Source of the DNA: Bacteroidales bacterium
GTDB lineage: Bacteria; Bacteroidota; Bacteroidia; Bacteroidales; DTU049
Reading direction: 5' to 3'
DNA: 64,000 nucleotides
Assembly: GCA_016937255.1 (NCBI GenBank)
Contig: JAFGWG010000124.1
Location: forward strand, 1,706-65,705
Positions 1 through 64,000 of the stretch are shown here, piece after piece. The notes under the pieces were generated by a model, which saw only the letters and a program-made list of their open reading frames with translations, did no database searches and was not told the origin of the DNA. A program made the position numbers and the translations under genes. Numbering within the stretch: the stretch's first letter is position 1; each line of letters begins with the position of its first letter.

Positions 1-72
1 AGGACTGCTTTTTTTATAGGTGGAAATTGCTAGAAGGCTGTTTTTTGAAATTGATTATCAAGCATTTTGCAT

Positions 73-145
73 GCCGATGTAGCTCAGCTGGTAGAGCAGC
101 TGATTTGTAATCAGCAGGTCGGGGGTTCGAGTCCCTTCATCGGCT
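73..145 (+). tRNA. tRNA-Thr (anticodon TGT)
   Basis: Cloverleaf read by eye. Acceptor GCCGATG/CATCGGC, D arm TAGCTCAGCTGGTAGAGC, anticodon stem GCTGA/TCAGC with loop TTTGTAA, GGTTCGAGTCC T-loop. No encoded CCA. Confidence 0.9.
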
Positions 146-161
146 CAGGTGCATCTTATGC

Positions 162-243
162 GGGGAGATTCCAGAGCGGTTAAACGGGGCAGACTGTAAA
201 TCTGTTGGCTAAGCCTTCGGAGGTTCGAATCCTCCTCTCCCCA
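162..243 (+). tRNA. tRNA-Tyr (anticodon GTA), long variable arm
   Basis: Acceptor GGGGAGA/TCTCCCC, anticodon loop CTGTAAA, long extra arm (TGGCTAAGCCTTCGGAGG), GGTTCGAATCC T-loop. Length is 82 nt. Confidence 0.9.
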
Positions 244-254
244 CATATTTTTTA

Positions 255-327
255 GCGGAAGTAGCTCATTTGGTAGAGCGAAAGCCTTCCAAGCTTTAGG
301 TGGCGGGTTCGAGCCCCGTCTTCCGCT
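255..327 (+). tRNA. tRNA-Gly (anticodon TCC)
   Basis: Acceptor GCGGAAG/CTTCCGC, anticodon stem AAAGC/GCTTT with loop CTTCCAA, GGTTCGAGCCC T-loop. Confidence 0.9.
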
Positions 328-335
328 CTATTGAA

Positions 336-407
336 GCCTTTGTAGCTCAGGGGTAGAGCACTTCCTTGGTAAGGAAGGGGTCGCGAGTTCAACTCTCGCC
401 AAAGGCT
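336..407 (+). tRNA. tRNA-Thr (anticodon GGT)
   Basis: Acceptor GCCTTTG/CAAAGGC, anticodon stem CTTCC/GGAAG with loop TTGGTAA, AGTTCAACTCT T-loop. Confidence 0.9.
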
Positions 408-464
408 CTATAATCATTTGCAAAACAGAAGGTTAAAAATAAAATAAAATCAAACGAAAACAAC

Positions 465-1652
465 ATGGCAAAAGAAAAATTCGAACGCAGTAAGCCGCAC
501 CTTAACATAGGTACCATCGGACATGTTGACCATGGTAAAACTACGTTAACGGCTGCGATTACTCTTAACTTGGCAGAAGCCGGTTTATCAGAGTTCCGTT
601 CATTCGATTCTATCGACAATGCTCCTGAGGAGAGAGAAAGAGGTATTACTATTAATACAGCACACGTTGAATATTCGACAGAAAATCGTCATTATGCTCA
701 CGTTGACTGTCCTGGTCATGCCGATTACGTTAAAAACATGGTAACTGGTGCTGCACAGATGGATGGCGCTATTTTGGTTGTTGCTTCTACTGATGGCCCT
801 ATGCCTCAGACTCGTGAACACATCCTTCTTGCCCGTCAGGTTGGTGTACCAACAATTGTTGTATTCATGAATAAAGTTGACTTGGTGGACGACGATGAGC
901 TTCTCGAGCTTGTTGAAATGGATATCAGAGATCTGCTTACATTCTACGGATTCGACGGTGATAATACACCAGTTATTCAAGGGTCAGCTCTTGGTGCGCT
1001 AAACAAAGAGCCAAAATGGGTAGAAAAAGTAATGGAACTCATGAAGGCTGTTGATGAATATATTCCTATTCCTCCACGCGATGTAGATAAAGACTTCCTT
1101 ATGCCAGTAGAAGATGTATTCTCAATTACTGGACGTGGAACTGTTGCTACAGGACGTATTGAACTTGGTGTTATTAATTCAGGGGATCCTGTTGATATCC
1201 TTGGTTTAGGTGCAGAAAAATTGAAATCAGTAGTTACTGGTGTTGAGATGTTTCGTAAGATTCTTGACCGCGGTGAGGCTGGTGACAATGTTGGATTATT
1301 ACTTCGCGGTATTGATAAAAACGAAATCCGCCGTGGTATGGTAATTTCCAAGCCTGGCGCCATCAAACCTCACAAAGAATTCAAAGCTGAGGTTTATATT
1401 CTTAAAAAAGAAGAAGGTGGACGTCACACTCCTTTCCATAATAACTACAGACCTCAGTTCTACTTCCGTACCACTGATGTAACTGGAGAAGTTGTACTTC
1501 CTGATGGTGTTGACATGGTAATGCCTGGTGATAACCTTACCATTAAAGTTAACCTCATTGTTGAAGTTGCAATGAACATGAACCTACGTTTTGCTATCCG
1601 CGAAGGTGGACGCACAGTAGGTGCTGGTCAGGTAACTGAAATTTTAGACTAA
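465..1652 (+). CDS. tuf: Elongation factor Tu
   Basis: 395-aa ORF with [10 protein letters not shown] (G1), DCPGHADY (G3) and NKVD (G4) motifs. It sits after the Thr-Tyr-Gly-Thr tRNA cluster, as in the classical tufB locus. Confidence 0.98.
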
Positions 1653-1665
1653 AACACTTACATAT

Positions 1666-1706
1666 AAATTTGGTATTCGTAGCTCTGGTTACGAATACCA
1701 AATTTT
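1666..1706 (+). terminator. 15-bp perfect hairpin after tuf, abutting tRNA-Trp (terminator or processing hairpin)
   Basis: AAATTTGGTATTCGT (1666-1680) pairs with ACGAATACCAAATTT (1691-1705) across a 10-nt loop. The structure ends in TTTT one nucleotide before the tRNA 5' end. Confidence 0.6.
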
Positions 1707-1779
1707 ACGGGTGTAGCTCAACTGGTAGAGTGGCGGTCTCCAAAACCGTAGGTTGTGGGTTCGATCCCTACCACCCGTG
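1707..1779 (+). tRNA. tRNA-Trp (anticodon CCA)
   Basis: Acceptor ACGGGTG/CACCCGT, anticodon loop CTCCAAA, GGTTCGATCCC T-loop. Confidence 0.9.
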
Positions 1780-1795
1780 CTAATCTTGAAATAAA

Positions 1796-1987
1796 ATGCG
1801 AAAGTTAATAAAAGGTATCAAGGATACAAGAGACGAAATGCTGCACAAAGTAAGTTGGCCAACATGGGCAGATTTACAAGAAAGCTCCATTGTTGTTTCT
1901 GTCGCTTCATTGGTTATTGCAGGAGTTGTTCTAATTATGGACCTCTCTTTTAAGAATATCATGGAGCTAATTTACACCATGTTCTAA
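1796..1987 (+). CDS. secE: Preprotein translocase subunit SecE
   Basis: 63-aa ORF with a single C-terminal TM helix (SIVVSVASLVIAGVVLIMD) and a KVSWPT motif. Its position between tRNA-Trp and nusG is the conserved one. Confidence 0.85.
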   Translation: MRKLIKGIKDTRDEMLHKVSWPTWADLQESSIVVSVASLVIAGVVLIMDLSFKNIMELIYTMF

Positions 1988-2010
1988 ATTTAACTTTACC
2001 CCCCTTTCCA

Positions 2011-2553
2011 ATGAGTGAATCAGTTAAAAAGTGGTATGTTGTTAGGGCTGTAAGCGGAAGCGAGAAAAAAGTCAAGCAATACATCGATAATGAAATTGCC
2101 CGCCACAACCTGCAGGATTATGTTGCGCAGGTGCTAATTCCTATGGAAAAAGTATTTCAGATTCGCAAGGGAAAAAAAATAACAAAAGAGCGTAATTATT
2201 TTCCTGGCTATATTTTAATAGAAGCGGCATTAGATAGCGAAATAATTCACGTTATCCGTAACGTACCTGGCGTCCTTGGATTTGTTGGCTCAAAAGGCGA
2301 AGCTGTTCCAATACGCCAGAATGAAGTGAATAGAATACTCGGAAAAGTTGATGAATTGGCCGACAAAGGAGAAGAAATGTACGAATCCTTTATGGTTGGA
2401 GAAACCGTTCGTGTAATTGACGGTCCATTCAATAGTTTTTCCGGAATTGTAGAAGAAGTTAATGAAGAACGTAAAAAGCTTAAAGTGATGGTAAAGATCT
2501 TTGGGCGTAAAACTCCCCTTGAATTAAGTTTCATGCAGGTTGAGAAAGAATAA
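2011..2553 (+). CDS. nusG: Transcription termination/antitermination factor NusG
   Basis: 180 aa. Has the WYVVRAVSGSEKKV NGN start and a C-terminal KOW segment (GETVRVIDGPFNSFSGIVEEV). Synteny is secE-nusG-rplK. Confidence 0.95.
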   Translation: MSESVKKWYVVRAVSGSEKKVKQYIDNEIARHNLQDYVAQVLIPMEKVFQIRKGKKITKERNYFPGYILIEAALDSEIIHVIRNVPGVLGFVGSKGEAVPIRQNEVNRILGKVDELADKGEEMYESFMVGETVRVIDGPFNSFSGIVEEVNEERKKLKVMVKIFGRKTPLELSFMQVEKE

Positions 2554-2588
2554 TTGCGTTCGCTTGAACATAACTAAAGAAGAAAAAC

Positions 2589-3026
2589 ATGGCAAAAGAA
2601 GTCGTAGGTTTAATTAAACTACAAATTAAAGGAGGTTCTGCAAATCCATCTCCACCCGTAGGCCCTGCATTGGGTGCTAAAGGTGTAAACATCATGGAGT
2701 TTTGCAAACAGTTCAATGCTAGAACGCAGGAACAAGCTGGTAAATTATTGCCAGTAATTATTAATGTATACAAAGATAAGAGCTTTGACTTTATTGTTAA
2801 AACTCCGCCCGTAGCAGTTCAATTGCTTGAAAAGGCCAAAATTCCAAAAGGTTCTGGAGAACCTAACAGGGTGAAAATCGCCTCTGTTTCATGGGATGAT
2901 GTTAAAAGCATTGCCGAAGCAAAAATGGTTGACTTAAACTGCTTTACAGTAGAGTCTGCCATGAGAATGGTTGCTGGTACTGCCCGCAGTATGGGAATCA
3001 AAATTGCAGGCAAAGCGCCATTTTAA
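2589..3026 (+). CDS. rplK: 50S ribosomal protein L11
   Basis: 145 aa. Contains [21 protein letters not shown], the canonical L11 N-terminal signature. Confidence 0.97.
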
Positions 3027-3056
3027 TCATTAATTTAAGCTAAGGGAGAAAGAAAA

Positions 3057-3752
3057 ATGGCTACATTAAGCAAAAACAAGAAGAAAATAATAGAGAAACT
3101 CGATAAAAACACGCAATATCCATTAACAGATGCCGTCAAATTGGTGAAAGAAGTAGCTTACTCTAAATTTGATGAATCTGTTGATGTTGCTGTTCGCCTA
3201 GGAGTTGATCCTAGAAAAGCCAATCAGATGGTTCGCGGTACTGTGACGCTTCCGCACGGAACTGGTAAAACCATCAGAGTTTTGGTATTGTGTAATCCTG
3301 ATAAAGAAGCCGAAGCCAAAGAAGGTGGAGCTGATTTTGTAGGATTAGATGATTATATTACCAAGATTAAAGGTGGATGGACAGATTTTGACGTGGTAAT
3401 TACAACACCCAACGTGATGCCTAAAGTAGGGCCTCTTGGTAAAGTCCTCGGTCCTCGTGGATTAATGCCAAACCCGAAAACAGGTACAGTTACTATGGAT
3501 GTCGGTAAGGCAGTACAAGATGTAAAAGCAGGTAAAATTGATTTTAAAGTTGACAAGTATGGTATTATCCACGCTTCCGTCGGAAAAGTGTCTTTTGATG
3601 CTAATAAACTGGAGGATAACACCCGAGAAGTACTTTCATCTATTATGAAATTGAAACCAGCTGCTGCCAAAGGCACATACATGAAGAGTGTTTACTTATC
3701 AAGTACGATGGGACCGGGGATACACGTCGACATTAAAAGTGTCTCCAATTAA
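3057..3752 (+). CDS. rplA: 50S ribosomal protein L1
   Basis: 231 aa. Contains [23 protein letters not shown] and the [15 protein letters not shown] motif. Confidence 0.97.
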
Positions 3753-3774
3753 TCATTAATTGAAAGTTCGACCT

Positions 3775-4296
3775 ATGAGAAAGGAAGACAAATACAAACT
3801 CATAGCTGAGATTACAGATTTGGTAAATAACAGCGACGCTATTTATATAGCAGATATTGCCGGCTTTAATGCCGAACAATCATCGTTGTTTCGCCGTCAG
3901 TGTTTCAAAAATGAGGTGAGCTTGAAGGTTGTAAAAAACACCCTTCTGAAAAGAGCAATGGAAGAGGCTGAAAAAGACTATTCAGAGCTCTATCCTATCC
4001 TTACAGGCCCAACTTCGCTAATGTTGTCTAACTCAGCAAAAGCACCCGCCAAGTTGATCAAGGAATTTAGAAAAAAATCTGAAAAACCGATCCTTAAAGG
4101 TGCCTTTGTGATGGATATGACTGTTATCGGAGATGACAAACTCGATTATCTTGTTTCGATTAAATCGAAAGAAGAAGTTATCGGAGATGTTATTGCCGCA
4201 CTGCAATCACCTATCAACAATGTTGTTGGTGCATTGAAATCACAGGGTCAAAAAATTGCCGGTATTTTAGAAACGTTATCGGAGAAGGCCGCCTAA
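3775..4296 (+). CDS. rplJ: 50S ribosomal protein L10
   Basis: The track ORF opens at a TTG (3760). I prefer the ATG at 3775 (MRKEDK...). Position between rplA and rplL fits, and the sequence is L10-like (KVVKNTLLKRA). Confidence 0.9.
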   Translation: MRKEDKYKLIAEITDLVNNSDAIYIADIAGFNAEQSSLFRRQCFKNEVSLKVVKNTLLKRAMEEAEKDYSELYPILTGPTSLMLSNSAKAPAKLIKEFRKKSEKPILKGAFVMDMTVIGDDKLDYLVSIKSKEEVIGDVIAALQSPINNVVGALKSQGQKIAGILETLSEKAA

Positions 4297-4331
4297 TTAT
4301 TAATTGTTAAACCATTAAATCAAATACAAAA

Positions 4332-4706
4332 ATGGCAGACGTAAAAGCACTCGCTGAAGAATTGGTAAACCTAACCGTTAAAGAGGTAAATGAACTAGCT
4401 GGTATTCTTAAAGAAGAATATGGAATTGAGCCAGCTGCCGCAGCTGCAGTAGTAGCCGCAGCTCCTACAGGTGGTGATGCCGCCGTTGAAGAGAAAACCG
4501 AATTTGATGTAATAATCAAAAGCCCCGGTGCTCAAAAATTAGCAGTTGTAAAACTCGTTAAAGAACTCACTAGTCTTGGACTAAAAGAAGCCAAAGAACT
4601 TGTTGATTCTGCTCCTAGCGCACTTAAGGAAGGAATCTCAAAGGATGAGGCCGAAGCTCTTAAAAAGTCTCTTGAAGAGGCAGGAGCTGAAATTGAACTT
4701 AAATAG
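4332..4706 (+). CDS. rplL: 50S ribosomal protein L7/L12
   Basis: 124 aa. Has an Ala-rich hinge ([16 protein letters not shown]) and the C-terminal motif [19 protein letters not shown]. Confidence 0.97.
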
Positions 4707-4729
4707 TTTCAGTTTTTTAATACGTGGTT

Positions 4730-4770
4730 AAGACCTCTTTCTAAGGATTGAGGTCTTTGCCCGTTTTATG
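4730..4770 (+). terminator. Hairpin between rplL and rpoB (candidate attenuator)
   Basis: AAGACCTC (4730-4737) pairs with GAGGTCTT (4750-4757), followed by TGCCCGTTTT. An rplL-rpoB attenuator is established in E. coli; applying that role here is inference. Confidence 0.5.
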
Positions 4771-4811
4771 TAGCAATACATAATTTATTCAGGGTTATTA
4801 GTCGCAAAACA

Positions 4812-7800
4812 TTGACAATCAGTAATATGTCTAAAAGAATAAACTTCGCTTCAACCACCCAGCCGGAATATCCGGATTTATTAGAAATTCAGCTCAAATC
4901 ATTTCAGGACTTTTTCCAAATAGGAACTACTCCCGACAATCGTAAAGATGAAGGTCTTTACAAAGTTTTCGCCGAGAATTTCCCTATCACCGATGCCAGA
5001 AATAACTTCGTACTGGAGTTTTTGGATTATTATATCGACCCGCCTCGATACAGCATTGAAGAATGCTTCGAAAGAGGGTTGACGTATTCGGTTCCTCTGA
5101 AAGCTAAACTTAAACTGTATTGTACAGATCCTGAGCATGAAGATTTTGAGACCATTACACAGGATGTGTATCTGGGAATGATTCCTTACATGTCACCCAA
5201 AGGAACTTTCGTAATCAACGGTGCAGAACGTGTTGTTGTTTCTCAGCTTCACAGAAGTCCTGGTGTATTTTTCGGTTCCAGCCGCCATCCAAATGGTAGC
5301 ATTCTTTATTCGGCTAGGATCATTCCTTTCAAAGGTTCTTGGATGGAGTTCGCAACAGACATTCATAATGTCATGTATGCATACATTGATCGGAAAAAGA
5401 AATTACCGGTTACCACTTTGCTTAGAGCGCTTAGCTTTGAGTCTGATAAGCAGATTCTTGAGCTTTTTGACTTGGCAGAAGAAATTAAAGTTTCCAAAAC
5501 GGCCCTTAAAAAACATATTGGTCGCAAACTCGCGGCTCGTGTTGTTAAAACTTGGGTAGAAGATTTTGTAGATGAAGATACTGGAGAAGTAGTTTCCATT
5601 GAAAGAACTGAAGTGATTCTGGAGCGTGAAACTATTCTCGAAAATCAGCATATAGATGAAATATTTAACAGCGGTGTAAAAACCATATTGCTGCATAAAG
5701 AAGATCATGCTAATGCCGATTACAGTGTAATCTTCAATACTTTACAAAAAGATACGGCAAACAACGAAAAGGAAGCTGTTGAATTTATTTACCGTCAGCT
5801 GCGTAACGCTGAACCACCCGATGAAGAAACGGCACGTGGTATTATTGAAAAACTGTTTTTCAGTGACAAACGCTACGATTTAGGGGAGGTTGGAAGATAC
5901 AGAATCAACAGAAAGCTTAATCGCAGTACTGCTAAGTTGGAAGACCGTGTTTTAACTAAAGATGATATCATTGATATTATCAAACATCTTGTAGAGCTTA
6001 TTAATAGCAAAACAGATGTTGATGACATTGATCACTTAAGTAACCGCCGTGTAAGAACGGTTGGAGAACAACTTTATACTCAGTTTGGTGTGGGTCTTGC
6101 ACGTATGGCCAGAACCATTCGTGAAAGAATGAATGTACGCGACAATGAGGTCTTTAAGCCTATAGATCTGATTAACGCTAAAACCCTTTCATCGGTTATT
6201 AACTCATTCTTTGGAACCAACCAGCTGTCGCAGTTTATGGATCAAACCAATCCTTTGTCTGAAATCACTCATAAAAGAAGGATTTCTGCTTTAGGACCAG
6301 GTGGTTTGTCTCGTGAAAGAGCAGGTTTTGAAGTTCGTGACGTTCATTATACTCATTATGGCCGTTTATGTACTATCGAAACGCCGGAAGGACCAAACAT
6401 TGGTCTGATTTCATCGCTTTGTGTTTACGCAAAAATAAATGATCTTGGTTTTATCGAAACCCCATATAGAGATGTAAAAGAAGGTGTGGTTGATCTTAAA
6501 ACCAAACCTATTTATCTTTCTGCTGAGGATGAAGAGAATAGAATCATTGCACAGGCAAATGCGCCCATTGATGCAAAAGGTAATTTTATAAATGATCGTA
6601 TTAAATCTCGTTATTTGGCCGACTATCCTATCGTTGAAAGAAAAGAAGTTGACCTTATGGACGTAGCGACCAACCAAATTGCATCTATTGCAGCATCGCT
6701 TATTCCGTTTTTGGAGCACGATGATGCAAACCGTGCATTGATGGGATCAAACATGATGCGTCAGGCAGTTCCTCTAATTACTCCAGAATCTCCGATTGTT
6801 GGAACTGGACTGGAAGAGCGTGTTGCTGCCGATAGTCGTGTTTTGATTAATTCAGAAGGTGAGGGCGTTGTAGAATATGTGGATGCCAAGAAAATTATCA
6901 TCCGCTACAACAGAAGTGAAGAGGAAAAACTCTTGTCTTTTGAAGATGATATCAGAACATATCATCTCACCAAATTCATGAAAACCAACCAAAGTACTAC
7001 TGTTAATCTTAAGCCCATCGTTCGCAAAGGTGAAAAGGTGAGAAAAGGACAGGTCTTGTGCGAAGGTTATGCCACTGATCAGGGTGAAATCGCCATGGGT
7101 CGTAATCTTGTGGTAGCTTTCATGCCTTGGAAAGGGTATAATTTTGAGGATGCTATCGTGATTTCCGAGCGTGTTGTTCGTGAAGATGTATTTTCCTCAA
7201 TACATATTGAAGAGTTTGTAATGGAAGTTCGTGATACTAAACGTGGTATTGAAGAACTTACCAACGACATCCCTAATGTTAGCCAAGAAGCAATACGCAA
7301 CCTCGATGCTAACGGTCTTATTCGTGTAGGTGCCGAAGTTAACGAAGGCGATATTCTAATTGGAAAAATTACGCCTAAAGGTGAAACAGATCCTACTCCT
7401 GAAGAAAAACTGCTGCGTGCAATTTTTGGTGATAAAGCCGGTGATGTAAAAGATGCATCGCTTAAAGCTTCACCTGGTGTAAACGGTGTGGTTATTGAGA
7501 AAAAACTCTTCAGTAGAGCTATTAAAGATAAAAAAGCAAAGAGTAAGGAAAAAGCACTGATTGAACAATTGCAAAATGAGTTTGAATATCAGGCTTCTGA
7601 GCTGAAGAAAAATTTGATTGAGAAATTGAATGTTCTTACAAAAGGGCTAACTTCCAGCGGCGTAATTAATAATTTGCGTCAGGAAATCATTCCTAAAGGA
7701 ACTAAATTTTCTCCAAAAATCTTAGCAAATCTCGATTATATTGCTATTGTTCCTACCAATTGGACTAGTAATAAAGATGTTAATTTAAACATTCTTACCC

Positions 7801-8621
7801 TGCTGAATAACTACGAGATTAAATACAAAGAGTATCTCGGTATACATCAAAGAAAAAAATTCGTTGCCAGTGTTGGAGATGAATTACCTGCAGGAATTGT
7901 TCAGCTTGCCAAAGTCTATATTGCTAAAAAACGCAAATTGCGTGTTGGTGATAAGATGGCAGGTCGTCATGGTAACAAAGGTATTGTTGCAAGAATTGTT
8001 CGCGATGAAGATATGCCTTTCCTTGCTGATGGAAGCCCGGTCGACATTGTCCTTAACCCACTTGGCGTGCCAAGTCGTATGAATTTGGGTCAGATTTATG
8101 AAACAGTTTTGGGTTGGGCCGGTTTAAAAACAGGCGAGAAATTTGCAACTCCTATTTTCGACGGAGCTTCTGTTGAAGAAATCAATGACTATATTGAAAA
8201 AGCAGGTTTGCCTAAAAACGGACAGGTTTATCTCTATGATGGAGAAACCGGAATTCGTTTTGATCAACCCGCAACCGTTGGTGTAATTTACATGATGAAA
8301 CTGCATCACCTTGTTGATGATAAGATGCATGCACGTTCTATCGGCCCCTACTCACTCATTACGCAACAGCCATTAGGTGGTAAAGCACAATTTGGTGGAC
8401 AGCGTTTTGGAGAGATGGAAGTCTGGGCACTTGAAGCATTTGGTGCTGCCCATATATTACGTGAAATTTTGACTGTAAAATCCGATGATGTTCTTGGTCG
8501 TGCCAAGGCATATGAGGCAATTGTTAAAGGTGAAAGTATGCCAAAACCAGGTATTCCAGAATCTTTCAATGTATTGGTTCATGAACTCAAAGGATTGGGT
8601 CTAAACGTAAGTTTTGAATAA
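4812..8621 (+). CDS. rpoB: DNA-directed RNA polymerase subunit beta
   Basis: 1269-aa ORF with conserved blocks [28 protein letters not shown] and [15 protein letters not shown]. The track start is TTG at 4812; the ATG at 4827 (MSKRINF) is an equally plausible start. Confidence 0.98.
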
Positions 8622-8656
8622 TAACATAGTATCCATTAACTGAAATATATCGTTAT

Positions 8657-11600
8657 ATGGCATTCAGAAGAGAAAACGCTCCTAAGAGCACTTTTTCAAG
8701 CATAATCATCAGTCTGGCTTCTCCCGAGAAAATCCTTGAGATGTCTCATGGAGAAGTGACCAAGCCTGAAACTATTAATTACAGGACATACAAACCCGAA
8801 CGCGATGGATTATTCTGTGAGCGTATTTTCGGGCCTGTTAAGGATTACGAATGTCACTGTGGAAAATACAAGCGTATTCGCTATAAGGGAATCGTTTGTG
8901 ACCGCTGTGGTGTTGAAGTAACGGAAAAGAAAGTCCGCAGGGAACGGATGGGCCACATTCAGCTTGTTGTTCCTGTAGCGCATATCTGGTTTTTTCGCTC
9001 ACTTCCTAATAAAATTGGAGCCCTGTTAGGTATTCCTACTAAAAAACTCGAGCAGATTATATATTACGAAAAGTATGTTGTAATCAACCCGGGAATTAAA
9101 GAAGAAGAAGGGGTAAACCAACTCGATTTCTTAAGTGAGGAAGAATATTTCGAGATTCTGGAAACATTGCCCAGAGAAAATCAGGCGCTTGACAATGATG
9201 ACCCTCAGAAATTTATTGCCAAAATGGGTGGTGAAGCTTTGCAGGATTTACTCGGACGTCTCGATCTTGATGAACTTTCATACAGTTTGCGTCATCGTGC
9301 CAATACAGAAACTTCTCAGCAAAGAAAAGCCGATGTTTTGAAGCGTTTGCAAGTTGTTGAGTCTTTCCGCGATGGACAAACACGTATCAACAATAATCCA
9401 GAATGGATGATTGTTAAAGTTGTTCCTGTTATTCCACCAGAACTTCGTCCTTTAGTACCCCTTGATGGTGGTCGTTTTGCATCTTCCGATCTTAACGATC
9501 TCTACCGTCGTGTTATTATCCGCAATAATCGCCTAAAACGCCTAATCGAAATCAAGGCTCCTGACGTGATTCTTCGCAACGAAAAACGTATGCTTCAGGA
9601 ATCTGTTGATAGTCTTTTCGATAACAGCCGCAAGGTAAATGCTGTAAAAACCGAATCAAATCGGGCACTTAAATCTCTTTCAGATAGCCTTAAAGGTAAG
9701 CAAGGACGTTTTCGCCAGAACCTACTTGGTAAACGTGTCGATTATTCAGGTCGTTCGGTAATTGTGGTTGGTCCTGAATTGAAACTTAATGAGTGTGGTT
9801 TACCTAAAGAAATGGCTTCTGAGCTCTTTAAGCCATTTATTATTCGCAAAATGCTCGAAAGAGGCATTGTGAAAACGGTAAAATCTGCTAAAAAGATTGT
9901 TGATCGTAAAGATCCTGTAGTTTGGGATATACTTGAAAACGTATTAAAAGGTCATCCTGTTCTGCTCAACCGTGCTCCTACTTTGCATCGATTGGGTATT
10001 CAGGCATTCCAACCCAAGCTTATTGAAGGGAAAGCCATTCAATTACACCCTCTCGTTTGTACAGCGTTCAATGCTGACTTTGATGGTGACCAAATGGCTG
10101 TTCACGTTCCATTAGGTAATGAGGCAGTGTTAGAAGCTCAGTTGCTCATGCTAGCATCTCATAATATTCTTAATCCTGCCAATGGTGCTCCTATTGCCGT
10201 TCCTTCTCAGGACATGGTACTTGGTCTTTATTATATGACCAAAGGTCGCCCTAGTACTAAAGACAATAAAACACCAGGAGAAGGAATTACTTTCTATTCT
10301 GCACAAGAAGTAATCATTGCGTATAATGAAGGGAGAGCTAATCTTCATGCAATTATTAAGTTGCGTTTGGTTGATGACGAAGGTAAAACCAATATTATTG
10401 AAACTACCGTTGGTCGTGTGCTTTTCAATCAAGTGGTTCCCAAGAGAGTTCCTTATATCAATACACTGCTGACTAAAAAAGCATTGCGTGATATCATTGG
10501 AACTGTTTTGAAACTAACCAGCAATGTTGAAGCGGCTAATTTCCTCGACGATATTAAGGGTCTTGGATTTAGAATGGCTTTTACTGGTGGACTTTCCTTT
10601 AATCTTGGTGATATTATTATCCCGAAAGAAAAAGCCATACTTATTGGTGCAGCCAATACTGAGGTAGAAGAAGTGATGAATAATTATAATATGGGATTCA
10701 TTACCAATAACGAACGATACAACCAGATTATTGATATCTGGACTCATACCAACTCAAATCTCACCAAAATTCTTATTGATAAACTCTCTAAGGATAAAGA
10801 TGGTTTCAACCCTGTGTATATGATGCTTGATTCGGGTGCTCGTGGATCAAAAGAACAGATTCGTCAGCTATCTGGTATGCGTGGTCTGATGGCCAAGCCT
10901 CAAAAATCAGGTGCAACAGGTGGAGAGATTATTGAGAATCCAATTTTGTCAAACTTCAAAGAGGGTCTTTCGGTACTTGAATATTTTATTTCTACTCACG
11001 GTGCGCGTAAAGGTCTTGCTGATACTGCTCTTAAAACTGCTGATGCTGGTTATCTGACTCGTCGATTGGTTGACGTTGCTCAGGATGTAATTATTATGGA
11101 AGATGATTGCGGTACATTAAGAGGATTGATAGTAAGTGCGTTGAAGAAAAACGAGGAAATCGTTGAGTCATTGTATGAGAGAATTCTTGGACGTACTACT
11201 TTACACGATGTGTATCATCCGAATACAGGTGAGCTAATTGCACCTGCCGGAGCAGAGCTTACTGAAGACTTATCAAGAATTATTGATGACAGTCCAATTG
11301 AAGAGATAGAAATTCGTTCTGTACTTACCTGTGAATCTAAGCGTGGAGTTTGTGCCAATTGTTATGGCCGAAATCTTGCAAACGGACGTATGGTACAAAC
11401 CGGAGAAGCTGTTGGAGTAATTGCTGCACAATCTATCGGGGAACCGGGAACTCAGCTTACCCTTCGTACTTTCCACATTGGGGGTGCTGCTTCCAACGTA
11501 ACTATCAATAGTAAAATTGATGCCAAATACGATGGTATTCTTGAAATTGACGAGCTCCGATTCCTGAAAAAGAAAAACGATGAAGGAAAAGAAGCAATGA

Positions 11601-12949
11601 TGGTTATGGGTCGTTCTGCTGAAATGAAAATTCTCGACAAAAAGACTTCTATTGTACTACAATCTGCGAACATTCCTTACGGATCAACATTGTATTTCAA
11701 AACTGGACATGAAGTCAGCAAAGGAGATCTTATTTGCGAATGGGATCCTTATAACGCTGTTATTCTTTCAGATACTGCCGGTAAAGTCGCTTTTGAAGAC
11801 ATCATTGAAGGTGTAACTTTTCGTGAAGAATCTGACGAACAAACTGGATATCACGATAAAGTAATTATCGAAGCCAGGCAGAAAAACAAGAACCCTCATC
11901 TTAAAGTGATGTCTTCAACTAAAGAAGAGCTAAAGCGCTTTGACATTCCAGTAGGCGCCCATCTTATGATAGATGAAGGAACGAGTATTAAGCCCGGAGA
12001 TATTCTTGCAAAAATTCCGAGAACTATTGGTAAAGCTGGTGATATCACTGGTGGTTTGCCACGAGTAACCGAACTTTTTGAAGCAAGAAATCCTTCTGAA
12101 CCTGCAGTTGTTGCTGAAATTGATGGTATTGTTAGTTTTGGCCCTAAGTTGAAACGTGGTAATAAGGAAGTAATCATTACCTCTAAAACCAATGAGGAAA
12201 AACGCTATCTGATTTCAACAACAAAACAAATTCTGGCTCAAGAAAATGACTTTGTAAAAGCAGGTACTTCTTTATCTGATGGAGCATTTTCACCTGCTGA
12301 TATTCTTGCTATTAAAGGACCTACAAAGGTTCAGGAATATTTGGTTAACGAAGTTCAGGAAGTGTATCGTTTACAGGGTGTGAAAATTAACGACAAGCAT
12401 TTTGAGGTGATTGTTCGCCAAATGATGCGTAAGGTTAATATCATGGATCCAGGCGACACTCGTTTTCTTGAGAATGAGATTGTAAATAAACTCGACTTTC
12501 AAGAAGAAAATGATAATATTTTCAACAAAAAAGTTATTGAGGATCCAGGCGATAGCGAAAATTTGAAATCAGGTCAAATAGTATCTGCCAGAAAACTTCG
12601 CGACGAAAATTCTCTGCTTCGTAGAAAAGACAGAAAAGTTATTGAAGCAAGAGATGCACAACCTGCAACTGCTCGTCAAATACTTCAGGGTATTACACGT
12701 GCTGCGCTGCAAACCGAAAGTATGCTGTCAGCTGCTTCCTTCCAGGAAACGACTAAAGTACTTACCGATGCGGCAATTAATGCAAAACGTGATACACTAA
12801 ATGGTCTGAAAGAAAATGTTATCGTTGGTCACCTTATTCCTGCTGGAACAGGTCTGCGCTGTTACGATGATTTAGTTGTTGGATCATTGGAAGAATACGA
12901 AAAACTTATGGCCTCGAAAGAGGAAGAAGAAATCCTTGAAAATAATTAA
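8657..12949 (+). CDS. rpoC: DNA-directed RNA polymerase subunit beta'
   Basis: 1430 aa. Has the zinc-binding [20 protein letters not shown] segment and the catalytic [12 protein letters not shown] motif. Confidence 0.98.
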
Positions 12950-12951
12950 TT

Positions 12952-13269
12952 ATGGACCCAAAAAATCAAAATCCGGAAAATCAATTGAATATTGAATTAA
13001 GTGCTGAAGTAGCTGATGGTACATATGCCAATTTGGCCATCATTACTCACTCACATTCAGAATTTGTTGTCGATTTTATTAATATGATGCCTGGTGTGCC
13101 TAAGGCTCATGTGAAGTCTAGAATTATCATGACTCCTCAACATGCCAAAAGGCTTATGAAAGCGTTACAGGATAATATTATTAAGTTTGAAGCCAATCAT
13201 GGAGAAATTACCGACCAAGACGCGCCGGCTCCTCCTTTCAACATGGTAACTCCAGCCGGAGAAGCATAG
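12952..13269 (+). CDS. DUF3467-like small protein coupled to rpoC
   Basis: 105-aa ORF starting 2 nt after the rpoC stop. The core YANLAIITHSHSEFVVDF...TPQHAKRL matches my recollection of the DUF3467 family. A terminator follows. Confidence 0.6.
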   Translation: MDPKNQNPENQLNIELSAEVADGTYANLAIITHSHSEFVVDFINMMPGVPKAHVKSRIIMTPQHAKRLMKALQDNIIKFEANHGEITDQDAPAPPFNMVTPAGEA

Positions 13270-13275
13270 TATTCA

Positions 13276-13301
13276 AAGCCTCGCAGTTGCGGGGCTTTTT
13301 T
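13276..13301 (+). terminator. Rho-independent terminator closing the rpoBC operon
   Basis: AAGCCTCGC/GCGGGGCTT stem with loop AGTT, then a T6 run. It overlaps the stop of the convergent amidohydrolase gene. Confidence 0.75.
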
Positions 13302-14943
13302 ATTTATTGTGATAAACCCTTTCGCCACCAATAAATGCTTGCAAGACCTTAGCATGTAAAACGTCATTGGCGTCGCACTTCATTAAATCCGTATCCACAA
13401 TAATAAAATCGGCATATTTTCCTGTTTCTATGCTTCCTTTTTGGGTTTCTTCAAAATTGGCCATAGCCGCCCAAATGGTCATTCCCTTTAGTGCTTCTTC
13501 TCTGGTTAGTGCATCTTGAATTTGAAATCCAGTTTCGGGCCAGCCCTCTTTATCTTTTCTAAACACTGCAGCGTAAAAACTTAGGAATGGGCTAATCTCT
13601 TCTACCGGAAAATCTGTTCCCAATGGAATCCACCCATTTTGTTGAAGAAGTCTTTTATAGGCATAAGCATTTTCAATGCGTTGACCCAGACGTTCTTCTG
13701 CCCAATACATGTCGGAAGTAGCATGAGTAGGTTGCACGGAGGGGATTATTCCATAATTTCCGAATAAATCGAAATCTCGTTCTGCAAGAACTTGTGAATG
13801 TTCAATTCTCCACCTCAAATCTTTATATCGCTCATTATACATAGAATATACTGTAAGCATAAACTGATTTGCCGCATCTCCAATGGCATGAGTATTGAGT
13901 TGAAAGCCGTTTTTGGCACAGATTTTAGCAATTTCATAATAATAGGCTGAATCCATGAGGAGCAAACCCCTTGTGTCTGGCTTATCACTATAAGGTTCTA
14001 GCAAGTACGCTCCTCTTGAGCCAAGAGCACCATCAGCATATAATTTTACACTGCGAACACTTAGTCTTTCGGTAAGATATATTCCTTTATTAATGAATTC
14101 GCTAATATTTGCAGAATCGGGCTCCAGCATTGCATAAATGCGCATTTTTAAGGCACCATCTTTTTGTAATTGGTCAATAAGGTGAATGATATTATTGTGC
14201 AGACCAGCATCATCGATGGTAGTTAATCCATACGAAAAGCAAATTTTTTGAGCATCTAGAAGCGCTCTGGTGCTTTCATCTTCGCTTTCTTTGGGAATAA
14301 CATTTTCAACTAAAGTCATAGCCATGTCAATCAATATGGCACCTTGATTTTTATCACTAAAATAAATTAGCCCACCTGAAACCTTAGTATCAGAATTTAT
14401 ATTGGCCAATTCTATAGCTTTTGCATTCACCAAAGCAGCATGACCATCAATTCGTCGTAAGTAGATGGGTCTATCGGGAAAGAGGTCTGATAGTTTTGCT
14501 CCTGAAGGAAATTCTTTTTTGGGCCAATCGTTTTGATCCCAGCCGCGACCCTCTATCCAGCCATCTGGGTGTGTTTCGGCAAACTTTTTAACTCTTTCAA
14601 AAACTTCATTCTCGTCTTTACAATCTCTGAGGTCAACCTGCTGTAGGGTTAATCCATAGCCGTAAAAATGGCAGTGTGCATCTATAAAGCCAGGATATAC
14701 AGGGTTTTGTTTAGCGTCGACCATAGAATCGGATGTGTATTTTGAAAGAATTTCATCATTGCTTCCAACTGCTATTATTTTCCCATCACGAACCGCAAAA
14801 GCTTCAGCTGTTGAAAAAGCAGAATCAACGGTATAAACTATTCCGTTATGTAGTATCAGGTCTGCATTTTCTTTCATGGTACAGGCATTAAATATTACAA
14901 TGAGTATAAAAGTACTCATCATAAGAGTTCCTATTTTCTTCAT
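13300..14943 (-). CDS. Amidohydrolase-family metal-dependent hydrolase (YtcJ-like), secreted or lipoprotein
   Basis: 547 aa. Has an N-terminal signal ending in NAC, the metal motif PGFIDAHCHF, and later HAIGD and a terminal YADFIIVD segment typical of the Amidohydro_3 family. Confidence 0.75.
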   Translation of the reverse strand: MKKIGTLMMSTFILIVIFNACTMKENADLILHNGIVYTVDSAFSTAEAFAVRDGKIIAVGSNDEILSKYTSDSMVDAKQNPVYPGFIDAHCHFYGYGLTLQQVDLRDCKDENEVFERVKKFAETHPDGWIEGRGWDQNDWPKKEFPSGAKLSDLFPDRPIYLRRIDGHAALVNAKAIELANINSDTKVSGGLIYFSDKNQGAILIDMAMTLVENVIPKESEDESTRALLDAQKICFSYGLTTIDDAGLHNNIIHLIDQLQKDGALKMRIYAMLEPDSANISEFINKGIYLTERLSVRSVKLYADGALGSRGAYLLEPYSDKPDTRGLLLMDSAYYYEIAKICAKNGFQLNTHAIGDAANQFMLTVYSMYNERYKDLRWRIEHSQVLAERDFDLFGNYGIIPSVQPTHATSDMYWAEERLGQRIENAYAYKRLLQQNGWIPLGTDFPVEEISPFLSFYAAVFRKDKEGWPETGFQIQDALTREEALKGMTIWAAMANFEETQKGSIETGKYADFIIVDTDLMKCDANDVLHAKVLQAFIGGERVYHNK

Positions 14944-14949
14944 ATAGGT

Positions 14950-17658
14950 TCAATTTTTATCCCCGCTAATCATTTTCTTAATATTGTTGAGCTTCATTAA
15001 GGCTTCAATAGGAGTAAGAGTATCAACATCGGTTTGGAGAATTTCATCGCGTATATTTTCGAGTAATGGGTCGTCGAGTTGAATAAAACTAAGTTGATAG
15101 GGATTTCCCGATGATTTAACTTTGTCGTTTTCAACCCCACTCATGTCGCTCCCATGATCTTTTTCCAGTCGTAGAAGAATTTCATCGGCTCTCTTGGTTA
15201 TGCTTTGTGGAACTCCAGCCATTCGAGCAACATGGATTCCAAAACTATGCTCTGTGCCTCCCGGGATCAATTTACGAATGAAAATAATTTTATTTTTACT
15301 TTCTTTCACACTGATATGATAGTTTTTTATGCGAGGAAGAAATGTAGCCAACTCATTTAATTCATGATAGTGTGTAGCAAAAAGAGTTTTGGCTTTGTAT
15401 GCTGGGTGATTATGAAGATACTCTGAAATAGACCAAGCAATAGAAATTCCATCGTAAGTACTGGTTCCACGACCTATTTCATCCAGTAAAATTAAACTGC
15501 GCGCCGATAAATTATTAAGAATGCTTGCTGTTTCATTCATTTCTACCATGAAAGTAGATTCTCCTAACGACAAATTATCTGATGCGCCTACTCGGGTAAA
15601 AATTTTGTCAACAATCCCTATTCTGGCTGCATCTGCAGGAACAAAGCTGCCTATTTGTGCAAGTAAGGTGATCAGAGCAGTTTGTCTTAGTAAAGCAGAT
15701 TTGCCCGCCATGTTGGGTCCAGTAAGAATAATGATTTGTTGGGTATCATTATCGAGATATACATCATTTTCTACGTATTTTTCGCCTGGGGGCAACTGTT
15801 TTTCAATAACCGGATGACGACCTCCTTTTATATCAATCACAAAAGAATCGTCGAGTTGAGGGCGACAATAATTATTTTCTGATGCAAAAAGAGAGAAAGA
15901 AAGCAAGACATCCAGTTGGGCAATAATTTCTGCATTTCGTTGAACGTCTTCCACAAAGGGTAAAACACTTTGAAGTAATTGGGTATATAGATTTTGTTCC
16001 AGTACCAAAATTCGATCTTCTGCCCCAAGAATTTTCTCTTCGTATTCTTTTAGTTCTGGGGTGATATATCGTTCTGCATTGGTAAGTGTTTGTTTTCGAG
16101 ACCATTCTTCTGGTACTTTTGCCTTGTGAACATTTGTTACCTCAAGGTAATATCCAAAAACATTATTAAAACCTATTTTCAGCGAAGAAATTCCAGTGCG
16201 TTCAGCTTCATTGTGTTGTAAATGAGCCAAATACTCTTTACTCTCTCCACTTATTTTTCGTAATGCATCTAATTCTTCTGAAACACCATCAGCGATGAAA
16301 CTTCCTTTATTTAATGCAGCGGGACACTCTTCTTTAAGTTGTGTTTTTATTTTAGAGATTAGCTCCTGACACGATTTCAAAGGTTCTAGCAAGGTTTTCA
16401 ATGGGGTGTCCTGCGCGTTGATTTTCGCTTTAATTTCATTAAGCTGTTCAAGCGATAGAGCCAACTGATACAATTCGCGCGGGTTTACTCTTGCAACTGC
16501 TGTTTTCCCGATCAAACGCTCTATATCCCCTGGTTTTGTGAGCATTTCGTGTAGCTCATAAGACAAGGAATCGTGGTTTACCAAAAATTCAACAATGTCG
16601 TGTCTTTGCTCAATATCTTTTCGTTTTATCAACGGCATAAGCAAATAGCGCCTCAGCATTCTGGCTCCCATAGGAGAAGCTGTTCTGTTAATGGTTTCAA
16701 GCAGGGTTTTACCTTGGATATTATATGACTGAACAAGTTCTAGATTTCGAATGGTAAAATGATCAAGCCACAGACTCGTGCTATCATCGAGGCGGGAAAC
16801 ATTTTTAATATGTGGCAAACGATCTATTCGTGTTTCACTTATATAATGTAGGGCTGCTCCTGCACATATAATTGCTGCAGGCATCTTGTCGAGTCCAAAG
16901 CCCTTAAGATTATGTGTTTCAAATTGGCGGATTAGTAAATCATTTCCATATTGCTTGCTAAAAACCCAATCATCGAAACAAAAAGTATTGAAAGGGCCGA
17001 AATAATCGAAAAAAGTCTTTTGTTGCCGTTTTTGCAGAATAACTTCAGCAGGGTCCATATTGTGGAGCAAACGTTCAATATATTCCCGATTGCCTTCTGC
17101 CACCATAAATTCTCCAGTCGACACGTCGACAAACGCCACACCATTTATTGCATTATCGAGATACACTGCCGCAAGAAAATTATTGCTTTCACGTTCGAGG
17201 ACATTGTCGGAAAAAGCTAATCCGGGGGTAACCAACTCAGTAATTCCGCGCTTTACGATTGTTTTGGTCATTTTGGGGTCTTCCAATTGCTCACAAATGG
17301 CAACTCTTTGCCCTGCTTTGACCAATTTTGGCAAATATGTTTCAAGGCTATGATATGGAAATCCGGCAAGTTCGATATGCGAGGCAGATCCATTTGCTCT
17401 CTTGGTTAGGGTAATACCTAAAATACCAGATGCTCGAATGGCATCTTCGCCAAAAGTCTCATAAAAATCACCTACTCTGAACAATAAGACTGCATCAGGG
17501 TATTTGGTCTTTATTTCATTGTATTGCCGCATTAACGGCGTCTCTTTCACATTTGCAGTTTTCGCCACATTATCCTTTTCAACAAAAATATTAAAATCCT
17601 GCGAAGCACAGTCCATATTGATCATATTTTTTATCCCCAAAACTTGCAGTTTATTCAC
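14950..17658 (-). CDS. mutS: DNA mismatch repair protein MutS
   Basis: Contains TPLMRQYNEIK, GDFYETF, Walker A GPNMAGKS, and DEIGRGTSTYDG. The true start may be an internal Met (for example 17616), because the ORF carries about 40 aa upstream of the canonical N-terminus. Confidence 0.95.
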   Translation of the reverse strand: MNKLQVLGIKNMINMDCASQDFNIFVEKDNVAKTANVKETPLMRQYNEIKTKYPDAVLLFRVGDFYETFGEDAIRASGILGITLTKRANGSASHIELAGFPYHSLETYLPKLVKAGQRVAICEQLEDPKMTKTIVKRGITELVTPGLAFSDNVLERESNNFLAAVYLDNAINGVAFVDVSTGEFMVAEGNREYIERLLHNMDPAEVILQKRQQKTFFDYFGPFNTFCFDDWVFSKQYGNDLLIRQFETHNLKGFGLDKMPAAIICAGAALHYISETRIDRLPHIKNVSRLDDSTSLWLDHFTIRNLELVQSYNIQGKTLLETINRTASPMGARMLRRYLLMPLIKRKDIEQRHDIVEFLVNHDSLSYELHEMLTKPGDIERLIGKTAVARVNPRELYQLALSLEQLNEIKAKINAQDTPLKTLLEPLKSCQELISKIKTQLKEECPAALNKGSFIADGVSEELDALRKISGESKEYLAHLQHNEAERTGISSLKIGFNNVFGYYLEVTNVHKAKVPEEWSRKQTLTNAERYITPELKEYEEKILGAEDRILVLEQNLYTQLLQSVLPFVEDVQRNAEIIAQLDVLLSFSLFASENNYCRPQLDDSFVIDIKGGRHPVIEKQLPPGEKYVENDVYLDNDTQQIIILTGPNMAGKSALLRQTALITLLAQIGSFVPADAARIGIVDKIFTRVGASDNLSLGESTFMVEMNETASILNNLSARSLILLDEIGRGTSTYDGISIAWSISEYLHNHPAYKAKTLFATHYHELNELATFLPRIKNYHISVKESKNKIIFIRKLIPGGTEHSFGIHVARMAGVPQSITKRADEILLRLEKDHGSDMSGVENDKVKSSGNPYQLSFIQLDDPLLENIRDEILQTDVDTLTPIEALMKLNNIKKMISGDKN

Positions 17659-17706
17659 TTTTCACAAATGCAGTGTATCTTTGCATCATCACATAAAGTA
17701 TTTGGA

Positions 17707-18267
17707 ATGAAGAAAAGTCTTGAAGAACTCAATCGCGTTAGCAACGAAGAATACAAAAAAGCTTCAAAGCTACCGTTGGTGGTTGTACTCGATAATATTC
17801 GCAGTCGGCATAATATTGGCTCAGTTTTCAGAACTGCCGATGCATTCAGGGTTTCAGTCGTATATTTATGTGGAATAACAGATAGCCCTCCCAATAAAGA
17901 AATAGAAAAAACGGCATTGGGGGCTACACAATCTGTAGAATGGAAGTATTTTGAAAAAACAATAGATGCAATAAAATATTTAAAAAAAAACAATTACTTG
18001 ATTGTGGGGATAGAGCAAAGCCATAATAGTATCGATATCGGGGAGCTTAAAATCGAAAATTCAAGTTGCCCAATTGCTGTAATTTTAGGAAATGAAGTAT
18101 TCGGAATAGATGATGAGGTGCTGTCTCTATGCGATTTTATTGTGGAGCTTCCTCAACACGGAACGAAGCATTCATTAAATATATCGGTATGTGCAGGTAT
18201 CGTAATTTGGGACATCTATCGCCGCTTGATTTCGACATATCATGGTTTTAATTTGGAGAAAAAATAG
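17707..18267 (+). CDS. SpoU/TrmH-family RNA 2'-O-methyltransferase
   Basis: Motifs LVVVLDNIRSRHNIGSVFRTADAF, LGNEVFGI and SLNISVCAGIVIW. I prefer the ATG at 17707; the track start at 17644 would overlap the mutS start. Confidence 0.8.
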   Translation: MKKSLEELNRVSNEEYKKASKLPLVVVLDNIRSRHNIGSVFRTADAFRVSVVYLCGITDSPPNKEIEKTALGATQSVEWKYFEKTIDAIKYLKKNNYLIVGIEQSHNSIDIGELKIENSSCPIAVILGNEVFGIDDEVLSLCDFIVELPQHGTKHSLNISVCAGIVIWDIYRRLISTYHGFNLEKK

Positions 18268-18356
18268 TGATTGACGCATTTTTTTTTTTATATTTGTATA
18301 AAATTCATAGCTTTGCACTTGAACCAAAAAACTTAATCAATAAATAACCGGACCTT

Positions 18357-20111
18357 ATGAAAAAATTCAATCTTCAACTTGTCTCTGCAATACTTTTGTC
18401 AGTGGCATTAATGACTGGTTGTGGTCTTAAAAAGATGGCGAAAAAATACGACACCGTCAAGTATGAGACAACACCTGAAGTACTAGAAACCCATGGAGGA
18501 AATATCAACTTTTCTTTGAAAGGCTTTTTCCCTGAGAAATACTTTGATAAAAAAGTAACTGTTGAGTTTACTCCCGTACTGAAATGGGATGGTGGATCTC
18601 ACACTTGCAAAACTATTAAAATTCAAGGCGAAAAAATCACCGGAGACGGTGTTGTCATCAAGAAAAAAGAAGGTGGCGGCTTTGAATATAGTGATGTGAT
18701 TCCTTATTCAGTTGATATGAATGCTTCCGAGCTTGTTGTGAATGCAAAAGCTACTAAAGGGAAGAAAACCATCGAACTGGGTGAAGTAAAACTTGCTGAT
18801 GGTGTTATTTATACCTCTGAAAGAGTTGCTCGTGACGAAGAGCTTGCTATTGCTGAGCATGGTTATAAAAAAGAAGTACTGATTACCGAAAGCGCTAATC
18901 TTTACTTCGATTACAACAGCTCGAATCTCTCAATGACGCAGAAACTTAACAAAGAAGAAGCATCAAAAGAGGCCATTACTAAAATGCAAGAATTCATTGA
19001 GCTAGGCTGGAAAATCAAAACTATTGACGTTAATGCATGGGCATCTCCTGAAGGAGAAGAAGCAGTTAATTCTGAATTATCTCAGAAGCGTTCAGAAGTT
19101 GGCGAAAAATATGTTGCTGATTTCATTACCAAGCTTGACAAGAATATTGCAAAAGAAAGAAAATTGAAATACGAAGAAGTTAAACGCGAATACACTGTTA
19201 ATGCTAAGGCTAACGGTGAAGACTTCGACGGTTTCATGGCTGCAATCAATAAGTCAAGTTTACCTGAAAAGCAAGCTATTATCAATGTGATCAAATCACA
19301 GCCTGATAAATCACAGCGTGAGCAGGAAATCAAAAACATGACTGTTATTTATGCAGAAGTTGAAGAAATTCTCGAGCCATTGCGTCGTACAGAAATCGCA
19401 GTTGTTTGTTACGAACCAAAACGTACCGATGAGAATATCGCTATGTTGTCAACAACTTCACCTGATAGTCTGAAAGCTGAAGAACTTCTTTTCGCAGCTA
19501 CACTAACTGAGGATAACGCTACACAACTGAAAATCTACAAGTCAGGAACAAAAATTTATGCTGACAACTGGAAATTCTGGAACAATGCTGGTTATGTTCT
19601 TCTCGAGCAAAACGAATTGGCAGAAGCTACTACTTATATTGAGAAAGCAAATGCTCTTTCACCAAACAATCCCGTTATTTTGTCAAACATGGGCGTAATT
19701 GCTTCATGGAACAAAGATTACGAAACAGCTAAGTCTAACTACGAAGCTGCACAAAACGGTGGCATTAGTGAAAACTATAATCTTGGAATCCTTAAAATCC
19801 GCGAAGGCGATTATGATGGTGCCCTCTCATTATTTGGTGGCAAAACTTGTAAATATAATGTTGCTCTTGTCAATCTACTGAAAGGCGATTATACTTCTGC
19901 TACTAATAACCTGAAGTGTGTTAAAACTCAGAATGCTGATGTTTATTATCTGATGGCTGTAGTTGGTGCTCGTTCTGGTAACACTACCATGATGTATGAT
20001 AACCTGAAGAAAGCTGTTGCTGCTGATGGTGCATGGAAAGCTGTTGCTAAGGAAGATCGCGAATTCCTGAAATATTTTGACAATACTGACTTCCAGAATA
20101 TTGTGAAGTAA
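18357..20111 (+). CDS. Lipoprotein with an OmpA-like segment and C-terminal TPR-like repeats
   Basis: Lipobox LMTGCG. The segment WASPEGEEAVNSELSQKRSEV resembles the OmpA C-terminal-like motif. The C-terminus has TPR-like helices (AEATTYIEKANALSPNNP...). Function is unknown. Confidence 0.45.
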   Translation: MKKFNLQLVSAILLSVALMTGCGLKKMAKKYDTVKYETTPEVLETHGGNINFSLKGFFPEKYFDKKVTVEFTPVLKWDGGSHTCKTIKIQGEKITGDGVVIKKKEGGGFEYSDVIPYSVDMNASELVVNAKATKGKKTIELGEVKLADGVIYTSERVARDEELAIAEHGYKKEVLITESANLYFDYNSSNLSMTQKLNKEEASKEAITKMQEFIELGWKIKTIDVNAWASPEGEEAVNSELSQKRSEVGEKYVADFITKLDKNIAKERKLKYEEVKREYTVNAKANGEDFDGFMAAINKSSLPEKQAIINVIKSQPDKSQREQEIKNMTVIYAEVEEILEPLRRTEIAVVCYEPKRTDENIAMLSTTSPDSLKAEELLFAATLTEDNATQLKIYKSGTKIYADNWKFWNNAGYVLLEQNELAEATTYIEKANALSPNNPVILSNMGVIASWNKDYETAKSNYEAAQNGGISENYNLGILKIREGDYDGALSLFGGKTCKYNVALVNLLKGDYTSATNNLKCVKTQNADVYYLMAVVGARSGNTTMMYDNLKKAVAADGAWKAVAKEDREFLKYFDNTDFQNIVK

Positions 20112-20130
20112 GAAATATTACCAAAAACCT

Positions 20131-20158
20131 AAAAAGGAGGCTCAGGCCTCCTTTTTTA
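20131..20158 (+). terminator. Rho-independent terminator
   Basis: AAAAAGGAGGC / tcag loop / GCCTCCTTTTTT. Confidence 0.8.
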
Positions 20159-20172
20159 TTAGAAAAATGTGT

Positions 20173-20907
20173 ATGAAAAAATTAATAATTATAGCAGCTT
20201 TTATCAGCATTTTTGTGTCATGTGGCTCAAAACCCAATAATGACGCTTCTTCTGAACAAGAAGTAATGAAATATACCCTGAAAATTGATAATATCAAAGG
20301 CCAGGTAAAAAGCTATGAAGAATCTTTTCAAAATGTAAGTTTTGATGATGAATTCAATATTACAGAAGACAGCAGCGTGGAACAGAGCCAATCATACTCC
20401 ATTCGTTATTTTGATGAAAAAGGAGTGTGGGTTGAAAGTAAAATTTTCATGCAAGGAGAACTATTTTCAAATGCAATAGCTCAACTTTCTGAAGAAGGCG
20501 CATATATTGGAACCATTAATTTGAATGAAGCTGGTGATACTGTTTCAAAAACAAAGGTTGTTGAGTTTACAAGCAAAAAACTCATTGAAGAAAACATATT
20601 GGATGGTGAAGTTGTTTATCGTCGCACGAAGGTTTTTGATAATCTAAAAACCATAAGCATGGTGGTTGACAATATGTTTAATGGCAATACTTTGCATTCT
20701 GAATTTAGCTATTCTTATAATGAAGATGGCTTCATTAGTAGTTATAGCACAAAAACCACACAAAACGGCGAAGAAATATCAGCCTCTAAGCAAAATATTA
20801 AGTATCTTGAGTTTGATAATGAAGGAAACTGGACAAAGCGTCTTTCCTATAGTGAAGGTGTTTTTGAAGGTCAACTTACAGTTAGATCTTTTGAATATTA
20901 TAAATAA
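20173..20907 (+). CDS. Hypothetical lipoprotein
   Basis: Signal plus lipobox (FVSCGS). I recognise no other motif. Confidence 0.5.
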   Translation: MKKLIIIAAFISIFVSCGSKPNNDASSEQEVMKYTLKIDNIKGQVKSYEESFQNVSFDDEFNITEDSSVEQSQSYSIRYFDEKGVWVESKIFMQGELFSNAIAQLSEEGAYIGTINLNEAGDTVSKTKVVEFTSKKLIEENILDGEVVYRRTKVFDNLKTISMVVDNMFNGNTLHSEFSYSYNEDGFISSYSTKTTQNGEEISASKQNIKYLEFDNEGNWTKRLSYSEGVFEGQLTVRSFEYYK

Positions 20908-20909
20908 GC

Positions 20910-21560
20910 TCAAACAAATTTCATCATTGCCTGAATTGCAGCTGTAGCTCCGGCATAAATATCACTAATTTTTCCATCCAGCATATAGCATGGATTGGTT
21001 ATCAGTTTATTTGTCTTATCTACAACAATGCCTGAATGTGAATCAATATTGATATGAGTCGCACCAATCTCTTGAATATGAGCGGCTGTTCCTTCATCTG
21101 TGCCAATGGTGATCTGAGCCCCGGGTATTACTTTAGCTATTAGAACGGGGGAAATACACAGTGCTACGATTGGTTTTTTGCTGGCGTGGAAAGCCTGTAT
21201 AATTTTTTCTACTTCAGTATTAACTTTGAAAGCAGGACCATCAAATGCATAAGTACAAAGATTTTTGGCAACACCAAAGCCCCCTGGAAAAATAATAGCA
21301 TCATAATCAGACACACTCAATCCCGCCAGACTTGAAATTTTTCCTCGGGCAATACGGGCAGATTCTACCAACACATTTCTTTTCTCGGGTATTTCTTCAC
21401 CATTTAAGTGATTAATTACATGAGCCTGATCAATGTCAGGAGCAAATAAATCGTATTCTGCACCAGCCTGGTCTATAGCCAGCATAGTCATGGTTGCTTC
21501 ATGAATTTCCGCTCCATCGAAAACCCCGCAACCGGATAGTACTATGGCGATTTTTTTCAT
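20910..21560 (-). CDS. elbB: ElbB-like DJ-1/PfpI-family protein (glyoxalase III-like)
   Basis: 216 aa. MKKIAIVLSGCGVFDGAEIHE... and FPGGFGVAKNL, with a conserved Cys in ALCISP. Confidence 0.75.
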   Translation of the reverse strand: MKKIAIVLSGCGVFDGAEIHEATMTMLAIDQAGAEYDLFAPDIDQAHVINHLNGEEIPEKRNVLVESARIARGKISSLAGLSVSDYDAIIFPGGFGVAKNLCTYAFDGPAFKVNTEVEKIIQAFHASKKPIVALCISPVLIAKVIPGAQITIGTDEGTAAHIQEIGATHINIDSHSGIVVDKTNKLITNPCYMLDGKISDIYAGATAAIQAMMKFV

Positions 21561-21597
21561 ATTATAATTTCGTTTTTGCTAAAATACAAAATTTAGG

Positions 21598-21628
21598 ACA
21601 AAAAAAAGCCTGTTATAAAACAGGCTTT
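21598..21628 (-). terminator. Rho-independent terminator (minus strand) after the 21647-22243 gene
   Basis: AAAGCCTGTT/AACAGGCTTT stem with a 4-nt loop. On the minus strand it is followed by a T run (plus-strand A run about 21598-21607). Confidence 0.75.
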
Positions 21629-21646
21629 AGAAGATTAATGTATTTA

Positions 21647-22243
21647 CTATTTTGCTGTAAAAGTCATTGTGCCGGTAGTGGTTTCTACATCGCCATCATA
21701 GTTGGCAGAATAATCATGTACAATCACCAACTCACTACTGCTCAGCTTCTCGAAAGCATAAATTACATCTGGATCAAGAGATATACCTGACAATGTATAA
21801 CCGTCTCCACTCGTATAAGTCAAAACAATAGCTTCTTTATTTTTAAGATCAATATCCTCGTTGCCATATACCCAGCTCCAGATGCCACTATTGGTCTCTG
21901 AATCACCATCGTCAATAATGGTTTCAGTAAAAGTTCCATCTTTTGCAAACTCAACTTCACTAGAGAATGTGTAAGTAGTGGTATTGCTCGAACTGCTTCC
22001 TCCTACTGTATAAACGGAAGTTTGTGTGATAGTCGTTCCATCAAAACTGGTAGTAGTAGTAGATGTATAAGATGATGTAGTATACGTTGTTGTCATATCA
22101 GCACTTGACATCTTCCACTCGCGGGAAAGGCGACTGGTTCTTGACTTCAAAGATAAGAAAGGATCGTTTTCTCCTTTTTTGCAGGAAGAAAATAACACAG
22201 CAATTAAAACAATTGCCATAGAAAGGCTTAATACTTTTTTCAT
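21647..22243 (-). CDS. Lipocalin-like lipoprotein with Ser/Thr-rich stretches
   Basis: Lipobox FSSCKK. Has a W-K motif after the signal (SREWKMSS) and S/T tracts (TTYTTSSYTSTTTTS, GGSSSSNTTTY). It is a paralog of the next gene. Confidence 0.5.
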   Translation of the reverse strand: MKKVLSLSMAIVLIAVLFSSCKKGENDPFLSLKSRTSRLSREWKMSSADMTTTYTTSSYTSTTTTSFDGTTITQTSVYTVGGSSSSNTTTYTFSSEVEFAKDGTFTETIIDDGDSETNSGIWSWVYGNEDIDLKNKEAIVLTYTSGDGYTLSGISLDPDVIYAFEKLSSSELVIVHDYSANYDGDVETTTGTMTFTAK

Positions 22244-22327
22244 AATAATTGATTTTTAATTTAATTTCACAAATATAGAAAACATATTAATATGTGTTAA
22301 AAAAAAGAAATAATTAACACTGTGCTC

Positions 22328-22354
22328 AAAAAAAAGGCCCCTAAAAGAGCCTTT
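22328..22354 (-). terminator. Rho-independent terminator (minus strand) after the 22372-22809 gene
   Basis: Minus-strand sequence AAAGGCTCttttaGGGGCCTTTTTTTT: a 6-bp stem including one G-U pair, then a T8 run. Confidence 0.6.
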
Positions 22355-22371
22355 GATAAATATACAATATT

Positions 22372-22809
22372 CTATCTAACGACTAAATGATCTTCTTCAT
22401 TTTGTCCAAGAGTGTTTTCAAATTCAACCCATAACTCTTTTGAGGTAAGTCTTAAAATAGTGTATTCTGTGTTGTAACTGATTGTGCCAATCAGGGCAGA
22501 AACCTCAATTGTTTCTTTAGAATTAATGAGAGCCCATGTTCCTGTTTGAGTTACAACTGAAGCACTACCAATAACAGTAGTATAATCATATACACCGTCT
22601 TTTTTGAATTCAAAATAGTCATCTTTATCGTCTGTTGTTAATGTTTGTGCAACACCATCAACATATCTTTCATCAAGTTTCCATTGCTTTTGTAAACGCA
22701 TTGTTTTTGGAAGAAGACTTATAGCTGGGCCATCTTCATATTTGCCACAAGAACTCATTATAAAAACACTAATGAGAGCAAAGGCCATAAATTTTGTAAA
22801 CACTTTCAT
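22372..22809 (-). CDS. Lipocalin-like lipoprotein
   Basis: Lipobox MSSCGK and a QKQWKLDE motif. Beta-rich, 145 aa. Confidence 0.5.
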   Translation of the reverse strand: MKVFTKFMAFALISVFIMSSCGKYEDGPAISLLPKTMRLQKQWKLDERYVDGVAQTLTTDDKDDYFEFKKDGVYDYTTVIGSASVVTQTGTWALINSKETIEVSALIGTISYNTEYTILRLTSKELWVEFENTLGQNEEDHLVVR

Positions 22810-22872
22810 AGTAAGAGATTTTTAGTTTGAACAAATATAAAAAAATAATTAACCCAAAATACAATGGCTTAA

Positions 22873-24258
22873 TTATTTATGCACCTTCCTAACAAATTCA
22901 TCTACCTCTTTTACACCGCCTTGGTAAATCAGATATCCGTTATATGGCTCACGTTCGGTAATTTCATCGTTTATTGGAGTGAGCATAATTCTCTTGACTT
23001 CTTCAGGGTCATTGGTTTGACCTAGTGTCCAGCCCAGTTTAATATAGGCTGTTTCGGGCAACATATTGGCAGCAGGAATAATTCCTTTAGCCATTAAATC
23101 GCGGCCTGTATCATATACAAACATATGAGTGTATCCCCAAAGAGTTTGTACGGTCATAAACATGTGAACCCCTTTTGCATGTGCTCTTTCAATGGCTGGA
23201 TATAGCGGTTTATTAATATGCCCCAAACCTGTTCCTGCAATAATAATTCCTTTATAACCAGCATCTACCAATGCATCAATTACATCGGGTTGCATATTTG
23301 GATAATAATAAACAATAGTAACTTTTTCCTCAAAATAAGGCATGATTTTTACCTGTTTATCTTTACGACGAGGCTTATAATCTTGTTTAATAGGCACTAC
23401 GCCCTTACGGGTTACTGTTGCTAGTGGAATATCTCCAATCGTTCTGAAAGTAGATCGATATGAAGAGTGCATTTTTCTTACCCTGGTTCCACGATGCAAA
23501 AAGCCATATTCATCAGATGTAGGGCCAAACATACAAACCATTACTTCTGCGATATCTCCATGTCCGGCAGCCGTCATGGCATGCATTAAGTTAAGTGCAG
23601 CATCTGAGCTTGGACGATCAGAAGAGCGCTGAGAACCCACTAAAACGATTGGGATAGGGGAGTTCTGAATCATAAAGGTTAATGCAGCGGCGGTGTGAGA
23701 TAAAGTATCAGTTCCGTGCCCAATTACAATACCATCGATGCCTTTTTCAATTTCTTCTCCAATAGAGATTGCCAGTTTTTTATACTGTTCGGGGCCCATG
23801 TTTTCGCTAAAAACAGCAAATAGCTTATCAGTTGTAAGGTTGCAAATATCGGCCAACTCAGGAACAGCTCCGTATAGTTCTCCCGGAGTAAATGCAGGAA
23901 TTACCGCCCCTGTACGATAATCGAGACGCGAAGCAATGGTTCCACCAGTTCCAAGTAGCTTTATTTTTGGTAACCCCTCTGTTATAGGAAATTCTTTTTC
24001 CGGAATCTGGTAATTGGCCTTTTTATAGCCTGTTTCCTTCATCCCTGTTACAGTGCCAGTGTCGATACCAATATTATAACCAGTGATAATTTTTAAAACG
24101 ATATGTTTATCATCGTCATTTTCAGACCTGGGAAGCACTGTCCCCTTAAAATCACCACGCGTAGTTTGAATTTCCGCCTGACCCCATACTCGTACCTGAT
24201 ATTTCTTAAGTAAGTCTAATGCCTCACCTTTATATCCCTGAAAAAAATCTTCACTCAT
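22873..24258 (-). CDS. gatD: Archaeal-type Glu-tRNA(Gln) amidotransferase subunit D (GatD)
   Basis: 461 aa. Has a GatD-specific N-terminal domain (DDKHIVLKIITGYNIGI) followed by an asparaginase-type core: GTGGTIASRLDYRTGAV, GHGTDTL, GSQRSSDRPSSDAALN, VRKMHSS, GTGLGH. Its start overlaps the gatE stop (TAATG). Confidence 0.85.
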   Translation of the reverse strand: MSEDFFQGYKGEALDLLKKYQVRVWGQAEIQTTRGDFKGTVLPRSENDDDKHIVLKIITGYNIGIDTGTVTGMKETGYKKANYQIPEKEFPITEGLPKIKLLGTGGTIASRLDYRTGAVIPAFTPGELYGAVPELADICNLTTDKLFAVFSENMGPEQYKKLAISIGEEIEKGIDGIVIGHGTDTLSHTAAALTFMIQNSPIPIVLVGSQRSSDRPSSDAALNLMHAMTAAGHGDIAEVMVCMFGPTSDEYGFLHRGTRVRKMHSSYRSTFRTIGDIPLATVTRKGVVPIKQDYKPRRKDKQVKIMPYFEEKVTIVYYYPNMQPDVIDALVDAGYKGIIIAGTGLGHINKPLYPAIERAHAKGVHMFMTVQTLWGYTHMFVYDTGRDLMAKGIIPAANMLPETAYIKLGWTLGQTNDPEEVKRIMLTPINDEITEREPYNGYLIYQGGVKEVDEFVRKVHK

Positions 24259-26255
24259 TATTCTGAAATTTTCTGTTTAACAACTTGATACAAGTTCTCA
24301 AGTCCCATGTTTCCATAGGCCATTCTCGACAATTGACCCATTATCCAATCGATTCGATTTTCTGTTGAATCACTATAGCAAATAGAGCTAAATTTTTCGC
24401 TAAGGAAATCGATCTTCTCCGTAATTTCGTCTTGCTGACGTTCTTTAAATTTAATACTGGTAAGAACAGATTCAAGCTCCATTTTTGGATAATGATACAG
24501 GACAGGAAGCATTTTGTATGCTAGTTTTAAGTTGTAATTTTTCTTTTTTAGAAATACCAGCAGATCTTCAATAATTTCATAATTGAAACCTTCTCCTTTT
24601 TCAAAATGACCTTCTACCCATTTCATACGATGGCCAATAAAATTACCCAGCCATTTGGGAGAGATTTTATGCTTTTTTGAAATAGTATCAATAATTGGGA
24701 AAAGATTGCGCTTAAAAATATAATTATAAGTGCTTTCTGCAACACCCCATTCTTTTAGTTGGTTATAACGGGCAACCACATCTGTGGGCAAGCCTTTGCT
24801 TAATTCATCAATAACTTCATTGGTTAATGGAATTGGTGCTGAATCGGTATCAGGATACATACGGTCGGCTCCAGGCAATACCCTTTCAAAAATAGTTGTG
24901 CCGTTTTCAAAACTTTTTCTGGTTTCTTCCGGAACACCTTCAAAGGCCATTTTACAACGCTCTTCAATGGTTTCCAAAGCGGTTTTCATATCCTCTTCCG
25001 GACCCCAAACTATAAGTTGAGCATCATCTGGCCCGGCATTGAGCATAGGAGCAATAATGTCAAGATCAAGATCGGTAATAATCGGCTCAAACTGCTCGGT
25101 ATGTAGCAGATTTGGCTTTTCGAGACATGCCACAACTTTTAATCGATCACTGATTTCATCAGCAAACATTTTCCCGGGTTGAGTAAAATGACTCATAATG
25201 CCTTTGAATCCGGGAAGATTTACTGCCACTAGTTTTTCACCACTATCTTTTGCAACTTTTAAAGGCTCATAAGTGATTTCAAACATGTCAAAATCAAGGA
25301 AGCCATGGCTCATTTCCCAAGCTTTATAATCAGCAAATTTCGATTGAAGCTTTTCTCTAATTTTCAACAATGCCCACTGGCGAAAACACTCATTATGAGT
25401 AAGTTCTGGAATCCATTTCGTATGTGCAACACCCTTAATTTCTACACGAGTACCGCCTTTACAACTCACATTCACATCCTCACGACCTGCACCCATCCCA
25501 ACGCGAACTTTTCCGGTACTACGATTTAGAAAGCGAATATAATTACAAGCTTCCATCACCTCATCGGGATTTACCATATCGGGATAAGTTACCGTTTCAA
25601 TCAAAGGCATACCCAAACGATCGGTTTTGTAAACACGAGTATGACCGATATCGCTGATTTCACGACAACTATCTTCTTCAATACTCAATTGAATCAGGCG
25701 AACATTTTTATTTTTCAATGGAATTTCACCTTCAACCCCAATAATGGCTGTACGCTGAAATCCTGTTGGAATACTTCCATCTAAATACTGTTTACGGGTT
25801 ATGTGAACTTCACCAACAATATTCAATTTCGAAAGCAGACTTATTTCAATAGCGATATCGAGTGCCTGTCTGTTTATGGGAAATGGTGGAGTATCATCCA
25901 CTTCGTATGTACATGTAGTTTGATGCTTCAAACGATATACAATTTCCTTACGGGTTTTAAATTCCATTAAAGCGGTACCATCATACTCTCCCAGCTCGCT
26001 TAGCGTTGGGCGCATATGACGAATTACTTCTGCATCGTAATCATCACTATCGTGAAAACGACCTGCAGGGCAATTGCAAAAAAGTTTTTTATCCGTTAGT
26101 AATTGCTGATGAACCTCTAGCCCCGACATAAAGCCTATATCATCATAGGTTTTTTGCGTAGCTTCCTTTCTTGGCACATAAGAAACCTCTTTCTTAGTCT
26201 TTTCGTAATTCGCTCTCGGATCAAAGTGGTTTTCCATTTTCTGATAATTATACAT
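24258..26255 (-). CDS. gatE: Archaeal-type Glu-tRNA(Gln) amidotransferase subunit E (GatE)
   Basis: 665 aa. Motifs GLEVHQQLLTDKKLFCNCP, EVDDTPPFP, GFQRTAIIG, DRLGMPLIETVT, VEIKGV, and a PEETRK...MYPDTD region, collinear with archaeal GatE as I remember it. Confidence 0.85.
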   Translation of the reverse strand: MYNYQKMENHFDPRANYEKTKKEVSYVPRKEATQKTYDDIGFMSGLEVHQQLLTDKKLFCNCPAGRFHDSDDYDAEVIRHMRPTLSELGEYDGTALMEFKTRKEIVYRLKHQTTCTYEVDDTPPFPINRQALDIAIEISLLSKLNIVGEVHITRKQYLDGSIPTGFQRTAIIGVEGEIPLKNKNVRLIQLSIEEDSCREISDIGHTRVYKTDRLGMPLIETVTYPDMVNPDEVMEACNYIRFLNRSTGKVRVGMGAGREDVNVSCKGGTRVEIKGVAHTKWIPELTHNECFRQWALLKIREKLQSKFADYKAWEMSHGFLDFDMFEITYEPLKVAKDSGEKLVAVNLPGFKGIMSHFTQPGKMFADEISDRLKVVACLEKPNLLHTEQFEPIITDLDLDIIAPMLNAGPDDAQLIVWGPEEDMKTALETIEERCKMAFEGVPEETRKSFENGTTIFERVLPGADRMYPDTDSAPIPLTNEVIDELSKGLPTDVVARYNQLKEWGVAESTYNYIFKRNLFPIIDTISKKHKISPKWLGNFIGHRMKWVEGHFEKGEGFNYEIIEDLLVFLKKKNYNLKLAYKMLPVLYHYPKMELESVLTSIKFKERQQDEITEKIDFLSEKFSSICYSDSTENRIDWIMGQLSRMAYGNMGLENLYQVVKQKISE

Positions 26256-26383
26256 TGTGACCTGTACCTTACAAGTGATTTATTCCCCAAAAGTATAATA
26301 AATCGTCAAATAATAATAATCTTGGTGTAAAAATTGTTTCATTCTAAAGAATTCCTAATTTTACACTATAGAAATAAAAAAAC

Positions 26384-27748
26384 ATGCGTATCCTATCAGC
26401 CATTCTATTTACCTTTTTCTGGGGGATGATTTTTGCTCAATCTGGGCCGGCGTTTATCCTGAAAGGAGAAATCGAGAATTTTCAACGTCCCGAAACATTT
26501 TATTTGCTTAGCGTAAGAGGTTCTGCCATGGAAGTTGCAGACAGCATGCATAGCGAAAACGGGAAATTTCTTTTCATTGCCGATTCCATTTTGCCAACAG
26601 GTGAATACAATATTTTTTGGGGAGATGACAATATTTTACCCGTACTTATTGCCGGCGAAAAATACATTGAAATTCATGCCGATGAGCTGGAGCCATCTTT
26701 GTCACCAAAATGCATTGCTTCCGAAGAAAATAAAATTTATTACCTCTTTAAAAATATTGAATACAGAATCGACAGTCTTATTTATATCGGCGATTATTAT
26801 TACCAGGAGGGAATGTTTGAGAAACTTAATGAACTGCAGGAACTCATGTCTGATCTTGAAAAAGAAGCGATGAACTCTGCAGATTCAATTACTGCAATAC
26901 ACCCAAATTCTTTTGCCTTGAAAATTTTCAAAGCTTCTATTCCCCCAAATTTTTACGTATATCAAAAAGAGCACCCTGATCATGGATTTGAAAATGAAAC
27001 AGATTTTCTCCGCAGACATTATTTCGATAATATAGACAAAAACGATAGTAATTTGGTTCATACCGGAATACTATATGATGCTTGTAGTTTTTATATTCGC
27101 AACCTCACCAAAGAAAAATCGATAGAAGGTTATCAGAAAGCTTCCGATTTTATTATTTCCAGCTTTTCGCTCAATGATGCACAGTTTGAATATGTAGTAG
27201 AACTTCTGCTTAATACTTTCGAATCGGCTGATATGGGAGAAGTGTATCTTTATATTTTCGACACCTATTTGGAAACCTGCCACGATGGAATTCCCGGCGA
27301 GGAAGAACGCAAAGCGCTGGCTTTCAAAAACCTGAAAAAAGGCAGTTCTGCTCCCGAACTTAGTGCCGCCGATCGAGATGGGAAAATACATTCCTTAAGC
27401 GATTATAAAGGCAAAGTTTGTATTTTGATGTTTTGGGCAAGCACCTGCTCGCACTGCGAAGAAGCCATGCCACATGTTGTTGATTTTGTGAATAAGGAAA
27501 ACAATGCAGATTTGGTTTTTCTCAGCTTTTCACTCGATACTAATCAAGATCAATGGATTAATGGTTTGTTGCGCAACGAAATGCCAGAGCCGGCTTTGAG
27601 CGATTTAAAAGGTTTTGATGGTGAAAATGCATTGAACTGGTATATTTGGGCAACACCAACCTTTTTTATCATAGACCAGGAAGGAAAAATTTACAGCAAA
27701 CCCATGACTTTAAGCCAAATGGAGGCTGCGGTTGGGGAATTGTTATAA
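26384..27748 (+). CDS. Secreted TlpA/AhpC-like thiol-disulfide oxidoreductase with a large N-terminal domain
   Basis: Signal peptide present. The C-terminal thioredoxin fold carries a WASTCSHC (CxxC) motif preceded by GKVCILMFW. Confidence 0.7.
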   Translation: MRILSAILFTFFWGMIFAQSGPAFILKGEIENFQRPETFYLLSVRGSAMEVADSMHSENGKFLFIADSILPTGEYNIFWGDDNILPVLIAGEKYIEIHADELEPSLSPKCIASEENKIYYLFKNIEYRIDSLIYIGDYYYQEGMFEKLNELQELMSDLEKEAMNSADSITAIHPNSFALKIFKASIPPNFYVYQKEHPDHGFENETDFLRRHYFDNIDKNDSNLVHTGILYDACSFYIRNLTKEKSIEGYQKASDFIISSFSLNDAQFEYVVELLLNTFESADMGEVYLYIFDTYLETCHDGIPGEEERKALAFKNLKKGSSAPELSAADRDGKIHSLSDYKGKVCILMFWASTCSHCEEAMPHVVDFVNKENNADLVFLSFSLDTNQDQWINGLLRNEMPEPALSDLKGFDGENALNWYIWATPTFFIIDQEGKIYSKPMTLSQMEAAVGELL

Positions 27749-27865
27749 TGTATTTGGACCGACCCAAAATAATGGCAACGCTACTAAACCCTAAGCATAG
27801 ATTCCGTTGGGAGAGCTAATATAGTGAGTTTTTTTGAAATTGGTTTTACAATATTGGGAGAATTA

Positions 27866-28016
27866 AAAAAGCCTGTCTTGCATCTTCGAGCATCATGCGC
27901 AGCTTGATCTCGGAGCATGCATAAAGTTAAGCCTAAGGGCTATCTGATTTCATGCGAAGCGATCCGCCTTCACCACCATCAACGGATGCGCTCCGATGAA
28001 GGATTATCAATCTGTG
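27866..28016. repeat. Copy 1 of a ~150-nt structured direct repeat (candidate ncRNA or cis-regulatory element)
   Basis: Near-identical to 28111-28259. It holds a 16-bp hairpin at 27879-27921 with two single-C bulges. An 8-bp stem at 27959-27991 has a loop (CCTTCA) that can pair with TGAAGG at 27997-28002. Confidence 0.7.
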
Positions 28017-28050
28017 GTTTAAGAGGTAACTTGGGCTTCAGTAAATAGTT

Positions 28051-28075
28051 TCGGCGTAGATGGATTCTACGCCGA
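28051..28075. other. 10-bp GC-rich hairpin between the two repeat copies
   Basis: TCGGCGTAGA / tggat loop / TCTACGCCGA. No adjacent T or A run. Confidence 0.6.
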
Positions 28076-28110
28076 GGGGGGACTTGGAGACTTCTGAAAT
28101 CTATTCGTTG

Positions 28111-28259
28111 AAAAAGCCTTTCTTGCATCTTCGAACATCATGCGCAGCTTGATCTCGGAGCATGCATAAAGTTAAGCCTAAGGCTATTTAATTTCATGCG
28201 AAGCGATCCGCCTTCACCACCATCAACGGATACGCTCCGATGAAGGAATTTAATCTGTG
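28111..28259. repeat. Copy 2 of the ~150-nt structured direct repeat
   Basis: Aligns by eye to copy 1 with about ten differences, including two 1-nt indels. The period is 245 nt. Confidence 0.7.
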
Positions 28260-28277
28260 TTCCAAAAAAATCAGTGC

Positions 28278-28295
28278 ATCCGATAGCTATCGGAT
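28278..28295. promoter_or_regulatory. 18-bp perfect palindrome ATCCGATAG|CTATCGGAT (candidate operator or hairpin)
   Basis: Perfect dyad symmetry read directly. It lies 71 nt upstream of the nuoE-like ATG at 28366. Confidence 0.4.
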
Positions 28296-28365
28296 AGTGG
28301 CTAAGATAAATTCACAAAACACCATTTCAAAAAAAATCTTTATCTTTATATGAAAATCTTTAGAT

Positions 28366-28830
28366 ATGAAATACGAGGCTGGTTTGCAAAAAGACAGAGC
28401 TGAAAAGAAAAGTCTGATTATTGAGCATCTACATTCGCTACAAGATGCCAATCCAAAACAGTTTTTAAGCGAAGACGACCTTAAAAAATGCGCCAAAGAA
28501 TTCAACCTTACCATGGCAGAAGTTTATGGAATTGCCAGCTACTATTCCATGTTCAGCCTCAAGCCCAGAGGTAAATATATCATCAGACTTTGCAAATCAT
28601 CGGTTTGCCATATGATGGGCGCTGAAAACATGGCTTCAAAAATTGAATCTCTTTGCAAAACCAAATTCGGTAATACATCTGCCAACGACCTTTTTACCCT
28701 CGAATATGCAGAATGCCTCGGACAATGTGAAAAAGCACCAGCCATGATGATCAACAAAAATGTGCATGGATCCCTCAACCCTGAGAGCCTGGAAAAAATC
28801 ATTGAAAATCTGAAAAAAGAAAACGCATGA
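28366..28830 (+). CDS. NuoE/HoxE-like thioredoxin-fold [2Fe-2S] ferredoxin subunit
   Basis: 154 aa. Cys pattern C-x4-C (CKSSVC) ... C-x3-C (CLGQC), typical of NuoE/24-kDa subunits. It overlaps the next gene by 4 nt (ATGA). Confidence 0.8.
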   Translation: MKYEAGLQKDRAEKKSLIIEHLHSLQDANPKQFLSEDDLKKCAKEFNLTMAEVYGIASYYSMFSLKPRGKYIIRLCKSSVCHMMGAENMASKIESLCKTKFGNTSANDLFTLEYAECLGQCEKAPAMMINKNVHGSLNPESLEKIIENLKKENA

Positions 28831-30044
28831 TTGCTGAAAAAAGAATAAGTCTGGCTCGTATTGAAAAAATTAATGCCGATAGCATTGATGATTCTTTGAA
28901 AGCCGGCGCCTACAATGGTTTGAAAAAGGCCTTAACGATGAATCCGGAGGAGATGATCGAAAAATTCGAAAAATCTGGTCTTCGTGGGCGTGGCGGAGCA
29001 GGATTTCCAACCGGACTTAAGCAAAAATTTACCCGCAGTTCTTGCTTAGATTGTGAAAAATACATCATTTGCAATGCCGATGAAGGCGAGCCGGGCACTT
29101 TTAAAGATAGAGTTATCATGGAGCGCGACCCGCACATGCTTATTGAAGGCATGATAATCGCCGCTTATGTAATTGGTGCATCACGAGGTTTTATTTATAT
29201 CAGAGGGGAATACCAACGATCCATTGAGGTGCTTCAAAAAGCCATTGAGGATTCAAACAAAAATGGTTTTTTAGGAGAAAATGTTCTCGGATCGGGGTTC
29301 AATTTCAATCTGGAATTACGCTTAGGTGCGGGATCATATCTTTGCGGAGAAGAGCTCACACTATTAGAATCTTTGGAAGGAAAACGCGGCTATCCAAGAA
29401 TAAAACCTCCTTTTCCAGCCCAAAAAGGACTTTGGGAATCGCCCACATTAATTAATAATGTCGAAACTTTCTCTCATTTACCTGCAATTCTGAATGAAGG
29501 TTTAGATTGGTACACTTCTTTGGGAACTGAAGAAAGCAAAGGAACCAAAATATTTACAATCACGGGAAGAGTTCAAAAACCGGGCTTTTACGAAATGGAA
29601 ATGGGGTGTACTCTTCGCGAACTACTCTTTGACATAGCCGGTGGTATGAAAGACGGCTATGAATTCAAAGGAGCATTGCTAGGCGGAGCTGCCGGGACCT
29701 TTGTTGACGAAAGTTTTCTGGATATTCCTCTTGCCTACGAAACTTTGAAAGCTCGCGGCGCTACACTTGGTTCAGGAGCTATTCTGGTTTTGGACCAGGA
29801 AACAGATATGCCATCATTATTGCATAATCTTATGGATTTCTTTAAGCATGAAAGCTGTGGAAAATGCGTTCCTTGTCGTGTAGGAACAACCATGCTCACA
29901 GAAATGGCCGCCAAACTTAAAAATGAACCGGAATTAATTCACAAAATGACAAAAGAAGCGCACTATATGGCAGAAACTTCACTTTGTCCGCTAGGGCAAA
30001 GCCCGATATTGCCTTTGAAATCGTATCGTGAGTATTACAGCTAA
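28827..30044 (+). CDS. NuoF/HoxF-like NAD(H)- and FMN-binding [4Fe-4S] subunit
   Basis: 405 aa. Motifs GLRGRGGAGFPTGLK, CNADEGEPGTFKDR, and ESCGKCVPCRVGT...SLCPLG (N3-cluster cysteines). Confidence 0.85.
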   Translation: MIAEKRISLARIEKINADSIDDSLKAGAYNGLKKALTMNPEEMIEKFEKSGLRGRGGAGFPTGLKQKFTRSSCLDCEKYIICNADEGEPGTFKDRVIMERDPHMLIEGMIIAAYVIGASRGFIYIRGEYQRSIEVLQKAIEDSNKNGFLGENVLGSGFNFNLELRLGAGSYLCGEELTLLESLEGKRGYPRIKPPFPAQKGLWESPTLINNVETFSHLPAILNEGLDWYTSLGTEESKGTKIFTITGRVQKPGFYEMEMGCTLRELLFDIAGGMKDGYEFKGALLGGAAGTFVDESFLDIPLAYETLKARGATLGSGAILVLDQETDMPSLLHNLMDFFKHESCGKCVPCRVGTTMLTEMAAKLKNEPELIHKMTKEAHYMAETSLCPLGQSPILPLKSYREYYS

Positions 30045-30853
30045 TCCCCCGCCACTCCAATATATTCCACTACACCACCACAGCTAAAAAAGCCTGCCCC
30101 GTTATTGCTTACATTTCCAATTGTATTTGCAGGAATCATGTTCACCAACCCGTTATTAAACTGTGTTTCAATAAGAATTTCACGCAAAAATGCGGCATAT
30201 TCCTGTGAAATACTATATCGGCGTTCTCTAATTTTTGTGCCTTTTGGAATAATCACATTCTGATCAGGACCCGTGAGAAATTGCCCTACATCTAATGAAG
30301 TAAGGGTATAATAATACAGTGTTTTTTGGGCATAAGCACTATCAAACCCATCTAGATGACGCCAATCCAATAAAACTTCATACAATGCCGGATTATTTGG
30401 ACTATAGTTTGAACAAACCCACGAGATACGGTATGTACTGTCGTCGTCATTATATAAACTCAATTGTAATGGAGAGAACAATACCGCAGGCAAAAGGGTA
30501 TCTGAAGCAAAATATGATTTAGAATTGTATTGAACTTCTAAAGTATATTTTTTATTCACTATGCCATACACAGTAGAATCTGTGAGATAATAGCCCGGTC
30601 TTAGAGGATCTTCCTGAAGCACAAATATGGTATCTGGGCCATGAATTTGAACCACTGCTCCGGTTAAGGGTAAAATTCCTTGTTCCAGATCAGGCGAAGG
30701 CAAACTCAGTAAAACCTCATGCGATTTGCTTTCATTTGTAAACATGGCATCTACAACAATGTCGGGCAAAGGTCCTTCATCAAAAGTCCAATCCTGCTGC
30801 TTTTCACAAGAAAAGAAAATGAAAATCATTGCTATGTAAACCCATTTTTTCAT
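30041..30853 (-). CDS. DUF4249-like lipoprotein partnered with the TonB receptor
   Basis: Signal plus lipobox (FFSCEK). Its start overlaps the upstream receptor gene by 4 nt. TBDR/DUF4249 pairs are common in Bacteroidota; the family assignment is from memory of that architecture. Confidence 0.5.
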   Translation of the reverse strand: MKKWVYIAMIFIFFSCEKQQDWTFDEGPLPDIVVDAMFTNESKSHEVLLSLPSPDLEQGILPLTGAVVQIHGPDTIFVLQEDPLRPGYYLTDSTVYGIVNKKYTLEVQYNSKSYFASDTLLPAVLFSPLQLSLYNDDDSTYRISWVCSNYSPNNPALYEVLLDWRHLDGFDSAYAQKTLYYYTLTSLDVGQFLTGPDQNVIIPKGTKIRERRYSISQEYAAFLREILIETQFNNGLVNMIPANTIGNVSNNGAGFFSCGGVVEYIGVAGD

Positions 30854-33507
30854 CGCAGCTTGAATTGATAGGTTAAGGAAGGAATAAATCCTGCAACGGC
30901 CACAGACACCGGCACATAATTGAGTTCATCACTGAATTCAACCGGAATAAGGAAATTGCCGTTATCATCCACAATTTTATTATATGTCATCGATACCGGA
31001 TTGTGACGAGCATATACATTATAGATGGAAAGTTCGAGGTAATGATTATAGTTCTTTTCAGACTTATTTAAACGTAATCGAGCTGAGAGATCCAAACGAT
31101 GATAATCAGGTAAACGACTATTATTCAACTCATTATATACTGGGACCGCCATATTATTATAATAGTAGAATCCAGTTGGGGAAGTGAAAGGCATTCCGCT
31201 AGAGAATGTCCAGTTCATCGACAATTCCCAGCGATATGAAGGAGTCCATGTCATATGCATATTTATGCTGTGAGGGCGATCCCATATAGTTGGATATACC
31301 AATCCATTATTAAGTTCATCTGTTTGCATTTGGGTTTTTGACCATGTATATCCAATCCAACCTCTGACTAAGCCTTCTTTTTTCCTGATCATGGTCTCAA
31401 TTCCATAAGACTCTATTTCTCCCTCAAACACTTCTCCTTCCAGCAAAGGATTGAAAAGCAATGAAGCATGGCCAGTATAATCGAGCTGATGATATAATCT
31501 ACGCCCAAATGCTTCGACAGAAAACTGTGAACCAGGAATCAGATTCTGATCGAAATAACCAATTGAAATATTATCGGCTTGTTGAGGCGCAATTGTAGGT
31601 GTTGGAGGAATCCAGGCTTCAGTTGTTGTGAACGGACTCAATGAATTATTTAATATCTGAAGAAACTGAGTACTTCTGGTATAGGCCGCTTTTATTCTCA
31701 AACCGGGCTTAGGCACATAGCTTGCAGAAAATCGTGGTTCGAAAGCAGAAAAACTTATGATTTTATCACCGCCATTGAAATCAACCGTATCGGTAACTTG
31801 TTGTGCATCATCAAAATAATACACAGTTGTGGGGCCATGATTTGTCCACAATGTGGAACGAAAACCGTAATTCAGAAAGAATTTTTCGCCAAGCTGTTGC
31901 TCAATAGTAGAATAATAAACCGATGTGCCACTTAGAAATTTTGGAGTAAAAGGCAAGTACGATTCAAGCGAATCTTGTCGCAATTGAATATTTCCGGGAT
32001 CAGAATCATATCCGCTCAGTTCTAGCCCTTGTCTCCACGTAAGTTTCGGATTTATAAACCACGAAAAATCACTTTTTAAAGTTCCCTGATAGATGTGTGA
32101 AGCCCAGAAATCCTGATTCTCTTTCCATATCTGTATGAAGTAATTATATCGGCTATAAATAAAAGTGGTATTGCAAAACAGCTTATTATTGAACACATGA
32201 TTCCACCGAAGTGTTCCAACATTATTTGACCAGTTGATACCATAAGTACGATAAGCATTGTTTTTAATGAAATACCGATCTGCACCACCATAAACTGTGA
32301 GAAAAACTCTGTTATTATTATTGATTTTTAGATTCAGTTTTGCGTTAAAATCAGAAAAGCCAAGCAGAAGTTCATTGTTTTGCAAAACATTTCGATTGAT
32401 CCAACCCAGGTTTGAGGTTCGCAATGCGATATAATAAGAAGAAACATCTTTTTTAAATGGCCCTTCAAAGGCAAGATTTGTTGCAAATTGATTGGTAGAA
32501 CCATTCATGCTAAAATGCTGCATATTTCCATCTTTCATTTGCATATCTACCACAGATGATAGTCGTCCACCATATTGCGCCGGGAAATCGCTTTTGTATA
32601 CATCGATGTTTTTGATGGCATCGGGAACTAAGGTGGTAAAGAATCCAAAAAGGTGCGAAGCATTATAAACAGGTGCCTCATCAATTAAAATAAGATTCTG
32701 ATCTCCTTTGCCGCCCCGCACATAAAAAATGGAAGAACCATCGCTATGAGAAATGATCCCGGGAATAGATTGCAAGCTCTTTATGGGATCAGATTCGCCA
32801 GCAAATCCGGGCATTTCTTGCACGGTTTTCGGATCGATTTTCATCACTCCTGCTTTGATGTTTTCTCGCCAATCATCTTCTTCTTTCGCACTCACAATCA
32901 CAACACTCATTGATAAATCTTTGGGTGCCATTTGCACACTATGTCTACGGTTTTCCCGAATTTCAAACTCAATTTTCTGTTGCTTGAAACCAATGTATGA
33001 ATAGACCATTGTGTATTTTCCGGGAGGAAGTGAAAGGGAATAAAATCCATAATTATTGGTAATGGTTCCGGTAGTGGTTCCATCAATGTGAATTGTTGCA
33101 CCAATAAGAACCTCGCCCGATGTAGAATCGGCAAGATAGCCACTGAGTGTAAATTTTTGAACCTGAGGTTCTGCATCACTTTTAGGCGTTTTACCTGCTT
33201 TAAGAACCACTTGTTTTTCCACCAGAGACCAATTAATGCCAAGTGGACTTAGAATATCGTTCAAGACTACACGAATAGACTTATTATTACATGTATAAGA
33301 CAGTTGTTTTTCAAGAGGAATTTTCGAAGGATTATAAGAAAAATGGACATTCCCTTTGCTACTAATTTCATTCAAAGCTGTTTTCAAAGTAGCGTTATTC
33401 AGGTTCAGTGAAATCTTTTTTTGCAGGTTTTGCCCCTGCAATAGACCTGAAACAAAGAGCAGAATAATTACCGACCCGTATGTGCGAAGTAGTTGACGCA
33501 TACACAA
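30850..33507 (-). CDS. TonB-dependent receptor with an N-terminal signalling (STN-like) extension and a carboxypeptidase-regulatory-like domain
   Basis: 885 aa. The N-terminal segment ISLNLNNATLKTALNEISSKGNVHFSY...VVLK is FecA-type STN-like. Next comes GYLADSTSGEVLIGATIH (CarbopepD_reg-like), then a plug region (DPIKSLQSIPGI), and a C-terminal beta-barrel ending in ...YQFKLR. Confidence 0.8.
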   Translation of the reverse strand: MCMRQLLRTYGSVIILLFVSGLLQGQNLQKKISLNLNNATLKTALNEISSKGNVHFSYNPSKIPLEKQLSYTCNNKSIRVVLNDILSPLGINWSLVEKQVVLKAGKTPKSDAEPQVQKFTLSGYLADSTSGEVLIGATIHIDGTTTGTITNNYGFYSLSLPPGKYTMVYSYIGFKQQKIEFEIRENRRHSVQMAPKDLSMSVVIVSAKEEDDWRENIKAGVMKIDPKTVQEMPGFAGESDPIKSLQSIPGIISHSDGSSIFYVRGGKGDQNLILIDEAPVYNASHLFGFFTTLVPDAIKNIDVYKSDFPAQYGGRLSSVVDMQMKDGNMQHFSMNGSTNQFATNLAFEGPFKKDVSSYYIALRTSNLGWINRNVLQNNELLLGFSDFNAKLNLKINNNNRVFLTVYGGADRYFIKNNAYRTYGINWSNNVGTLRWNHVFNNKLFCNTTFIYSRYNYFIQIWKENQDFWASHIYQGTLKSDFSWFINPKLTWRQGLELSGYDSDPGNIQLRQDSLESYLPFTPKFLSGTSVYYSTIEQQLGEKFFLNYGFRSTLWTNHGPTTVYYFDDAQQVTDTVDFNGGDKIISFSAFEPRFSASYVPKPGLRIKAAYTRSTQFLQILNNSLSPFTTTEAWIPPTPTIAPQQADNISIGYFDQNLIPGSQFSVEAFGRRLYHQLDYTGHASLLFNPLLEGEVFEGEIESYGIETMIRKKEGLVRGWIGYTWSKTQMQTDELNNGLVYPTIWDRPHSINMHMTWTPSYRWELSMNWTFSSGMPFTSPTGFYYYNNMAVPVYNELNNSRLPDYHRLDLSARLRLNKSEKNYNHYLELSIYNVYARHNPVSMTYNKIVDDNGNFLIPVEFSDELNYVPVSVAVAGFIPSLTYQFKLR

Positions 33508-33558
33508 AAATACATTTAATTCTTTTTAGGGGAATAAAACTTTATTCGATAGGCAGTA

Positions 33559-34563
33559 TTATTCACAGGGTTCGCCATTGACAATATAGCCACGACCATC
33601 TTTTTTGATTTCCAGATCAAGGGTGGATTCCAGAACAGTTAGCACCGATTCAAGAGTTTGGTCTTCGAAAGACACACTGAGTTTGCAATTGCCACAAGCA
33701 GGATTGCTGAGTTTAATAGGAATATTATAGGCTTTGGAAACTATATTCACAACACGATCAAGACGTTCATTTTCAAATGACATGCTACGTGTTTTCCACA
33801 CCATGAAATATTCTTCGAAAGTATTGCCAACGCTGATCTCTTTTTTATCAGGAGTAGCTTCAGCTTGCTCACCGGGTTTCAATATTGTTCTTTTGTCTGG
33901 AGTATCCTTATGATATAGTGCAACAGAACCATTAATTAATATCACTTGTGCTTTTCCGTCGGGACCATTCGTATTAACATAAAATGATGTTCCTAAAACT
34001 TCCACACGCATATCTCCCGCTGAAACAATAAATGGTTTTTCGGGGTTATGAGCCACTTCAAAATGTGCTTCGCCTGTTAACCGAACAGTACGTTGATCAT
34101 TTTCGTTTATATCTTTTGGGTACTCAAGGCTTGAACCAGCATTTAAGGTAATTGTAGAGCCATCTGGCAATATTGTTTCTATCACTTCATTTTGAGCCAG
34201 AATCTCGATGGTTTTATCTGCTCCAAAGATGATATTTCTTAATAAAAATCCAATAGTAAGGATAAGAAGAACAGCTGCTGCAATACGGGTAACAATTCGC
34301 AAAGTTCTACGACGACCCATTTCTATTTTCTTTCCACTGCTTAATTTTGCCTGCAATGCCAGCCATTCCTCATCAATGTCGATATTTTCCATTATCAAGT
34401 CTTGGCTCATGGCGTGCCAGACCTTACGGAATTGAGTAAAAACATCGCAGTTTTCTTCAGACTTGCGCAACCAAGAAGAAAGCTCGGCAATTTCATTCTC
34501 GCCGGCTTCACCCGAAAAGTATCGGTTTATCAGGTTTTCATAATATGTGCTTTCTTCAGTCAT
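33559..34563 (-). CDS. FecR-family anti-sigma factor
   Basis: 334 aa. Has a cytoplasmic N-terminus, a single TM helix (IAAAVLLILTIGFLL), a periplasmic FecR-like region (LPDGSTITLNAGSSL; GEAHFEV) and a C-terminal domain. It sits between the sigma factor and the TBDR. Confidence 0.8.
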   Translation of the reverse strand: MTEESTYYENLINRYFSGEAGENEIAELSSWLRKSEENCDVFTQFRKVWHAMSQDLIMENIDIDEEWLALQAKLSSGKKIEMGRRRTLRIVTRIAAAVLLILTIGFLLRNIIFGADKTIEILAQNEVIETILPDGSTITLNAGSSLEYPKDINENDQRTVRLTGEAHFEVAHNPEKPFIVSAGDMRVEVLGTSFYVNTNGPDGKAQVILINGSVALYHKDTPDKRTILKPGEQAEATPDKKEISVGNTFEEYFMVWKTRSMSFENERLDRVVNIVSKAYNIPIKLSNPACGNCKLSVSFEDQTLESVLTVLESTLDLEIKKDGRGYIVNGEPCE

Positions 34564-34612
34564 TTTATGCGCTCTTTGTCTCTATTACACTAAAGACAGT
34601 GTTTACCCCTAT

Positions 34613-35206
34613 TTAGTTCAGTAAAAAAAATAATTCTTTATATGGAAACATACTCAAAAGCAGAATGGGGAGGTAAGGCCCAAGTCGCTCTCGAAGATGT
34701 TTCAATGCTTTACCCATCTGATTTTCAACTGTTTTGATAGAAATACCCAAATGATCCGCAATTTCTTTGTATTTCATATTTTCCTCACGACTTAATAAAA
34801 ACACTTCGCGACATTTTTCTGGTAAATCAGCTATTGCATTTTGAATTTCTCCTTTTAGCTCTCTTGTCATAATGCCACTATCGGCCATTTGAGATTTTTC
34901 ATCCATCAGACCTTCAAATTCTAGCACATTGCGGTCGAATTTTTTTTGATCACGTAGATAATTCAGGGAGCGGTTATACACCATAGTGGTGATATATGAT
35001 TTGAGGTTCTTCTCCTCATCCATAGTTTCGCGTTTTTCCCAAATATAGATAAAGCAATCCTGCACAATAGAACGGGCAGTTTCCATATCTTTAACATACT
35101 TAATCGAAAAAACACAAAGATTCTTAAACTCTTTTCTGAATAGTTCTTCAAAAGAGTCCTTTCTTAATCCTTTAGGTTGTATGGTTCGTATTTCTGTCAA
35201 TGCCAA
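34613..35206 (-). CDS. ECF-type RNA polymerase sigma-70 factor
   Basis: 197 aa. Has region 2 (ARSIVQDCFIYIWEKR) and the region 4 HTH (MKYKEIADHLGISIKTVENQMGKAL). Confidence 0.85.
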   Translation of the reverse strand: MALTEIRTIQPKGLRKDSFEELFRKEFKNLCVFSIKYVKDMETARSIVQDCFIYIWEKRETMDEEKNLKSYITTMVYNRSLNYLRDQKKFDRNVLEFEGLMDEKSQMADSGIMTRELKGEIQNAIADLPEKCREVFLLSREENMKYKEIADHLGISIKTVENQMGKALKHLRERLGPYLPILLLSMFPYKELFFLLN

Positions 35207-35254
35207 AAATATTTGAGGCTAAAATACGAAAATAATAGAATAAAACTTGAAGAC

Positions 35255-37444
35255 TTATTTCTTCAGCTCCATTTCCTCAATAAGTCTTGTGCCACCATAG
35301 TATTTATCAATAATGAAAAGTACATAACGAATATCGACACTAATGCAGCGTTGCAATTCGGGTTCAAATACAATATCTCCCGACATGGCTTCCCAGTTGG
35401 CGTCGAAAGCCAAGCCCATAAGTTCGCCATCGCCATTAATAACCGGAGAGCCACTATTGCCGCCTGTTATATCGTTATTGGTAAGAAAACAAGTTACGAT
35501 ATCACCGTTTTCAGCATACGGGCCAAAGTCTTTTTGTTGATAGAGTTCTTTGAGCTTTGGAGGAACAATAAATTCATCGTTTGTAGGATCTTCTTTTTCC
35601 ATTACCCCGGAAAGTGTTGTGACAAAATCATAATTTATGGCATCGCCACCGTTATAGGGTAATACAGAACCATAGGTGAGTCGCATTGTAAAGTTTGCAT
35701 CCGGATAGAATTTCTTGTCAGGATACATTTCGCGAAGTCCGCTAATGTATTTACGCATTCCTTGATTCAACTGATTGTTTAGAGGTTGCTGTGCATCCCT
35801 TATTTCATAGTAAAGGGCATATATTTGTTGAGCTGCGTTAAACAGCGGGTCTTCGTTTAGGGTTTTGAAATTTGGTTTTGCCAAAAAGGATTCCATTTTA
35901 TCCTTATTGGTAAATAATGATACTTGAAAAATATAATCACTATAAACGAGATAGTCGCTTTTAAACTTATCCTTAATGGTGCGGAAAAAACGAGGATGAT
36001 AATTCTGATCTACATCGTTAATATACATTTCAAGCATACAACGGAAGAGTTTTTGCTCTGTTTTCAAGTCCATAGTTCGAAAAGTCTTCTCTGAAACAGC
36101 GGTCATTTTTCCCACTTCCTTGTCGAGCTCGGTTAGATTAATATTGTCTTTTGCAAGAATATCATACATGAATCTGAATTGGTGTGCAAAAGCAAATACA
36201 TCACTTCCTCGGATGAATGCTTCCGACAAGTAGATCTGAACCAATCGTAATTCAGAAATTTTATTATAAGATCGTTCGGTTTTTATCAAAGCATCTTTAT
36301 AATATCCTTTTTTGGGAATGGCATCATTGTTTACCCAGGTATCAAAATCGTCTTCCATGACTTTCTTTCGCTCAATCACATTTAGCCGTTGAATTCCTTT
36401 ATTCATTCCAATATAATATTTCCAGTAATTGGAAGTTGTTGCGTATTTGCTGGCATAATTAATACGAACTTGCTCATCAACAGCCATACGTTCGTCCATG
36501 ATTTCCAATTTCTTTGCTCTCACTTTAACAATGGCTGGGTTGATAAAATCATAAGCCATTTTAATGCCATCTGAGGTCTGATATCTGTTTGTGCTTCCCG
36601 GATACCCTAAAATCATGGCAAAATCATTTTCCTTTTTAGGTTTCAATGAAACTGGAAGAAAATGACGTGGTTTTAAGGGAATATTGTCTTTACTATATTT
36701 TGCAGGTTTTCCATCGGGGCCGGTATACACTCTAAAAACGCTGAAATCGCCAGTATGTCGGGGCCACATCCAGTTGTCAGTGTCTCCACCAAAATTTCCT
36801 ATGCTTGACGGTGGCGCCATTACCATACGTACATCTGAATATACTTCATAAACAAAAAGATAATATTCGTTTCCGTAGAAAAACGAGTTTATATTGGCTT
36901 CTTGATAGGATTCACTAATAGCTTCACTTTCAATCTCACCGCTAATACTGTCAACAATTGCCTGTCGCTCTACCTCGGTAATATCAAAAGGAATCGCATT
37001 TAAAATTCTTTCTGTTACATCTTCAATTCTAAGCAAAAACCGCACATTTAGCCCAGACTTACTTGGCAATTCCTGATCCATCGTTTCCGCATAAAATCCA
37101 TCCTCGAGAAAATTTGCACCTACAGTACTTAATGCGGCAATACTTGGGTATCCACAATGATGGTTTGTAAAAAGTAGTCCTTGATCTGACACAATTTCAC
37201 CGGTACAGCCCGAACCGAAAATTACGATAGCGTCTTTCAGACTTCCGTTATTAATGGAATAAATCTCTTCAGCAGTGAGATTTAACCCCATTTTTTGCAT
37301 GTCTTCGTAATTCAGCCTGTCGATAAACATGGGGAGCCACATCCCTTCATCAGCTCTAACCTTAAGGCCAGTAATACTAACCAAGATGGCCATAAAAACA
37401 CCTAAAAAATATCTCATAAAATACGCTTTGCTTTGAACTTGCAA
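35255..37444 (-). CDS. S46-family dipeptidyl-peptidase (DPP7/DPP11-like)
   Basis: Signal peptide followed by the hallmark DEGMWLP. Also TNHHCG (catalytic His region) and GGNSGSPV (catalytic Ser). The start could be the internal Met at 37417. Confidence 0.85.
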   Translation of the reverse strand: MQVQSKAYFMRYFLGVFMAILVSITGLKVRADEGMWLPMFIDRLNYEDMQKMGLNLTAEEIYSINNGSLKDAIVIFGSGCTGEIVSDQGLLFTNHHCGYPSIAALSTVGANFLEDGFYAETMDQELPSKSGLNVRFLLRIEDVTERILNAIPFDITEVERQAIVDSISGEIESEAISESYQEANINSFFYGNEYYLFVYEVYSDVRMVMAPPSSIGNFGGDTDNWMWPRHTGDFSVFRVYTGPDGKPAKYSKDNIPLKPRHFLPVSLKPKKENDFAMILGYPGSTNRYQTSDGIKMAYDFINPAIVKVRAKKLEIMDERMAVDEQVRINYASKYATTSNYWKYYIGMNKGIQRLNVIERKKVMEDDFDTWVNNDAIPKKGYYKDALIKTERSYNKISELRLVQIYLSEAFIRGSDVFAFAHQFRFMYDILAKDNINLTELDKEVGKMTAVSEKTFRTMDLKTEQKLFRCMLEMYINDVDQNYHPRFFRTIKDKFKSDYLVYSDYIFQVSLFTNKDKMESFLAKPNFKTLNEDPLFNAAQQIYALYYEIRDAQQPLNNQLNQGMRKYISGLREMYPDKKFYPDANFTMRLTYGSVLPYNGGDAINYDFVTTLSGVMEKEDPTNDEFIVPPKLKELYQQKDFGPYAENGDIVTCFLTNNDITGGNSGSPVINGDGELMGLAFDANWEAMSGDIVFEPELQRCISVDIRYVLFIIDKYYGGTRLIEEMELKK

Positions 37445-37691
37445 TAATAAGGCTTTTTATAAAAAGTATCAACTGCTTTCTTCGATTCATTATGATATTT
37501 CGATACACGGCTAATTTTCATCAATTAAATGATAAATGGACCTGTCTTAACAATGATATTAAACAAAGAGGCTTTAATAATGACTTGAAAACAGAATTCT
37601 TAAATAATATTAAATCAAAATAAGGGAAAAAGCCGGAATGCTATGATATTTTTTATATTTTAGCAACGAAAAACTCAACACCCTTAAAGCC

Positions 37692-38597
37692 ATGATGATA
37701 AACAAATTAGATTTAATGATCGACGCCCTGAAGGGCAAAACAAAAAAGCGACTTGTTGCAGCTTATGCAAACGATGCGCATACCATTGAAGCGGTAAATA
37801 ACGCAACTGAGCTGGGAATTATTGATCCTATTTTGGTTGGTGATGAAGAAACCATTAAGAAGGTTTGTGCCGCCGAAGGCATCGATGTAAGCAAATTCAA
37901 AATCGTTCAGGAAGCCAATGAGGTTCTTGCAGCAAAAAAAGCAGTGGAGCTTATCAACAATGGCGAAGCAGATGTCTTGATGAAAGGACTCGTGAGTACA
38001 GATAAGTACATGCGTGCTATTTTGGACAAAGAAAAAGGATTATTGCCTCCAAAAGCAACATTGAGCCATGTTACAGTAGTTGAAGTTTCTACTTATCCTA
38101 AACTTCTTATTGTAAGTGATGTTGCTATTATTCCTGCCCCAGACTTGAAGCAAAAAATTGCCATTACAAATTATGTAATCAATACTGCACATGCCCTAGG
38201 TATTGAAAACCCAAAAGTTGCACTTATTGCAGCAACAGAGCAAATGTCAACCGGAATGCAGGCTTGCATAGACGCCGCCATCATTAGTAAAATGAATGAT
38301 CGAAAGCAGATTAAAGGTGCTATGGTTGATGGACCACTTGCCCTTGATGTGGCTATTGACATGGAAAGCGTAGAAATAAAAAAACTGGAAAGTCCTGTTG
38401 CCGGCGACGCCGACTGTATGGTATTTCCAAATATTGAATCAGGAAATGTTTTCTTTAAAACTTGTACCAAACTTGCCGGAGGTGAATTAGCAGCTGTGGT
38501 TACTGGTGCAAAATGCCCCGCAGTTCTTACTTCTCGTGGCGACAGTTCAAAAACAAAAACCTATTCCATTGCACTTGCATGTTTAATGGCTAAATAA
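37692..38597 (+). CDS. ptb: Phosphate butyryltransferase
   Basis: 301 aa of the phosphate acetyl/butyryltransferase family (DVLMKGLVST, PNIESGN). It lies directly upstream of buk. Confidence 0.85.
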   Translation: MMINKLDLMIDALKGKTKKRLVAAYANDAHTIEAVNNATELGIIDPILVGDEETIKKVCAAEGIDVSKFKIVQEANEVLAAKKAVELINNGEADVLMKGLVSTDKYMRAILDKEKGLLPPKATLSHVTVVEVSTYPKLLIVSDVAIIPAPDLKQKIAITNYVINTAHALGIENPKVALIAATEQMSTGMQACIDAAIISKMNDRKQIKGAMVDGPLALDVAIDMESVEIKKLESPVAGDADCMVFPNIESGNVFFKTCTKLAGGELAAVVTGAKCPAVLTSRGDSSKTKTYSIALACLMAK

Positions 38598-38604
38598 TAA
38601 ATTT

Positions 38605-39684
38605 ATGAGTAGTTCCCTTGTTCTGGCCGTGAATCCCGGTTCCACCTCTACAAAAATTGCGGTTTTCGATCTGCATAGCAAAAAGCTTTTTCAGAAAAAC
38701 ATTAAGCATTCTGCTGAAGATTTAGCTCCATTCGAGATCATCACAGATCAGTATGAGTTTCGTAAAAACATCATTCTGAAAGAACTCGAAGCTGGAGATA
38801 TCGACATTAAAGAAATCGAAGTTGTTGTGGGTCGTGGCGGACTAGTAAAACCCATTCCTTCTGGCATGTATAAAGTAAACGAGCCCATGAAAGCCGATCT
38901 CAGAAAAGGCATTCTCGGGCAACATGCCAGCAACCTTGGTGGACTTATCGCCGACGATATTGCCAAAAGCATTGGTAATGCTCATGCTTTTATTGCCGAT
39001 CCGGTGGTTGTAGATGAGATGGAAGATCTGGCACGAATTAGTGGGCATCCAAAATTTGAACGCATTAGCATTTTTCATGCGCTGAATCAGAAAGCCATTG
39101 CTAAAACCCATGCCAAAGCACAGGGAAAAGAATACGAAGAGCTGAATCTTATCGTAGCTCATCTTGGTGGCGGAGTAAGTGTGGGTGCTCACAAAAAGGG
39201 ACGTGTTGTAGATGTAAATCAGGCATTAGACGGCGATGGCCCATTTTCTCCTGAACGTTCTGGTGGACTTCCCTCCGGAGCAATGGCTAAACTTTGCTTT
39301 AGTGGCGAATACACCCACAAAGAAGTGAAGAAAATGATTACAGGAAAAGGTGGATTGGTTGCTTATTTAGATACCAACGACGCATTGGAAGTGGAAAATC
39401 GCGTAAAAGCCGGCGACGACAAAGCCCGCCTTATTTATGAAGCCATGGCTTATCAGGTTGCCAAAGAAATTGGATCCTGTGCAGTGGTAATGAAAGGCGA
39501 AGTTGATGGCATCCTCATCACTGGTGGAGTAGCTTACGACAAAATGTTTGTGGAATGGATTAAAGAACGTGTTTCTTTCATCGCTCCGCTATTTGTTTAT
39601 CCTGGCGAAGATGAAATGCAAGCATTGGCCTTCAATGGCATTTGCTTCCTGAAAGGCGAAGCCGATGTAAAAGAATATCAATAA
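38605..39684 (+). CDS. buk: Butyrate kinase
   Basis: 359 aa. Has the INPGSTSTK acetate/butyrate-kinase N-terminal motif and later HLGGGVSVGAH and ITGG segments. Confidence 0.9.
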   Translation: MSSSLVLAVNPGSTSTKIAVFDLHSKKLFQKNIKHSAEDLAPFEIITDQYEFRKNIILKELEAGDIDIKEIEVVVGRGGLVKPIPSGMYKVNEPMKADLRKGILGQHASNLGGLIADDIAKSIGNAHAFIADPVVVDEMEDLARISGHPKFERISIFHALNQKAIAKTHAKAQGKEYEELNLIVAHLGGGVSVGAHKKGRVVDVNQALDGDGPFSPERSGGLPSGAMAKLCFSGEYTHKEVKKMITGKGGLVAYLDTNDALEVENRVKAGDDKARLIYEAMAYQVAKEIGSCAVVMKGEVDGILITGGVAYDKMFVEWIKERVSFIAPLFVYPGEDEMQALAFNGICFLKGEADVKEYQ

Positions 39685-39799
39685 ACGATATAAGATTTGT
39701 ATTAAAGCCGGCTCTGCTATTGTGGGGTCGGTTTTTTTATGCAAAATCGTATCTTTACGCATCTAAGCCATAGCACTTTAAAAATCAAACACCCAAAAC

Positions 39800-40903
39800 A
39801 TGAAAATCATTAACCTTATTTTCCTTGCGGCTCTGATTCCTTTTTTTTATTGTTCAATTCCTAATCAAAATAATTCTACGATGAAGGACTCCCCTGAAGA
39901 ATGCAGCAAATTTTACCCTTTTAAGGATCATTTTATCAATCTGGAAACCAACGAAGCGATTGTAATTGATATTTTACCTAGTACTAACTTCAAAACTTGC
40001 TCAAAATACGCTTGGAGATTTCGACAGCCTTTAAGTGATTCAGTTTATGTTGATGGTCGATTATTTGCAGTGGAAAAGAATAGAGATAAAGCCCAATACC
40101 TCATCAATATATTTGAAGACGGAAAATTCATAAAATGCATACAGGCTCCCACCGAGAAACCATTGCCGGAGGTTCATGATTGCAGCCTATATCTTACTGT
40201 ATATCAAAACGATGTCATCCTTGTTATGGAAGGAATGTACACCACACATTATACCATTTGCAAATATAATTCTGAGGGTGAAGTGCTTATGCTCGACAGC
40301 ATAGAACATACATTTATTACCCACTCCGAGCCCAATACAAATTACCATCATCGCTACCTCTATTTCCATGGAATAACAGGTGGAGAAATGGTTTTTACCT
40401 CGCATATGGCCTTTGCCGAAAAAGATAAAACCGTTATTCTGAACATGGAAGATTTTTCCACCAGAGAATTTGAGTTTAAAGCCAGCGGAATTATTGCAGA
40501 TGAAGATGAAAATGAAGTTGCAGGATTCATTTCGGGTGAAGATGGGCAGTACAAAATCAGAATGCTGGACGGACGAAATTTTAGCTTTGCTGTAAAATAT
40601 GGTGATCCGGCTTGTAATTGTATTTTGAAAGGCGAGAAACTCTATATTGCCACATACCACCCAATTGCAACAGGCTCTGGCTTGCAATGCTTTAATCTCA
40701 ATACAGGCAAAATGGAGTGGACTGCAGATGTAAAACAAATTATGGCATCGCATTCCGAATACTGGAACACCGTTACACTGAGCATGTATAAAGATAAAAT
40801 CGTTATGGAAGGCAACGAAGCCCATGGAGATTATGTGCAGCTTTTCGATGCAGAAACCGGCAAAAGGCTAGCTGTTTTTGGTGATTTTATTGAGGTTGAG
40901 TAA
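39800..40903 (+). CDS. Hypothetical secreted protein or lipoprotein, possibly beta-propeller-like
   Basis: Signal with FFYCS. Beta-rich. The C-terminal segments (KLYIATYHP...GKMEWTADV; DKIVMEG...LFDAETGKRL) look PQQ-like. No confident family. Confidence 0.4.
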   Translation: MKIINLIFLAALIPFFYCSIPNQNNSTMKDSPEECSKFYPFKDHFINLETNEAIVIDILPSTNFKTCSKYAWRFRQPLSDSVYVDGRLFAVEKNRDKAQYLINIFEDGKFIKCIQAPTEKPLPEVHDCSLYLTVYQNDVILVMEGMYTTHYTICKYNSEGEVLMLDSIEHTFITHSEPNTNYHHRYLYFHGITGGEMVFTSHMAFAEKDKTVILNMEDFSTREFEFKASGIIADEDENEVAGFISGEDGQYKIRMLDGRNFSFAVKYGDPACNCILKGEKLYIATYHPIATGSGLQCFNLNTGKMEWTADVKQIMASHSEYWNTVTLSMYKDKIVMEGNEAHGDYVQLFDAETGKRLAVFGDFIEVE

Positions 40904-40957
40904 TTTAGTTCAACTATCTTTAACCGAATTATTAAAACAAACTCATTTCTTTGAACC

Positions 40958-41365
40958 ATGAATTCAATATTTATAATCGGCATTATTGCACTTATAGTCT
41001 TGCTATTTGTCTTTTACTTTCTCCCTTTCGGATTGTATTTCGTATCAAAACTTACAGGTCTTAACATCAGCTTTATCTATATTACAGGACTTCAATTTAA
41101 GAAAATTCCGGCAAAAATTATTGTGAGAGGACTAATAATTGCTCATAATGCAGAACTTAAAGAGATAACAAAAGAAAAACTGGAGAAGCATTTCAAAGAG
41201 GGAGGGGATGTTGACAATGTAATTAATGCTTTGACTCTGGCGAAGAGCAATAATATACCTCTTAAAACTGAAGACGCATTTAAGTCTAATCTGAAGGGCG
41301 TCGACGTAATTGAAGTCATTCAAAAAGCAATTGAGATGAAAAACAATGAGAAATCTGACAATTAA
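40958..41365 (+). CDS. Short FloA (YqfA/UPF0365)-like membrane protein, N-terminal module only
   Basis: 135 aa. A TM helix is followed by KIPAKIIVRGLIIAHNAELKEIT...LEKHFKEGGDVDNVINALTLAKSNNIPL...GVDVIEVIQ. This parallels the first ~125 aa of B. subtilis FloA as I recall it, and the protein lacks the rest. Confidence 0.5.
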   Translation: MNSIFIIGIIALIVLLFVFYFLPFGLYFVSKLTGLNISFIYITGLQFKKIPAKIIVRGLIIAHNAELKEITKEKLEKHFKEGGDVDNVINALTLAKSNNIPLKTEDAFKSNLKGVDVIEVIQKAIEMKNNEKSDN

Positions 41366-41501
41366 CAAGCAATTTTGATTTTGTGAATTTATCATCTTTA
41401 CCACAAGACCAAATCCTGTAACACTTATTTCATAAAGGTCATTTCCTTTTTTAAAAAAAAGACTGGCTGTTTATGGATGTTTTAAGGAAGAAGAGTAAAC
41501 T

Positions 41502-42650
41502 TTATTTTCTCCCAATCATAACTTTGTTTCCAAGACCATAACCGTAGGTAAACGGAAGATTTTTGGCTTCGTTTTCCTGATAGGCTTTGCGCAAATCGTC
41601 GATATTGATATAATTAAACAAATCAATGGGCTGACTATAGCTGCCGTAGAGAATAATGTTGCTGAAAGTTTTTTTCATTTGAGTGTATGTGATGCCGGTA
41701 TCATCAGTAAGCAGTGTTTTAATTTTGGGCAAATACATTTCGCGAATAGACCTGAAACCATCGTAATGCATAAGATAAGAAGCGGCTTTCAACATTCCGT
41801 AAATCGTGCCGTCTATGCTTTCAAAATATGCTTTAAGCCCTGTGTTTTTATCGAATGAAGAGTTTTCGGCATTAAACGACAAATAAATAAGCTCTTTTTT
41901 CACATTCAATGAATCGAGTACTTTCATTTGTACGCCGTTGGTATAGCCTAAAGCTTTTGCAGAATCATAGCTACAAAGCACAGGGATGCCTTCTGGATTG
42001 ATATATAAATAATCAATAGACAAGATTTTGTGACCAGTATATGCAGTAAAAAGCATGAGCAAAGACAAAACGCCAACTTCTCTATCATGACGCAAATCCT
42101 GCATCATATCTTTTGTAATAAAGAAATTAAGACTTAAAGAACTAATTAGTGACCGTTGAATAGACTTAAATAGAGAGCTATAATCTTCACGAGTACTAAA
42201 ATCAGGAATTGTGCCAGTGGGTTCCAAGCCAAACATAATATATTTCTTGGCCGCAGGAAAAAATGTGTTGGCATATAAATAGTCGGGGCCGGAGAAAGCA
42301 TACCATAACGTAGCGCTTGAATCACGACCTTCCGGCAATTCGTTTTCTGCCCAGGTGCGCATTGATTTAAGGTTTTTCCCTTCTGCCTTCATAAATAAAG
42401 CATCCATTGCTTGTTGATGCTCTTTCCAGTTTTCGCTTTGCTGGATATTCAGGCAGGTGGAATCACCATAAGCAGGCAAACCTGCAAGTAAAAGGGCAAT
42501 ATCTGTTAGGCTTGTGTCAAAATCGATATTAACTACTTCTACAACCTGCGAAGAGTCGTTGTTTTCCCCATCACCATTGTTGTTGGCAGAATTTCCACAT
42601 GCAAATAAAGCCAGAAACAGAACTGCCAAAATGATATAATAAAACTTCAT
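41502..42650 (-). CDS. Hypothetical lipoprotein
   Basis: I prefer the start MKFYYIILAVLFLALFACG (lipobox) at 42650 over the track start at 42680. I recognise no domain. Confidence 0.45.
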   Translation of the reverse strand: MKFYYIILAVLFLALFACGNSANNNGDGENNDSSQVVEVVNIDFDTSLTDIALLLAGLPAYGDSTCLNIQQSENWKEHQQAMDALFMKAEGKNLKSMRTWAENELPEGRDSSATLWYAFSGPDYLYANTFFPAAKKYIMFGLEPTGTIPDFSTREDYSSLFKSIQRSLISSLSLNFFITKDMMQDLRHDREVGVLSLLMLFTAYTGHKILSIDYLYINPEGIPVLCSYDSAKALGYTNGVQMKVLDSLNVKKELIYLSFNAENSSFDKNTGLKAYFESIDGTIYGMLKAASYLMHYDGFRSIREMYLPKIKTLLTDDTGITYTQMKKTFSNIILYGSYSQPIDLFNYINIDDLRKAYQENEAKNLPFTYGYGLGNKVMIGRK

Positions 42651-42707
42651 GCAATAGAACTTTAGGCAGCGAAAATACAAAAAATATTTCCTGTGTTCCT
42701 ATATACA

Positions 42708-42740
42708 AAAAGGGTTGCTTTTAAAACAACCCTTTTTTTA
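42708..42740 (-). terminator. Terminator hairpin flanked by A and T runs (potentially bidirectional)
   Basis: AAAAAGGGTTG / cttttaaaa loop / CAACCCTTTTTTT, downstream of the 42762-43070 minus-strand gene. Confidence 0.7.
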
Positions 42741-42761
42741 ACTAAAAAGCAATAGACTTTC

Positions 42762-43070
42762 TTAGTCTTCACGCTCTTCAATAGCTTGATCAATCTCGTC
42801 TTCTATACGATCACCACATATTTCAACGGCATCTTCAAATTCTTTGAGTTTAACCTCGTCGTTTTTATACTTTTCTTGAAACTCCTTGTACATGTTTTCA
42901 CATTCTTCGTCTTTTTTGTCGAGTTCATCCTCGCTGGCACCATCTTTAATCAATTGTACCATCTCGTCTCCGCAGTTGCAAAGGGTATCGGCATCTGATT
43001 TTGGTCCGCCACCACCACAAGAAGTAAAAGTAAATACCATTAAGGCAATAATCATTAATTTCCAGGTCAT
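42762..43070 (-). CDS. Small acidic Cys-containing lipoprotein
   Basis: 102 aa with lipobox FTSCGG. The mature part is very Glu/Asp/Lys-rich and has 5 further Cys (CNCGDE, EECEN, EICGD). Confidence 0.45.
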   Translation of the reverse strand: MTWKLMIIALMVFTFTSCGGGGPKSDADTLCNCGDEMVQLIKDGASEDELDKKDEECENMYKEFQEKYKNDEVKLKEFEDAVEICGDRIEDEIDQAIEERED

Positions 43071-43218
43071 AATTCATTACATTTATTTGGGCCTACTCTT
43101 ATTCGCTTTTCGGCATCCGCGATAGACTTCAAATATACAAAAATATTTCCAACACCCTTTGTTTGTTTCAGAAAAAATCAGTTTTCCGGAAATTCCTACA
43201 TTTGTAAAGGGATAAATA

Positions 43219-44124
43219 ATGAAGCGAGAAATAGTTTTGGCCCATGTGGCCTTAATAACGGCAGGTTTCCTTTTTGGGGCCAACTACTGGATTGCAAAAG
43301 GGCTTATGCCGAAGTATCTTAGTCCCACTCCTATTATTGTGTTTCGTACAGCTGGTGCTAGTTTATTATTTGGAATATTATTGCTTTTTAATAAATGGAA
43401 GAAAATTGACCTCAACGATTGGTGGCTGATTGCGCTTTGTGGCTTGACAGGCGTTACCCTTAATCAGTATTTATTTTTTGCTGGCCTTAATTTCAGTAGC
43501 CCCGTTGAAACGTCTGTTTTGCACACCATTAGTCCTTTGGTAGTTGTTTTGCTTGCTTGGATATGGATTAAAGAAAAAGTAGGGTGGTTTAAGGGCGCCG
43601 GAATACTCTTTGGTTTTATTGGAGCAATTGTAATTACTTTAAGTGGTAAAGAAATAAATTTTTCCTCCCAACATTTTCAGGGTAATATTCTCATTTTACT
43701 AAACATTACAGCATATAGTGTTTATCTTGTTTTTGCGAAGCCGTTAATGCAAAAATATCCTCCCGTTCAGGTTGTAAGTCTCATCTTCTTCTTTGGCTTT
43801 TTGTTTTTTATCCCTTTTGGCATCAAGTCAATATTTACTCCTGACTATGCTTCTTTTCCTCCATATATCTGGCAGTCAATTATATATGTTGTTGTTGGCA
43901 CTACTTTTCTAACATATCTACTTACTGTTTATGCACTAAAGCCTTTACAGGCAGGAACAGTAGGATTTTATATTTACATGCAACCATTAATTAGTGGAGG
44001 GATAGGGATAGTAACTGGAAGAGAAATACTTAACGGAGGTAAAATTTTTGGGGCAGTACTAATCTTTGTTGGAGTGTTTATTATCAATATTTATTCTTTC
44101 CGAAGAAATGAAAAAAAAGCATAA
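43219..44124 (+). CDS. EamA/DMT-family transporter
   Basis: 301 aa with about 10 predicted TM helices in two similar halves, typical of the EamA duplication. TACATTTG (43197-43204) upstream matches the Bacteroidota -7 box TAnnTTTG. Confidence 0.7.
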   Translation: MKREIVLAHVALITAGFLFGANYWIAKGLMPKYLSPTPIIVFRTAGASLLFGILLLFNKWKKIDLNDWWLIALCGLTGVTLNQYLFFAGLNFSSPVETSVLHTISPLVVVLLAWIWIKEKVGWFKGAGILFGFIGAIVITLSGKEINFSSQHFQGNILILLNITAYSVYLVFAKPLMQKYPPVQVVSLIFFFGFLFFIPFGIKSIFTPDYASFPPYIWQSIIYVVVGTTFLTYLLTVYALKPLQAGTVGFYIYMQPLISGGIGIVTGREILNGGKIFGAVLIFVGVFIINIYSFRRNEKKA

Positions 44125-44179
44125 ATGCACAATATTTAGTCAACCTCCCTGTTATTTGCTATAAATTGATATTTTTGCA

Positions 44180-46504
44180 ATGATGCAAAGAGTTTTTATT
44201 CCCTTCATGTTTTTCATTCTGTTTTTTGCTTTTTGCAATGCACAGGGTGTCGCCGTGGGCGAGTGGCGCGATCACTTGCCTTATTCTAGTGTAATTGATG
44301 TGGCAACCGCACCCGACCGGGTGTATGCTGCAACAGAATATGGGCTGTTTTATTACGACACATATGAGGGAACCATAACCCGAATGAGTAAAGTGGAAGG
44401 ATTAAGCGATATTGGAATAAGTGCAATTGAATATTCCGACAAGTACGACATGCTCATTGTAAGCTATTCCAATGCAAATATTGATTTGATTCCGTACGAA
44501 GGTGATTTGTATAATTTGGCCGATATTAAGCGCAAGAATATTATTGGAAATAAAAGTATAAACAATATTTATTTGCAAGACGACTACGCTTATCTCTCCT
44601 GCGGCTTTGGAATAGTGGTTTTAAACCTGAATAAAAAAGAAATAAAAGACACTTATTATATTGGCGATAACGGATCACAAGTTAATGTTCTTGATATTAC
44701 ATTTAACGATAGTCTTATTTTTGCTGCCACCGACGAAGGGATATATACCGCAGATATCAACAGCCCTAATCTTGCTTATTTTGGTAATTGGAACAAAGAC
44801 ATTTCAATTGCTAATCCCAACGGGATGTATTCCGAGATAGAGTTTTTTGAAAATAGCGTTTATACTCTTCATAAGAACCCTGTTTTTGGCGATGACACCA
44901 TTTATTATTATCAGAACAATATTTGGCAAACCTTTTCATACTTTTCTGCTGAAGAATTTACTTCTTTGAAAAGCTCGAATAATCAATTAATTGTTTGCGG
45001 ATATTCGTGGGTGGAATTCTTTGACCAAGGATTATCCAGTTTGGGTAAAACGTTTACTTATTCTGGTTTATCTCCTCAACCCAATGCTGCCGAATATTCA
45101 ACAGATGGTGTTTATGTGTTTATTGGTGATCAAAATTATGGATTACTTAAAACCTGGAATATTTGGAATAATGAAATTATTATGCCTGAAGGACCTTATA
45201 CTTCTAATACTTTTTCATTGGATCTTACCGGGAATGTGATTTCTGGAGTAAATGGAGGGTATAATAGTTCTTATGGGAATTCTTATAGGGGTGCTGGCTT
45301 TTTTATTTTTAATGAGGAGGACTGGACGTCCTATTATCGTTTTGTTAATCCTGAACTGGACACATTGTTTGACTTCATTTGTATTGAAACGGCAAATAAT
45401 GATCCAGATCATATTTATCTTGGATCATATGGGCAAGGGTTGATAGAATATAATGATGGTTCATTAGTGCAAATTTATAATTCGGAAAACAGCAATCTGC
45501 AGCCTGTGCAATCTTCATCTAATGTTAATGTTGGAGGCCTAAGTTTTGATGATGATGGTAATTTGTGGATTACTACAATGGGGAATACAGGGTTACTTAG
45601 TGTTTTAAAACCAGATGGGAGTATCCGAACATTTAACTTTCCCTCATCCTATTCTGCAAGTGTTTCTGGAGATATCGAAATCGACCAAAGTGGCTATAAA
45701 TGGATAAATTTGCCTCGTGGAGAGGGAATTGTGGTTTTTAACGATAATGGCACTATTGACAATACTTCAGATGATGAATACAAAAAACTGACTAGCTCTG
45801 AATCATTAGGGAATTTGCCCAATCTTTATGTCAATGCTATTGCGGTTGACCGTGATAACGAAATTTGGATAGGTACGAATGAAGGAATTGCTGTGATTTA
45901 TAATCCGGAAAATGTATTTGATGGTGGAGATTACGATGCTCAACAAATTCTTGTTGAAGTTGGTGGTTATGTGCAGCCTCTGCTAGAATCTGAGATAGTA
46001 ACTTGTATTGCAATAGATGGCGGTAATAGAAAATGGATAGGAACAAATAGTGCAGGTGTGTTTTTAATCAGCGAAGATGGACAGACAGAAATTCACCATT
46101 TTTCAACCGATAATTCGCCATTGCTTTCCGACGAAATTAATGACTTGAAAATTCACCCGGAAACTGGAGAAGTTTTTATTGCAACCAGTGAGGGAATTAT
46201 TTCCTATCGCGGTACTGCAACAGAACCAGAGGAAAATCTTGATTCTATTTTGATTTTCCCAAATCCTGTTAAAAGCGATTTTAATGGCTATGTTTCTATT
46301 AATAATTTGGTTGAAAATGCTTGGGTGCATATAACAGATATGTATGGCAATCTGATTTATAAAACACAGGCCTATGGCGGCCAGGCAGTATGGAACTGTA
46401 TTGATATTGATGGAACCCGACCAGCAACTGGAATTTATTTGGTTTTTGTTAGCAGCAAAGATGGCTCCTTTAAAAATGTTGGTAAATTTATGTTCTTCAA
46501 CTAA
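44180..46504 (+). CDS. PorZ-like double beta-propeller protein with a T9SS C-terminal domain
   Basis: 774 aa. Signal peptide, then a GEWRDHLPYSSVIDVA...VYAAT start and repeated propeller-type segments of the two-component-regulator propeller type. The C-terminal sorting domain is IFPNPVKSDF...GIYLVFVSS...KFMFFN. The PorZ assignment rests on architecture only. Confidence 0.5.
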   Translation: MMQRVFIPFMFFILFFAFCNAQGVAVGEWRDHLPYSSVIDVATAPDRVYAATEYGLFYYDTYEGTITRMSKVEGLSDIGISAIEYSDKYDMLIVSYSNANIDLIPYEGDLYNLADIKRKNIIGNKSINNIYLQDDYAYLSCGFGIVVLNLNKKEIKDTYYIGDNGSQVNVLDITFNDSLIFAATDEGIYTADINSPNLAYFGNWNKDISIANPNGMYSEIEFFENSVYTLHKNPVFGDDTIYYYQNNIWQTFSYFSAEEFTSLKSSNNQLIVCGYSWVEFFDQGLSSLGKTFTYSGLSPQPNAAEYSTDGVYVFIGDQNYGLLKTWNIWNNEIIMPEGPYTSNTFSLDLTGNVISGVNGGYNSSYGNSYRGAGFFIFNEEDWTSYYRFVNPELDTLFDFICIETANNDPDHIYLGSYGQGLIEYNDGSLVQIYNSENSNLQPVQSSSNVNVGGLSFDDDGNLWITTMGNTGLLSVLKPDGSIRTFNFPSSYSASVSGDIEIDQSGYKWINLPRGEGIVVFNDNGTIDNTSDDEYKKLTSSESLGNLPNLYVNAIAVDRDNEIWIGTNEGIAVIYNPENVFDGGDYDAQQILVEVGGYVQPLLESEIVTCIAIDGGNRKWIGTNSAGVFLISEDGQTEIHHFSTDNSPLLSDEINDLKIHPETGEVFIATSEGIISYRGTATEPEENLDSILIFPNPVKSDFNGYVSINNLVENAWVHITDMYGNLIYKTQAYGGQAVWNCIDIDGTRPATGIYLVFVSSKDGSFKNVGKFMFFN

Positions 46505-46509
46505 ATATC

Positions 46510-47226
46510 ATGCAATATTCGCCAGTATGCATACTCTTGCATGCCGTTAAATACGGCGAAAAAAGTATGATAATAAAAACACTACATGAAGAAGGCCTTC
46601 AATCATTGTTTATTTATAATTATCTAAGAAAGGGGAAGAATAAATATCCTTTTTTAAGGTGGCCCCTTGCAATTGTGGAAATTGAAATAAATCACTCTGG
46701 AAAAGCTTCTCTTCCCGTAGCAAAAAATCTTACCCTCGCATATGTTCCAGTAAATCTTAGCCGTGATGTTATGCGTCAAAGTGTAGCTCTCTTTATGGCC
46801 GATATTTTATACCATTTTGTTAAAAACGAAAATGATCAACTGGAAAACATTTATAATTATGTGATTCATGCTATAAAAGCATTAGACCAAAACGAAAGGT
46901 TGTCCACTTATTTCTCTATAAAATTCGGGTATGATATTACCGAGCTTCTAGGCTATGGAATTCATAAAGGACTTGATTCTCAAGCTTTTTTTAATAGTAA
47001 AACCTTGCAATTTCAAATGGATGAAGACGCGGATTGTCTTGGCCAAAATGCCTCAGAAATTCTAAAAAAAATATTGTCAGAAAATATTATGCAAGTACAT
47101 GAAATTAAAACAGATAATAGAATTGCAAAAGAACTTTTTCAAAATATGATAGAGTTTTTTAAAAGCCGAATACCAGAAGCAGGCTTATTGAAAAGCCCTA
47201 AAATACTTCACGACCTTTTTCTTTAA
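46510..47226 (+). CDS. recO: DNA repair protein RecO
   Basis: 238 aa. N-terminal OB-fold pattern (ILLHAVKYGEKSMIIKTLHEEGL) and a RecO-like helical C-terminus. Confidence 0.7.
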   Translation: MQYSPVCILLHAVKYGEKSMIIKTLHEEGLQSLFIYNYLRKGKNKYPFLRWPLAIVEIEINHSGKASLPVAKNLTLAYVPVNLSRDVMRQSVALFMADILYHFVKNENDQLENIYNYVIHAIKALDQNERLSTYFSIKFGYDITELLGYGIHKGLDSQAFFNSKTLQFQMDEDADCLGQNASEILKKILSENIMQVHEIKTDNRIAKELFQNMIEFFKSRIPEAGLLKSPKILHDLFL

Positions 47227-48015
47227 TTATTTGATTTTAATGAGCTGCGTCTCGGTTGCATAATTTATCCAATAACGACCGCTTTCAAGAGATGAAACAT
47301 CAACTTTGTCGGCTGTGCCCGAGAGAATAAGCAATCCCTTTTCATCATAAAGCTGATACATGGTAATGCCAGAGAACACAATTTCTTCGTCAAAATTCTT
47401 GTTGTTAATTACCACGGGGCTTAGACGGGAAAGATATTTCAGAGAGGGAGAATAATTAATCAATCCATTAGAATCAATTACCTTAATGCGAAAAAGGTTT
47501 TTCCCACTATGTACGTCAACTTTCTTTTCATATTTATTAAATGCAATAGAATCTTCAGGCTCAACTATGGCTATCCTGACCCATTTTTCCCAACGATATT
47601 GTTCAATCTCATATGCTCCTTCGCCAGAGGAACCTTCAATCGTCCAAGAGATTATTTGTTCTTTTTTGTCAAGATCGCAGGTTGCAAAGGAAAAATTGCT
47701 TTCCGGTTCTAAAACTTCAGGATTGTATATCTCAGGCTTAGTCGTGCTGACTACATAAGAAATTGAAACTTCAACCCGCGATCCAATACTCAAGCCCAGA
47801 GCTTTAAAATCAACTTCAAAAACACTGGAATTAATTTCGTCTTCAGTCGGAATATTGTTCACCTTTACAGATTCCACCGCGTAGCGATTTCCTATCATAG
47901 GATTAATCACAATTAAATTTTTACCAAAATAGTAACCACTTACCTGTATATTGTCAACAGTAGCAAAAGCGGGTATGATAAAAGATGAAATGAGTAAAAA
48001 GATAAACAGTCGCAT
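47227..48015 (-). CDS. Hypothetical secreted protein with a T9SS CTD-like C-terminus
   Basis: Signal peptide present. The C-terminus YQLYDEKGLLILSG...VDVSSLESGRYWINY...LIKIK follows the Por_Secre_tail pattern. Confidence 0.45.
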   Translation of the reverse strand: MRLFIFLLISSFIIPAFATVDNIQVSGYYFGKNLIVINPMIGNRYAVESVKVNNIPTEDEINSSVFEVDFKALGLSIGSRVEVSISYVVSTTKPEIYNPEVLEPESNFSFATCDLDKKEQIISWTIEGSSGEGAYEIEQYRWEKWVRIAIVEPEDSIAFNKYEKKVDVHSGKNLFRIKVIDSNGLINYSPSLKYLSRLSPVVINNKNFDEEIVFSGITMYQLYDEKGLLILSGTADKVDVSSLESGRYWINYATETQLIKIK

Positions 48016-48129
48016 AAATGAGTTTTTGGATTCTCAATTTGCAAAAATATAAAACTTACTGGCAAGCCACAAATATTTTTTTCAACAATAAAAGCTTTAA
48101 TACTTACCTGTATGTGTCATTATAATTGA

Positions 48130-50277
48130 CTATATGCTTTTCAGTTTTGTATATATAAACAAAAGAAGCCATAAAACGAAAGTTCCAATGCTAAGATACA
48201 GTATCCAGAAAAAATCTGCGTGGCGAAATTCAAAAATAACATGATTCTTGCCTGTTTTACTTAATACGCCCATGTGAAAATGATTTACCAGTATAATTTC
48301 TGCATCCTTTCCATTTATTTGAGCCTTCCAGTATTTGTGAAAAGATTGCAAATAGCAAATTAAAACTTCTCCTTCAGTTTTAACATCAAATTCTATTCTG
48401 TTTGGTGTAAATAAAATGTTCTCAAACAGCTCTTTTTCAGTCCCTTCGGCGGCAATAATATCGGCATAATCGCATGGATGAATAGTATCCTCCGGATGCA
48501 TTGAGGAATAGGGTAAAACACAATCAGAAATATATAAGGGAGGATGCGAAAGTGCTTCCCGGTAAATAGTGCTTAAAGAATCTTCCATCAAGTCAATGTT
48601 TCGATTGACGTACGAGCTAAAACCTCCGTGAGAAATCTGACCGTAATAGTTATTCAAATTACGCCATAATCCCGATCGTCGTGCGCTGCTCGTGTCGGAA
48701 TGATGGATTACGTTGGTTTGCATATCAGGTATTGGATACGACTGAACAAAATGCTGGTCGGCAAAAGCTTTCAATTCTCTCACTTTCAACTCGGGGCTGT
48801 ACACTGAATACGGCGCTTGAAGCCTAGTTGCTATTCCAAGATCGAATAAAACAAATATCACCATCAACGCTAAACGACCATTGAGCGATTTCACCACCAC
48901 AAACAATACCAGAAATAATATTGTTAAACCCAGAGCTATTGCTGCTTGTATAAATGCAAGACTTTCAATATTAAGCGAAAAGTCGCCGGTTTTGATCTGA
49001 GAAAGGGTGCCATAAAAAGAGTCTGGTCTGGCCGCTGAAGTATCGATGACGATAAAGCCTAAAATCAGCATGACTGGAACCATTGCCATAAGCATATGTT
49101 TCAGCATTCTGCCTGCATTGTATTTCGATATTTGACCATGCAGATAGAATCCAGCCGATAGAATAAATCCAGTTATGGCAAATAATCTGAAAGCCGAAGG
49201 AAAGCGGAAGGTGTCGAAAAACGGAATATAATGATAAAGAAACTCTCTCAAATAGGTTCTCTCACCTACCGAAATAATAAGACATATTACTGAAATTATA
49301 ATAATAATCCGTTGGCGAGCATCTTTTTTGGTAAATAGCGATAGTATAAAAAATAAAAACACAAATAACCCGATATACCCATTTGCCATAGACATGTCGG
49401 TGCCAAAAACCTCAAATCCTTTTATGGTAGTGAGTGGTAGTATAAAAGAAATAAATGATTCGAAGGAAAACGGGCTAAAAAGTATTTGGACCAAGCTTAG
49501 TCCATCGGCGCGAGAAGCGAAATCGTAATTATCGAGCACCGAAACGAGATAAAGTAGTGAAATGCCCGCTGTAAAAACAAATATTACTCCATGCAGAAGT
49601 ACGTATTGCCAAAACTCTTTTACCTTTTTTTTCAGCAATAGCTTGATTCCTGTTACAATGAATACGACTAAAAAAACGTAGGCGAGCATAATTACAAAAG
49701 CTGGGTAGCCTCCACTGATCATTAAATATAGGAAAAATGAAAGCAATAGTGCTTGCCATATTTTTCTTTCTGCCTGCATGCGCACGTAAAATAAAATCAC
49801 AAAGGGTAACCATGCTGCCGATACGATCCAGTATATGTGTTGTGCGTTGCCCACCATATAACCACTAAATGCATAGGCCAACGCAATCAAAAATGCCATT
49901 ACCTCATGAAACTTGAAAGTGCGACCAAGTATATACATTCCAACTGCTCCTGTCCACACGTGAAAAATATAATCAACAGCCTGCATTTTGAAGGAGTAGC
50001 CGTGAAAATAGGTCATAGCTAACGTTATGGGATAGTACAATGTGCTTTGAGCATCACCATAAAACGGATAGCCTAAATGCTGATATGGATTCCAAAAAGG
50101 GAACACGCCATCTGCAAAACAAGTACTGATAAAATATTTCCATGGCATGGTGCAATCAAGTGCATCCCACTTGAGTGGATGTACAAAAAATGCTACTTCT
50201 CTGAAAACCACAATAATAATTGTCAGTAATAGCAGCGCGGGAATTAGAATTCTTAAAAGTTTTCCAAAGTTCGACAT
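48130..50277 (-). CDS. YfhO-like polytopic membrane protein (putative glycosyltransferase)
   Basis: 715 aa with more than 10 TM helices. The N-terminal motif PWKYF...GVFPFWNPYQHLGYPFYGDAQSTLYYP is typical of the YfhO family. Confidence 0.6.
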   Translation of the reverse strand: MSNFGKLLRILIPALLLLTIIIVVFREVAFFVHPLKWDALDCTMPWKYFISTCFADGVFPFWNPYQHLGYPFYGDAQSTLYYPITLAMTYFHGYSFKMQAVDYIFHVWTGAVGMYILGRTFKFHEVMAFLIALAYAFSGYMVGNAQHIYWIVSAAWLPFVILFYVRMQAERKIWQALLLSFFLYLMISGGYPAFVIMLAYVFLVVFIVTGIKLLLKKKVKEFWQYVLLHGVIFVFTAGISLLYLVSVLDNYDFASRADGLSLVQILFSPFSFESFISFILPLTTIKGFEVFGTDMSMANGYIGLFVFLFFILSLFTKKDARQRIIIIISVICLIISVGERTYLREFLYHYIPFFDTFRFPSAFRLFAITGFILSAGFYLHGQISKYNAGRMLKHMLMAMVPVMLILGFIVIDTSAARPDSFYGTLSQIKTGDFSLNIESLAFIQAAIALGLTILFLVLFVVVKSLNGRLALMVIFVLFDLGIATRLQAPYSVYSPELKVRELKAFADQHFVQSYPIPDMQTNVIHHSDTSSARRSGLWRNLNNYYGQISHGGFSSYVNRNIDLMEDSLSTIYREALSHPPLYISDCVLPYSSMHPEDTIHPCDYADIIAAEGTEKELFENILFTPNRIEFDVKTEGEVLICYLQSFHKYWKAQINGKDAEIILVNHFHMGVLSKTGKNHVIFEFRHADFFWILYLSIGTFVLWLLLFIYTKLKSI

Positions 50278-50451
50278 TTGTAAAACAGCTAATTATCGTA
50301 CAATATTACAAAATTCAAAACAGATGAATTTGTCTCAAACTTGACAACACACATATAAAAAACTATATCTTTTGTTGTAATTCATGTAAATTTTTTGTCT
50401 TGCTGCAACATATAATGTACTTTTACTGTCATTAAACCAAATACAATCATT

Positions 50452-53400
50452 ATGAGAATCCTGACTTTTGCAATTGCTGTATTTTTGGGCGTACAGGTTT
50501 TTGCACAACAAAGCATTATTATTAATGCTGAAAATCAGAATAATCTTGAATTTGTCAGTTCAACACAACAGACACTACAGGTAAGTTTCACAATTCACGA
50601 CCTAAATATTACTTCGTTTAAAACCGAAAATGGCGAGTTTTGCCAAATACACCTATTCGACGCTGTAAATATGGGCGAAATCGGTTGTCCCGAGTTGCCA
50701 ACCATAACAAAAATGATTCGCATTCCCGAAAATGCAGAACTTAAAATCGTTGTTCAGTCTGCTCAATATACCGATATTGATTTAGCAGATTATGGAATTT
50801 ATAGCCCTCTCTTCCCGGAACAGGGACATCAAACCAAAGACAATAATGTCAAAGATTTTATTAAAAATAAATCTGCTTATTCCGAAAATGTTTTCTCAGG
50901 AAACGAAATTGTTCAGACCGAAGTTCAAGGGCATCTTCGTAATATGAGAATTGCTTTGCTCAAAATTTCTCCCGTTCAATATAATCCGGTTCAAAACACA
51001 ATACGCGTGTATCATAGTATTGATTTTGCAGTGGTATATAAAAATGCCAATTGGGCTCAAAGTGCTGAGCTGGACAAAAAGTATGGCAGTTTTCTTTTTT
51101 CATCTATAGAAAATGAGGTTTTCAATACCGATATTTTTAAAGCACAAAAAGACACCAATACGCAATATCCAGTTAAAATGATAATTGTGGCCGACACCAT
51201 GTTTCACGATGCGTTACAGCCATTCATTCAATGGAAAACCAAAAAGGGATTTATTGTAGAAGAAGCATACACAAGTAATCCCGCGGTGGGAACTACAACT
51301 ACTAGTATAAAGTCTTATTTGCAATCATCATGGGATAATGCTTCTGCGGGTGATCCGGCTCAAAGTTTTATCCTCATTGTTGGCGATGTTGCACAAATTC
51401 CGGCATTTAGTGGTACGGCTGGTTCTCATTTTACCGATATGTATTATGCAGAATATACTGGTGACGTCATTCCTGAAGTGTTTTTTGGTCGTTTTAGTGC
51501 AACATCTGTTGCTGAGCTTCAGCCTCAAATTGATAAAACGCTTGAGTATGAGCAATACCTTTTCCCCACAGAAACATGGCTTGACACGGTAGTAATGGTT
51601 GCCGGCGTCGATGGTTCTTTTGGTCCGGTTCACGGAAATGGTCAAATCAATTATGGAATTACCTATTATTTCAATGCTTCGCAAGGTCTTTATTCCTACA
51701 CACACCTTTATCCCAATTCAGGTAGTGAGGCTGCACAGATCAGAAGCGAAATAGGACAGGGTGTTTCTTTTGCCAATTACACTGCGCATGGTAGCACCAG
51801 CGGGTGGGCAGATCCTTCATTCGTTTCGACCGATGTTCCAAGTATGAATAATAACCACAAGTATCCACTTATGATAGGAAATGCTTGTTCAACAAATACA
51901 TTTAGCTCAGATTGCTTTGGCGAAACATTGCTTCGTATTCCAGAAAAAGGAGCCATTGGATATATAGGCGGTTCAAACTCTACTTATTGGGATGAAGATT
52001 TTTACTGGGCTGTTGGAGTAAGAACCACCATTGACGCAAACCCCGTTTATAGTGTAGGAAACCATGGTTCTTATGATCGATTATGGCATATCAACGGTGA
52101 ACCTTTCAGCGAATGGTTTGTTTCACAAGGCCAAATGGTAATGGCAGGAAATATGGCTGTTTTACAAAGCGGAAACACTTCATATACGTATTATTCTGAG
52201 ATTTATCATCTCATGGGCGATCCTTCATTAATGCCCTATATTGGAATCCCATCACAGCTCACGGTTAGTCATCCACCATTAGTTCCTATTGGCCAAAGTT
52301 CTATCGCGGTAACAACCGAGCCCTACGCTTATGTTGGTGTAAGTCAAAATGGTGTTTGGCATGGTGCAGGAATAGCAGATGCTACAGGAAACCTTACAAT
52401 TAATATTATTCCTTTTACCATTCCCGGGAATATAGATATTGTTGGAACAAAGCAATTTAGAAAACCATACGTATCAACATTTATTGCTCAAAATCCAACA
52501 GGTCCCTATGTTTTGTATGATGCAAATGCTGTTATTGATGTTGCTGGTAACAATAATCAGATGGCCGATTTTAAAGAAACTGTTGATCTGAACGTAAGGC
52601 TTAAAAATTACGGTTTGCAAAACGACACAACGGTATATGCCATTTTAAGCACTACAGATCCTTATGTTGAGATTATCGACAGCGTTGGTATCTGGGGGCT
52701 AATGTATGCCAACGATACTCTTACTCTTTCTCAGGCATTCACAATTAAAATTGATACTTTGATTCCAGATCAGCATATTGCTGGCTTCAATCTTAGTATA
52801 CGAGATTCTTCATCCAATGTCTGGCCTTCAAATTTCAATATTTTACTCAACGCTCCTGTATTGAAGATCATGGATTTGACAATTGATGATAGTGGTTCAG
52901 GAAATGGTAATAATAAACTTGACGCCGGTGAAACGGTTGATATTAGTATTTCTGCAATTAATAATGGTCATGCAGATATTGATCAGGCAATGGCTTCCCT
53001 AAGTACAATAAGCCCTTATATAACCATTAATTCCTCTCAGCATTTCCACGATACTCTAAATCAAGCTTTAATGGAAATCGGCTTATACAATATCTCTGTA
53101 AATGCAGGTACACCATTAGGGCAAACTATTGACCTCACCCTCGATCTTGTAGCTGGTCTTTATTCAGATTCAAAAACATTTGTAAAGTCTGTTGGACAGG
53201 TTGATGAGGATTGGGAAACCGGAGACATGAGCCAATTTGCATGGATTATTGGAGGCGATGTTCCTTGGACTATTACCAGTGGAAACCCCTATGAAGGATC
53301 CTTTGCAGCAATGTCGGGCGATATTGGAGACGATCAAACCTCAACACTTTCTATTGACATTAACGTGCTTAGTGCCGACACCCTGTCTTTCTATAAAAAA

Positions 53401-53907
53401 GTCTCTTGCGAAGAAGGTTGGTCTGGAACGCTATGGGATTATCTCGATTTTCAGGTTGATGGCACAAGCAAAGGTAAATGGGGTGGAGAAATTGCCTGGT
53501 CAGAAGAAAAATATGCGCTTACTATGGGTTATCACGAACTGACTTGGTTATATTTTAAAGATGGTTCTATTTCGTCGGGCTCAGATGCAGCATGGGTCGA
53601 TTATATTATTTTCCCGCCAATGATTGTTGTAACGGGTCTTGAAGAAGATATTATTCAGAATAATGTGAGGGTGTCCCCAAATCCTGCAGTTGATCATACT
53701 ACTGTTCAATTTATGCATGAAGGGGGTGCGTTTAGTATTCAAATCTACGATGTCCAAGGTAAATTGCTTCGTGAAATAAACGCAGAAGCTCCAGCTGGAC
53801 AACTCTATTATCCAATTGATGTTGAAACCCTAGAACAAGGTATTTATACTCTTTTGGTTACAACTGATAAACAGTATTTTAGCAGCCAATTCGTAAAAAC
53901 CAACTAA
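50452..53907 (+). CDS. Gingipain-like C25 cysteine peptidase, T9SS cargo (paralog 1)
   Basis: 1151 aa. Signal peptide; propeptide-like N-terminus (GCPELPTITKMIRIP); His motif YTAHGS; Cys motif IGNACS. A shared C-terminal module is VDEDWETGDM...AAWVDYIIFPP. T9SS CTD: VSPNPAVDHTTV...GIYTLLV. Confidence 0.8.
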   Translation: MRILTFAIAVFLGVQVFAQQSIIINAENQNNLEFVSSTQQTLQVSFTIHDLNITSFKTENGEFCQIHLFDAVNMGEIGCPELPTITKMIRIPENAELKIVVQSAQYTDIDLADYGIYSPLFPEQGHQTKDNNVKDFIKNKSAYSENVFSGNEIVQTEVQGHLRNMRIALLKISPVQYNPVQNTIRVYHSIDFAVVYKNANWAQSAELDKKYGSFLFSSIENEVFNTDIFKAQKDTNTQYPVKMIIVADTMFHDALQPFIQWKTKKGFIVEEAYTSNPAVGTTTTSIKSYLQSSWDNASAGDPAQSFILIVGDVAQIPAFSGTAGSHFTDMYYAEYTGDVIPEVFFGRFSATSVAELQPQIDKTLEYEQYLFPTETWLDTVVMVAGVDGSFGPVHGNGQINYGITYYFNASQGLYSYTHLYPNSGSEAAQIRSEIGQGVSFANYTAHGSTSGWADPSFVSTDVPSMNNNHKYPLMIGNACSTNTFSSDCFGETLLRIPEKGAIGYIGGSNSTYWDEDFYWAVGVRTTIDANPVYSVGNHGSYDRLWHINGEPFSEWFVSQGQMVMAGNMAVLQSGNTSYTYYSEIYHLMGDPSLMPYIGIPSQLTVSHPPLVPIGQSSIAVTTEPYAYVGVSQNGVWHGAGIADATGNLTINIIPFTIPGNIDIVGTKQFRKPYVSTFIAQNPTGPYVLYDANAVIDVAGNNNQMADFKETVDLNVRLKNYGLQNDTTVYAILSTTDPYVEIIDSVGIWGLMYANDTLTLSQAFTIKIDTLIPDQHIAGFNLSIRDSSSNVWPSNFNILLNAPVLKIMDLTIDDSGSGNGNNKLDAGETVDISISAINNGHADIDQAMASLSTISPYITINSSQHFHDTLNQALMEIGLYNISVNAGTPLGQTIDLTLDLVAGLYSDSKTFVKSVGQVDEDWETGDMSQFAWIIGGDVPWTITSGNPYEGSFAAMSGDIGDDQTSTLSIDINVLSADTLSFYKKVSCEEGWSGTLWDYLDFQVDGTSKGKWGGEIAWSEEKYALTMGYHELTWLYFKDGSISSGSDAAWVDYIIFPPMIVVTGLEEDIIQNNVRVSPNPAVDHTTVQFMHEGGAFSIQIYDVQGKLLREINAEAPAGQLYYPIDVETLEQGIYTLLVTTDKQYFSSQFVKTN

Positions 53908-53909
53908 TT

Positions 53910-56900
53910 ATGATGAAATTTTTTCTGACAATTTTTCTAGCCACAATTACTGTATGTGCTTTTTCTCAGCAGTATTATTCCTTAAATAATGCTGATGGCA
54001 ACAGTATAAATGTTTTGTCTTCTAATGCAGAAGAAAGCATAATTGAATTCAATTTTAGCGGTTTTTACATTGAAGATGTAAATACTCCTCAGGGTGTTAA
54101 AAAAGCCATTTCTATGCCTGGTACTTCTCATACACTGGTAAAAGGCGAACCTCAGGTCATACAGTTGGCTCGATCCATTATAATTCCAGATTTGGGTGGA
54201 ATGGAATATAAAATTCTACAAAGCTCTTTTGAAGAATTTAATAATATTGAGTTGGTGCCATCAAAAGGGAATATTTATAGAGATGTTGATCCTTCAACTG
54301 TTTCTTACGAGTGGGGTAGAACTTATCAGGAAAATGGAGTGTTTCCCGCTTCACCCGTTTCTTTGTCAGAACCTTATATCTTGCGTGATTATAGAGGACT
54401 GGCTATTCGTGTCTTTCCCGTTCAATATAATAGCGCCAATCAAAGTATTAAGGTGTATAAAAAGATCATCGTCAAAGTTTCGCATCTTAATGCTGCAAAT
54501 GCAATTAATGAGATCAATAGAACTAAGTCTATGCAAAGCGTTGACGAGCAATTCGACGCATTGTATGCTGGCCAGTTTCTAAACTATAATCAGGCAAAAT
54601 ATACAGCCATCCCCGAGAGAGGAAACATGCTAATAATTGCTGACCCTTCTTTTGTGGCTTCCATGGCGCCATTTGTACAGTGGAAGAATAGAATTGGGTA
54701 TCCAACCGAAATTGTGAGCACAACAATAACCGGCACAACTAATACTGCAATTAAAACGTATGTAACCAATTATTACAACACCAATGGTCTTACGCATCTT
54801 CTTTTTGTTGGAGATGGATATCATATCCCGGTAATTACTTCAGGAGTTGGAGGTCCATCCGATAATGCCTATGCTTATATATCAGGAAACGATCATTATC
54901 CCGAGTTTTATGTTGGTCGTTTTTCCGTTGAAAGTACAACAGACGTGGATGTAATGGTTGAAAGAAGTATTCAGTATGAATTGAACCCTTATACCGGGTC
55001 CGATTGGTTAAATAGAAACTTAGGTATTGCCAGTGATCAGGGTCCAGGCGATGATAATGAATATGACTATGAGCATATCAGAAATATTCAGTCAGATTTG
55101 CTTGCCTATGAATATACATTATCCTTTGAACTCTTTGATGGTTCACAAGGCAGTCTCGATGCCAATGGAAATCCATCTGCTTCAAATGTTGGAACTGTTG
55201 TTAATGATGGAGTGGGCATTATAACATACTGCGGACATGGCAGCGATGTTTCTTGGGGAACCAGTGGATTTAGTAATACCAATATAAACACTTTAACCAA
55301 TACAAACGAATGGCCATTTATATTCTCTGTGGCTTGTGTTAATGGAAACTTTGTATCTCAGACCTGTTTTGCAGAAGCGTGGCTTAGAGCAAGAAGTGTT
55401 GGTGGCGATCCAACTGGTGCCGTAGCAACAATAATGAGCACCATCAATCAATCATGGGATCCACCAATGGAAGGGCAAGATGAAATGGTAGATGTGCTTT
55501 GTGAATTGAATAGTGGAAATATTAAACACTCTTTTGCCGGTATTGTGATGAGTGGCTGTATGAAAATGAACGATACTTATGGTTCTAGTGGTGATGAAAT
55601 GACAGACACTTGGACGGTGTTTGGAGATCCTTCAATTATGGTGCGTACCGACACTGCAAAAACATTGAGTGTTACACATAACCCAACCACTTTTGTTGGT
55701 GCAAGTTCTTTTACTGTAAACTGTAATGTGGAAAATGCATTTGTGTGTATTACACTTAATGATCAGATTCTTGGAACGGGTATAATTTCAGGAGGTACAA
55801 CAAATATTAGTTTCCCTGCATTGATAGGTGTTGATACTCTTGTTGTAGCAGTTACCCATTATAATTATATCCCTTATATTGGCGAAGTGCCTATTATTTC
55901 TGCTACAGGTCCCTATATTGTTTATGATAGCCATACTATAAATGATGCTTCAGCCAATAATAATGCGCACGCCGATTACCAAGAAAGCTTTTTGTTGAAT
56001 TTAACACTCAATAATGCCGGAGTGAGTGATGCCTCTTCAGTTGTAGGCAATATTTCCTCTAATGATGCCGCAATAAGTATTACCGATACTACTCAGGCTT
56101 ATGGAAGTATTTTAAGTGGAAACACTGCAACTCAAAACGACGCCTATGCTATTACTGTAGGCGATGTTGCTGATGGTCATTTGGCTACTTTCCATTTAAA
56201 TAGTACAGATGGTGTCGATTCATGGGGCTCTACTTTTCATATTAGCATCAGTGCGCCGGCTTTGGCCATTGGAAATCTTTTGGTCGACGATGCTTCTGGA
56301 AATAATGATGGAAAACTCGACCCAGGAGAAACAGCAAATATTATTATTGAATCATTTAATAATGGTCACGCCGATTATAGCTCTACTGGTGGAATACTTA
56401 GTTCTACAAGCCCATATGTGACCATTAATAATGGGTCTGCAGCTCTTGGCACATTAAGTGCTTCGGGAAATGCCAACGCAAACTTCAATATAACAATTAG
56501 TGCTGGAGCTACATTGGGGTCAAGTGTAGATCTTACTTATACCCTTGGAACAGGATTTTATGAAGTGCAGTACACATTTAATCTTAAAGTTGGTATTGTT
56601 GATGAAGACTGGGAGAGTGGAGATATGACTCAATATAATTGGACCACTTCAGGAAATCAAAACTGGTTTGTCACTACTGAAAACCCATACGAAGGAACAT
56701 ATTGCGTTAAATCTGGAACCATTACCGATAACCAAAGTTCAACCCTTAGTGTTTCTATTAACTGTGCAACCACTGATTCTATTTCATTTTATAGAAAAGT
56801 TTCGTGTGAAGACGGTTCTTCTTATGGTTCACAATGGGATTATCTTGAATTCAAAATTGATAATACTTCCAAAGATTGGTGGGATGGTGTTAAAGCTTGG

Positions 56901-57308
56901 CAACGAGTAGCTTATGCAACTACTACGGGTCAACACACTTTCTCTTGGACATATTCTAAAGATGGCTATGTGTCCGATGGCGACGATGCTGCATGGGTCG
57001 ATTATATCGTTTTCCCACCTCTTGCAGTTCCAACTGGAATTGAAGAGGCCGATTTCAGCTTTAATGTGTATCCTAATCCATCATCTGGCAATTCTTCACT
57101 GGAAATCTATGTAAATGAAAATGAATTGGTTCATATTGCAATATTGAATGAACTAGGTCAGATTAATAGCATTATTTATGAAGGTGAATTGTCTCAGGGG
57201 CAGCATCACATTTCTCTTAATTTAGAGTCTCTTTCTCAAGGTCTTTATTTTATTAGGGTTCTTGGGGAAAGTGGCACCTCGACGAGAATGCTGATGATTG
57301 GTCACTAA
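53910..57308 (+). CDS. Gingipain-like C25 cysteine peptidase, T9SS cargo (paralog 2)
   Basis: 1132 aa, starting 2 nt after paralog 1. YCGHGSDVSWGTSGF...PFIFSVACVNGNF closely follows the RgpB catalytic His/Cys pattern as I recall it. Shared module: VDEDWESGDM...AAWVDYIVFPP. CTD: VYPNPSSGNSSL...GLYFIRV. Confidence 0.85.
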   Translation: MMKFFLTIFLATITVCAFSQQYYSLNNADGNSINVLSSNAEESIIEFNFSGFYIEDVNTPQGVKKAISMPGTSHTLVKGEPQVIQLARSIIIPDLGGMEYKILQSSFEEFNNIELVPSKGNIYRDVDPSTVSYEWGRTYQENGVFPASPVSLSEPYILRDYRGLAIRVFPVQYNSANQSIKVYKKIIVKVSHLNAANAINEINRTKSMQSVDEQFDALYAGQFLNYNQAKYTAIPERGNMLIIADPSFVASMAPFVQWKNRIGYPTEIVSTTITGTTNTAIKTYVTNYYNTNGLTHLLFVGDGYHIPVITSGVGGPSDNAYAYISGNDHYPEFYVGRFSVESTTDVDVMVERSIQYELNPYTGSDWLNRNLGIASDQGPGDDNEYDYEHIRNIQSDLLAYEYTLSFELFDGSQGSLDANGNPSASNVGTVVNDGVGIITYCGHGSDVSWGTSGFSNTNINTLTNTNEWPFIFSVACVNGNFVSQTCFAEAWLRARSVGGDPTGAVATIMSTINQSWDPPMEGQDEMVDVLCELNSGNIKHSFAGIVMSGCMKMNDTYGSSGDEMTDTWTVFGDPSIMVRTDTAKTLSVTHNPTTFVGASSFTVNCNVENAFVCITLNDQILGTGIISGGTTNISFPALIGVDTLVVAVTHYNYIPYIGEVPIISATGPYIVYDSHTINDASANNNAHADYQESFLLNLTLNNAGVSDASSVVGNISSNDAAISITDTTQAYGSILSGNTATQNDAYAITVGDVADGHLATFHLNSTDGVDSWGSTFHISISAPALAIGNLLVDDASGNNDGKLDPGETANIIIESFNNGHADYSSTGGILSSTSPYVTINNGSAALGTLSASGNANANFNITISAGATLGSSVDLTYTLGTGFYEVQYTFNLKVGIVDEDWESGDMTQYNWTTSGNQNWFVTTENPYEGTYCVKSGTITDNQSSTLSVSINCATTDSISFYRKVSCEDGSSYGSQWDYLEFKIDNTSKDWWDGVKAWQRVAYATTTGQHTFSWTYSKDGYVSDGDDAAWVDYIVFPPLAVPTGIEEADFSFNVYPNPSSGNSSLEIYVNENELVHIAILNELGQINSIIYEGELSQGQHHISLNLESLSQGLYFIRVLGESGTSTRMLMIGH

Positions 57309-57331
57309 AGTATTTTACCCACTATTATTAG

Positions 57332-57359
57332 AGGCACTTCGTATTGAGGTGCCTTTTTC
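57332..57359 (+). terminator. Rho-independent terminator after the C25 tandem
   Basis: AGGCAC / ttcgtattgag loop / GTGCCT followed by TTTTT. It overlaps the track start of the next ORF, which favours that gene's later start. Confidence 0.7.
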
Positions 57360-57413
57360 ATGTCTGAAAACGCAATATTTTTAGTAAGTTTGCTGTTCAT
57401 TCATAAAAGCACT

Positions 57414-59195
57414 ATGATGTATAAATTCTTTTTTCTTTTCATGCTCATTTCCCCAATGATGTTTGCGCAGATTAATTACAGCGATCAATATCCTAACGGA
57501 GAAATAAAAAGTCGCGGAAAAATCTTGCAAGACAGCACTAAAACTGGAAAGTGGAAATACTATTATCAAAATGGCAAGGTAAAAGCCTTTGGCGAATATG
57601 ATAACGGGAAAGAGATTGGGAAATGGATTTACTATTATCCCAATGGTGATGTTTGGAAGGAAGAAGATAAAATTAATGGAGATGTAACTGCGTGGTATAC
57701 ACATCCAGATAAAATTGAATATAGTGGGAAAATGAAAGATGGAAAGCAACATGGTGCATGGACTTTCTATTATGAAAACGGAAAGCAACAAAGTGAACAA
57801 TATTATAATGAAGGTGAGCGAATAGCCCAATGGAAGTATTGGTATGAAAACGGCGATATTTGGAAAATTATTAGCATGGAAAATGGACCTGTTACTATTT
57901 ATGATACTACCGGACGAGTATTTGAAGAATGGGAAGTGGCAAAGAGTTTGAAAAACGGATGGTATAAAAAATATGACTTTTGGGGCACCGTGCTGGAAGA
58001 ATCAGAATTCAAAGATGATCAAAGAAATGGTATGTTTAAGCTTTACCACGGAAATGGAACCTTGGCGGTGAATGGAAAATATCAAAATGATAGTAAAACG
58101 GGTGTTTGGCATTATTACTACGTAGACGGAAAAAAATTAAAAGATGTAAGCATACAAGATGGCCCATGCACTTCGTGGTATAATAGTGGGGAAAAATATG
58201 AGTATTGGCTTCATTATGAAGGGTTGAAAGATTCTGTATATACGGCTTGGTATAAAAATAATCATATAAAAGAACAAACAAATTATATCAAAGGTAAAAA
58301 GCAGGGACATTGCATCGTTTATCATGATAATGGACAAAAAAGCTTTGAGGGACATTACCTAAATGACTCACTTAACTCCTATTGCTACTGGTGGTTTCAG
58401 GATGGAAAAACTGAAATGGAAGGTAAGTTGAAGATGGATAAGCACGACAGTACCTGGAAATTCTATCACAATACAGGGAAACTAGGTAGCACTGGCGATT
58501 TTGTAGATGATCTGCAAGATGGCGAATGGACTTTCTTTTATGAAACAGGTGAAAAGTGGCGTCAAGGGTCATATAAAATGGGGAAAAGAAACGGACTGTG
58601 GCTCGCCTGGTTTGAATCTGGTGCAAAACAGCGTGAAGGTAGTTTTATAGATGATAAGGAAGATGGTCATTGGATTAGTTGGTTTGAAGATGGACAAACC
58701 GATAATGAAGGCTATTTTAAGGCTGGTATTATGGACGGTGATTGGAAGGGATATTACTCAGATGGGCAGTTAAAATATGAAACTACATATAAAAATGGTG
58801 TGAAACATGGTCATGATGTGTTTTTTCTACCTACAGGCAATTACCTTTACGAAGCTACGTATTATAAGGGAATGAAAAATGGTCATTACGTCGAATATGG
58901 CGAAAGCGGTAAGCCAGTTGAGGAAGGCAATTATAAAATGAATATCAAAAACGGATCATGGACTTTTTACGATAAATACGGATCAAAAATTAGACAACAG
59001 CAATTTAAAAATGGTCGTCCTGAAGGAAAAATTATAGAGTATTTCCCTAATGGGAAAATGGCATCAACTGGTCAATACGACGATACTAAAAAGGTAGGAC
59101 AATGGGTGTATTATGATAAAGATGGTAAAGTGATTTACAAAGTCTTTTTCGATAGCAACGGAAAGAGGGTTAAAGAATACAGACCTGAAGATTAG
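57414..59195 (+). CDS. Secreted MORN/YwqK-type repeat protein
   Basis: From the start MMYKFFFLFMLISPMMFAQ onward there are more than 20 tandem ~23-aa repeats of the pattern G.W..YY.NGk....g.Y..G...G.W. Confidence 0.7.
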   Translation: MMYKFFFLFMLISPMMFAQINYSDQYPNGEIKSRGKILQDSTKTGKWKYYYQNGKVKAFGEYDNGKEIGKWIYYYPNGDVWKEEDKINGDVTAWYTHPDKIEYSGKMKDGKQHGAWTFYYENGKQQSEQYYNEGERIAQWKYWYENGDIWKIISMENGPVTIYDTTGRVFEEWEVAKSLKNGWYKKYDFWGTVLEESEFKDDQRNGMFKLYHGNGTLAVNGKYQNDSKTGVWHYYYVDGKKLKDVSIQDGPCTSWYNSGEKYEYWLHYEGLKDSVYTAWYKNNHIKEQTNYIKGKKQGHCIVYHDNGQKSFEGHYLNDSLNSYCYWWFQDGKTEMEGKLKMDKHDSTWKFYHNTGKLGSTGDFVDDLQDGEWTFFYETGEKWRQGSYKMGKRNGLWLAWFESGAKQREGSFIDDKEDGHWISWFEDGQTDNEGYFKAGIMDGDWKGYYSDGQLKYETTYKNGVKHGHDVFFLPTGNYLYEATYYKGMKNGHYVEYGESGKPVEEGNYKMNIKNGSWTFYDKYGSKIRQQQFKNGRPEGKIIEYFPNGKMASTGQYDDTKKVGQWVYYDKDGKVIYKVFFDSNGKRVKEYRPED

Positions 59196-59653
59196 AGTTC
59201 CTGTTCCTTTTCTTTTCTGTCCATTTTTTGATATTCCATCTCAGCAACTATGGTTTGAAAGTCTACCAGTGCATCGCCTTCAATTTGTTTGGCAAGCGTT
59301 AATCCTGGCACAGATTTTAATATGGCTTTCCAGGTGGATGCTTCATTTTTATTTAATTCACGATCCCAGATAAGAAAAAAATCTACGCCTTTATATTGTT
59401 TAAATAATGCGTGATTTTCTGTGCGATTACCAATGAAAAACATGTCTGAGTATTCTTGACAAAGAAAAATACTGAAGGGGATTTCTTTTTTTTGACGTTT
59501 GTTGAAATGGATATATGGTTCGCCTTTAATAAAATCGGGCTCAATGCTCTTATTCAAATACCAAATAAAGCGATAATCTCGCATCGGTGCAGAGATAGCA
59601 AATACGCTGATTTCCTGTAAGGGGCCAACATCAAATATTATCTTTGCCGTCAT
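59192..59653 (-). CDS. Hypothetical protein, possibly IPExxxVDY-family
   Basis: 153 aa. QIEGDALVDF loosely matches the IPExxxVDY motif I recall for a Bacteroidota family. It overlaps the tatC stop by 23 nt. Confidence 0.35.
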   Translation of the reverse strand: MTAKIIFDVGPLQEISVFAISAPMRDYRFIWYLNKSIEPDFIKGEPYIHFNKRQKKEIPFSIFLCQEYSDMFFIGNRTENHALFKQYKGVDFFLIWDRELNKNEASTWKAILKSVPGLTLAKQIEGDALVDFQTIVAEMEYQKMDRKEKEQEL

Positions 59654-60437
59654 TTTGCTGCTTTTTTCGGGTAAATATAATACTTATTTCAAAGAGAAAA
59701 TAAACTGGCAATGCCACCAATAACATGGTAAACGGATCTGTGGTTGGAGTAATAATGGCCGACAAAATTAATCCAGCCACTATTGCATGTTTTCGATATT
59801 TTTTAAGTCCTTCAACGGTTGTAATGCCAATAAAAACCAGAATTCTAAGCATAACCGGTAGCTCAAACATAAGACCGGTTAATAATATACTAGTGCTAAA
59901 AACCTGTAAATAAGAGGATAGGGTTATTGTGTTGGTCACGGCTTGACTCACTTGATAATTCCCTAGAAATAATACCGAGAGTGGGGTAATTATTAAAAAA
60001 GCAAAACTTGCACCTAGTAAAAATAACAAAACAATTATAAATGCATTTGTTCTGATAATCTTTTTTTCCCGCTTATAAAGAGCTGGCTTAATAAATCGCC
60101 ATAGTTGATAAACAAGGTAGGGGAAAGATATAATGGCTGCAACCAACGCTGAAACTGAAATATGCGCCATAAACTGACCAGAAAGCTTTGTGTTGATTAA
60201 GCTAAATCCTATTTCAGGCGACGAGATGGAACTAAGGTTCAGGAATTTCCCCAAAGAGGCAATCCATTGGTAAGTTATAAAGTCTTCATGTAGTAAGCTT
60301 AATAAAAAAGTGTCAAAAAGAAACGATCTGAAATTGAAAAGAACTATAAATAGAATAAAAAACACAATAAAAGCACGAAGAAGATGCTTCCTGAGCTCAT
60401 CCAGGTGATCCCAGAAACTATAGTCCTGCTCAGACAT
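59631..60437 (-). CDS. tatC: Twin-arginine translocase subunit TatC
   Basis: 268 aa with 6 TM helices. N-terminal FWDHLDELRKHLLR motif. Confidence 0.9.
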   Translation of the reverse strand: MSEQDYSFWDHLDELRKHLLRAFIVFFILFIVLFNFRSFLFDTFLLSLLHEDFITYQWIASLGKFLNLSSISSPEIGFSLINTKLSGQFMAHISVSALVAAIISFPYLVYQLWRFIKPALYKREKKIIRTNAFIIVLLFLLGASFAFLIITPLSVLFLGNYQVSQAVTNTITLSSYLQVFSTSILLTGLMFELPVMLRILVFIGITTVEGLKKYRKHAIVAGLILSAIITPTTDPFTMLLVALPVYFLFEISIIFTRKKQQNDGKDNI

Positions 60438-60440
60438 GCA

Positions 60441-60659
60441 CTAGCTTTTTTTGTCTGTGTCTTCTTTTTTATCTTTGCTACTGTCTGTTTCTTCAGCATC
60501 AAGGCCACTCGAGGCGTTCTTAAACTCTCTTACCCCTTTTCCTAATCCACGCATAAGCTCAGGAATTTTTCGTCCACCAAACAATAATATAACAACCAGA
60601 ACAATCACAATAATTTCTGGTGTTCCGATCATGCCCATATTAATAATATTGTATTCCAT
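60441..60659 (-). CDS. tatA: Twin-arginine translocase subunit TatA/E
   Basis: [38 protein letters not shown]. The start is probably an internal Met (60638 or 60632). Confidence 0.9.
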
Positions 60660-60752
60660 GCAAAAGTGGTTTTTACAAATGTACGTGATTTTTTTTATTT
60701 CCTAATACAGAAGCGCTTTTAATAAGCTATGCAATAATTAATAAGAAATTGA

Positions 60753-61520
60753 TTATCTCTTTTTTGCCTCTTCCCATATTGCATCCATTTCCTGAAGGCT
60801 CATATCGGTGAGTTCGCGACCCATTTTCTTAGCTTCCTCTTCAATAATGGTAAATCGCGTAATGAATTTTTTATTGGTGCGTTCTAATGCATCTTCAGGA
60901 TTAATTTTTGCATAACGTGCATAATTGATAAGAGCAAAAAGCAAATCCCCAAATTCTTCTTCAGCTCTTTCGTTCAAAAGACCGGCCGAAATTTCAGCTT
61001 CAAATTCTTCCATTTCCTCCTTCACCTTATCCCATACTTGGTTAATATTTTCCCATTCAAAACCCACACCCTTCACCTTTTCCTGCATGCGATACGCTTT
61101 AACCATCGCTGGTAAACTCTGGGGAACACCTTCTAGCACACTCTTGCGTCCTTCAGTCATTTTAATTTTTTCCCAATTTGCTTTTACATCTTCCTCATCA
61201 CTCACTTTAATATCCGAAAAAATATGTGGATGTCGACGAATGAGCTTTTCATTGATGTGGTATAAAACATTACTAATATCGAAGGACTTGCTTTCAGATC
61301 CAATTTTTGCGTAAAAAACAATATGCAGCATTAAATCTCCGAGTTCATGCATAATTGAATCGGAATCTTTGTCCAAAATAGCATCTGCCAATTCATATGT
61401 TTCTTCTATAGTGAGATGCCGCAAACTCTCATTTGTTTGTTTCATGTCCCAAGGACACTCAAGTCTAAGTTTATCCATTATATCCAGCAAACGCTGAAAC
61501 TCTTGCAATCTAATATCCAT
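60753..61520 (-). CDS. mazG: Nucleoside triphosphate pyrophosphohydrolase MazG
   Basis: 255 aa. Has ECPWDMKQT, tandem EExxE-type motifs (IEETYELADAI; EEFGDLLFALINYA) and RHPHIF. Confidence 0.9.
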   Translation of the reverse strand: MDIRLQEFQRLLDIMDKLRLECPWDMKQTNESLRHLTIEETYELADAILDKDSDSIMHELGDLMLHIVFYAKIGSESKSFDISNVLYHINEKLIRRHPHIFSDIKVSDEEDVKANWEKIKMTEGRKSVLEGVPQSLPAMVKAYRMQEKVKGVGFEWENINQVWDKVKEEMEEFEAEISAGLLNERAEEEFGDLLFALINYARYAKINPEDALERTNKKFITRFTIIEEEAKKMGRELTDMSLQEMDAIWEEAKKR

Positions 61521-61522
61521 TT

Positions 61523-62998
61523 TTAATAAGCTTTAGCAAATACCACTCTGCGTTTGGAAGGTTTGCCTGAGTACACGCATTTTCCTTCTTCTTCAGGGGC
61601 ATCCAACGGAATTAATCTAATAGTGGCTTTAGTTTCTTCTTTAATTTTGCCTTCTGTTTCAGTCGTTCCATCCCAATGTGCATACAAAAATCCGCCTTCA
61701 TTATCAATAGCCTCTTTAAACTCGTTCCATGTATCTACCTTTTTACTCATTCCATCACGCATTTTGCTGGCATTTTCTAGCAAGTTTCTTTGAATATCAA
61801 CCATGAGGGCTAGTACTTTTTCAGTTAAATTCTCTCTCGATATGATTTCTTTTGTAAGAGTGTCTCGTCGAGCCATCTCAACTGCATTGTTTTCCATGTC
61901 TCTTGGACCAACAGCAATTCGCAAAGGAACACCCTGCATTTCATATTCTGCAAATTTGTATCCAGGTGAAAAATGTTCGCTGTCATCAAGTTTTACAGTA
62001 ACTCCCGCTTTTTTTAACTCTGAGTAAATGCTGTTAACATACTCCATGAGCGCTTCTTTTTGTTCCGCTTTCCTGAAGATGGGAACAATAACAACCTGAA
62101 TAGGGGCTAAAGCAGGGGGTAAGACTAATCCATTATCATCACTATGAGTCATAATCAATGCTCCAATTAATCGTGTAGAAACGCCCCAAGAAGTAGCCCA
62201 AACATATTCGAGTTTATTCTCTTTGTTTAGATATTGTACGTCAAAAGCTTTGGCAAAATTTTGTGCCAAAAAATGAGAAGTTCCTGCTTGAAGCGCTTTG
62301 CCATCCTGCATCATGGCTTCAATACAATAGGTTTCTTCTGCTCCTGCAAAGCGTTCACTTTCCGATTTTACTCCTTTGAGCACGGGAATAGCCATCCAGT
62401 CCTGAGCAAAATCGGCATAAACATTCATCATTTTTACGGTTTCCTCAATGGCTTCTTCGCGTGTTTCATGTGCCGTGTGACCTTCTTGCCATAAAAACTC
62501 TGCTGTTCTTAAAAATAAACGAGTTCTCATTTCCCATCGAACTACATTCGCCCATTGATTTATCAGTAAAGGTAAATCACGATACGATTGAATCCAGTTT
62601 TTATAGGTACTCCATATAATGGTTTCGGATGTCGGTCTGACAATGAGCTCTTCTTCTAGTTTTGAGTCTTCATCTACTATGACGCCGTTTCCATTGGGAT
62701 CATTTTTAAGTCGGTAATGTGTTACAATGGCGCATTCTTTGGCAAATCCCTCAACGTGGCTAGCTTCTTTTGAAAAAAAGGACTTTGGTATGAAAATTGG
62801 AAAGTAGGCATTTGTGTGCCCGGTGTCCTTAAACTTCTTGTCTAATGCGTCGCGCATCTTTTCCCAGATCGCATACCCGTATGGTTTAATTACCATACAG
62901 CCCCTGACGGCTGAATTCTCTGCCAGTCCTGCGTTTTGGACAATATCAATATACCATTGCGAATAATTTTCTTTTCTGGAAGTGATCTTTTTTGCCAT
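61523..62998 (-). CDS. proS: Prolyl-tRNA synthetase, archaeal/eukaryote-like type
   Basis: Has the N-terminal motif YSQWYIDIV...[14 protein letters not shown], lacks an INS editing insertion, and ends in a C-terminal Tyr (...FAKAY). I prefer the ATG at 62998 (MAKKITSRK) over the track start at 63034. Confidence 0.9.
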
Positions 62999-63065
62999 TT
63001 TGGTACGAAATTTGTTTCTATTATTGGGAAACAAAGTTACTAATAAAAATTCGGAGGAAAAAGAA

Positions 63066-64000
63066 ATGAAAAGGACTGTATATTTTTCGGCTTTAATGGC
63101 AATTATCCTGCTCTCCGGATGCTCTGTAAATTACTACAGCACATCTCCATATGACGACGTGTATTACTCAAGAAATGATGCAGTAACACACGCTAATTAC
63201 GATAACGGCGCAGGATCTACCGCACAGGATTATAATCCTGATGCAAGTTCAACGTATAACGATGAGAACAATAGAGCTCCCGTCGATTATTATGATGAAA
63301 ATGCCAACAATGATGGTAATGGTTATTCAAATAGCGAAAGTTATTATGATGAGGATGGCAACACTTATGTTACCAATAATTATTATTCTGACGATTACTA
63401 TGATTATGAGTATACTACCCGTCTGCGTAGATTCTATAACCCATATTACGGATATAACTATTACGATCCTTATTATACCAATATGTACTGGTATACTTAT
63501 GATCCTTATTATTATGGTGTATCTGTATATTATTCTTATGGTTGGTGGAGACCTTCTTCATATTATGGTTGGGGTTACAGACCTCACTACTATTGGGGAT
63601 ACAGTCCATATTACCACCACTATGGTTGGGGAAACCCTTATAGCTCATGGTGGGGATACGGTGGTGGCTACTACAGTGGCTATAATAATGGCTACAACAA
63701 TGGCTATTGGAATGGCTACTACGATGGCTACTATGACGGCTACTATGGAAACAGCTACTACTATTATAACAGCTACGACATGTACTCATCAAATGATGTA
63801 TACTACGGACCCCGCGACTATATCAGTGGATCATCTACGAACTCTCGCCCTGAAGGCCCTGGAACAACTACACAGCCTGTTACTTCACTTTCGTTCGGGG
63901 ATCGCTACGAAACTACCCTCTCTTCAGAAAACATCAATACCAGTGGTTTGAATACTAATACTAGTGCGACTAACAACTCTTCAAGATTGAACAATAATAC
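63066..64000 (+). CDS. Tyr/Gly/Trp/Asn-rich low-complexity lipoprotein (3'-partial, runs off the window)
   Basis: My own translation from the ATG at 63066: [24 protein letters not shown]..., then ...[58 protein letters not shown]...[18 protein letters not shown].... The frame has no stop to position 64000. It is absent from the supplied track, presumably because it is unterminated. Confidence 0.65.

Follow-up and report, generated by a model that had tools for sequence, protein, structure and literature searches.

The window analysed here is a 64-kb stretch (64,000 nucleotides) of DNA from a Bacteroidales bacterium. Two adjoining open reading frames on its minus strand were identified as gatE and gatD, and the features at this locus are as follows.

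24258..26255, minus strand: gatE, subunit E of a tRNA-dependent kinase/amidotransferase (ORF, 665 aa)
22873..24258, minus strand: gatD, ammonia-donor subunit D of the glutaminase/asparaginase type (ORF, 461 aa)
24256..24260, minus strand: TAATG stop/start overlap that couples gatE to gatD (read from the sequence)
26288..26295, minus strand: TACTTTTG, a match to TAnnTTTG 33-40 nt 5' of the gatE start (positional only)
22832-22839, minus strand: second TAnnTTTG match, which could equally be the lipocalin ORF's own promoter
22372-22809, minus strand: lipocalin-like ORF, between gatD and the hairpin
22333..22354, minus strand: terminator-like hairpin (9-bp stem and T-run), the sole one downstream of gatE-gatD

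The junction of the two genes reads TCAGAATAATGAGTGAA, where the gatE stop codon TAA and the gatD start codon ATG share base 24258. The preliminary description of this DNA had proposed a translationally coupled pair with peptide motifs of GatD and GatE; we found minus-strand ORFs of 665 and 461 aa with one shared base, and all the quoted motifs are present in their translations. TAnnTTTG, which we take to be the Bacteroidetes -7 promoter motif (consensus as in Bacteroides promoters), is not enriched in the 64-kb window (71 found versus 78 expected), and the match upstream of gatE is therefore weak. A scan for sigma-70-type promoters gave no excess over shuffled controls, and a search for an RNA leader or riboswitch found none. 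As the only downstream hairpin comes after the lipocalin-like ORF, this ORF may be co-transcribed with the pair. We do not count this ORF as belonging to the GatDE enzyme system.

GatD scored 493.8 bits with TIGR02153 (cut-off 324) and 492.9 bits with NF003217 (cut-off 310). Its Pfam architecture is PF18195 GatD_N (40.2 bits; cut-off 25.7), PF00710 Asparaginase and PF17763 Asparaginase_C, and it aligns collinearly with 1zq1_A (5.8e-114). The asparaginase subfamily model TIGR00519 also passes (373.7; cut-off 260.5), but covers the core only, and the GatD equivalogs score higher. The asparaginase-type Thr nucleophile and Thr-Asp-Lys triad, T107, T183-D184 and K262, align with T101, T177-D178 and K254 of the Methanothermobacter thermautotrophicus protein, and these residues, together with the motif QRSSDRPSSDA, are invariant in all 17 bacterial loci compared. 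A plain asparaginase beside an unrelated gene was ruled out by the presence of GatD_N, the adjoining gatE and the equivalog scores.

GatE passed TIGR00134 (396.6 bits; cut-off 319.55) and, marginally, NF003107 (458.5 bits; cut-off 456), so that both subunits are above the cut-offs of the archaeal equivalog models and the identity given in the preliminary description is confirmed. GatB models gave just 52-121 bits on this protein against cut-offs of 315-680; the best of them, NF004012, reached 121.2 bits (cut-off 338) and TIGR00133 reached 113 bits (cut-off 314.8). The alignment to 2d6f_C is collinear (phmmer, 2.9e-87, residues 37-563) and unbroken across residues 3-517, and Pfam GatB_N matches residues 44-482 although the model has 277 positions. 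H49, E193 and E220 in the cradle domain align with H15, E157 and E184 of the M. thermautotrophicus Mg site, a kinase site whose role has been described (His15, Glu157, Glu184; PMC2330236). They are invariant in 20 of 20 Bacteroidota sequences and in 30-31 of 32 other bacterial sequences. Thus, the GatD Thr/Asp/Lys and GatE His/Glu/Glu residues, absence of which had been named as a ground for doubt, are all present.

The AlphaFold2 model of GatE (pLDDT 94.4, pTM 0.90) shows, besides the cradle, the GatE-specific AspRS-like insertion, then a helical domain and a putative YqeY-like tail. The predicted insertion domain (~310-440) is alpha/beta with pLDDT >89 and gave weak AspRS matches in a Foldseek search with the model. 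The tail (~479-664) is predicted to be helical (pLDDT 92-97), with an aligned 'MGxL' anchor (GXXAXGX region). Target-normalised TM-scores (TMt) were 0.83 for 1zq1_C, 0.78-0.81 for 2d6f and 0.59-0.75 for GatB; the predicted fold is thus closer to archaeal GatE than to GatB. We rule out a divergent GatB on three grounds: the HMM scores relative to their cut-offs, the possession of the insertion domain, and the ranking of the fold matches.

The window pair resembles archaeal GatDE (M. thermautotrophicus 2D6F, Pyrococcus abyssi 1ZQ1) in its two subunits and in how their domains are ordered: a GatD with an N-terminal domain and a type I asparaginase core bearing the Thr/Thr-Asp-Lys site, and a GatE in which the cradle, insertion and helical domains and the Mg site correspond and the tail is predicted to be YqeY-like, with both equivalog HMMs passed and a predicted GatE fold at TMt 0.78-0.83. 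Unlike the archaeal enzyme, however, identity is just 30-38 % for GatE and 43-47 % for GatD, GatE carries a ~30-residue N-terminal extension, and the bacterial gene order is always gatE->gatD. GatCAB shares the overall chemistry and the role in the indirect pathway, and GatB is a paralogue of GatE with common cradle, helical and tail domains. The window GatE differs from GatB in having the insertion domain, in scoring ≤121 bits against GatB cut-offs ≥315, in lacking the 3-10 turn and Lys-rich motif of GatB (PMC2811023), and in having as its partner the asparaginase-type GatD instead of the amidase-type GatA with GatC. The MurT/GatD peptidoglycan amidotransferase of Gram-positives shares only the name 'GatD' and glutaminase-fed amidation. 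The GatD that partners MurT belongs to the class I glutamine amidotransferases and is no homologue of asparaginase; it is not known to act on tRNA, and has no relation to the gatE/gatD locus.

The host context of the pair is bacterial. Its immediate neighbours are the lipocalin-like ORF and a thioredoxin-like protein, and bacterial core genes (EF-Tu, NusG, RpoB, RpoC, MutS, NuoE/F, PorZ) flank it on both sides, in agreement with the earlier reading of the rest of the window as bacterial. GC of gatE/gatD is 0.37-0.41 (window ~0.38), GC3 is 0.306-0.307, and codon-usage distance (0.048-0.057) is no greater or smaller than the values spanned by 21 other genes of the window; these values support the reported lack of a compositional break. 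No mobile genes were found among the annotated neighbours of the pair, as had also been proposed. On L014, an independent contig from a Marinilabiliales MAG, a gatE of 94 % identity adjoins the same TlpA-like/NuoE/NuoF genes. Between the window and L014, pN is 0.045 and pS is 0.75; gatE has a dN/dS of 0.016 and gatD one of 0.008. The genes are under strong purifying selection and ameliorated to the host. Apart from the archaeal affinity of the GatDE family, we found nothing in favour of a chimeric assembly or of archaeal DNA contaminating a bacterial bin. This explanation is effectively refuted by the core genes on either side within 64 kb, the host-like codon usage and the junction repeated on L014, and also because the pair occurs in an isolate in culture, on a MAG chromosome that is closed and on contigs of Mb scale. 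The earlier view of a domesticated transfer, not a contaminant, is upheld by the bacterial flanks, the host-like codons and the L014 junction. We also rejected a recent horizontal acquisition or carriage by a mobile element, since neither GC nor codon usage is anomalous, the annotated neighbours include no mobile genes, and many lineages have the pair in differing chromosomal contexts.

We found the gatE-gatD pair in many Bacteroidia, including the cultured Marinifilum fragile, and outside Bacteroidota in Calditrichia, KSB1, Krumholzibacteria, Aminicenantes, Desulfobacterota and CSSED10-310; Desulfaltia and Deltaproteobacteria are also named among the carriers. Hundreds of bacterial homologues, in bacterial genomic contexts, spread over at least seven phylum-level groups. 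Archaeal-type GatDE is therefore present in Bacteroidota as first described, but it is not peculiar to this genome or phylum. Among 18 loci from GTDB species-representative genomes, gatE and gatD are adjacent in 15; L003, L007 and L018 have gatE without an adjoining gatD, and two of the 18 loci end before any gatD could show. The order gatE->gatD, overlapping or closely spaced, recurs in other Bacteroidota and in other bacterial loci, also on contigs with Lnt/Mur/MraZ, sigma-54 or RND-OEP neighbours. Such a large clade under strong purifying selection suggests that the translation apparatus of a bacterium can take up GatDE from outside.

GatDE serves as an archaeal signature in reviews and textbooks. 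Its presumed restriction to archaea underlies arguments on the amidotransferases of LUCA and on why GlnRS never entered archaea (GatDE/A1-U72 tRNA(Gln) co-evolution). All the papers found, dated 2008 to 2022, hold it exclusive to archaea (PMC2330236, PMC2811023, PMC8007984, PMC9499178), as the preliminary description had noted, and our full-text literature search found no report of a bacterial GatDE. The archaea-only distribution does not hold for the loci described here; not being a structural requirement, it bars no family membership. NCBI PGAP and IMG already annotate bacterial proteins as GatE/GatD. The clade is thus known to databases without description in the papers found, and the suspicion that the proteins might fall in a well-described bacterial clade is right as to the NCBI/IMG labels but not as to the papers.

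Neighbour-joining trees were built from Kimura distances with bootstraps. In the GatE tree, the bacterial clade was recovered at 100 %, the split of bacteria plus Asgard from other archaea at 100 %, and bacteria plus Heimdall at 90 %. The GatD tree agreed (bacteria 100 %; bacteria plus Heimdall and Thor 100 %). For GatE and GatD alike, the closest archaeal sequences are those of Asgard archaea (Heimdall-, Hod-, Thor- and Odinarchaeota MAGs): Heimdall GatE scores 380 bits, whereas other archaea reach 260-345. The gatE->gatD order also occurs in Thorarchaeota. A GatB outgroup placed bacteria inside archaeal GatE: bacteria were monophyletic in 87/100 replicates and archaea in 3/100, with an Asgard-only sister to bacteria in 61/100, while a sister relationship of bacteria to the whole of the archaea came out in 0/100; the outgroup consists of three 200-residue GatB fragments, and long branches may have affected where the Asgard sequences fall. 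Bacterial GatDE is a monophyletic clade that most probably derives from one ancient transfer from an Asgard-like archaeon to a bacterium, a direction and donor that we infer. The transferred pair would then have spread and been inherited mostly vertically in Bacteroidia and several other phyla. As the window pair belongs to this large clade of at least seven phylum-level groups, the transfer is ancient and not specifically into the window lineage. With both subunits grouping with Asgard archaea, it is a candidate, rare and well delimited, for the passage of a core enzyme related to translation from archaea to bacteria.

Sheppard and Soll reportedly proposed that the GatDE family was present in LUCA, and bacterial GatDE could then be a vertical inheritance lost in most bacteria. 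The depth and monophyly of the bacterial clade across several phyla would fit this, as would midpoint rooting, in which the root separates bacteria from archaea. However, we regard such descent as very improbable in view of the outgroup replicates given above, the 100 % split joining bacteria and Asgard for both GatE and GatD, and a patchy distribution centred on sediment-dwelling FCB-group and neighbouring phyla.

Bacteroidota GatE differs from archaeal GatE in elements that read tRNA. [quoted passage not shown] In Bacteroidota GatE, the loop beside base pair 1-72 has lost the near-universal archaeal R215 (T/V), with T219 changed to A and I220 to G, and the basic tail motif RG[KR]x[DS]GK is replaced by xGN[MI]x[LP]. 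Because of this tail replacement PF02637 and PF02938 are no longer detected in the window GatE. Asgard GatE, from an archaeal genomic context, unlike Bacteroidota keeps the archaeal loop and tail motifs with detectable GAD/YqeY Pfam domains, and other bacterial GatE also retain the archaeal-type tail. The window pair, unlike archaeal GatDE, sits in a bacterial host, with a bacterial GluRS and a tRNA(Gln) expected to be U1-A72. We interpret the remodelled loop and tail as a likely adaptation to bacterial U1-A72 tRNA(Gln). The Bacteroidota branch with rewritten recognition motifs and the other bacterial branches with archaeal-type motifs are natural variants, which bear on whether activity needs the archaeal ND-GluRS:GatDE transamidosome, and on a possible non-orthologous displacement of GatCAB or GlnRS.

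We consider it probable that the locus encodes a functional heterodimeric GatDE-type amidotransferase, belonging to the monophyletic clade from an ancient Asgard-like transfer and with its tRNA elements remodelled in Bacteroidota. By analogy with the archaeal enzyme, the subunits may assemble as an alpha2-beta2 complex, the substrate would be Glu-tRNA(Gln) and the role would lie in translation. GatE would bind Glu-tRNA(Gln) and phosphorylate the gamma-carboxyl of the attached glutamate at the Mg2+ site H49/E193/E220, GatD would hydrolyse Gln or Asn through T107, T183-D184 and K262, and the ammonia would be channelled from GatD to GatE to yield Gln-tRNA(Gln). To our knowledge, archaeal GatDE complexes with an archaeal-type ND-GluRS that is missing from bacteria, which counts against this function. 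The poor use of bacterial Glu-tRNA(Gln) by M. thermautotrophicus GatDE also counts against it (PMC2943598).

Cultured Bacteroidales have GlnRS and AsnRS and are devoid of GatCAB (PMC4206432 Table S1), and if the window genome has GlnRS and a discriminating GluRS, GatDE would be without substrate. The pair might accordingly be an accessory beside GlnRS, rescuing mis-acylated Glu-tRNA(Gln), acting as a backup under certain nitrogen conditions, or serving a non-translational or non-tRNA substrate. This is unlikely, in our judgement, although Bacteroidales and Flavobacteriia in culture as a rule use the glnS+, gatCAB- direct pathway (PMC4206432) and the pair is unlinked to translation genes: no tRNA-Gln, gltX, glnS or other translation gene is linked to it in the window and the related loci compared. 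LptA-, AmiA- and MlaD-like envelope genes recur as neighbours in part of Bacteroidota and would also suit an accessory role, but the window, Marinifilum and the loci outside Bacteroidota do not share them, and they seem to be a remnant of older synteny. No functional neighbourhood of gltX, glnS or tRNA-Gln was found to be conserved around the pair. Moreover, dN/dS of 0.008-0.016, invariant kinase and glutaminase sites and the occurrence in at least seven phylum-level groups look like essential housekeeping.

The absence of GatCAB from cultured Bacteroidales could also mean that Bacteroidota GatDE, its tail and acceptor-stem loop being remodelled, changed specificity and replaced it, acting on Asp-tRNA(Asn) besides or instead of Glu-tRNA(Gln). 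This is improbable: the GatE insertion domain, modelled in archaea to exclude AspRS (PMC2943598), is wholly kept, the AsnRS of cultured Bacteroidales leaves no evident need for an Asp-AdT, and non-Bacteroidota bacterial GatE retain the archaeal-type tail. With Glu-tRNA(Gln) as the favoured substrate, we tentatively suggest that in Marinilabiliales-type Bacteroidia the re-engineered Asgard-like GatDE may now alone supply Gln-tRNA(Gln), together with a non-discriminating GluRS of bacterial type and a U1-A72 tRNA(Gln). If so, these bacteria would have gone back from the direct (GlnRS) pathway to the indirect one, although their cultured relatives in the phylum use GlnRS, and they would offer a natural counter-example to the proposed co-evolutionary lock of GatDE with archaeal tRNA(Gln). 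Marinifilum fragile JCM 15579, as a cultured carrier, makes these questions experimentally accessible.

The preliminary description had proposed scoring both proteins of the pair with the NCBIfam GatD and GatE models, and both were found to exceed the cut-offs of the archaeal-family models. GatD scored 493.8 bits against TIGR02153 (cut-off 324) and 492.9 bits against NF003217 (cut-off 310). GatE scored 396.6 bits against TIGR00134 (cut-off 319.55) and, marginally, 458.5 bits against NF003107 (cut-off 456); GatB models gave at most 121 bits on GatE (cut-offs of at least 315). ORF translation reproduced exactly the gene positions first described, and all the peptide motifs cited at that time were found in the translations. 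The genes are as follows.

24258-26255, minus strand: gatE, ORF of 665 aa
22873-24258, minus strand: gatD, ORF of 461 aa

The coding-strand sequence at the gatE/gatD junction is TCAGAATAATGAGT, so that base 24258 belongs both to the gatE stop codon (TAA) and to the gatD start codon (ATG). GatD has the Pfam architecture GatD_N, Asparaginase and Asparaginase_C. GatE gave a single GatB_N match stretched over residues 44-482, indicating a big insertion, and neither PF02637 (YqeY tail) nor PF02938 (GAD) was detected in it by Pfam at E ≤ 1e-3. With this pair, a known enzyme family gains a member in a domain of life where it was not expected.

We aligned both proteins to the solved archaeal subunits by phmmer. 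GatE aligned with Methanothermobacter thermautotrophicus GatE (2d6f_C; 2.9e-87, residues 37-563) as well as with Pyrococcus abyssi GatE, and GatD with 1zq1_A (5.8e-114) and 2d6f_A. In M. thermautotrophicus GatE, His15, Glu157 and Glu184 bind Mg2+ in the kinase site, and the mutants are inactive (PMC2330236). Their counterparts in the window, H49, E193 and E220, are conserved in 20/20 Bacteroidota, 30-31/32 other bacterial and 84-85/85 archaeal GatE sequences. T107, T183-D184 and K262 of GatD, together with the QRSSDRPSSDA loop, are unvarying across 17 bacterial loci. The catalytic residues, whose loss would have weakened the original claim, are all present in both subunits.

An AlphaFold2 model of GatE, built from an 80-sequence alignment (mean pLDDT 94.4, pTM 0.90), has an alpha/beta insertion domain at ∼310-440 and an all-helical C-terminal region at 479-664. 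The top Foldseek matches, by target-normalised TM-score, were GatE of P. abyssi (0.83) and M. thermautotrophicus (0.78-0.81), with GatB chains ranking below them (0.59-0.75). Weak AspRS matches were also returned, as expected because the GatE-specific insertion is AspRS-like. Purifying selection on both genes is very strong: dN/dS in the closest locus pair was 0.016 for gatE and 0.008 for gatD, and the window compared with L014, a Marinilabiliales MAG contig, gave a pN of 0.045 and a saturated pS of 0.75. Judged from its sequence and model, the GatDE enzyme of the window looks fully functional.

The contig was first described as bacterial, and core genes indeed flank gatE-gatD on both sides. 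The window encodes EF-Tu, NusG, bacterial RpoB and RpoC, MutS, an RlmB-like methyltransferase, ElbB, NuoE/NuoF, a SusC-like receptor, Dpp7 and the type IX secretion (T9SS) protein PorZ. The immediate neighbours are, as reported, a lipocalin-like ORF and a thioredoxin-fold protein. The reported lack of a compositional break also held. For gatD and gatE, respectively, GC content (0.405 and 0.381), GC3 (0.307 and 0.306) and codon-usage distance (0.057 and 0.048) all lie within the ranges of 21 other window genes (GC3 0.278-0.382; distance 0.040-0.090). In L014, an independent contig, a 94% identical gatE adjoins the same TlpA-like, NuoE and NuoF genes, and a chimeric assembly is therefore ruled out for practical purposes.

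Bacterial relatives of the pair are numerous. Identity is 66-100% throughout the best 120 database relatives of GatE; NCBI gives many of them names of the type 'GatE [Bacteroidales / Bacteroidia / Bacteroidota bacterium]', and some sit on contigs of 1.7, 3.1 and 6.4 Mb. GTDB species representatives yielded 18 gatE loci, all from Bacteroidota (18/18), including the cultured Marinifilum fragile JCM 15579 (NZ_BAZX01), a closed MAG chromosome (OY820914.1) and a Lentimicrobiaceae MAG. The order gatE->gatD was observed in 15/18 loci, and 2/18 end before any gatD could appear. Spacing between the two genes varied from an overlap, through a gap of a few to ∼200 bp, to an intervening unrelated gene. 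An OmdA/YdeI-family gene (PF13376) intervenes in three loci (L006:2600-3199, L011:3922-4518 and L012:11969-12562) and a T9SS sorting-domain protein in a fourth (L017:5271-6041); tight coupling is therefore not universal. No adjacent gatD was found in the fetched flanks of three Bacteroidota loci (L003:4461-6434, L007:3133-5112 and L018:10004-11980), where gatE is intact (657-659 aa) and the next gene is alpha-amylase-like or other. Their gatD may lie elsewhere in the genome or be missing.

A divergently transcribed LptA/OstA-like gene (510-529 aa) was observed upstream of gatE in seven Bacteroidota loci (L003, L005, L007, L011, L012, L015 and L018), with AmiA-like, MlaD-like and 962-aa genes close by in four of them. 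This neighbourhood, which does not occur in the window, looks like a remnant of ancestral synteny.

When 1.84 billion cluster representatives were searched exhaustively with GatE, 606 of them matched at E ≤ 1e-30 and fell into three tiers: a Bacteroidota cluster (63% identity), an intermediate tier (40-54% identity, 380-540 bits) and classical archaea (30-38% identity, ∼260-345 bits). Bacterial names in the intermediate tier were Deltaproteobacteria, CSSED10-310, Calditrichia, KSB1, Krumholzibacteria, Aminicenantes and Ca. Desulfaltia. The contexts there are bacterial (a sigma-54 activator with RND/OEP efflux genes; HisKA/response-regulator genes; Lnt-MurC-MurD-MraZ-RsmH), and gatE->gatD was present in each one examined. 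The GatDE of the window belongs to an extensive bacterial clade. Two homologues stood out: P0163 (943 aa), from the bacterial clade, has ∼300 additional residues, and the match of P0190 (781 aa), an archaeal GatE, begins at residue 170. Gene fusions or wrongly called starts may account for them.

All papers retrieved (2008-2022) describe GatDE as confined to archaea: it has been called an 'archaeal signature protein' (PMC2330236, 2008) that 'occurs exclusively in archaea' (PMC2811023, 2009) and is found 'only in archaea' (PMC8007984, 2021), in agreement with the status given to it in the preliminary description. No report of bacterial GatDE was found in a full-text literature search. NCBI and IMG pipelines already name these bacterial proteins GatE and GatD, and the bacterial clade is visible in databases and apparently undiscussed. 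Bacterial GatDE is unexpected from the standpoint of the aminoacyl-tRNA field, and the cultured carrier makes direct testing possible.

Phylogenies with archaeal and bacterial homologues, suggested at the outset, were built for both subunits by neighbour joining (NJ). In the midpoint-rooted tree of 137 full-length GatE sequences, bacteria and archaea separated, and Asgard sequences branched at the base of the archaeal half. In a labelled GatE tree (49 taxa, 628 columns, 200 bootstraps), all bacteria were recovered at 100%, as were Bacteroidota, on a long stem; bacteria plus the Asgard group separated from the remaining archaea at 100%, and bacteria grouped with Heimdallarchaeota at 90%. We also rooted a tree of the cradle domain only; its outgroup consisted of three GatB fragments reconstructed from alignments in the PDB. 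Bacterial monophyly appeared in 87/100 replicates and archaeal monophyly in 3/100; a purely Asgard sister to bacteria was obtained in 61/100, and bacteria as sister to all archaea in 0/100. The GatD tree agreed, with bacteria at 100% and bacteria plus Heimdall and Thor set against Methanothermobacter, Pyrococcus and Thermoprotei at 100%.

The genes surrounding the Asgard copies are genuinely archaeal and encode S13-S4-S11 ribosomal proteins, a TFIIB-type zinc ribbon, PolD DP2 and NFACT. Among the archaeal MAG loci L023-L025, gatD and gatE are divergently oriented in the one from Heimdallarchaeota. The Thorarchaeota MAG shares the bacterial order gatE->gatD, whereas the Thermoprotei MAG has the reverse, overlapping gatD->gatE. 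These trees, which are distance-based, use a short, divergent outgroup and take taxon labels from MAGs, are best read as one ancient transfer into bacteria from an Asgard-like archaeon, probably followed by interphylum spread and vertical descent in Bacteroidia.

By homology the enzyme mechanism is conventional: Glu-tRNA(Gln) would be phosphorylated and then amidated with ammonia freed by GatD. The bacterial setting is non-trivial because archaeal GatDE recognises the A1-U72 pair and D-loop of archaeal tRNA(Gln), binds archaeal ND-GluRS through its insertion domain and uses bacterial Glu-tRNA(Gln) poorly (PMC2330236, PMC9499178, PMC2943598). Bacterial GatB reads U1-A72 by a 3-10 turn, where GatE has a short basic loop, and the GatE tail bears a GatE-specific motif (PMC2811023). 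Both elements carry Bacteroidota-specific changes.

25476-25511, minus strand: loop beside tRNA base pair 1-72 (GatE residues 249-260)
24300-24347, minus strand: basic tail motif (GatE residues 637-652)

The loop reads K-V-R-(T/V)-G-(I/M)-G-A-G-R in Bacteroidota, compared to K-V-K-R-G-L-G-T-I-R in archaea; Arg215 is found in 80/85 archaea, and Thr occupies this position in 18/20 Bacteroidota. The tail motif is RG(K/R)x(D/S)GK in archaea and other bacterial lineages and xGN(M/I)x(L/P) in Bacteroidota. This replacement accounts for the missing PF02637 match in the window GatE, a match kept in most non-Bacteroidota bacterial sequences. Other bacterial phyla keep archaeal-type loop and tail motifs. 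From these sequence differences we infer that tRNA recognition may have been re-tuned. The rewriting coincides with the long Bacteroidota stem branch (0.32) of the GatE tree.

Constraint on the pair is at housekeeping level, which favours an essential function; the simplest would be that of a route to Gln-tRNA(Gln). Alternatively, GatDE may be an accessory enzyme alongside GlnRS, or its specificity may have shifted. In a survey that included no Marinilabiliales (PMC4206432 Table S1), glnS and asnS occur without gatCAB in cultured Bacteroidales and Flavobacteriia, and Cytophagia mostly have gatCAB without glnS. No tRNA-Gln, gltX or glnS was found near gatE-gatD in any locus examined.

Elsewhere in the window, no family match in NCBIfam or Pfam was obtained for a 246-aa ORF (20167-20907, plus strand) or a 198-aa Thr/Ser-rich lipoprotein-like ORF (21647-22243, minus strand). 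Downstream of porZ (44180-46504), two adjoining ORFs of >1100 aa each (50452-57308, plus strand) may encode large T9SS-associated proteins; the sole match to the first is a weak, PorU-related one at the N terminus, and the second has none in NCBIfam. An Rfam DUF805b cis-regulatory RNA (RF02914) was matched at 43090-43123 (minus strand; 37.2 bits against a gathering threshold of 35.6).

Follow-up and report, generated by a model that had tools for sequence, protein, structure and literature searches.

Introduction

Tandem riboswitches and leaders, such as the glycine riboswitch, are made of similar structured units placed in series. Riboswitch aptamers are conserved across species before orthologous genes, where they lie between the promoter and the start codon. 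Other intergenic repeats form strain-variable mosaics: in Neisseria, NIMEs, which are known from many loci, consist of RS units bordered by dRS3 repeats.

REP sequences, BIMEs and REPINs are mobilised by RAYT transposases (PMC3116915, PMC3733652). REPs are 20-40 nt long, carry a GTAG or CGTC tag and are present in tens to hundreds of copies. Bacterial MITEs, for instance Correia/NEMIS, ERIC and a MITE of Porphyromonas gingivalis (PMC4596501), have terminal inverted repeats, are bordered by target-site duplications and are dispersed throughout the genome. Another module, ssr9, is an sRNA module of ISPpu9, an element of the IS110 family from Pseudomonas putida; it is MITE-like but has no classical inverted repeats, exists as orphan copies and is found in tandem in some strains (PMC12288879). 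It has A'/B' boxes matching the ends of the IS, seven ISPpu9 transposase genes are present, it inserts in REP sequences and its minicircles are detectable (PMC12288879).

Here, we analysed a stretch of 64 kb from the genome of a Bacteroidales bacterium (hereafter the window), in which a first examination limited to the letters (the sequence-only reading) had drawn attention to a tandem structured repeat upstream of NuoEF-like genes and had suggested that it could be a tandem sensor or leader of this redox module.

Results

Two copies of a non-coding unit in the largest gap of the window

The window is compact, most of its gaps being shorter than 150 nt, and the 617-nt gap that separates a thioredoxin-like gene from a NuoE-like gene (27749-28365) is by far its largest non-coding gap. 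The features of this region are as follows (no strand is given where none is assigned).

26384-27748, plus strand: thioredoxin-like/AhpC-TSA gene, left flank of the gap
27749-27862, minus strand: pre segment, 37% GC, conserved in strain contig L020 and common to other strains
27863-28016: repeat unit 1, 154 nt, 47% GC, non-coding
27865-28309: strain-variable segment including the units, the spacer and hairpin H4; homology with L020 ends at 27864 and homology with L017, L018 and L019 resumes at 28310
27879-27921: hairpin 1 in the first unit, an imperfect stem of 16-18 bp interrupted by single-C bulges; its counterpart in unit 2 spans 28124-28166
27930-27941: mini-hairpin between the two long hairpins, 4 bp, AGCC-UAAG(G)-GGCU
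27949-28000: hairpin 2 in the first unit; its counterpart in unit 2 spans 28193-28244
28017-28107: spacer module, 46% GC, carrying a strong 12-bp hairpin, H3
28108-28259: repeat unit 2, 152 nt, 44% GC, 93.5% identical to unit 1
28277-28296: hairpin H4, z about -2.3, present in L021
28310-28365, plus strand: conserved promoter-proximal block of nuoE, with TATCTTTA at 28341-28348
28366-28830, plus strand: NuoE-like gene, right flank of the gap

A blastn comparison with the window aligned the two units over 154 columns (E=5e-62), and a repeat search recovered them as two successive pairs of blocks, 27863-27938/28108-28183 (96% identity, spacing 245) and 27938-28003/28182-28247 (95% identity, spacing 244). 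Ten differences, including two 1-nt indels, distinguish the copies. Their similarity is real and far beyond chance, as had been recognised by eye (two direct copies of about 150 nt, about ten differences of which two 1-nt indels); our analysis refined the ends of the units to the positions given above. The pre, spacer and post (28260-28365) segments have no mutual similarity, in agreement with the earlier description of unrelated spacer sequences. This description also holds for coding capacity, since no ORF of at least 60 aa was found in the gap other than a 75-aa antisense ORF (28287-28514). Both units have stops in all six frames. The small ORFs that they contain differ between the two copies and are non-hydrophobic, which led us to reject a type I toxin-antitoxin system.

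Unit 1, the spacer and unit 2 form a block with a GC content of 44-47%, versus 37% for the pre segment, 28% for the post segment and 38% for the window, and the boundaries of this GC-rich block are exactly those of the three modules. By their GC content, the pre and post segments look native.

Both long hairpins of the unit are well formed

Hairpin 1 folds as the sequence-only reading had drawn it, single-C bulges included, with -20.8 kcal/mol (z=-3.5) on the plus strand and -16.4 kcal/mol (z=-2.1) on the minus strand. Hairpin 2 has 16 bp on the plus strand and 19 bp, including G.U pairs, on the minus strand, with a loop of 12-16 nt (16 nt and CA-rich in the plus-strand fold); its energies are -16.8 kcal/mol (z=-2.2) and -23.7 kcal/mol (z=-2.7), respectively. 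Hence, each long hairpin taken alone is better than shuffled sequence (z -2.1 to -3.5). Their strand preference is mixed, hairpin 1 being better on the plus strand and hairpin 2 on the minus strand, which fits DNA palindromes. The z-scores of whole-unit folds are modest (-1.9/-2.6 on the plus strand, -0.9/-1.5 on the minus strand), and the consensus fold reaches -39.8 kcal/mol on the plus strand versus -43.4 kcal/mol on the minus strand.

For the second element, an 8-bp stem engaged in an H-type pseudoknot had been proposed. The stem does exist, as a part of a minimum-energy fold that extends it to 16 bp, but the pseudoknot is unsupported: it is only a competing alternative, because the UGAAGG bases of its partner are already used by the UUCAU/AUGAA pairing in the lower stem of hairpin 2. 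The region involved (CCUUCA/UGAAGG) does not vary between the copies.

The differences between the two copies are located mostly outside the stems. Two points that had been seen by eye hold: position 27988 belongs to a predicted bulge, and G27890A disrupts pairing on the plus strand. On the minus strand, the pair affected by G27890A is kept (G-C to G.U). Only one of the ten differences affects a paired column (P~0.01, or P~0.09 without the frayed ends). This avoidance of stems could result from selection on structure, as in a functional RNA, although only 0-1 stem pairs vary among the two near-identical copies and the partial copies of other strains. We also considered the two hairpins as diverged copies of a single palindrome, as in a REP doublet, and rejected this possibility, their similarity being weak (p 0.03-0.12).

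The further hairpins that had been reported after each unit are present. The first, H3 (28049-28077), is strong (z -5.6/-7.4). The second, H4, is weaker; read on the minus strand, it precedes a T7 run and is terminator-like.

No known family and no further copy

As suggested in the sequence-only reading, both strands were compared with Rfam 15 using cmscan, at the gathering score for the whole window and at E<=10 for 27700-28420. Nothing relevant was obtained and no family matched the unit even at E<=10, consistent with the sequence-only reading, which had found no agreement with the cobalamin, Moco, ZTP, fluoride, glycine or Mn riboswitch consensus. The region does not include any tRNA or tmRNA.

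No further copy of the unit was found in the window plus 10 kb more of the same genome (~74 kb), and ~50 kb of related loci did not yield any additional one. A covariance model of the unit, searched with filters off in the window and 16 loci (including these 10 kb), retrieved the known copies only. In a genome collection, a 22-mer of hairpin 1 had two matches, in unrelated phyla and restricted to the seed, which are attributable to chance. A 27-mer of hairpin 2 had zero matches in a metagenome collection; this collection does not include the samples of the JGI contig L021, which has the exact 27-mer and was missed, so that absence in the pattern scans is weak evidence. A gapped pattern based on the basal arms of hairpin 1 retrieved two GC-rich chance matches from the metagenome collection, pattern scans of a viral collection gave no match, and neither did a sensitive blastn search of plasmids and phages with the whole gap. 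Six-frame peptides of the insert were compared with 5.8 billion proteins in order to catch spurious ORFs called in other copies of the unit, and none matched at E<=10. Furthermore, no gene encoding a transposase, a recombinase or a nuclease was found in the window or among strain-specific genes.

The units are missing in related species and lie upstream of the conserved nuoE block

In four syntenic relatives, whose NuoE is 70-75% identical to that of the window, the gene order is kept (GatE-like, thioredoxin-like, NuoE, NuoF, DUF4249, TonB-dependent receptor). The corresponding gap measures 97, 96, 93 and 18 nt in these genomes versus 617 nt here, and the units are missing upstream of the orthologous nuoEF genes in all four. 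Only the last ~60 nt before the nuoE ATG can be aligned across the relatives.

The last ~56 nt before this ATG are the only block conserved in all the genomes compared, and this block is located downstream of both units. It is 93-99% identical in all close strains. The motif TATCTTTATAT, found about 18 nt before the nuoE ATG, is invariant in the window and in three relatives (L005, L008 and L009), and its distance to the start codon is constant among them. The -7 consensus of Bacteroidota promoters is TAnnTTTG; TATCTTTA agrees with it at seven of eight positions and is the only plus-strand TAnnTTTn match of the region. Since the conserved block carries this sole match, the nuoE promoter is likely located downstream of both units. 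This probable placement speaks against the sensor or leader role that the sequence-only reading had suggested for them.

Close strains differ in the content of the gap

Contigs of closely related strains were reached through members of protein clusters at least 90% identical to the flanking proteins. L020 is 95.5% identical to the window over 23384-27864 (~4.5 kb); its homology stops at 27864, in the first bases of unit 1, and is followed by unrelated DNA, with no unit at this left junction. L017, L018 and L019 are ~94% identical to the window through nuoEF, their homology beginning at 28310 only. Among them, L017 covers the gap from end to end; its upstream gene is a different one, and the gap contains a homolog of H3 (89% identity over 37 nt) and zero units. 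L021 and L022 are ~99% identical to the window in the DNA that they share, which includes the 3'-terminal half of a unit followed by the spacer up to and including H3 (99% identity for the spacer of L021). In these two contigs, 113 nt of unrelated DNA, partly common to L017, replace 28079-28268, a segment that contains unit 2, and the match with the window starts again at 28269. Lastly, L023 carries two extra minus-strand genes after the thioredoxin-like gene, then the 3' half of the pre segment, then a unit that starts at the same left junction as unit 1 of the window.

Altogether, the locus harbors 0, 1 or 2 copies of the unit, depending on the strain, within flanking DNA that is 94-99% identical. 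Replacements instead of simple insertions distinguish the strains, and none of them displays a clean empty site. The unit of the JGI strains is a mosaic, with bases of the unit 2 type at 27875 and 27946 and of the unit 1 type at 27988 and at the 3' end, which fits an exchange between copies. In several independent assemblies, contigs end inside the units, as expected for a repeat or for mixed alleles. The motif GGGAGTACTAATATAGTGAGTTTTTTTGA of the pre segment is found twice in L023, each time upstream of one of the extra minus-strand genes; the pre segment is probably the remnant of a minus-strand promoter/5'UTR.

In L021, the H3 module is bordered on both sides by the 15-mer AATCTGTGGTTTAAG, an exact direct repeat. 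A recurring motif at module borders (AATCTGTGG|TTTAAG-like) was also considered, but only this exact duplication is statistically solid, the rest being AT-rich similarity that we do not trust. Similarly, the inverted repeat 27818-27847/28317-28346 was rejected as a pair of element ends because AT-rich pairs of similar quality occur between random sites of the window. Some strains carry a toxin-antitoxin pair just downstream of nuoF.

The comparison of close strains is decisive. Units that vary in number next to 94-99% identical nuoEF genes, and that four relatives do not have, are at odds with the tandem sensor or leader of the NuoEF-like module proposed by the sequence-only reading.

Discussion

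Comparison with known classes of elements

The closest behaviour described so far is that of ssr9, with which the unit shares several properties: both are small intergenic non-coding modules with a structured, RNA-like core, a strain-variable copy number and no classical inverted-repeat ends. However, no transposase, end boxes, REP target or second locus were found here, and the similarity is to be viewed as a resemblance, not as membership.

The unit is also reminiscent of REP, BIME and REPIN sequences, which are intergenic imperfect palindromes downstream of a gene, with two hairpins per unit and strain-variable clusters. Unlike REPs, the hairpins of the unit are 43-52 nt long and known at one locus. 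The unit sequence does not contain GTAG/CTAC or CGTC/GACG, and a relationship between its two hairpins is not clear. On these grounds we rejected a REP element; the window ORFs do not include any RAYT gene.

Like MITEs, the unit has a size in the range of ~100-160 nt, is non-coding and intergenic, and its presence varies between strains. In contrast to MITEs, neither terminal inverted repeats nor target-site duplications nor genome-wide dispersal were found for the units (~74 kb searched). When the left end is aligned locally with the reverse-complemented right end, the score (14) stays at background level, and the flanks of unit 1 (GGGAGAA/GTTTAAG) and unit 2 (CTATTCG/TTCCAAA) do not form any direct repeat. 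The sequence-only reading had envisaged that the unit could turn out to be a MITE with many dispersed copies, inverted-repeat ends and target duplications; in ~74 kb of the genome and in the related loci, this was not what we observed.

NIMEs, which we compared by description only, likewise form strain-variable mosaics of short intergenic repeat modules with short junction repeats, whereas a single 15-nt junction repeat, in one strain and at one locus, is known here. Other candidates were rejected on structural grounds. The ends of the unit do not pair as those of an integron attC site or gene cassette would, two separate internal hairpins being found instead, and the bases that follow each AAC are not complementary to those that precede the 3' GTT, as attC core sites would require. 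The copies do not correspond to the template and variable repeats of a DGR either, since their differences are not adenine-specific and the units are outside coding regions.

A proposed lineage-restricted repeat module in a recombination hotspot

The feature is real, and its regulatory interpretation is very probably wrong. We propose, with a probability of roughly 0.5, that the units are a lineage-restricted, non-coding and palindrome-rich repeat module without inverted-repeat ends, which would have been duplicated or shuffled in a hotspot of indels and recombination. This hotspot would lie between the thioredoxin-like gene and the nuoEF promoter. This proposal is supported by the absence of the unit from the gap of related species, by its occurrence in 0, 1 or 2 copies in strains, by its left edge, which is a homology breakpoint, and by the location of the conserved nuoE block downstream of it. 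The second copy may come from a local duplication or may be a divergent allele imported via recombination. The unit itself may be a non-autonomous module that host recombination, or an enzyme whose gene lies elsewhere in the genome, would move or copy. If the units are transcribed by read-through, their hairpins would be passive stable structures, of the transcript-end or insulator type, not ligand sensors, and the unit would not regulate nuoEF.

Several observations weigh against a repeat module of this kind: inverted-repeat ends and target duplications are missing, the window does not encode any transposase or recombinase, no strain has a clean empty site and the copy differences avoid the stems, as for a functional RNA. 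Moreover, dispersal, which defines mobile repeats, is not demonstrated, since no second locus was found in ~74 kb of the genome, in ~50 kb of related loci or in the collections.

Alternative explanations

The units could also be a pair of paralogous, independently transcribed sRNA genes, a hypothesis that we consider unlikely. The minus strand would be the more likely one for these genes, and this strain would have acquired and duplicated them recently. Hairpin 1 and a U5-6 run after it would form the end of each sRNA. The sequence-only reading had viewed such a pair as equally possible as a leader, and the minus-strand T5-6 run that it had noticed ~9 nt after the long hairpin does exist, without a conserved promoter or a canonical terminator. 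The units exceed the surrounding DNA in GC content and in structure, their differences spare the stems and the consensus fold is slightly better on the minus strand. On this strand, the homology between the copies stops 2 nt past the T-run (GGCTTTTTTAA/GGCTTTTTCAA), and the sole stem substitution leaves a G.U pair where the plus strand has a broken one. On the minus strand, each unit also contains a relaxed -7-like box, TAACTTTA. However, such relaxed matches are as frequent as expected by chance, and an exact TAnnTTTG box is missing. In addition, the T-run begins 9 nt after the stem and a terminator scan gives no call. The minus-strand z-scores of the whole units are only -0.9 and -1.5, Rfam does not provide any match and the units are not conserved in relatives or in close strains.

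It is rather improbable that the units are functionless debris of a past rearrangement or of att-like recombination at a hotspot, duplicated once and now decaying. The locus is indeed a mosaic of unrelated short modules in different strains, the H3 module of L021 is surrounded by a 15-nt exact direct repeat, and partner genes are lacking in the window and among the strain-specific genes. However, each long hairpin beats shuffled sequence and is intact in both copies, the differences falling outside the stems.

A similarly improbable, more speculative proposal is that the unit is an undescribed self-contained mobile RNA module, i.e. a ~150-nt structured RNA gene without inverted-repeat ends. 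This module might be a guide or bridge-type RNA left as an orphan, or an sRNA carried along by a non-autonomous element. An enzyme encoded elsewhere would copy it from one position of the hotspot to another, and it would have no sequence relative in current RNA or repeat databases.

Still less probable, in our opinion, is that the units are orphan modules of a mobile element without inverted-repeat ends that carries its own structured RNA and is mobilised in trans. Candidates would be an sRNA/bridge-RNA module of the IS110 family or a palindrome-associated element of the IS200/IS605 type. In the unit, 16 nt separate the left end from the start of hairpin 1, and the same distance separates the end of hairpin 2 from the right end. 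Subterminal hairpins without inverted-repeat ends or target duplications are typical of IS200/IS605- or IS110-type elements, and the unit shows this arrangement. Its copy number is variable between strains with a tandem duplication here, a behaviour like the one described for the ssr9 module of ISPpu9, with its orphan copies and, in some strains, its tandem duplication (PMC12288879). However, no IS110, TnpA, TnpB or RAYT gene was detected in the window or in the fetched loci, no IscB gene in the window or among the strain-specific genes, no HEARO or IS605-orfB-type motif of Rfam was found even at E<=10, no second locus exists in ~74 kb of the genome and the related loci, and the two hairpins are not convincingly alike (p 0.03-0.12).

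Finally, a tandem ligand-sensing cis-regulatory leader or riboswitch controlling nuoEF is hardly tenable and, from the comparisons made here, appears already largely refuted: the units do precede nuoE on the same strand, with two structured elements each and a layout in series that recalls tandem riboswitches, but 0-2 copies are found in close strains, including several without any unit before 94-99% identical nuoEF genes, and none in the four more distant relatives, the conserved promoter-like block follows the units and precedes the ATG, Rfam gives no match, and no terminator or start-codon-sequestering helix connects a unit to the nuoE start.

Significance of the locus

The value of this analysis is mainly negative: a seemingly convincing tandem structured element beside a redox operon is not a conserved regulator, and comparing strains reveals this lack of conservation more clearly than folding does. 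In this Bacteroidales/Marinilabiliales lineage, a hotspot separates the thioredoxin-like gene from nuoE, and near-identical strains differ in what it contains, with hairpin modules in some variants and two extra genes in one strain. The unit itself, whose two long hairpins are well kept, is an orphan sequence. Should it prove to be transcribed or mobile, a poorly studied group of bacteria would contribute a new small RNA-bearing module.

Gene content of the window

The first part of the window (1-13269) is devoted to core translation and transcription. Besides a run of ORFs, of which the largest reach 1,269 and 1,430 aa, it contains the following features:

Within 1-13269, cluster of five tRNA genes (Thr, Tyr, Gly, Thr, Trp)
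465-1652, ORF of 395 aa
2011-2553, NusG

In contigs of close strains, NusG is flanked by SecE and ribosomal protein L11, and the genes appear to be arranged in the usual tuf / secE-nusG / rplKAJL / rpoBC layout, as checked for NusG and its L013 neighbours only. Several other samples contain a NusG with 100% identity to this one, pointing to close strains.

Genes encoding a GatD-like and a GatE-like protein lie side by side in this Bacteroidales genome (22873-26255, minus strand), and the pair is also kept in two relatives (L008 and L020). GatD and GatE are generally known as the Glu-tRNA(Gln) amidotransferase of archaea. Here, the GatD-like protein has asparaginase domains and a GatD_N domain, and the GatE-like protein (665 aa) has a GatB_N catalytic domain that carries a large insertion.

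Further features are found on the other side of nuoEF, the pair of NuoE-like and NuoF-like genes:

30041-35206, minus strand, genes for an ECF sigma factor, a FecR-like anti-sigma factor, a TonB-dependent receptor with an STN domain, and a DUF4249 gene
43090-43123, minus strand, DUF805b RNA motif (Rfam match, 37.2 bits for a gathering score of 35.6)
50452-57308, plus strand, two gingipain-like C25 peptidase genes (1151 and 1132 aa)

The first group forms a trans-envelope signalling cluster that is convergent with nuoEF. The DUF805b match lies directly 5' of a minus-strand ORF of 102 aa (42762-43070), for which no Pfam family was found. The C25 peptidase genes are tandem paralogues, 72% identical to each other across an 85-nt stretch, and both products have type IX secretion C-terminal sorting domains.

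Variable DNA around nuoEF

In one strain (L023), two additional minus-strand genes (L023 177-1405) separate the thioredoxin-like gene from the segment that precedes the first hairpin-rich repeat unit (27749-27862 in the window). They encode a 125-aa protein and a predicted lipoprotein of about 284 aa, neither of which has a Pfam family. The motif GGGAGTACTAATATAGTGAGTTTTTTTGA is located upstream of each of these genes. Since one copy of it is retained in the window (around 27810-27840), this segment resembles a leftover promoter/5'UTR.

The spacer between the two units holds a hairpin, H3, with a 12-bp GC-rich stem (z -5.6 to -7.4):

Window 28049-28077
L017 453-489
L021 102-133

H3 is retained in strains devoid of the units, and two of the stem changes seen in other strains yield plus-strand G.U pairs. 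The hairpin could be a module in its own right, for instance a terminator or a processing site.

In strain L021/L022, an exact 15-nt direct repeat, AATCTGTGGTTTAAG, is found on both sides of the 64-nt H3 hairpin module (L021 66-80 and 145-159). It consists of the last 8 nt of a unit and 7 nt of flank. The window carries the first copy only (28009-28023). The repeat in L021/L022 could be the mark of a junction left by recombination or duplication.

In other strains, nuoF is separated from the DUF4249 gene by a DUF6922 and AbiEii gene pair, at a position equivalent to about 30040 in the window:

L017 2407-3287
L018 1820-2700
L021 2057-2700

The AbiEii class corresponds to type IV toxin-antitoxin / abortive-infection nucleotidyltransferases. 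The window strain has no such pair at this position; therefore, nuoEF has variable DNA on both sides.
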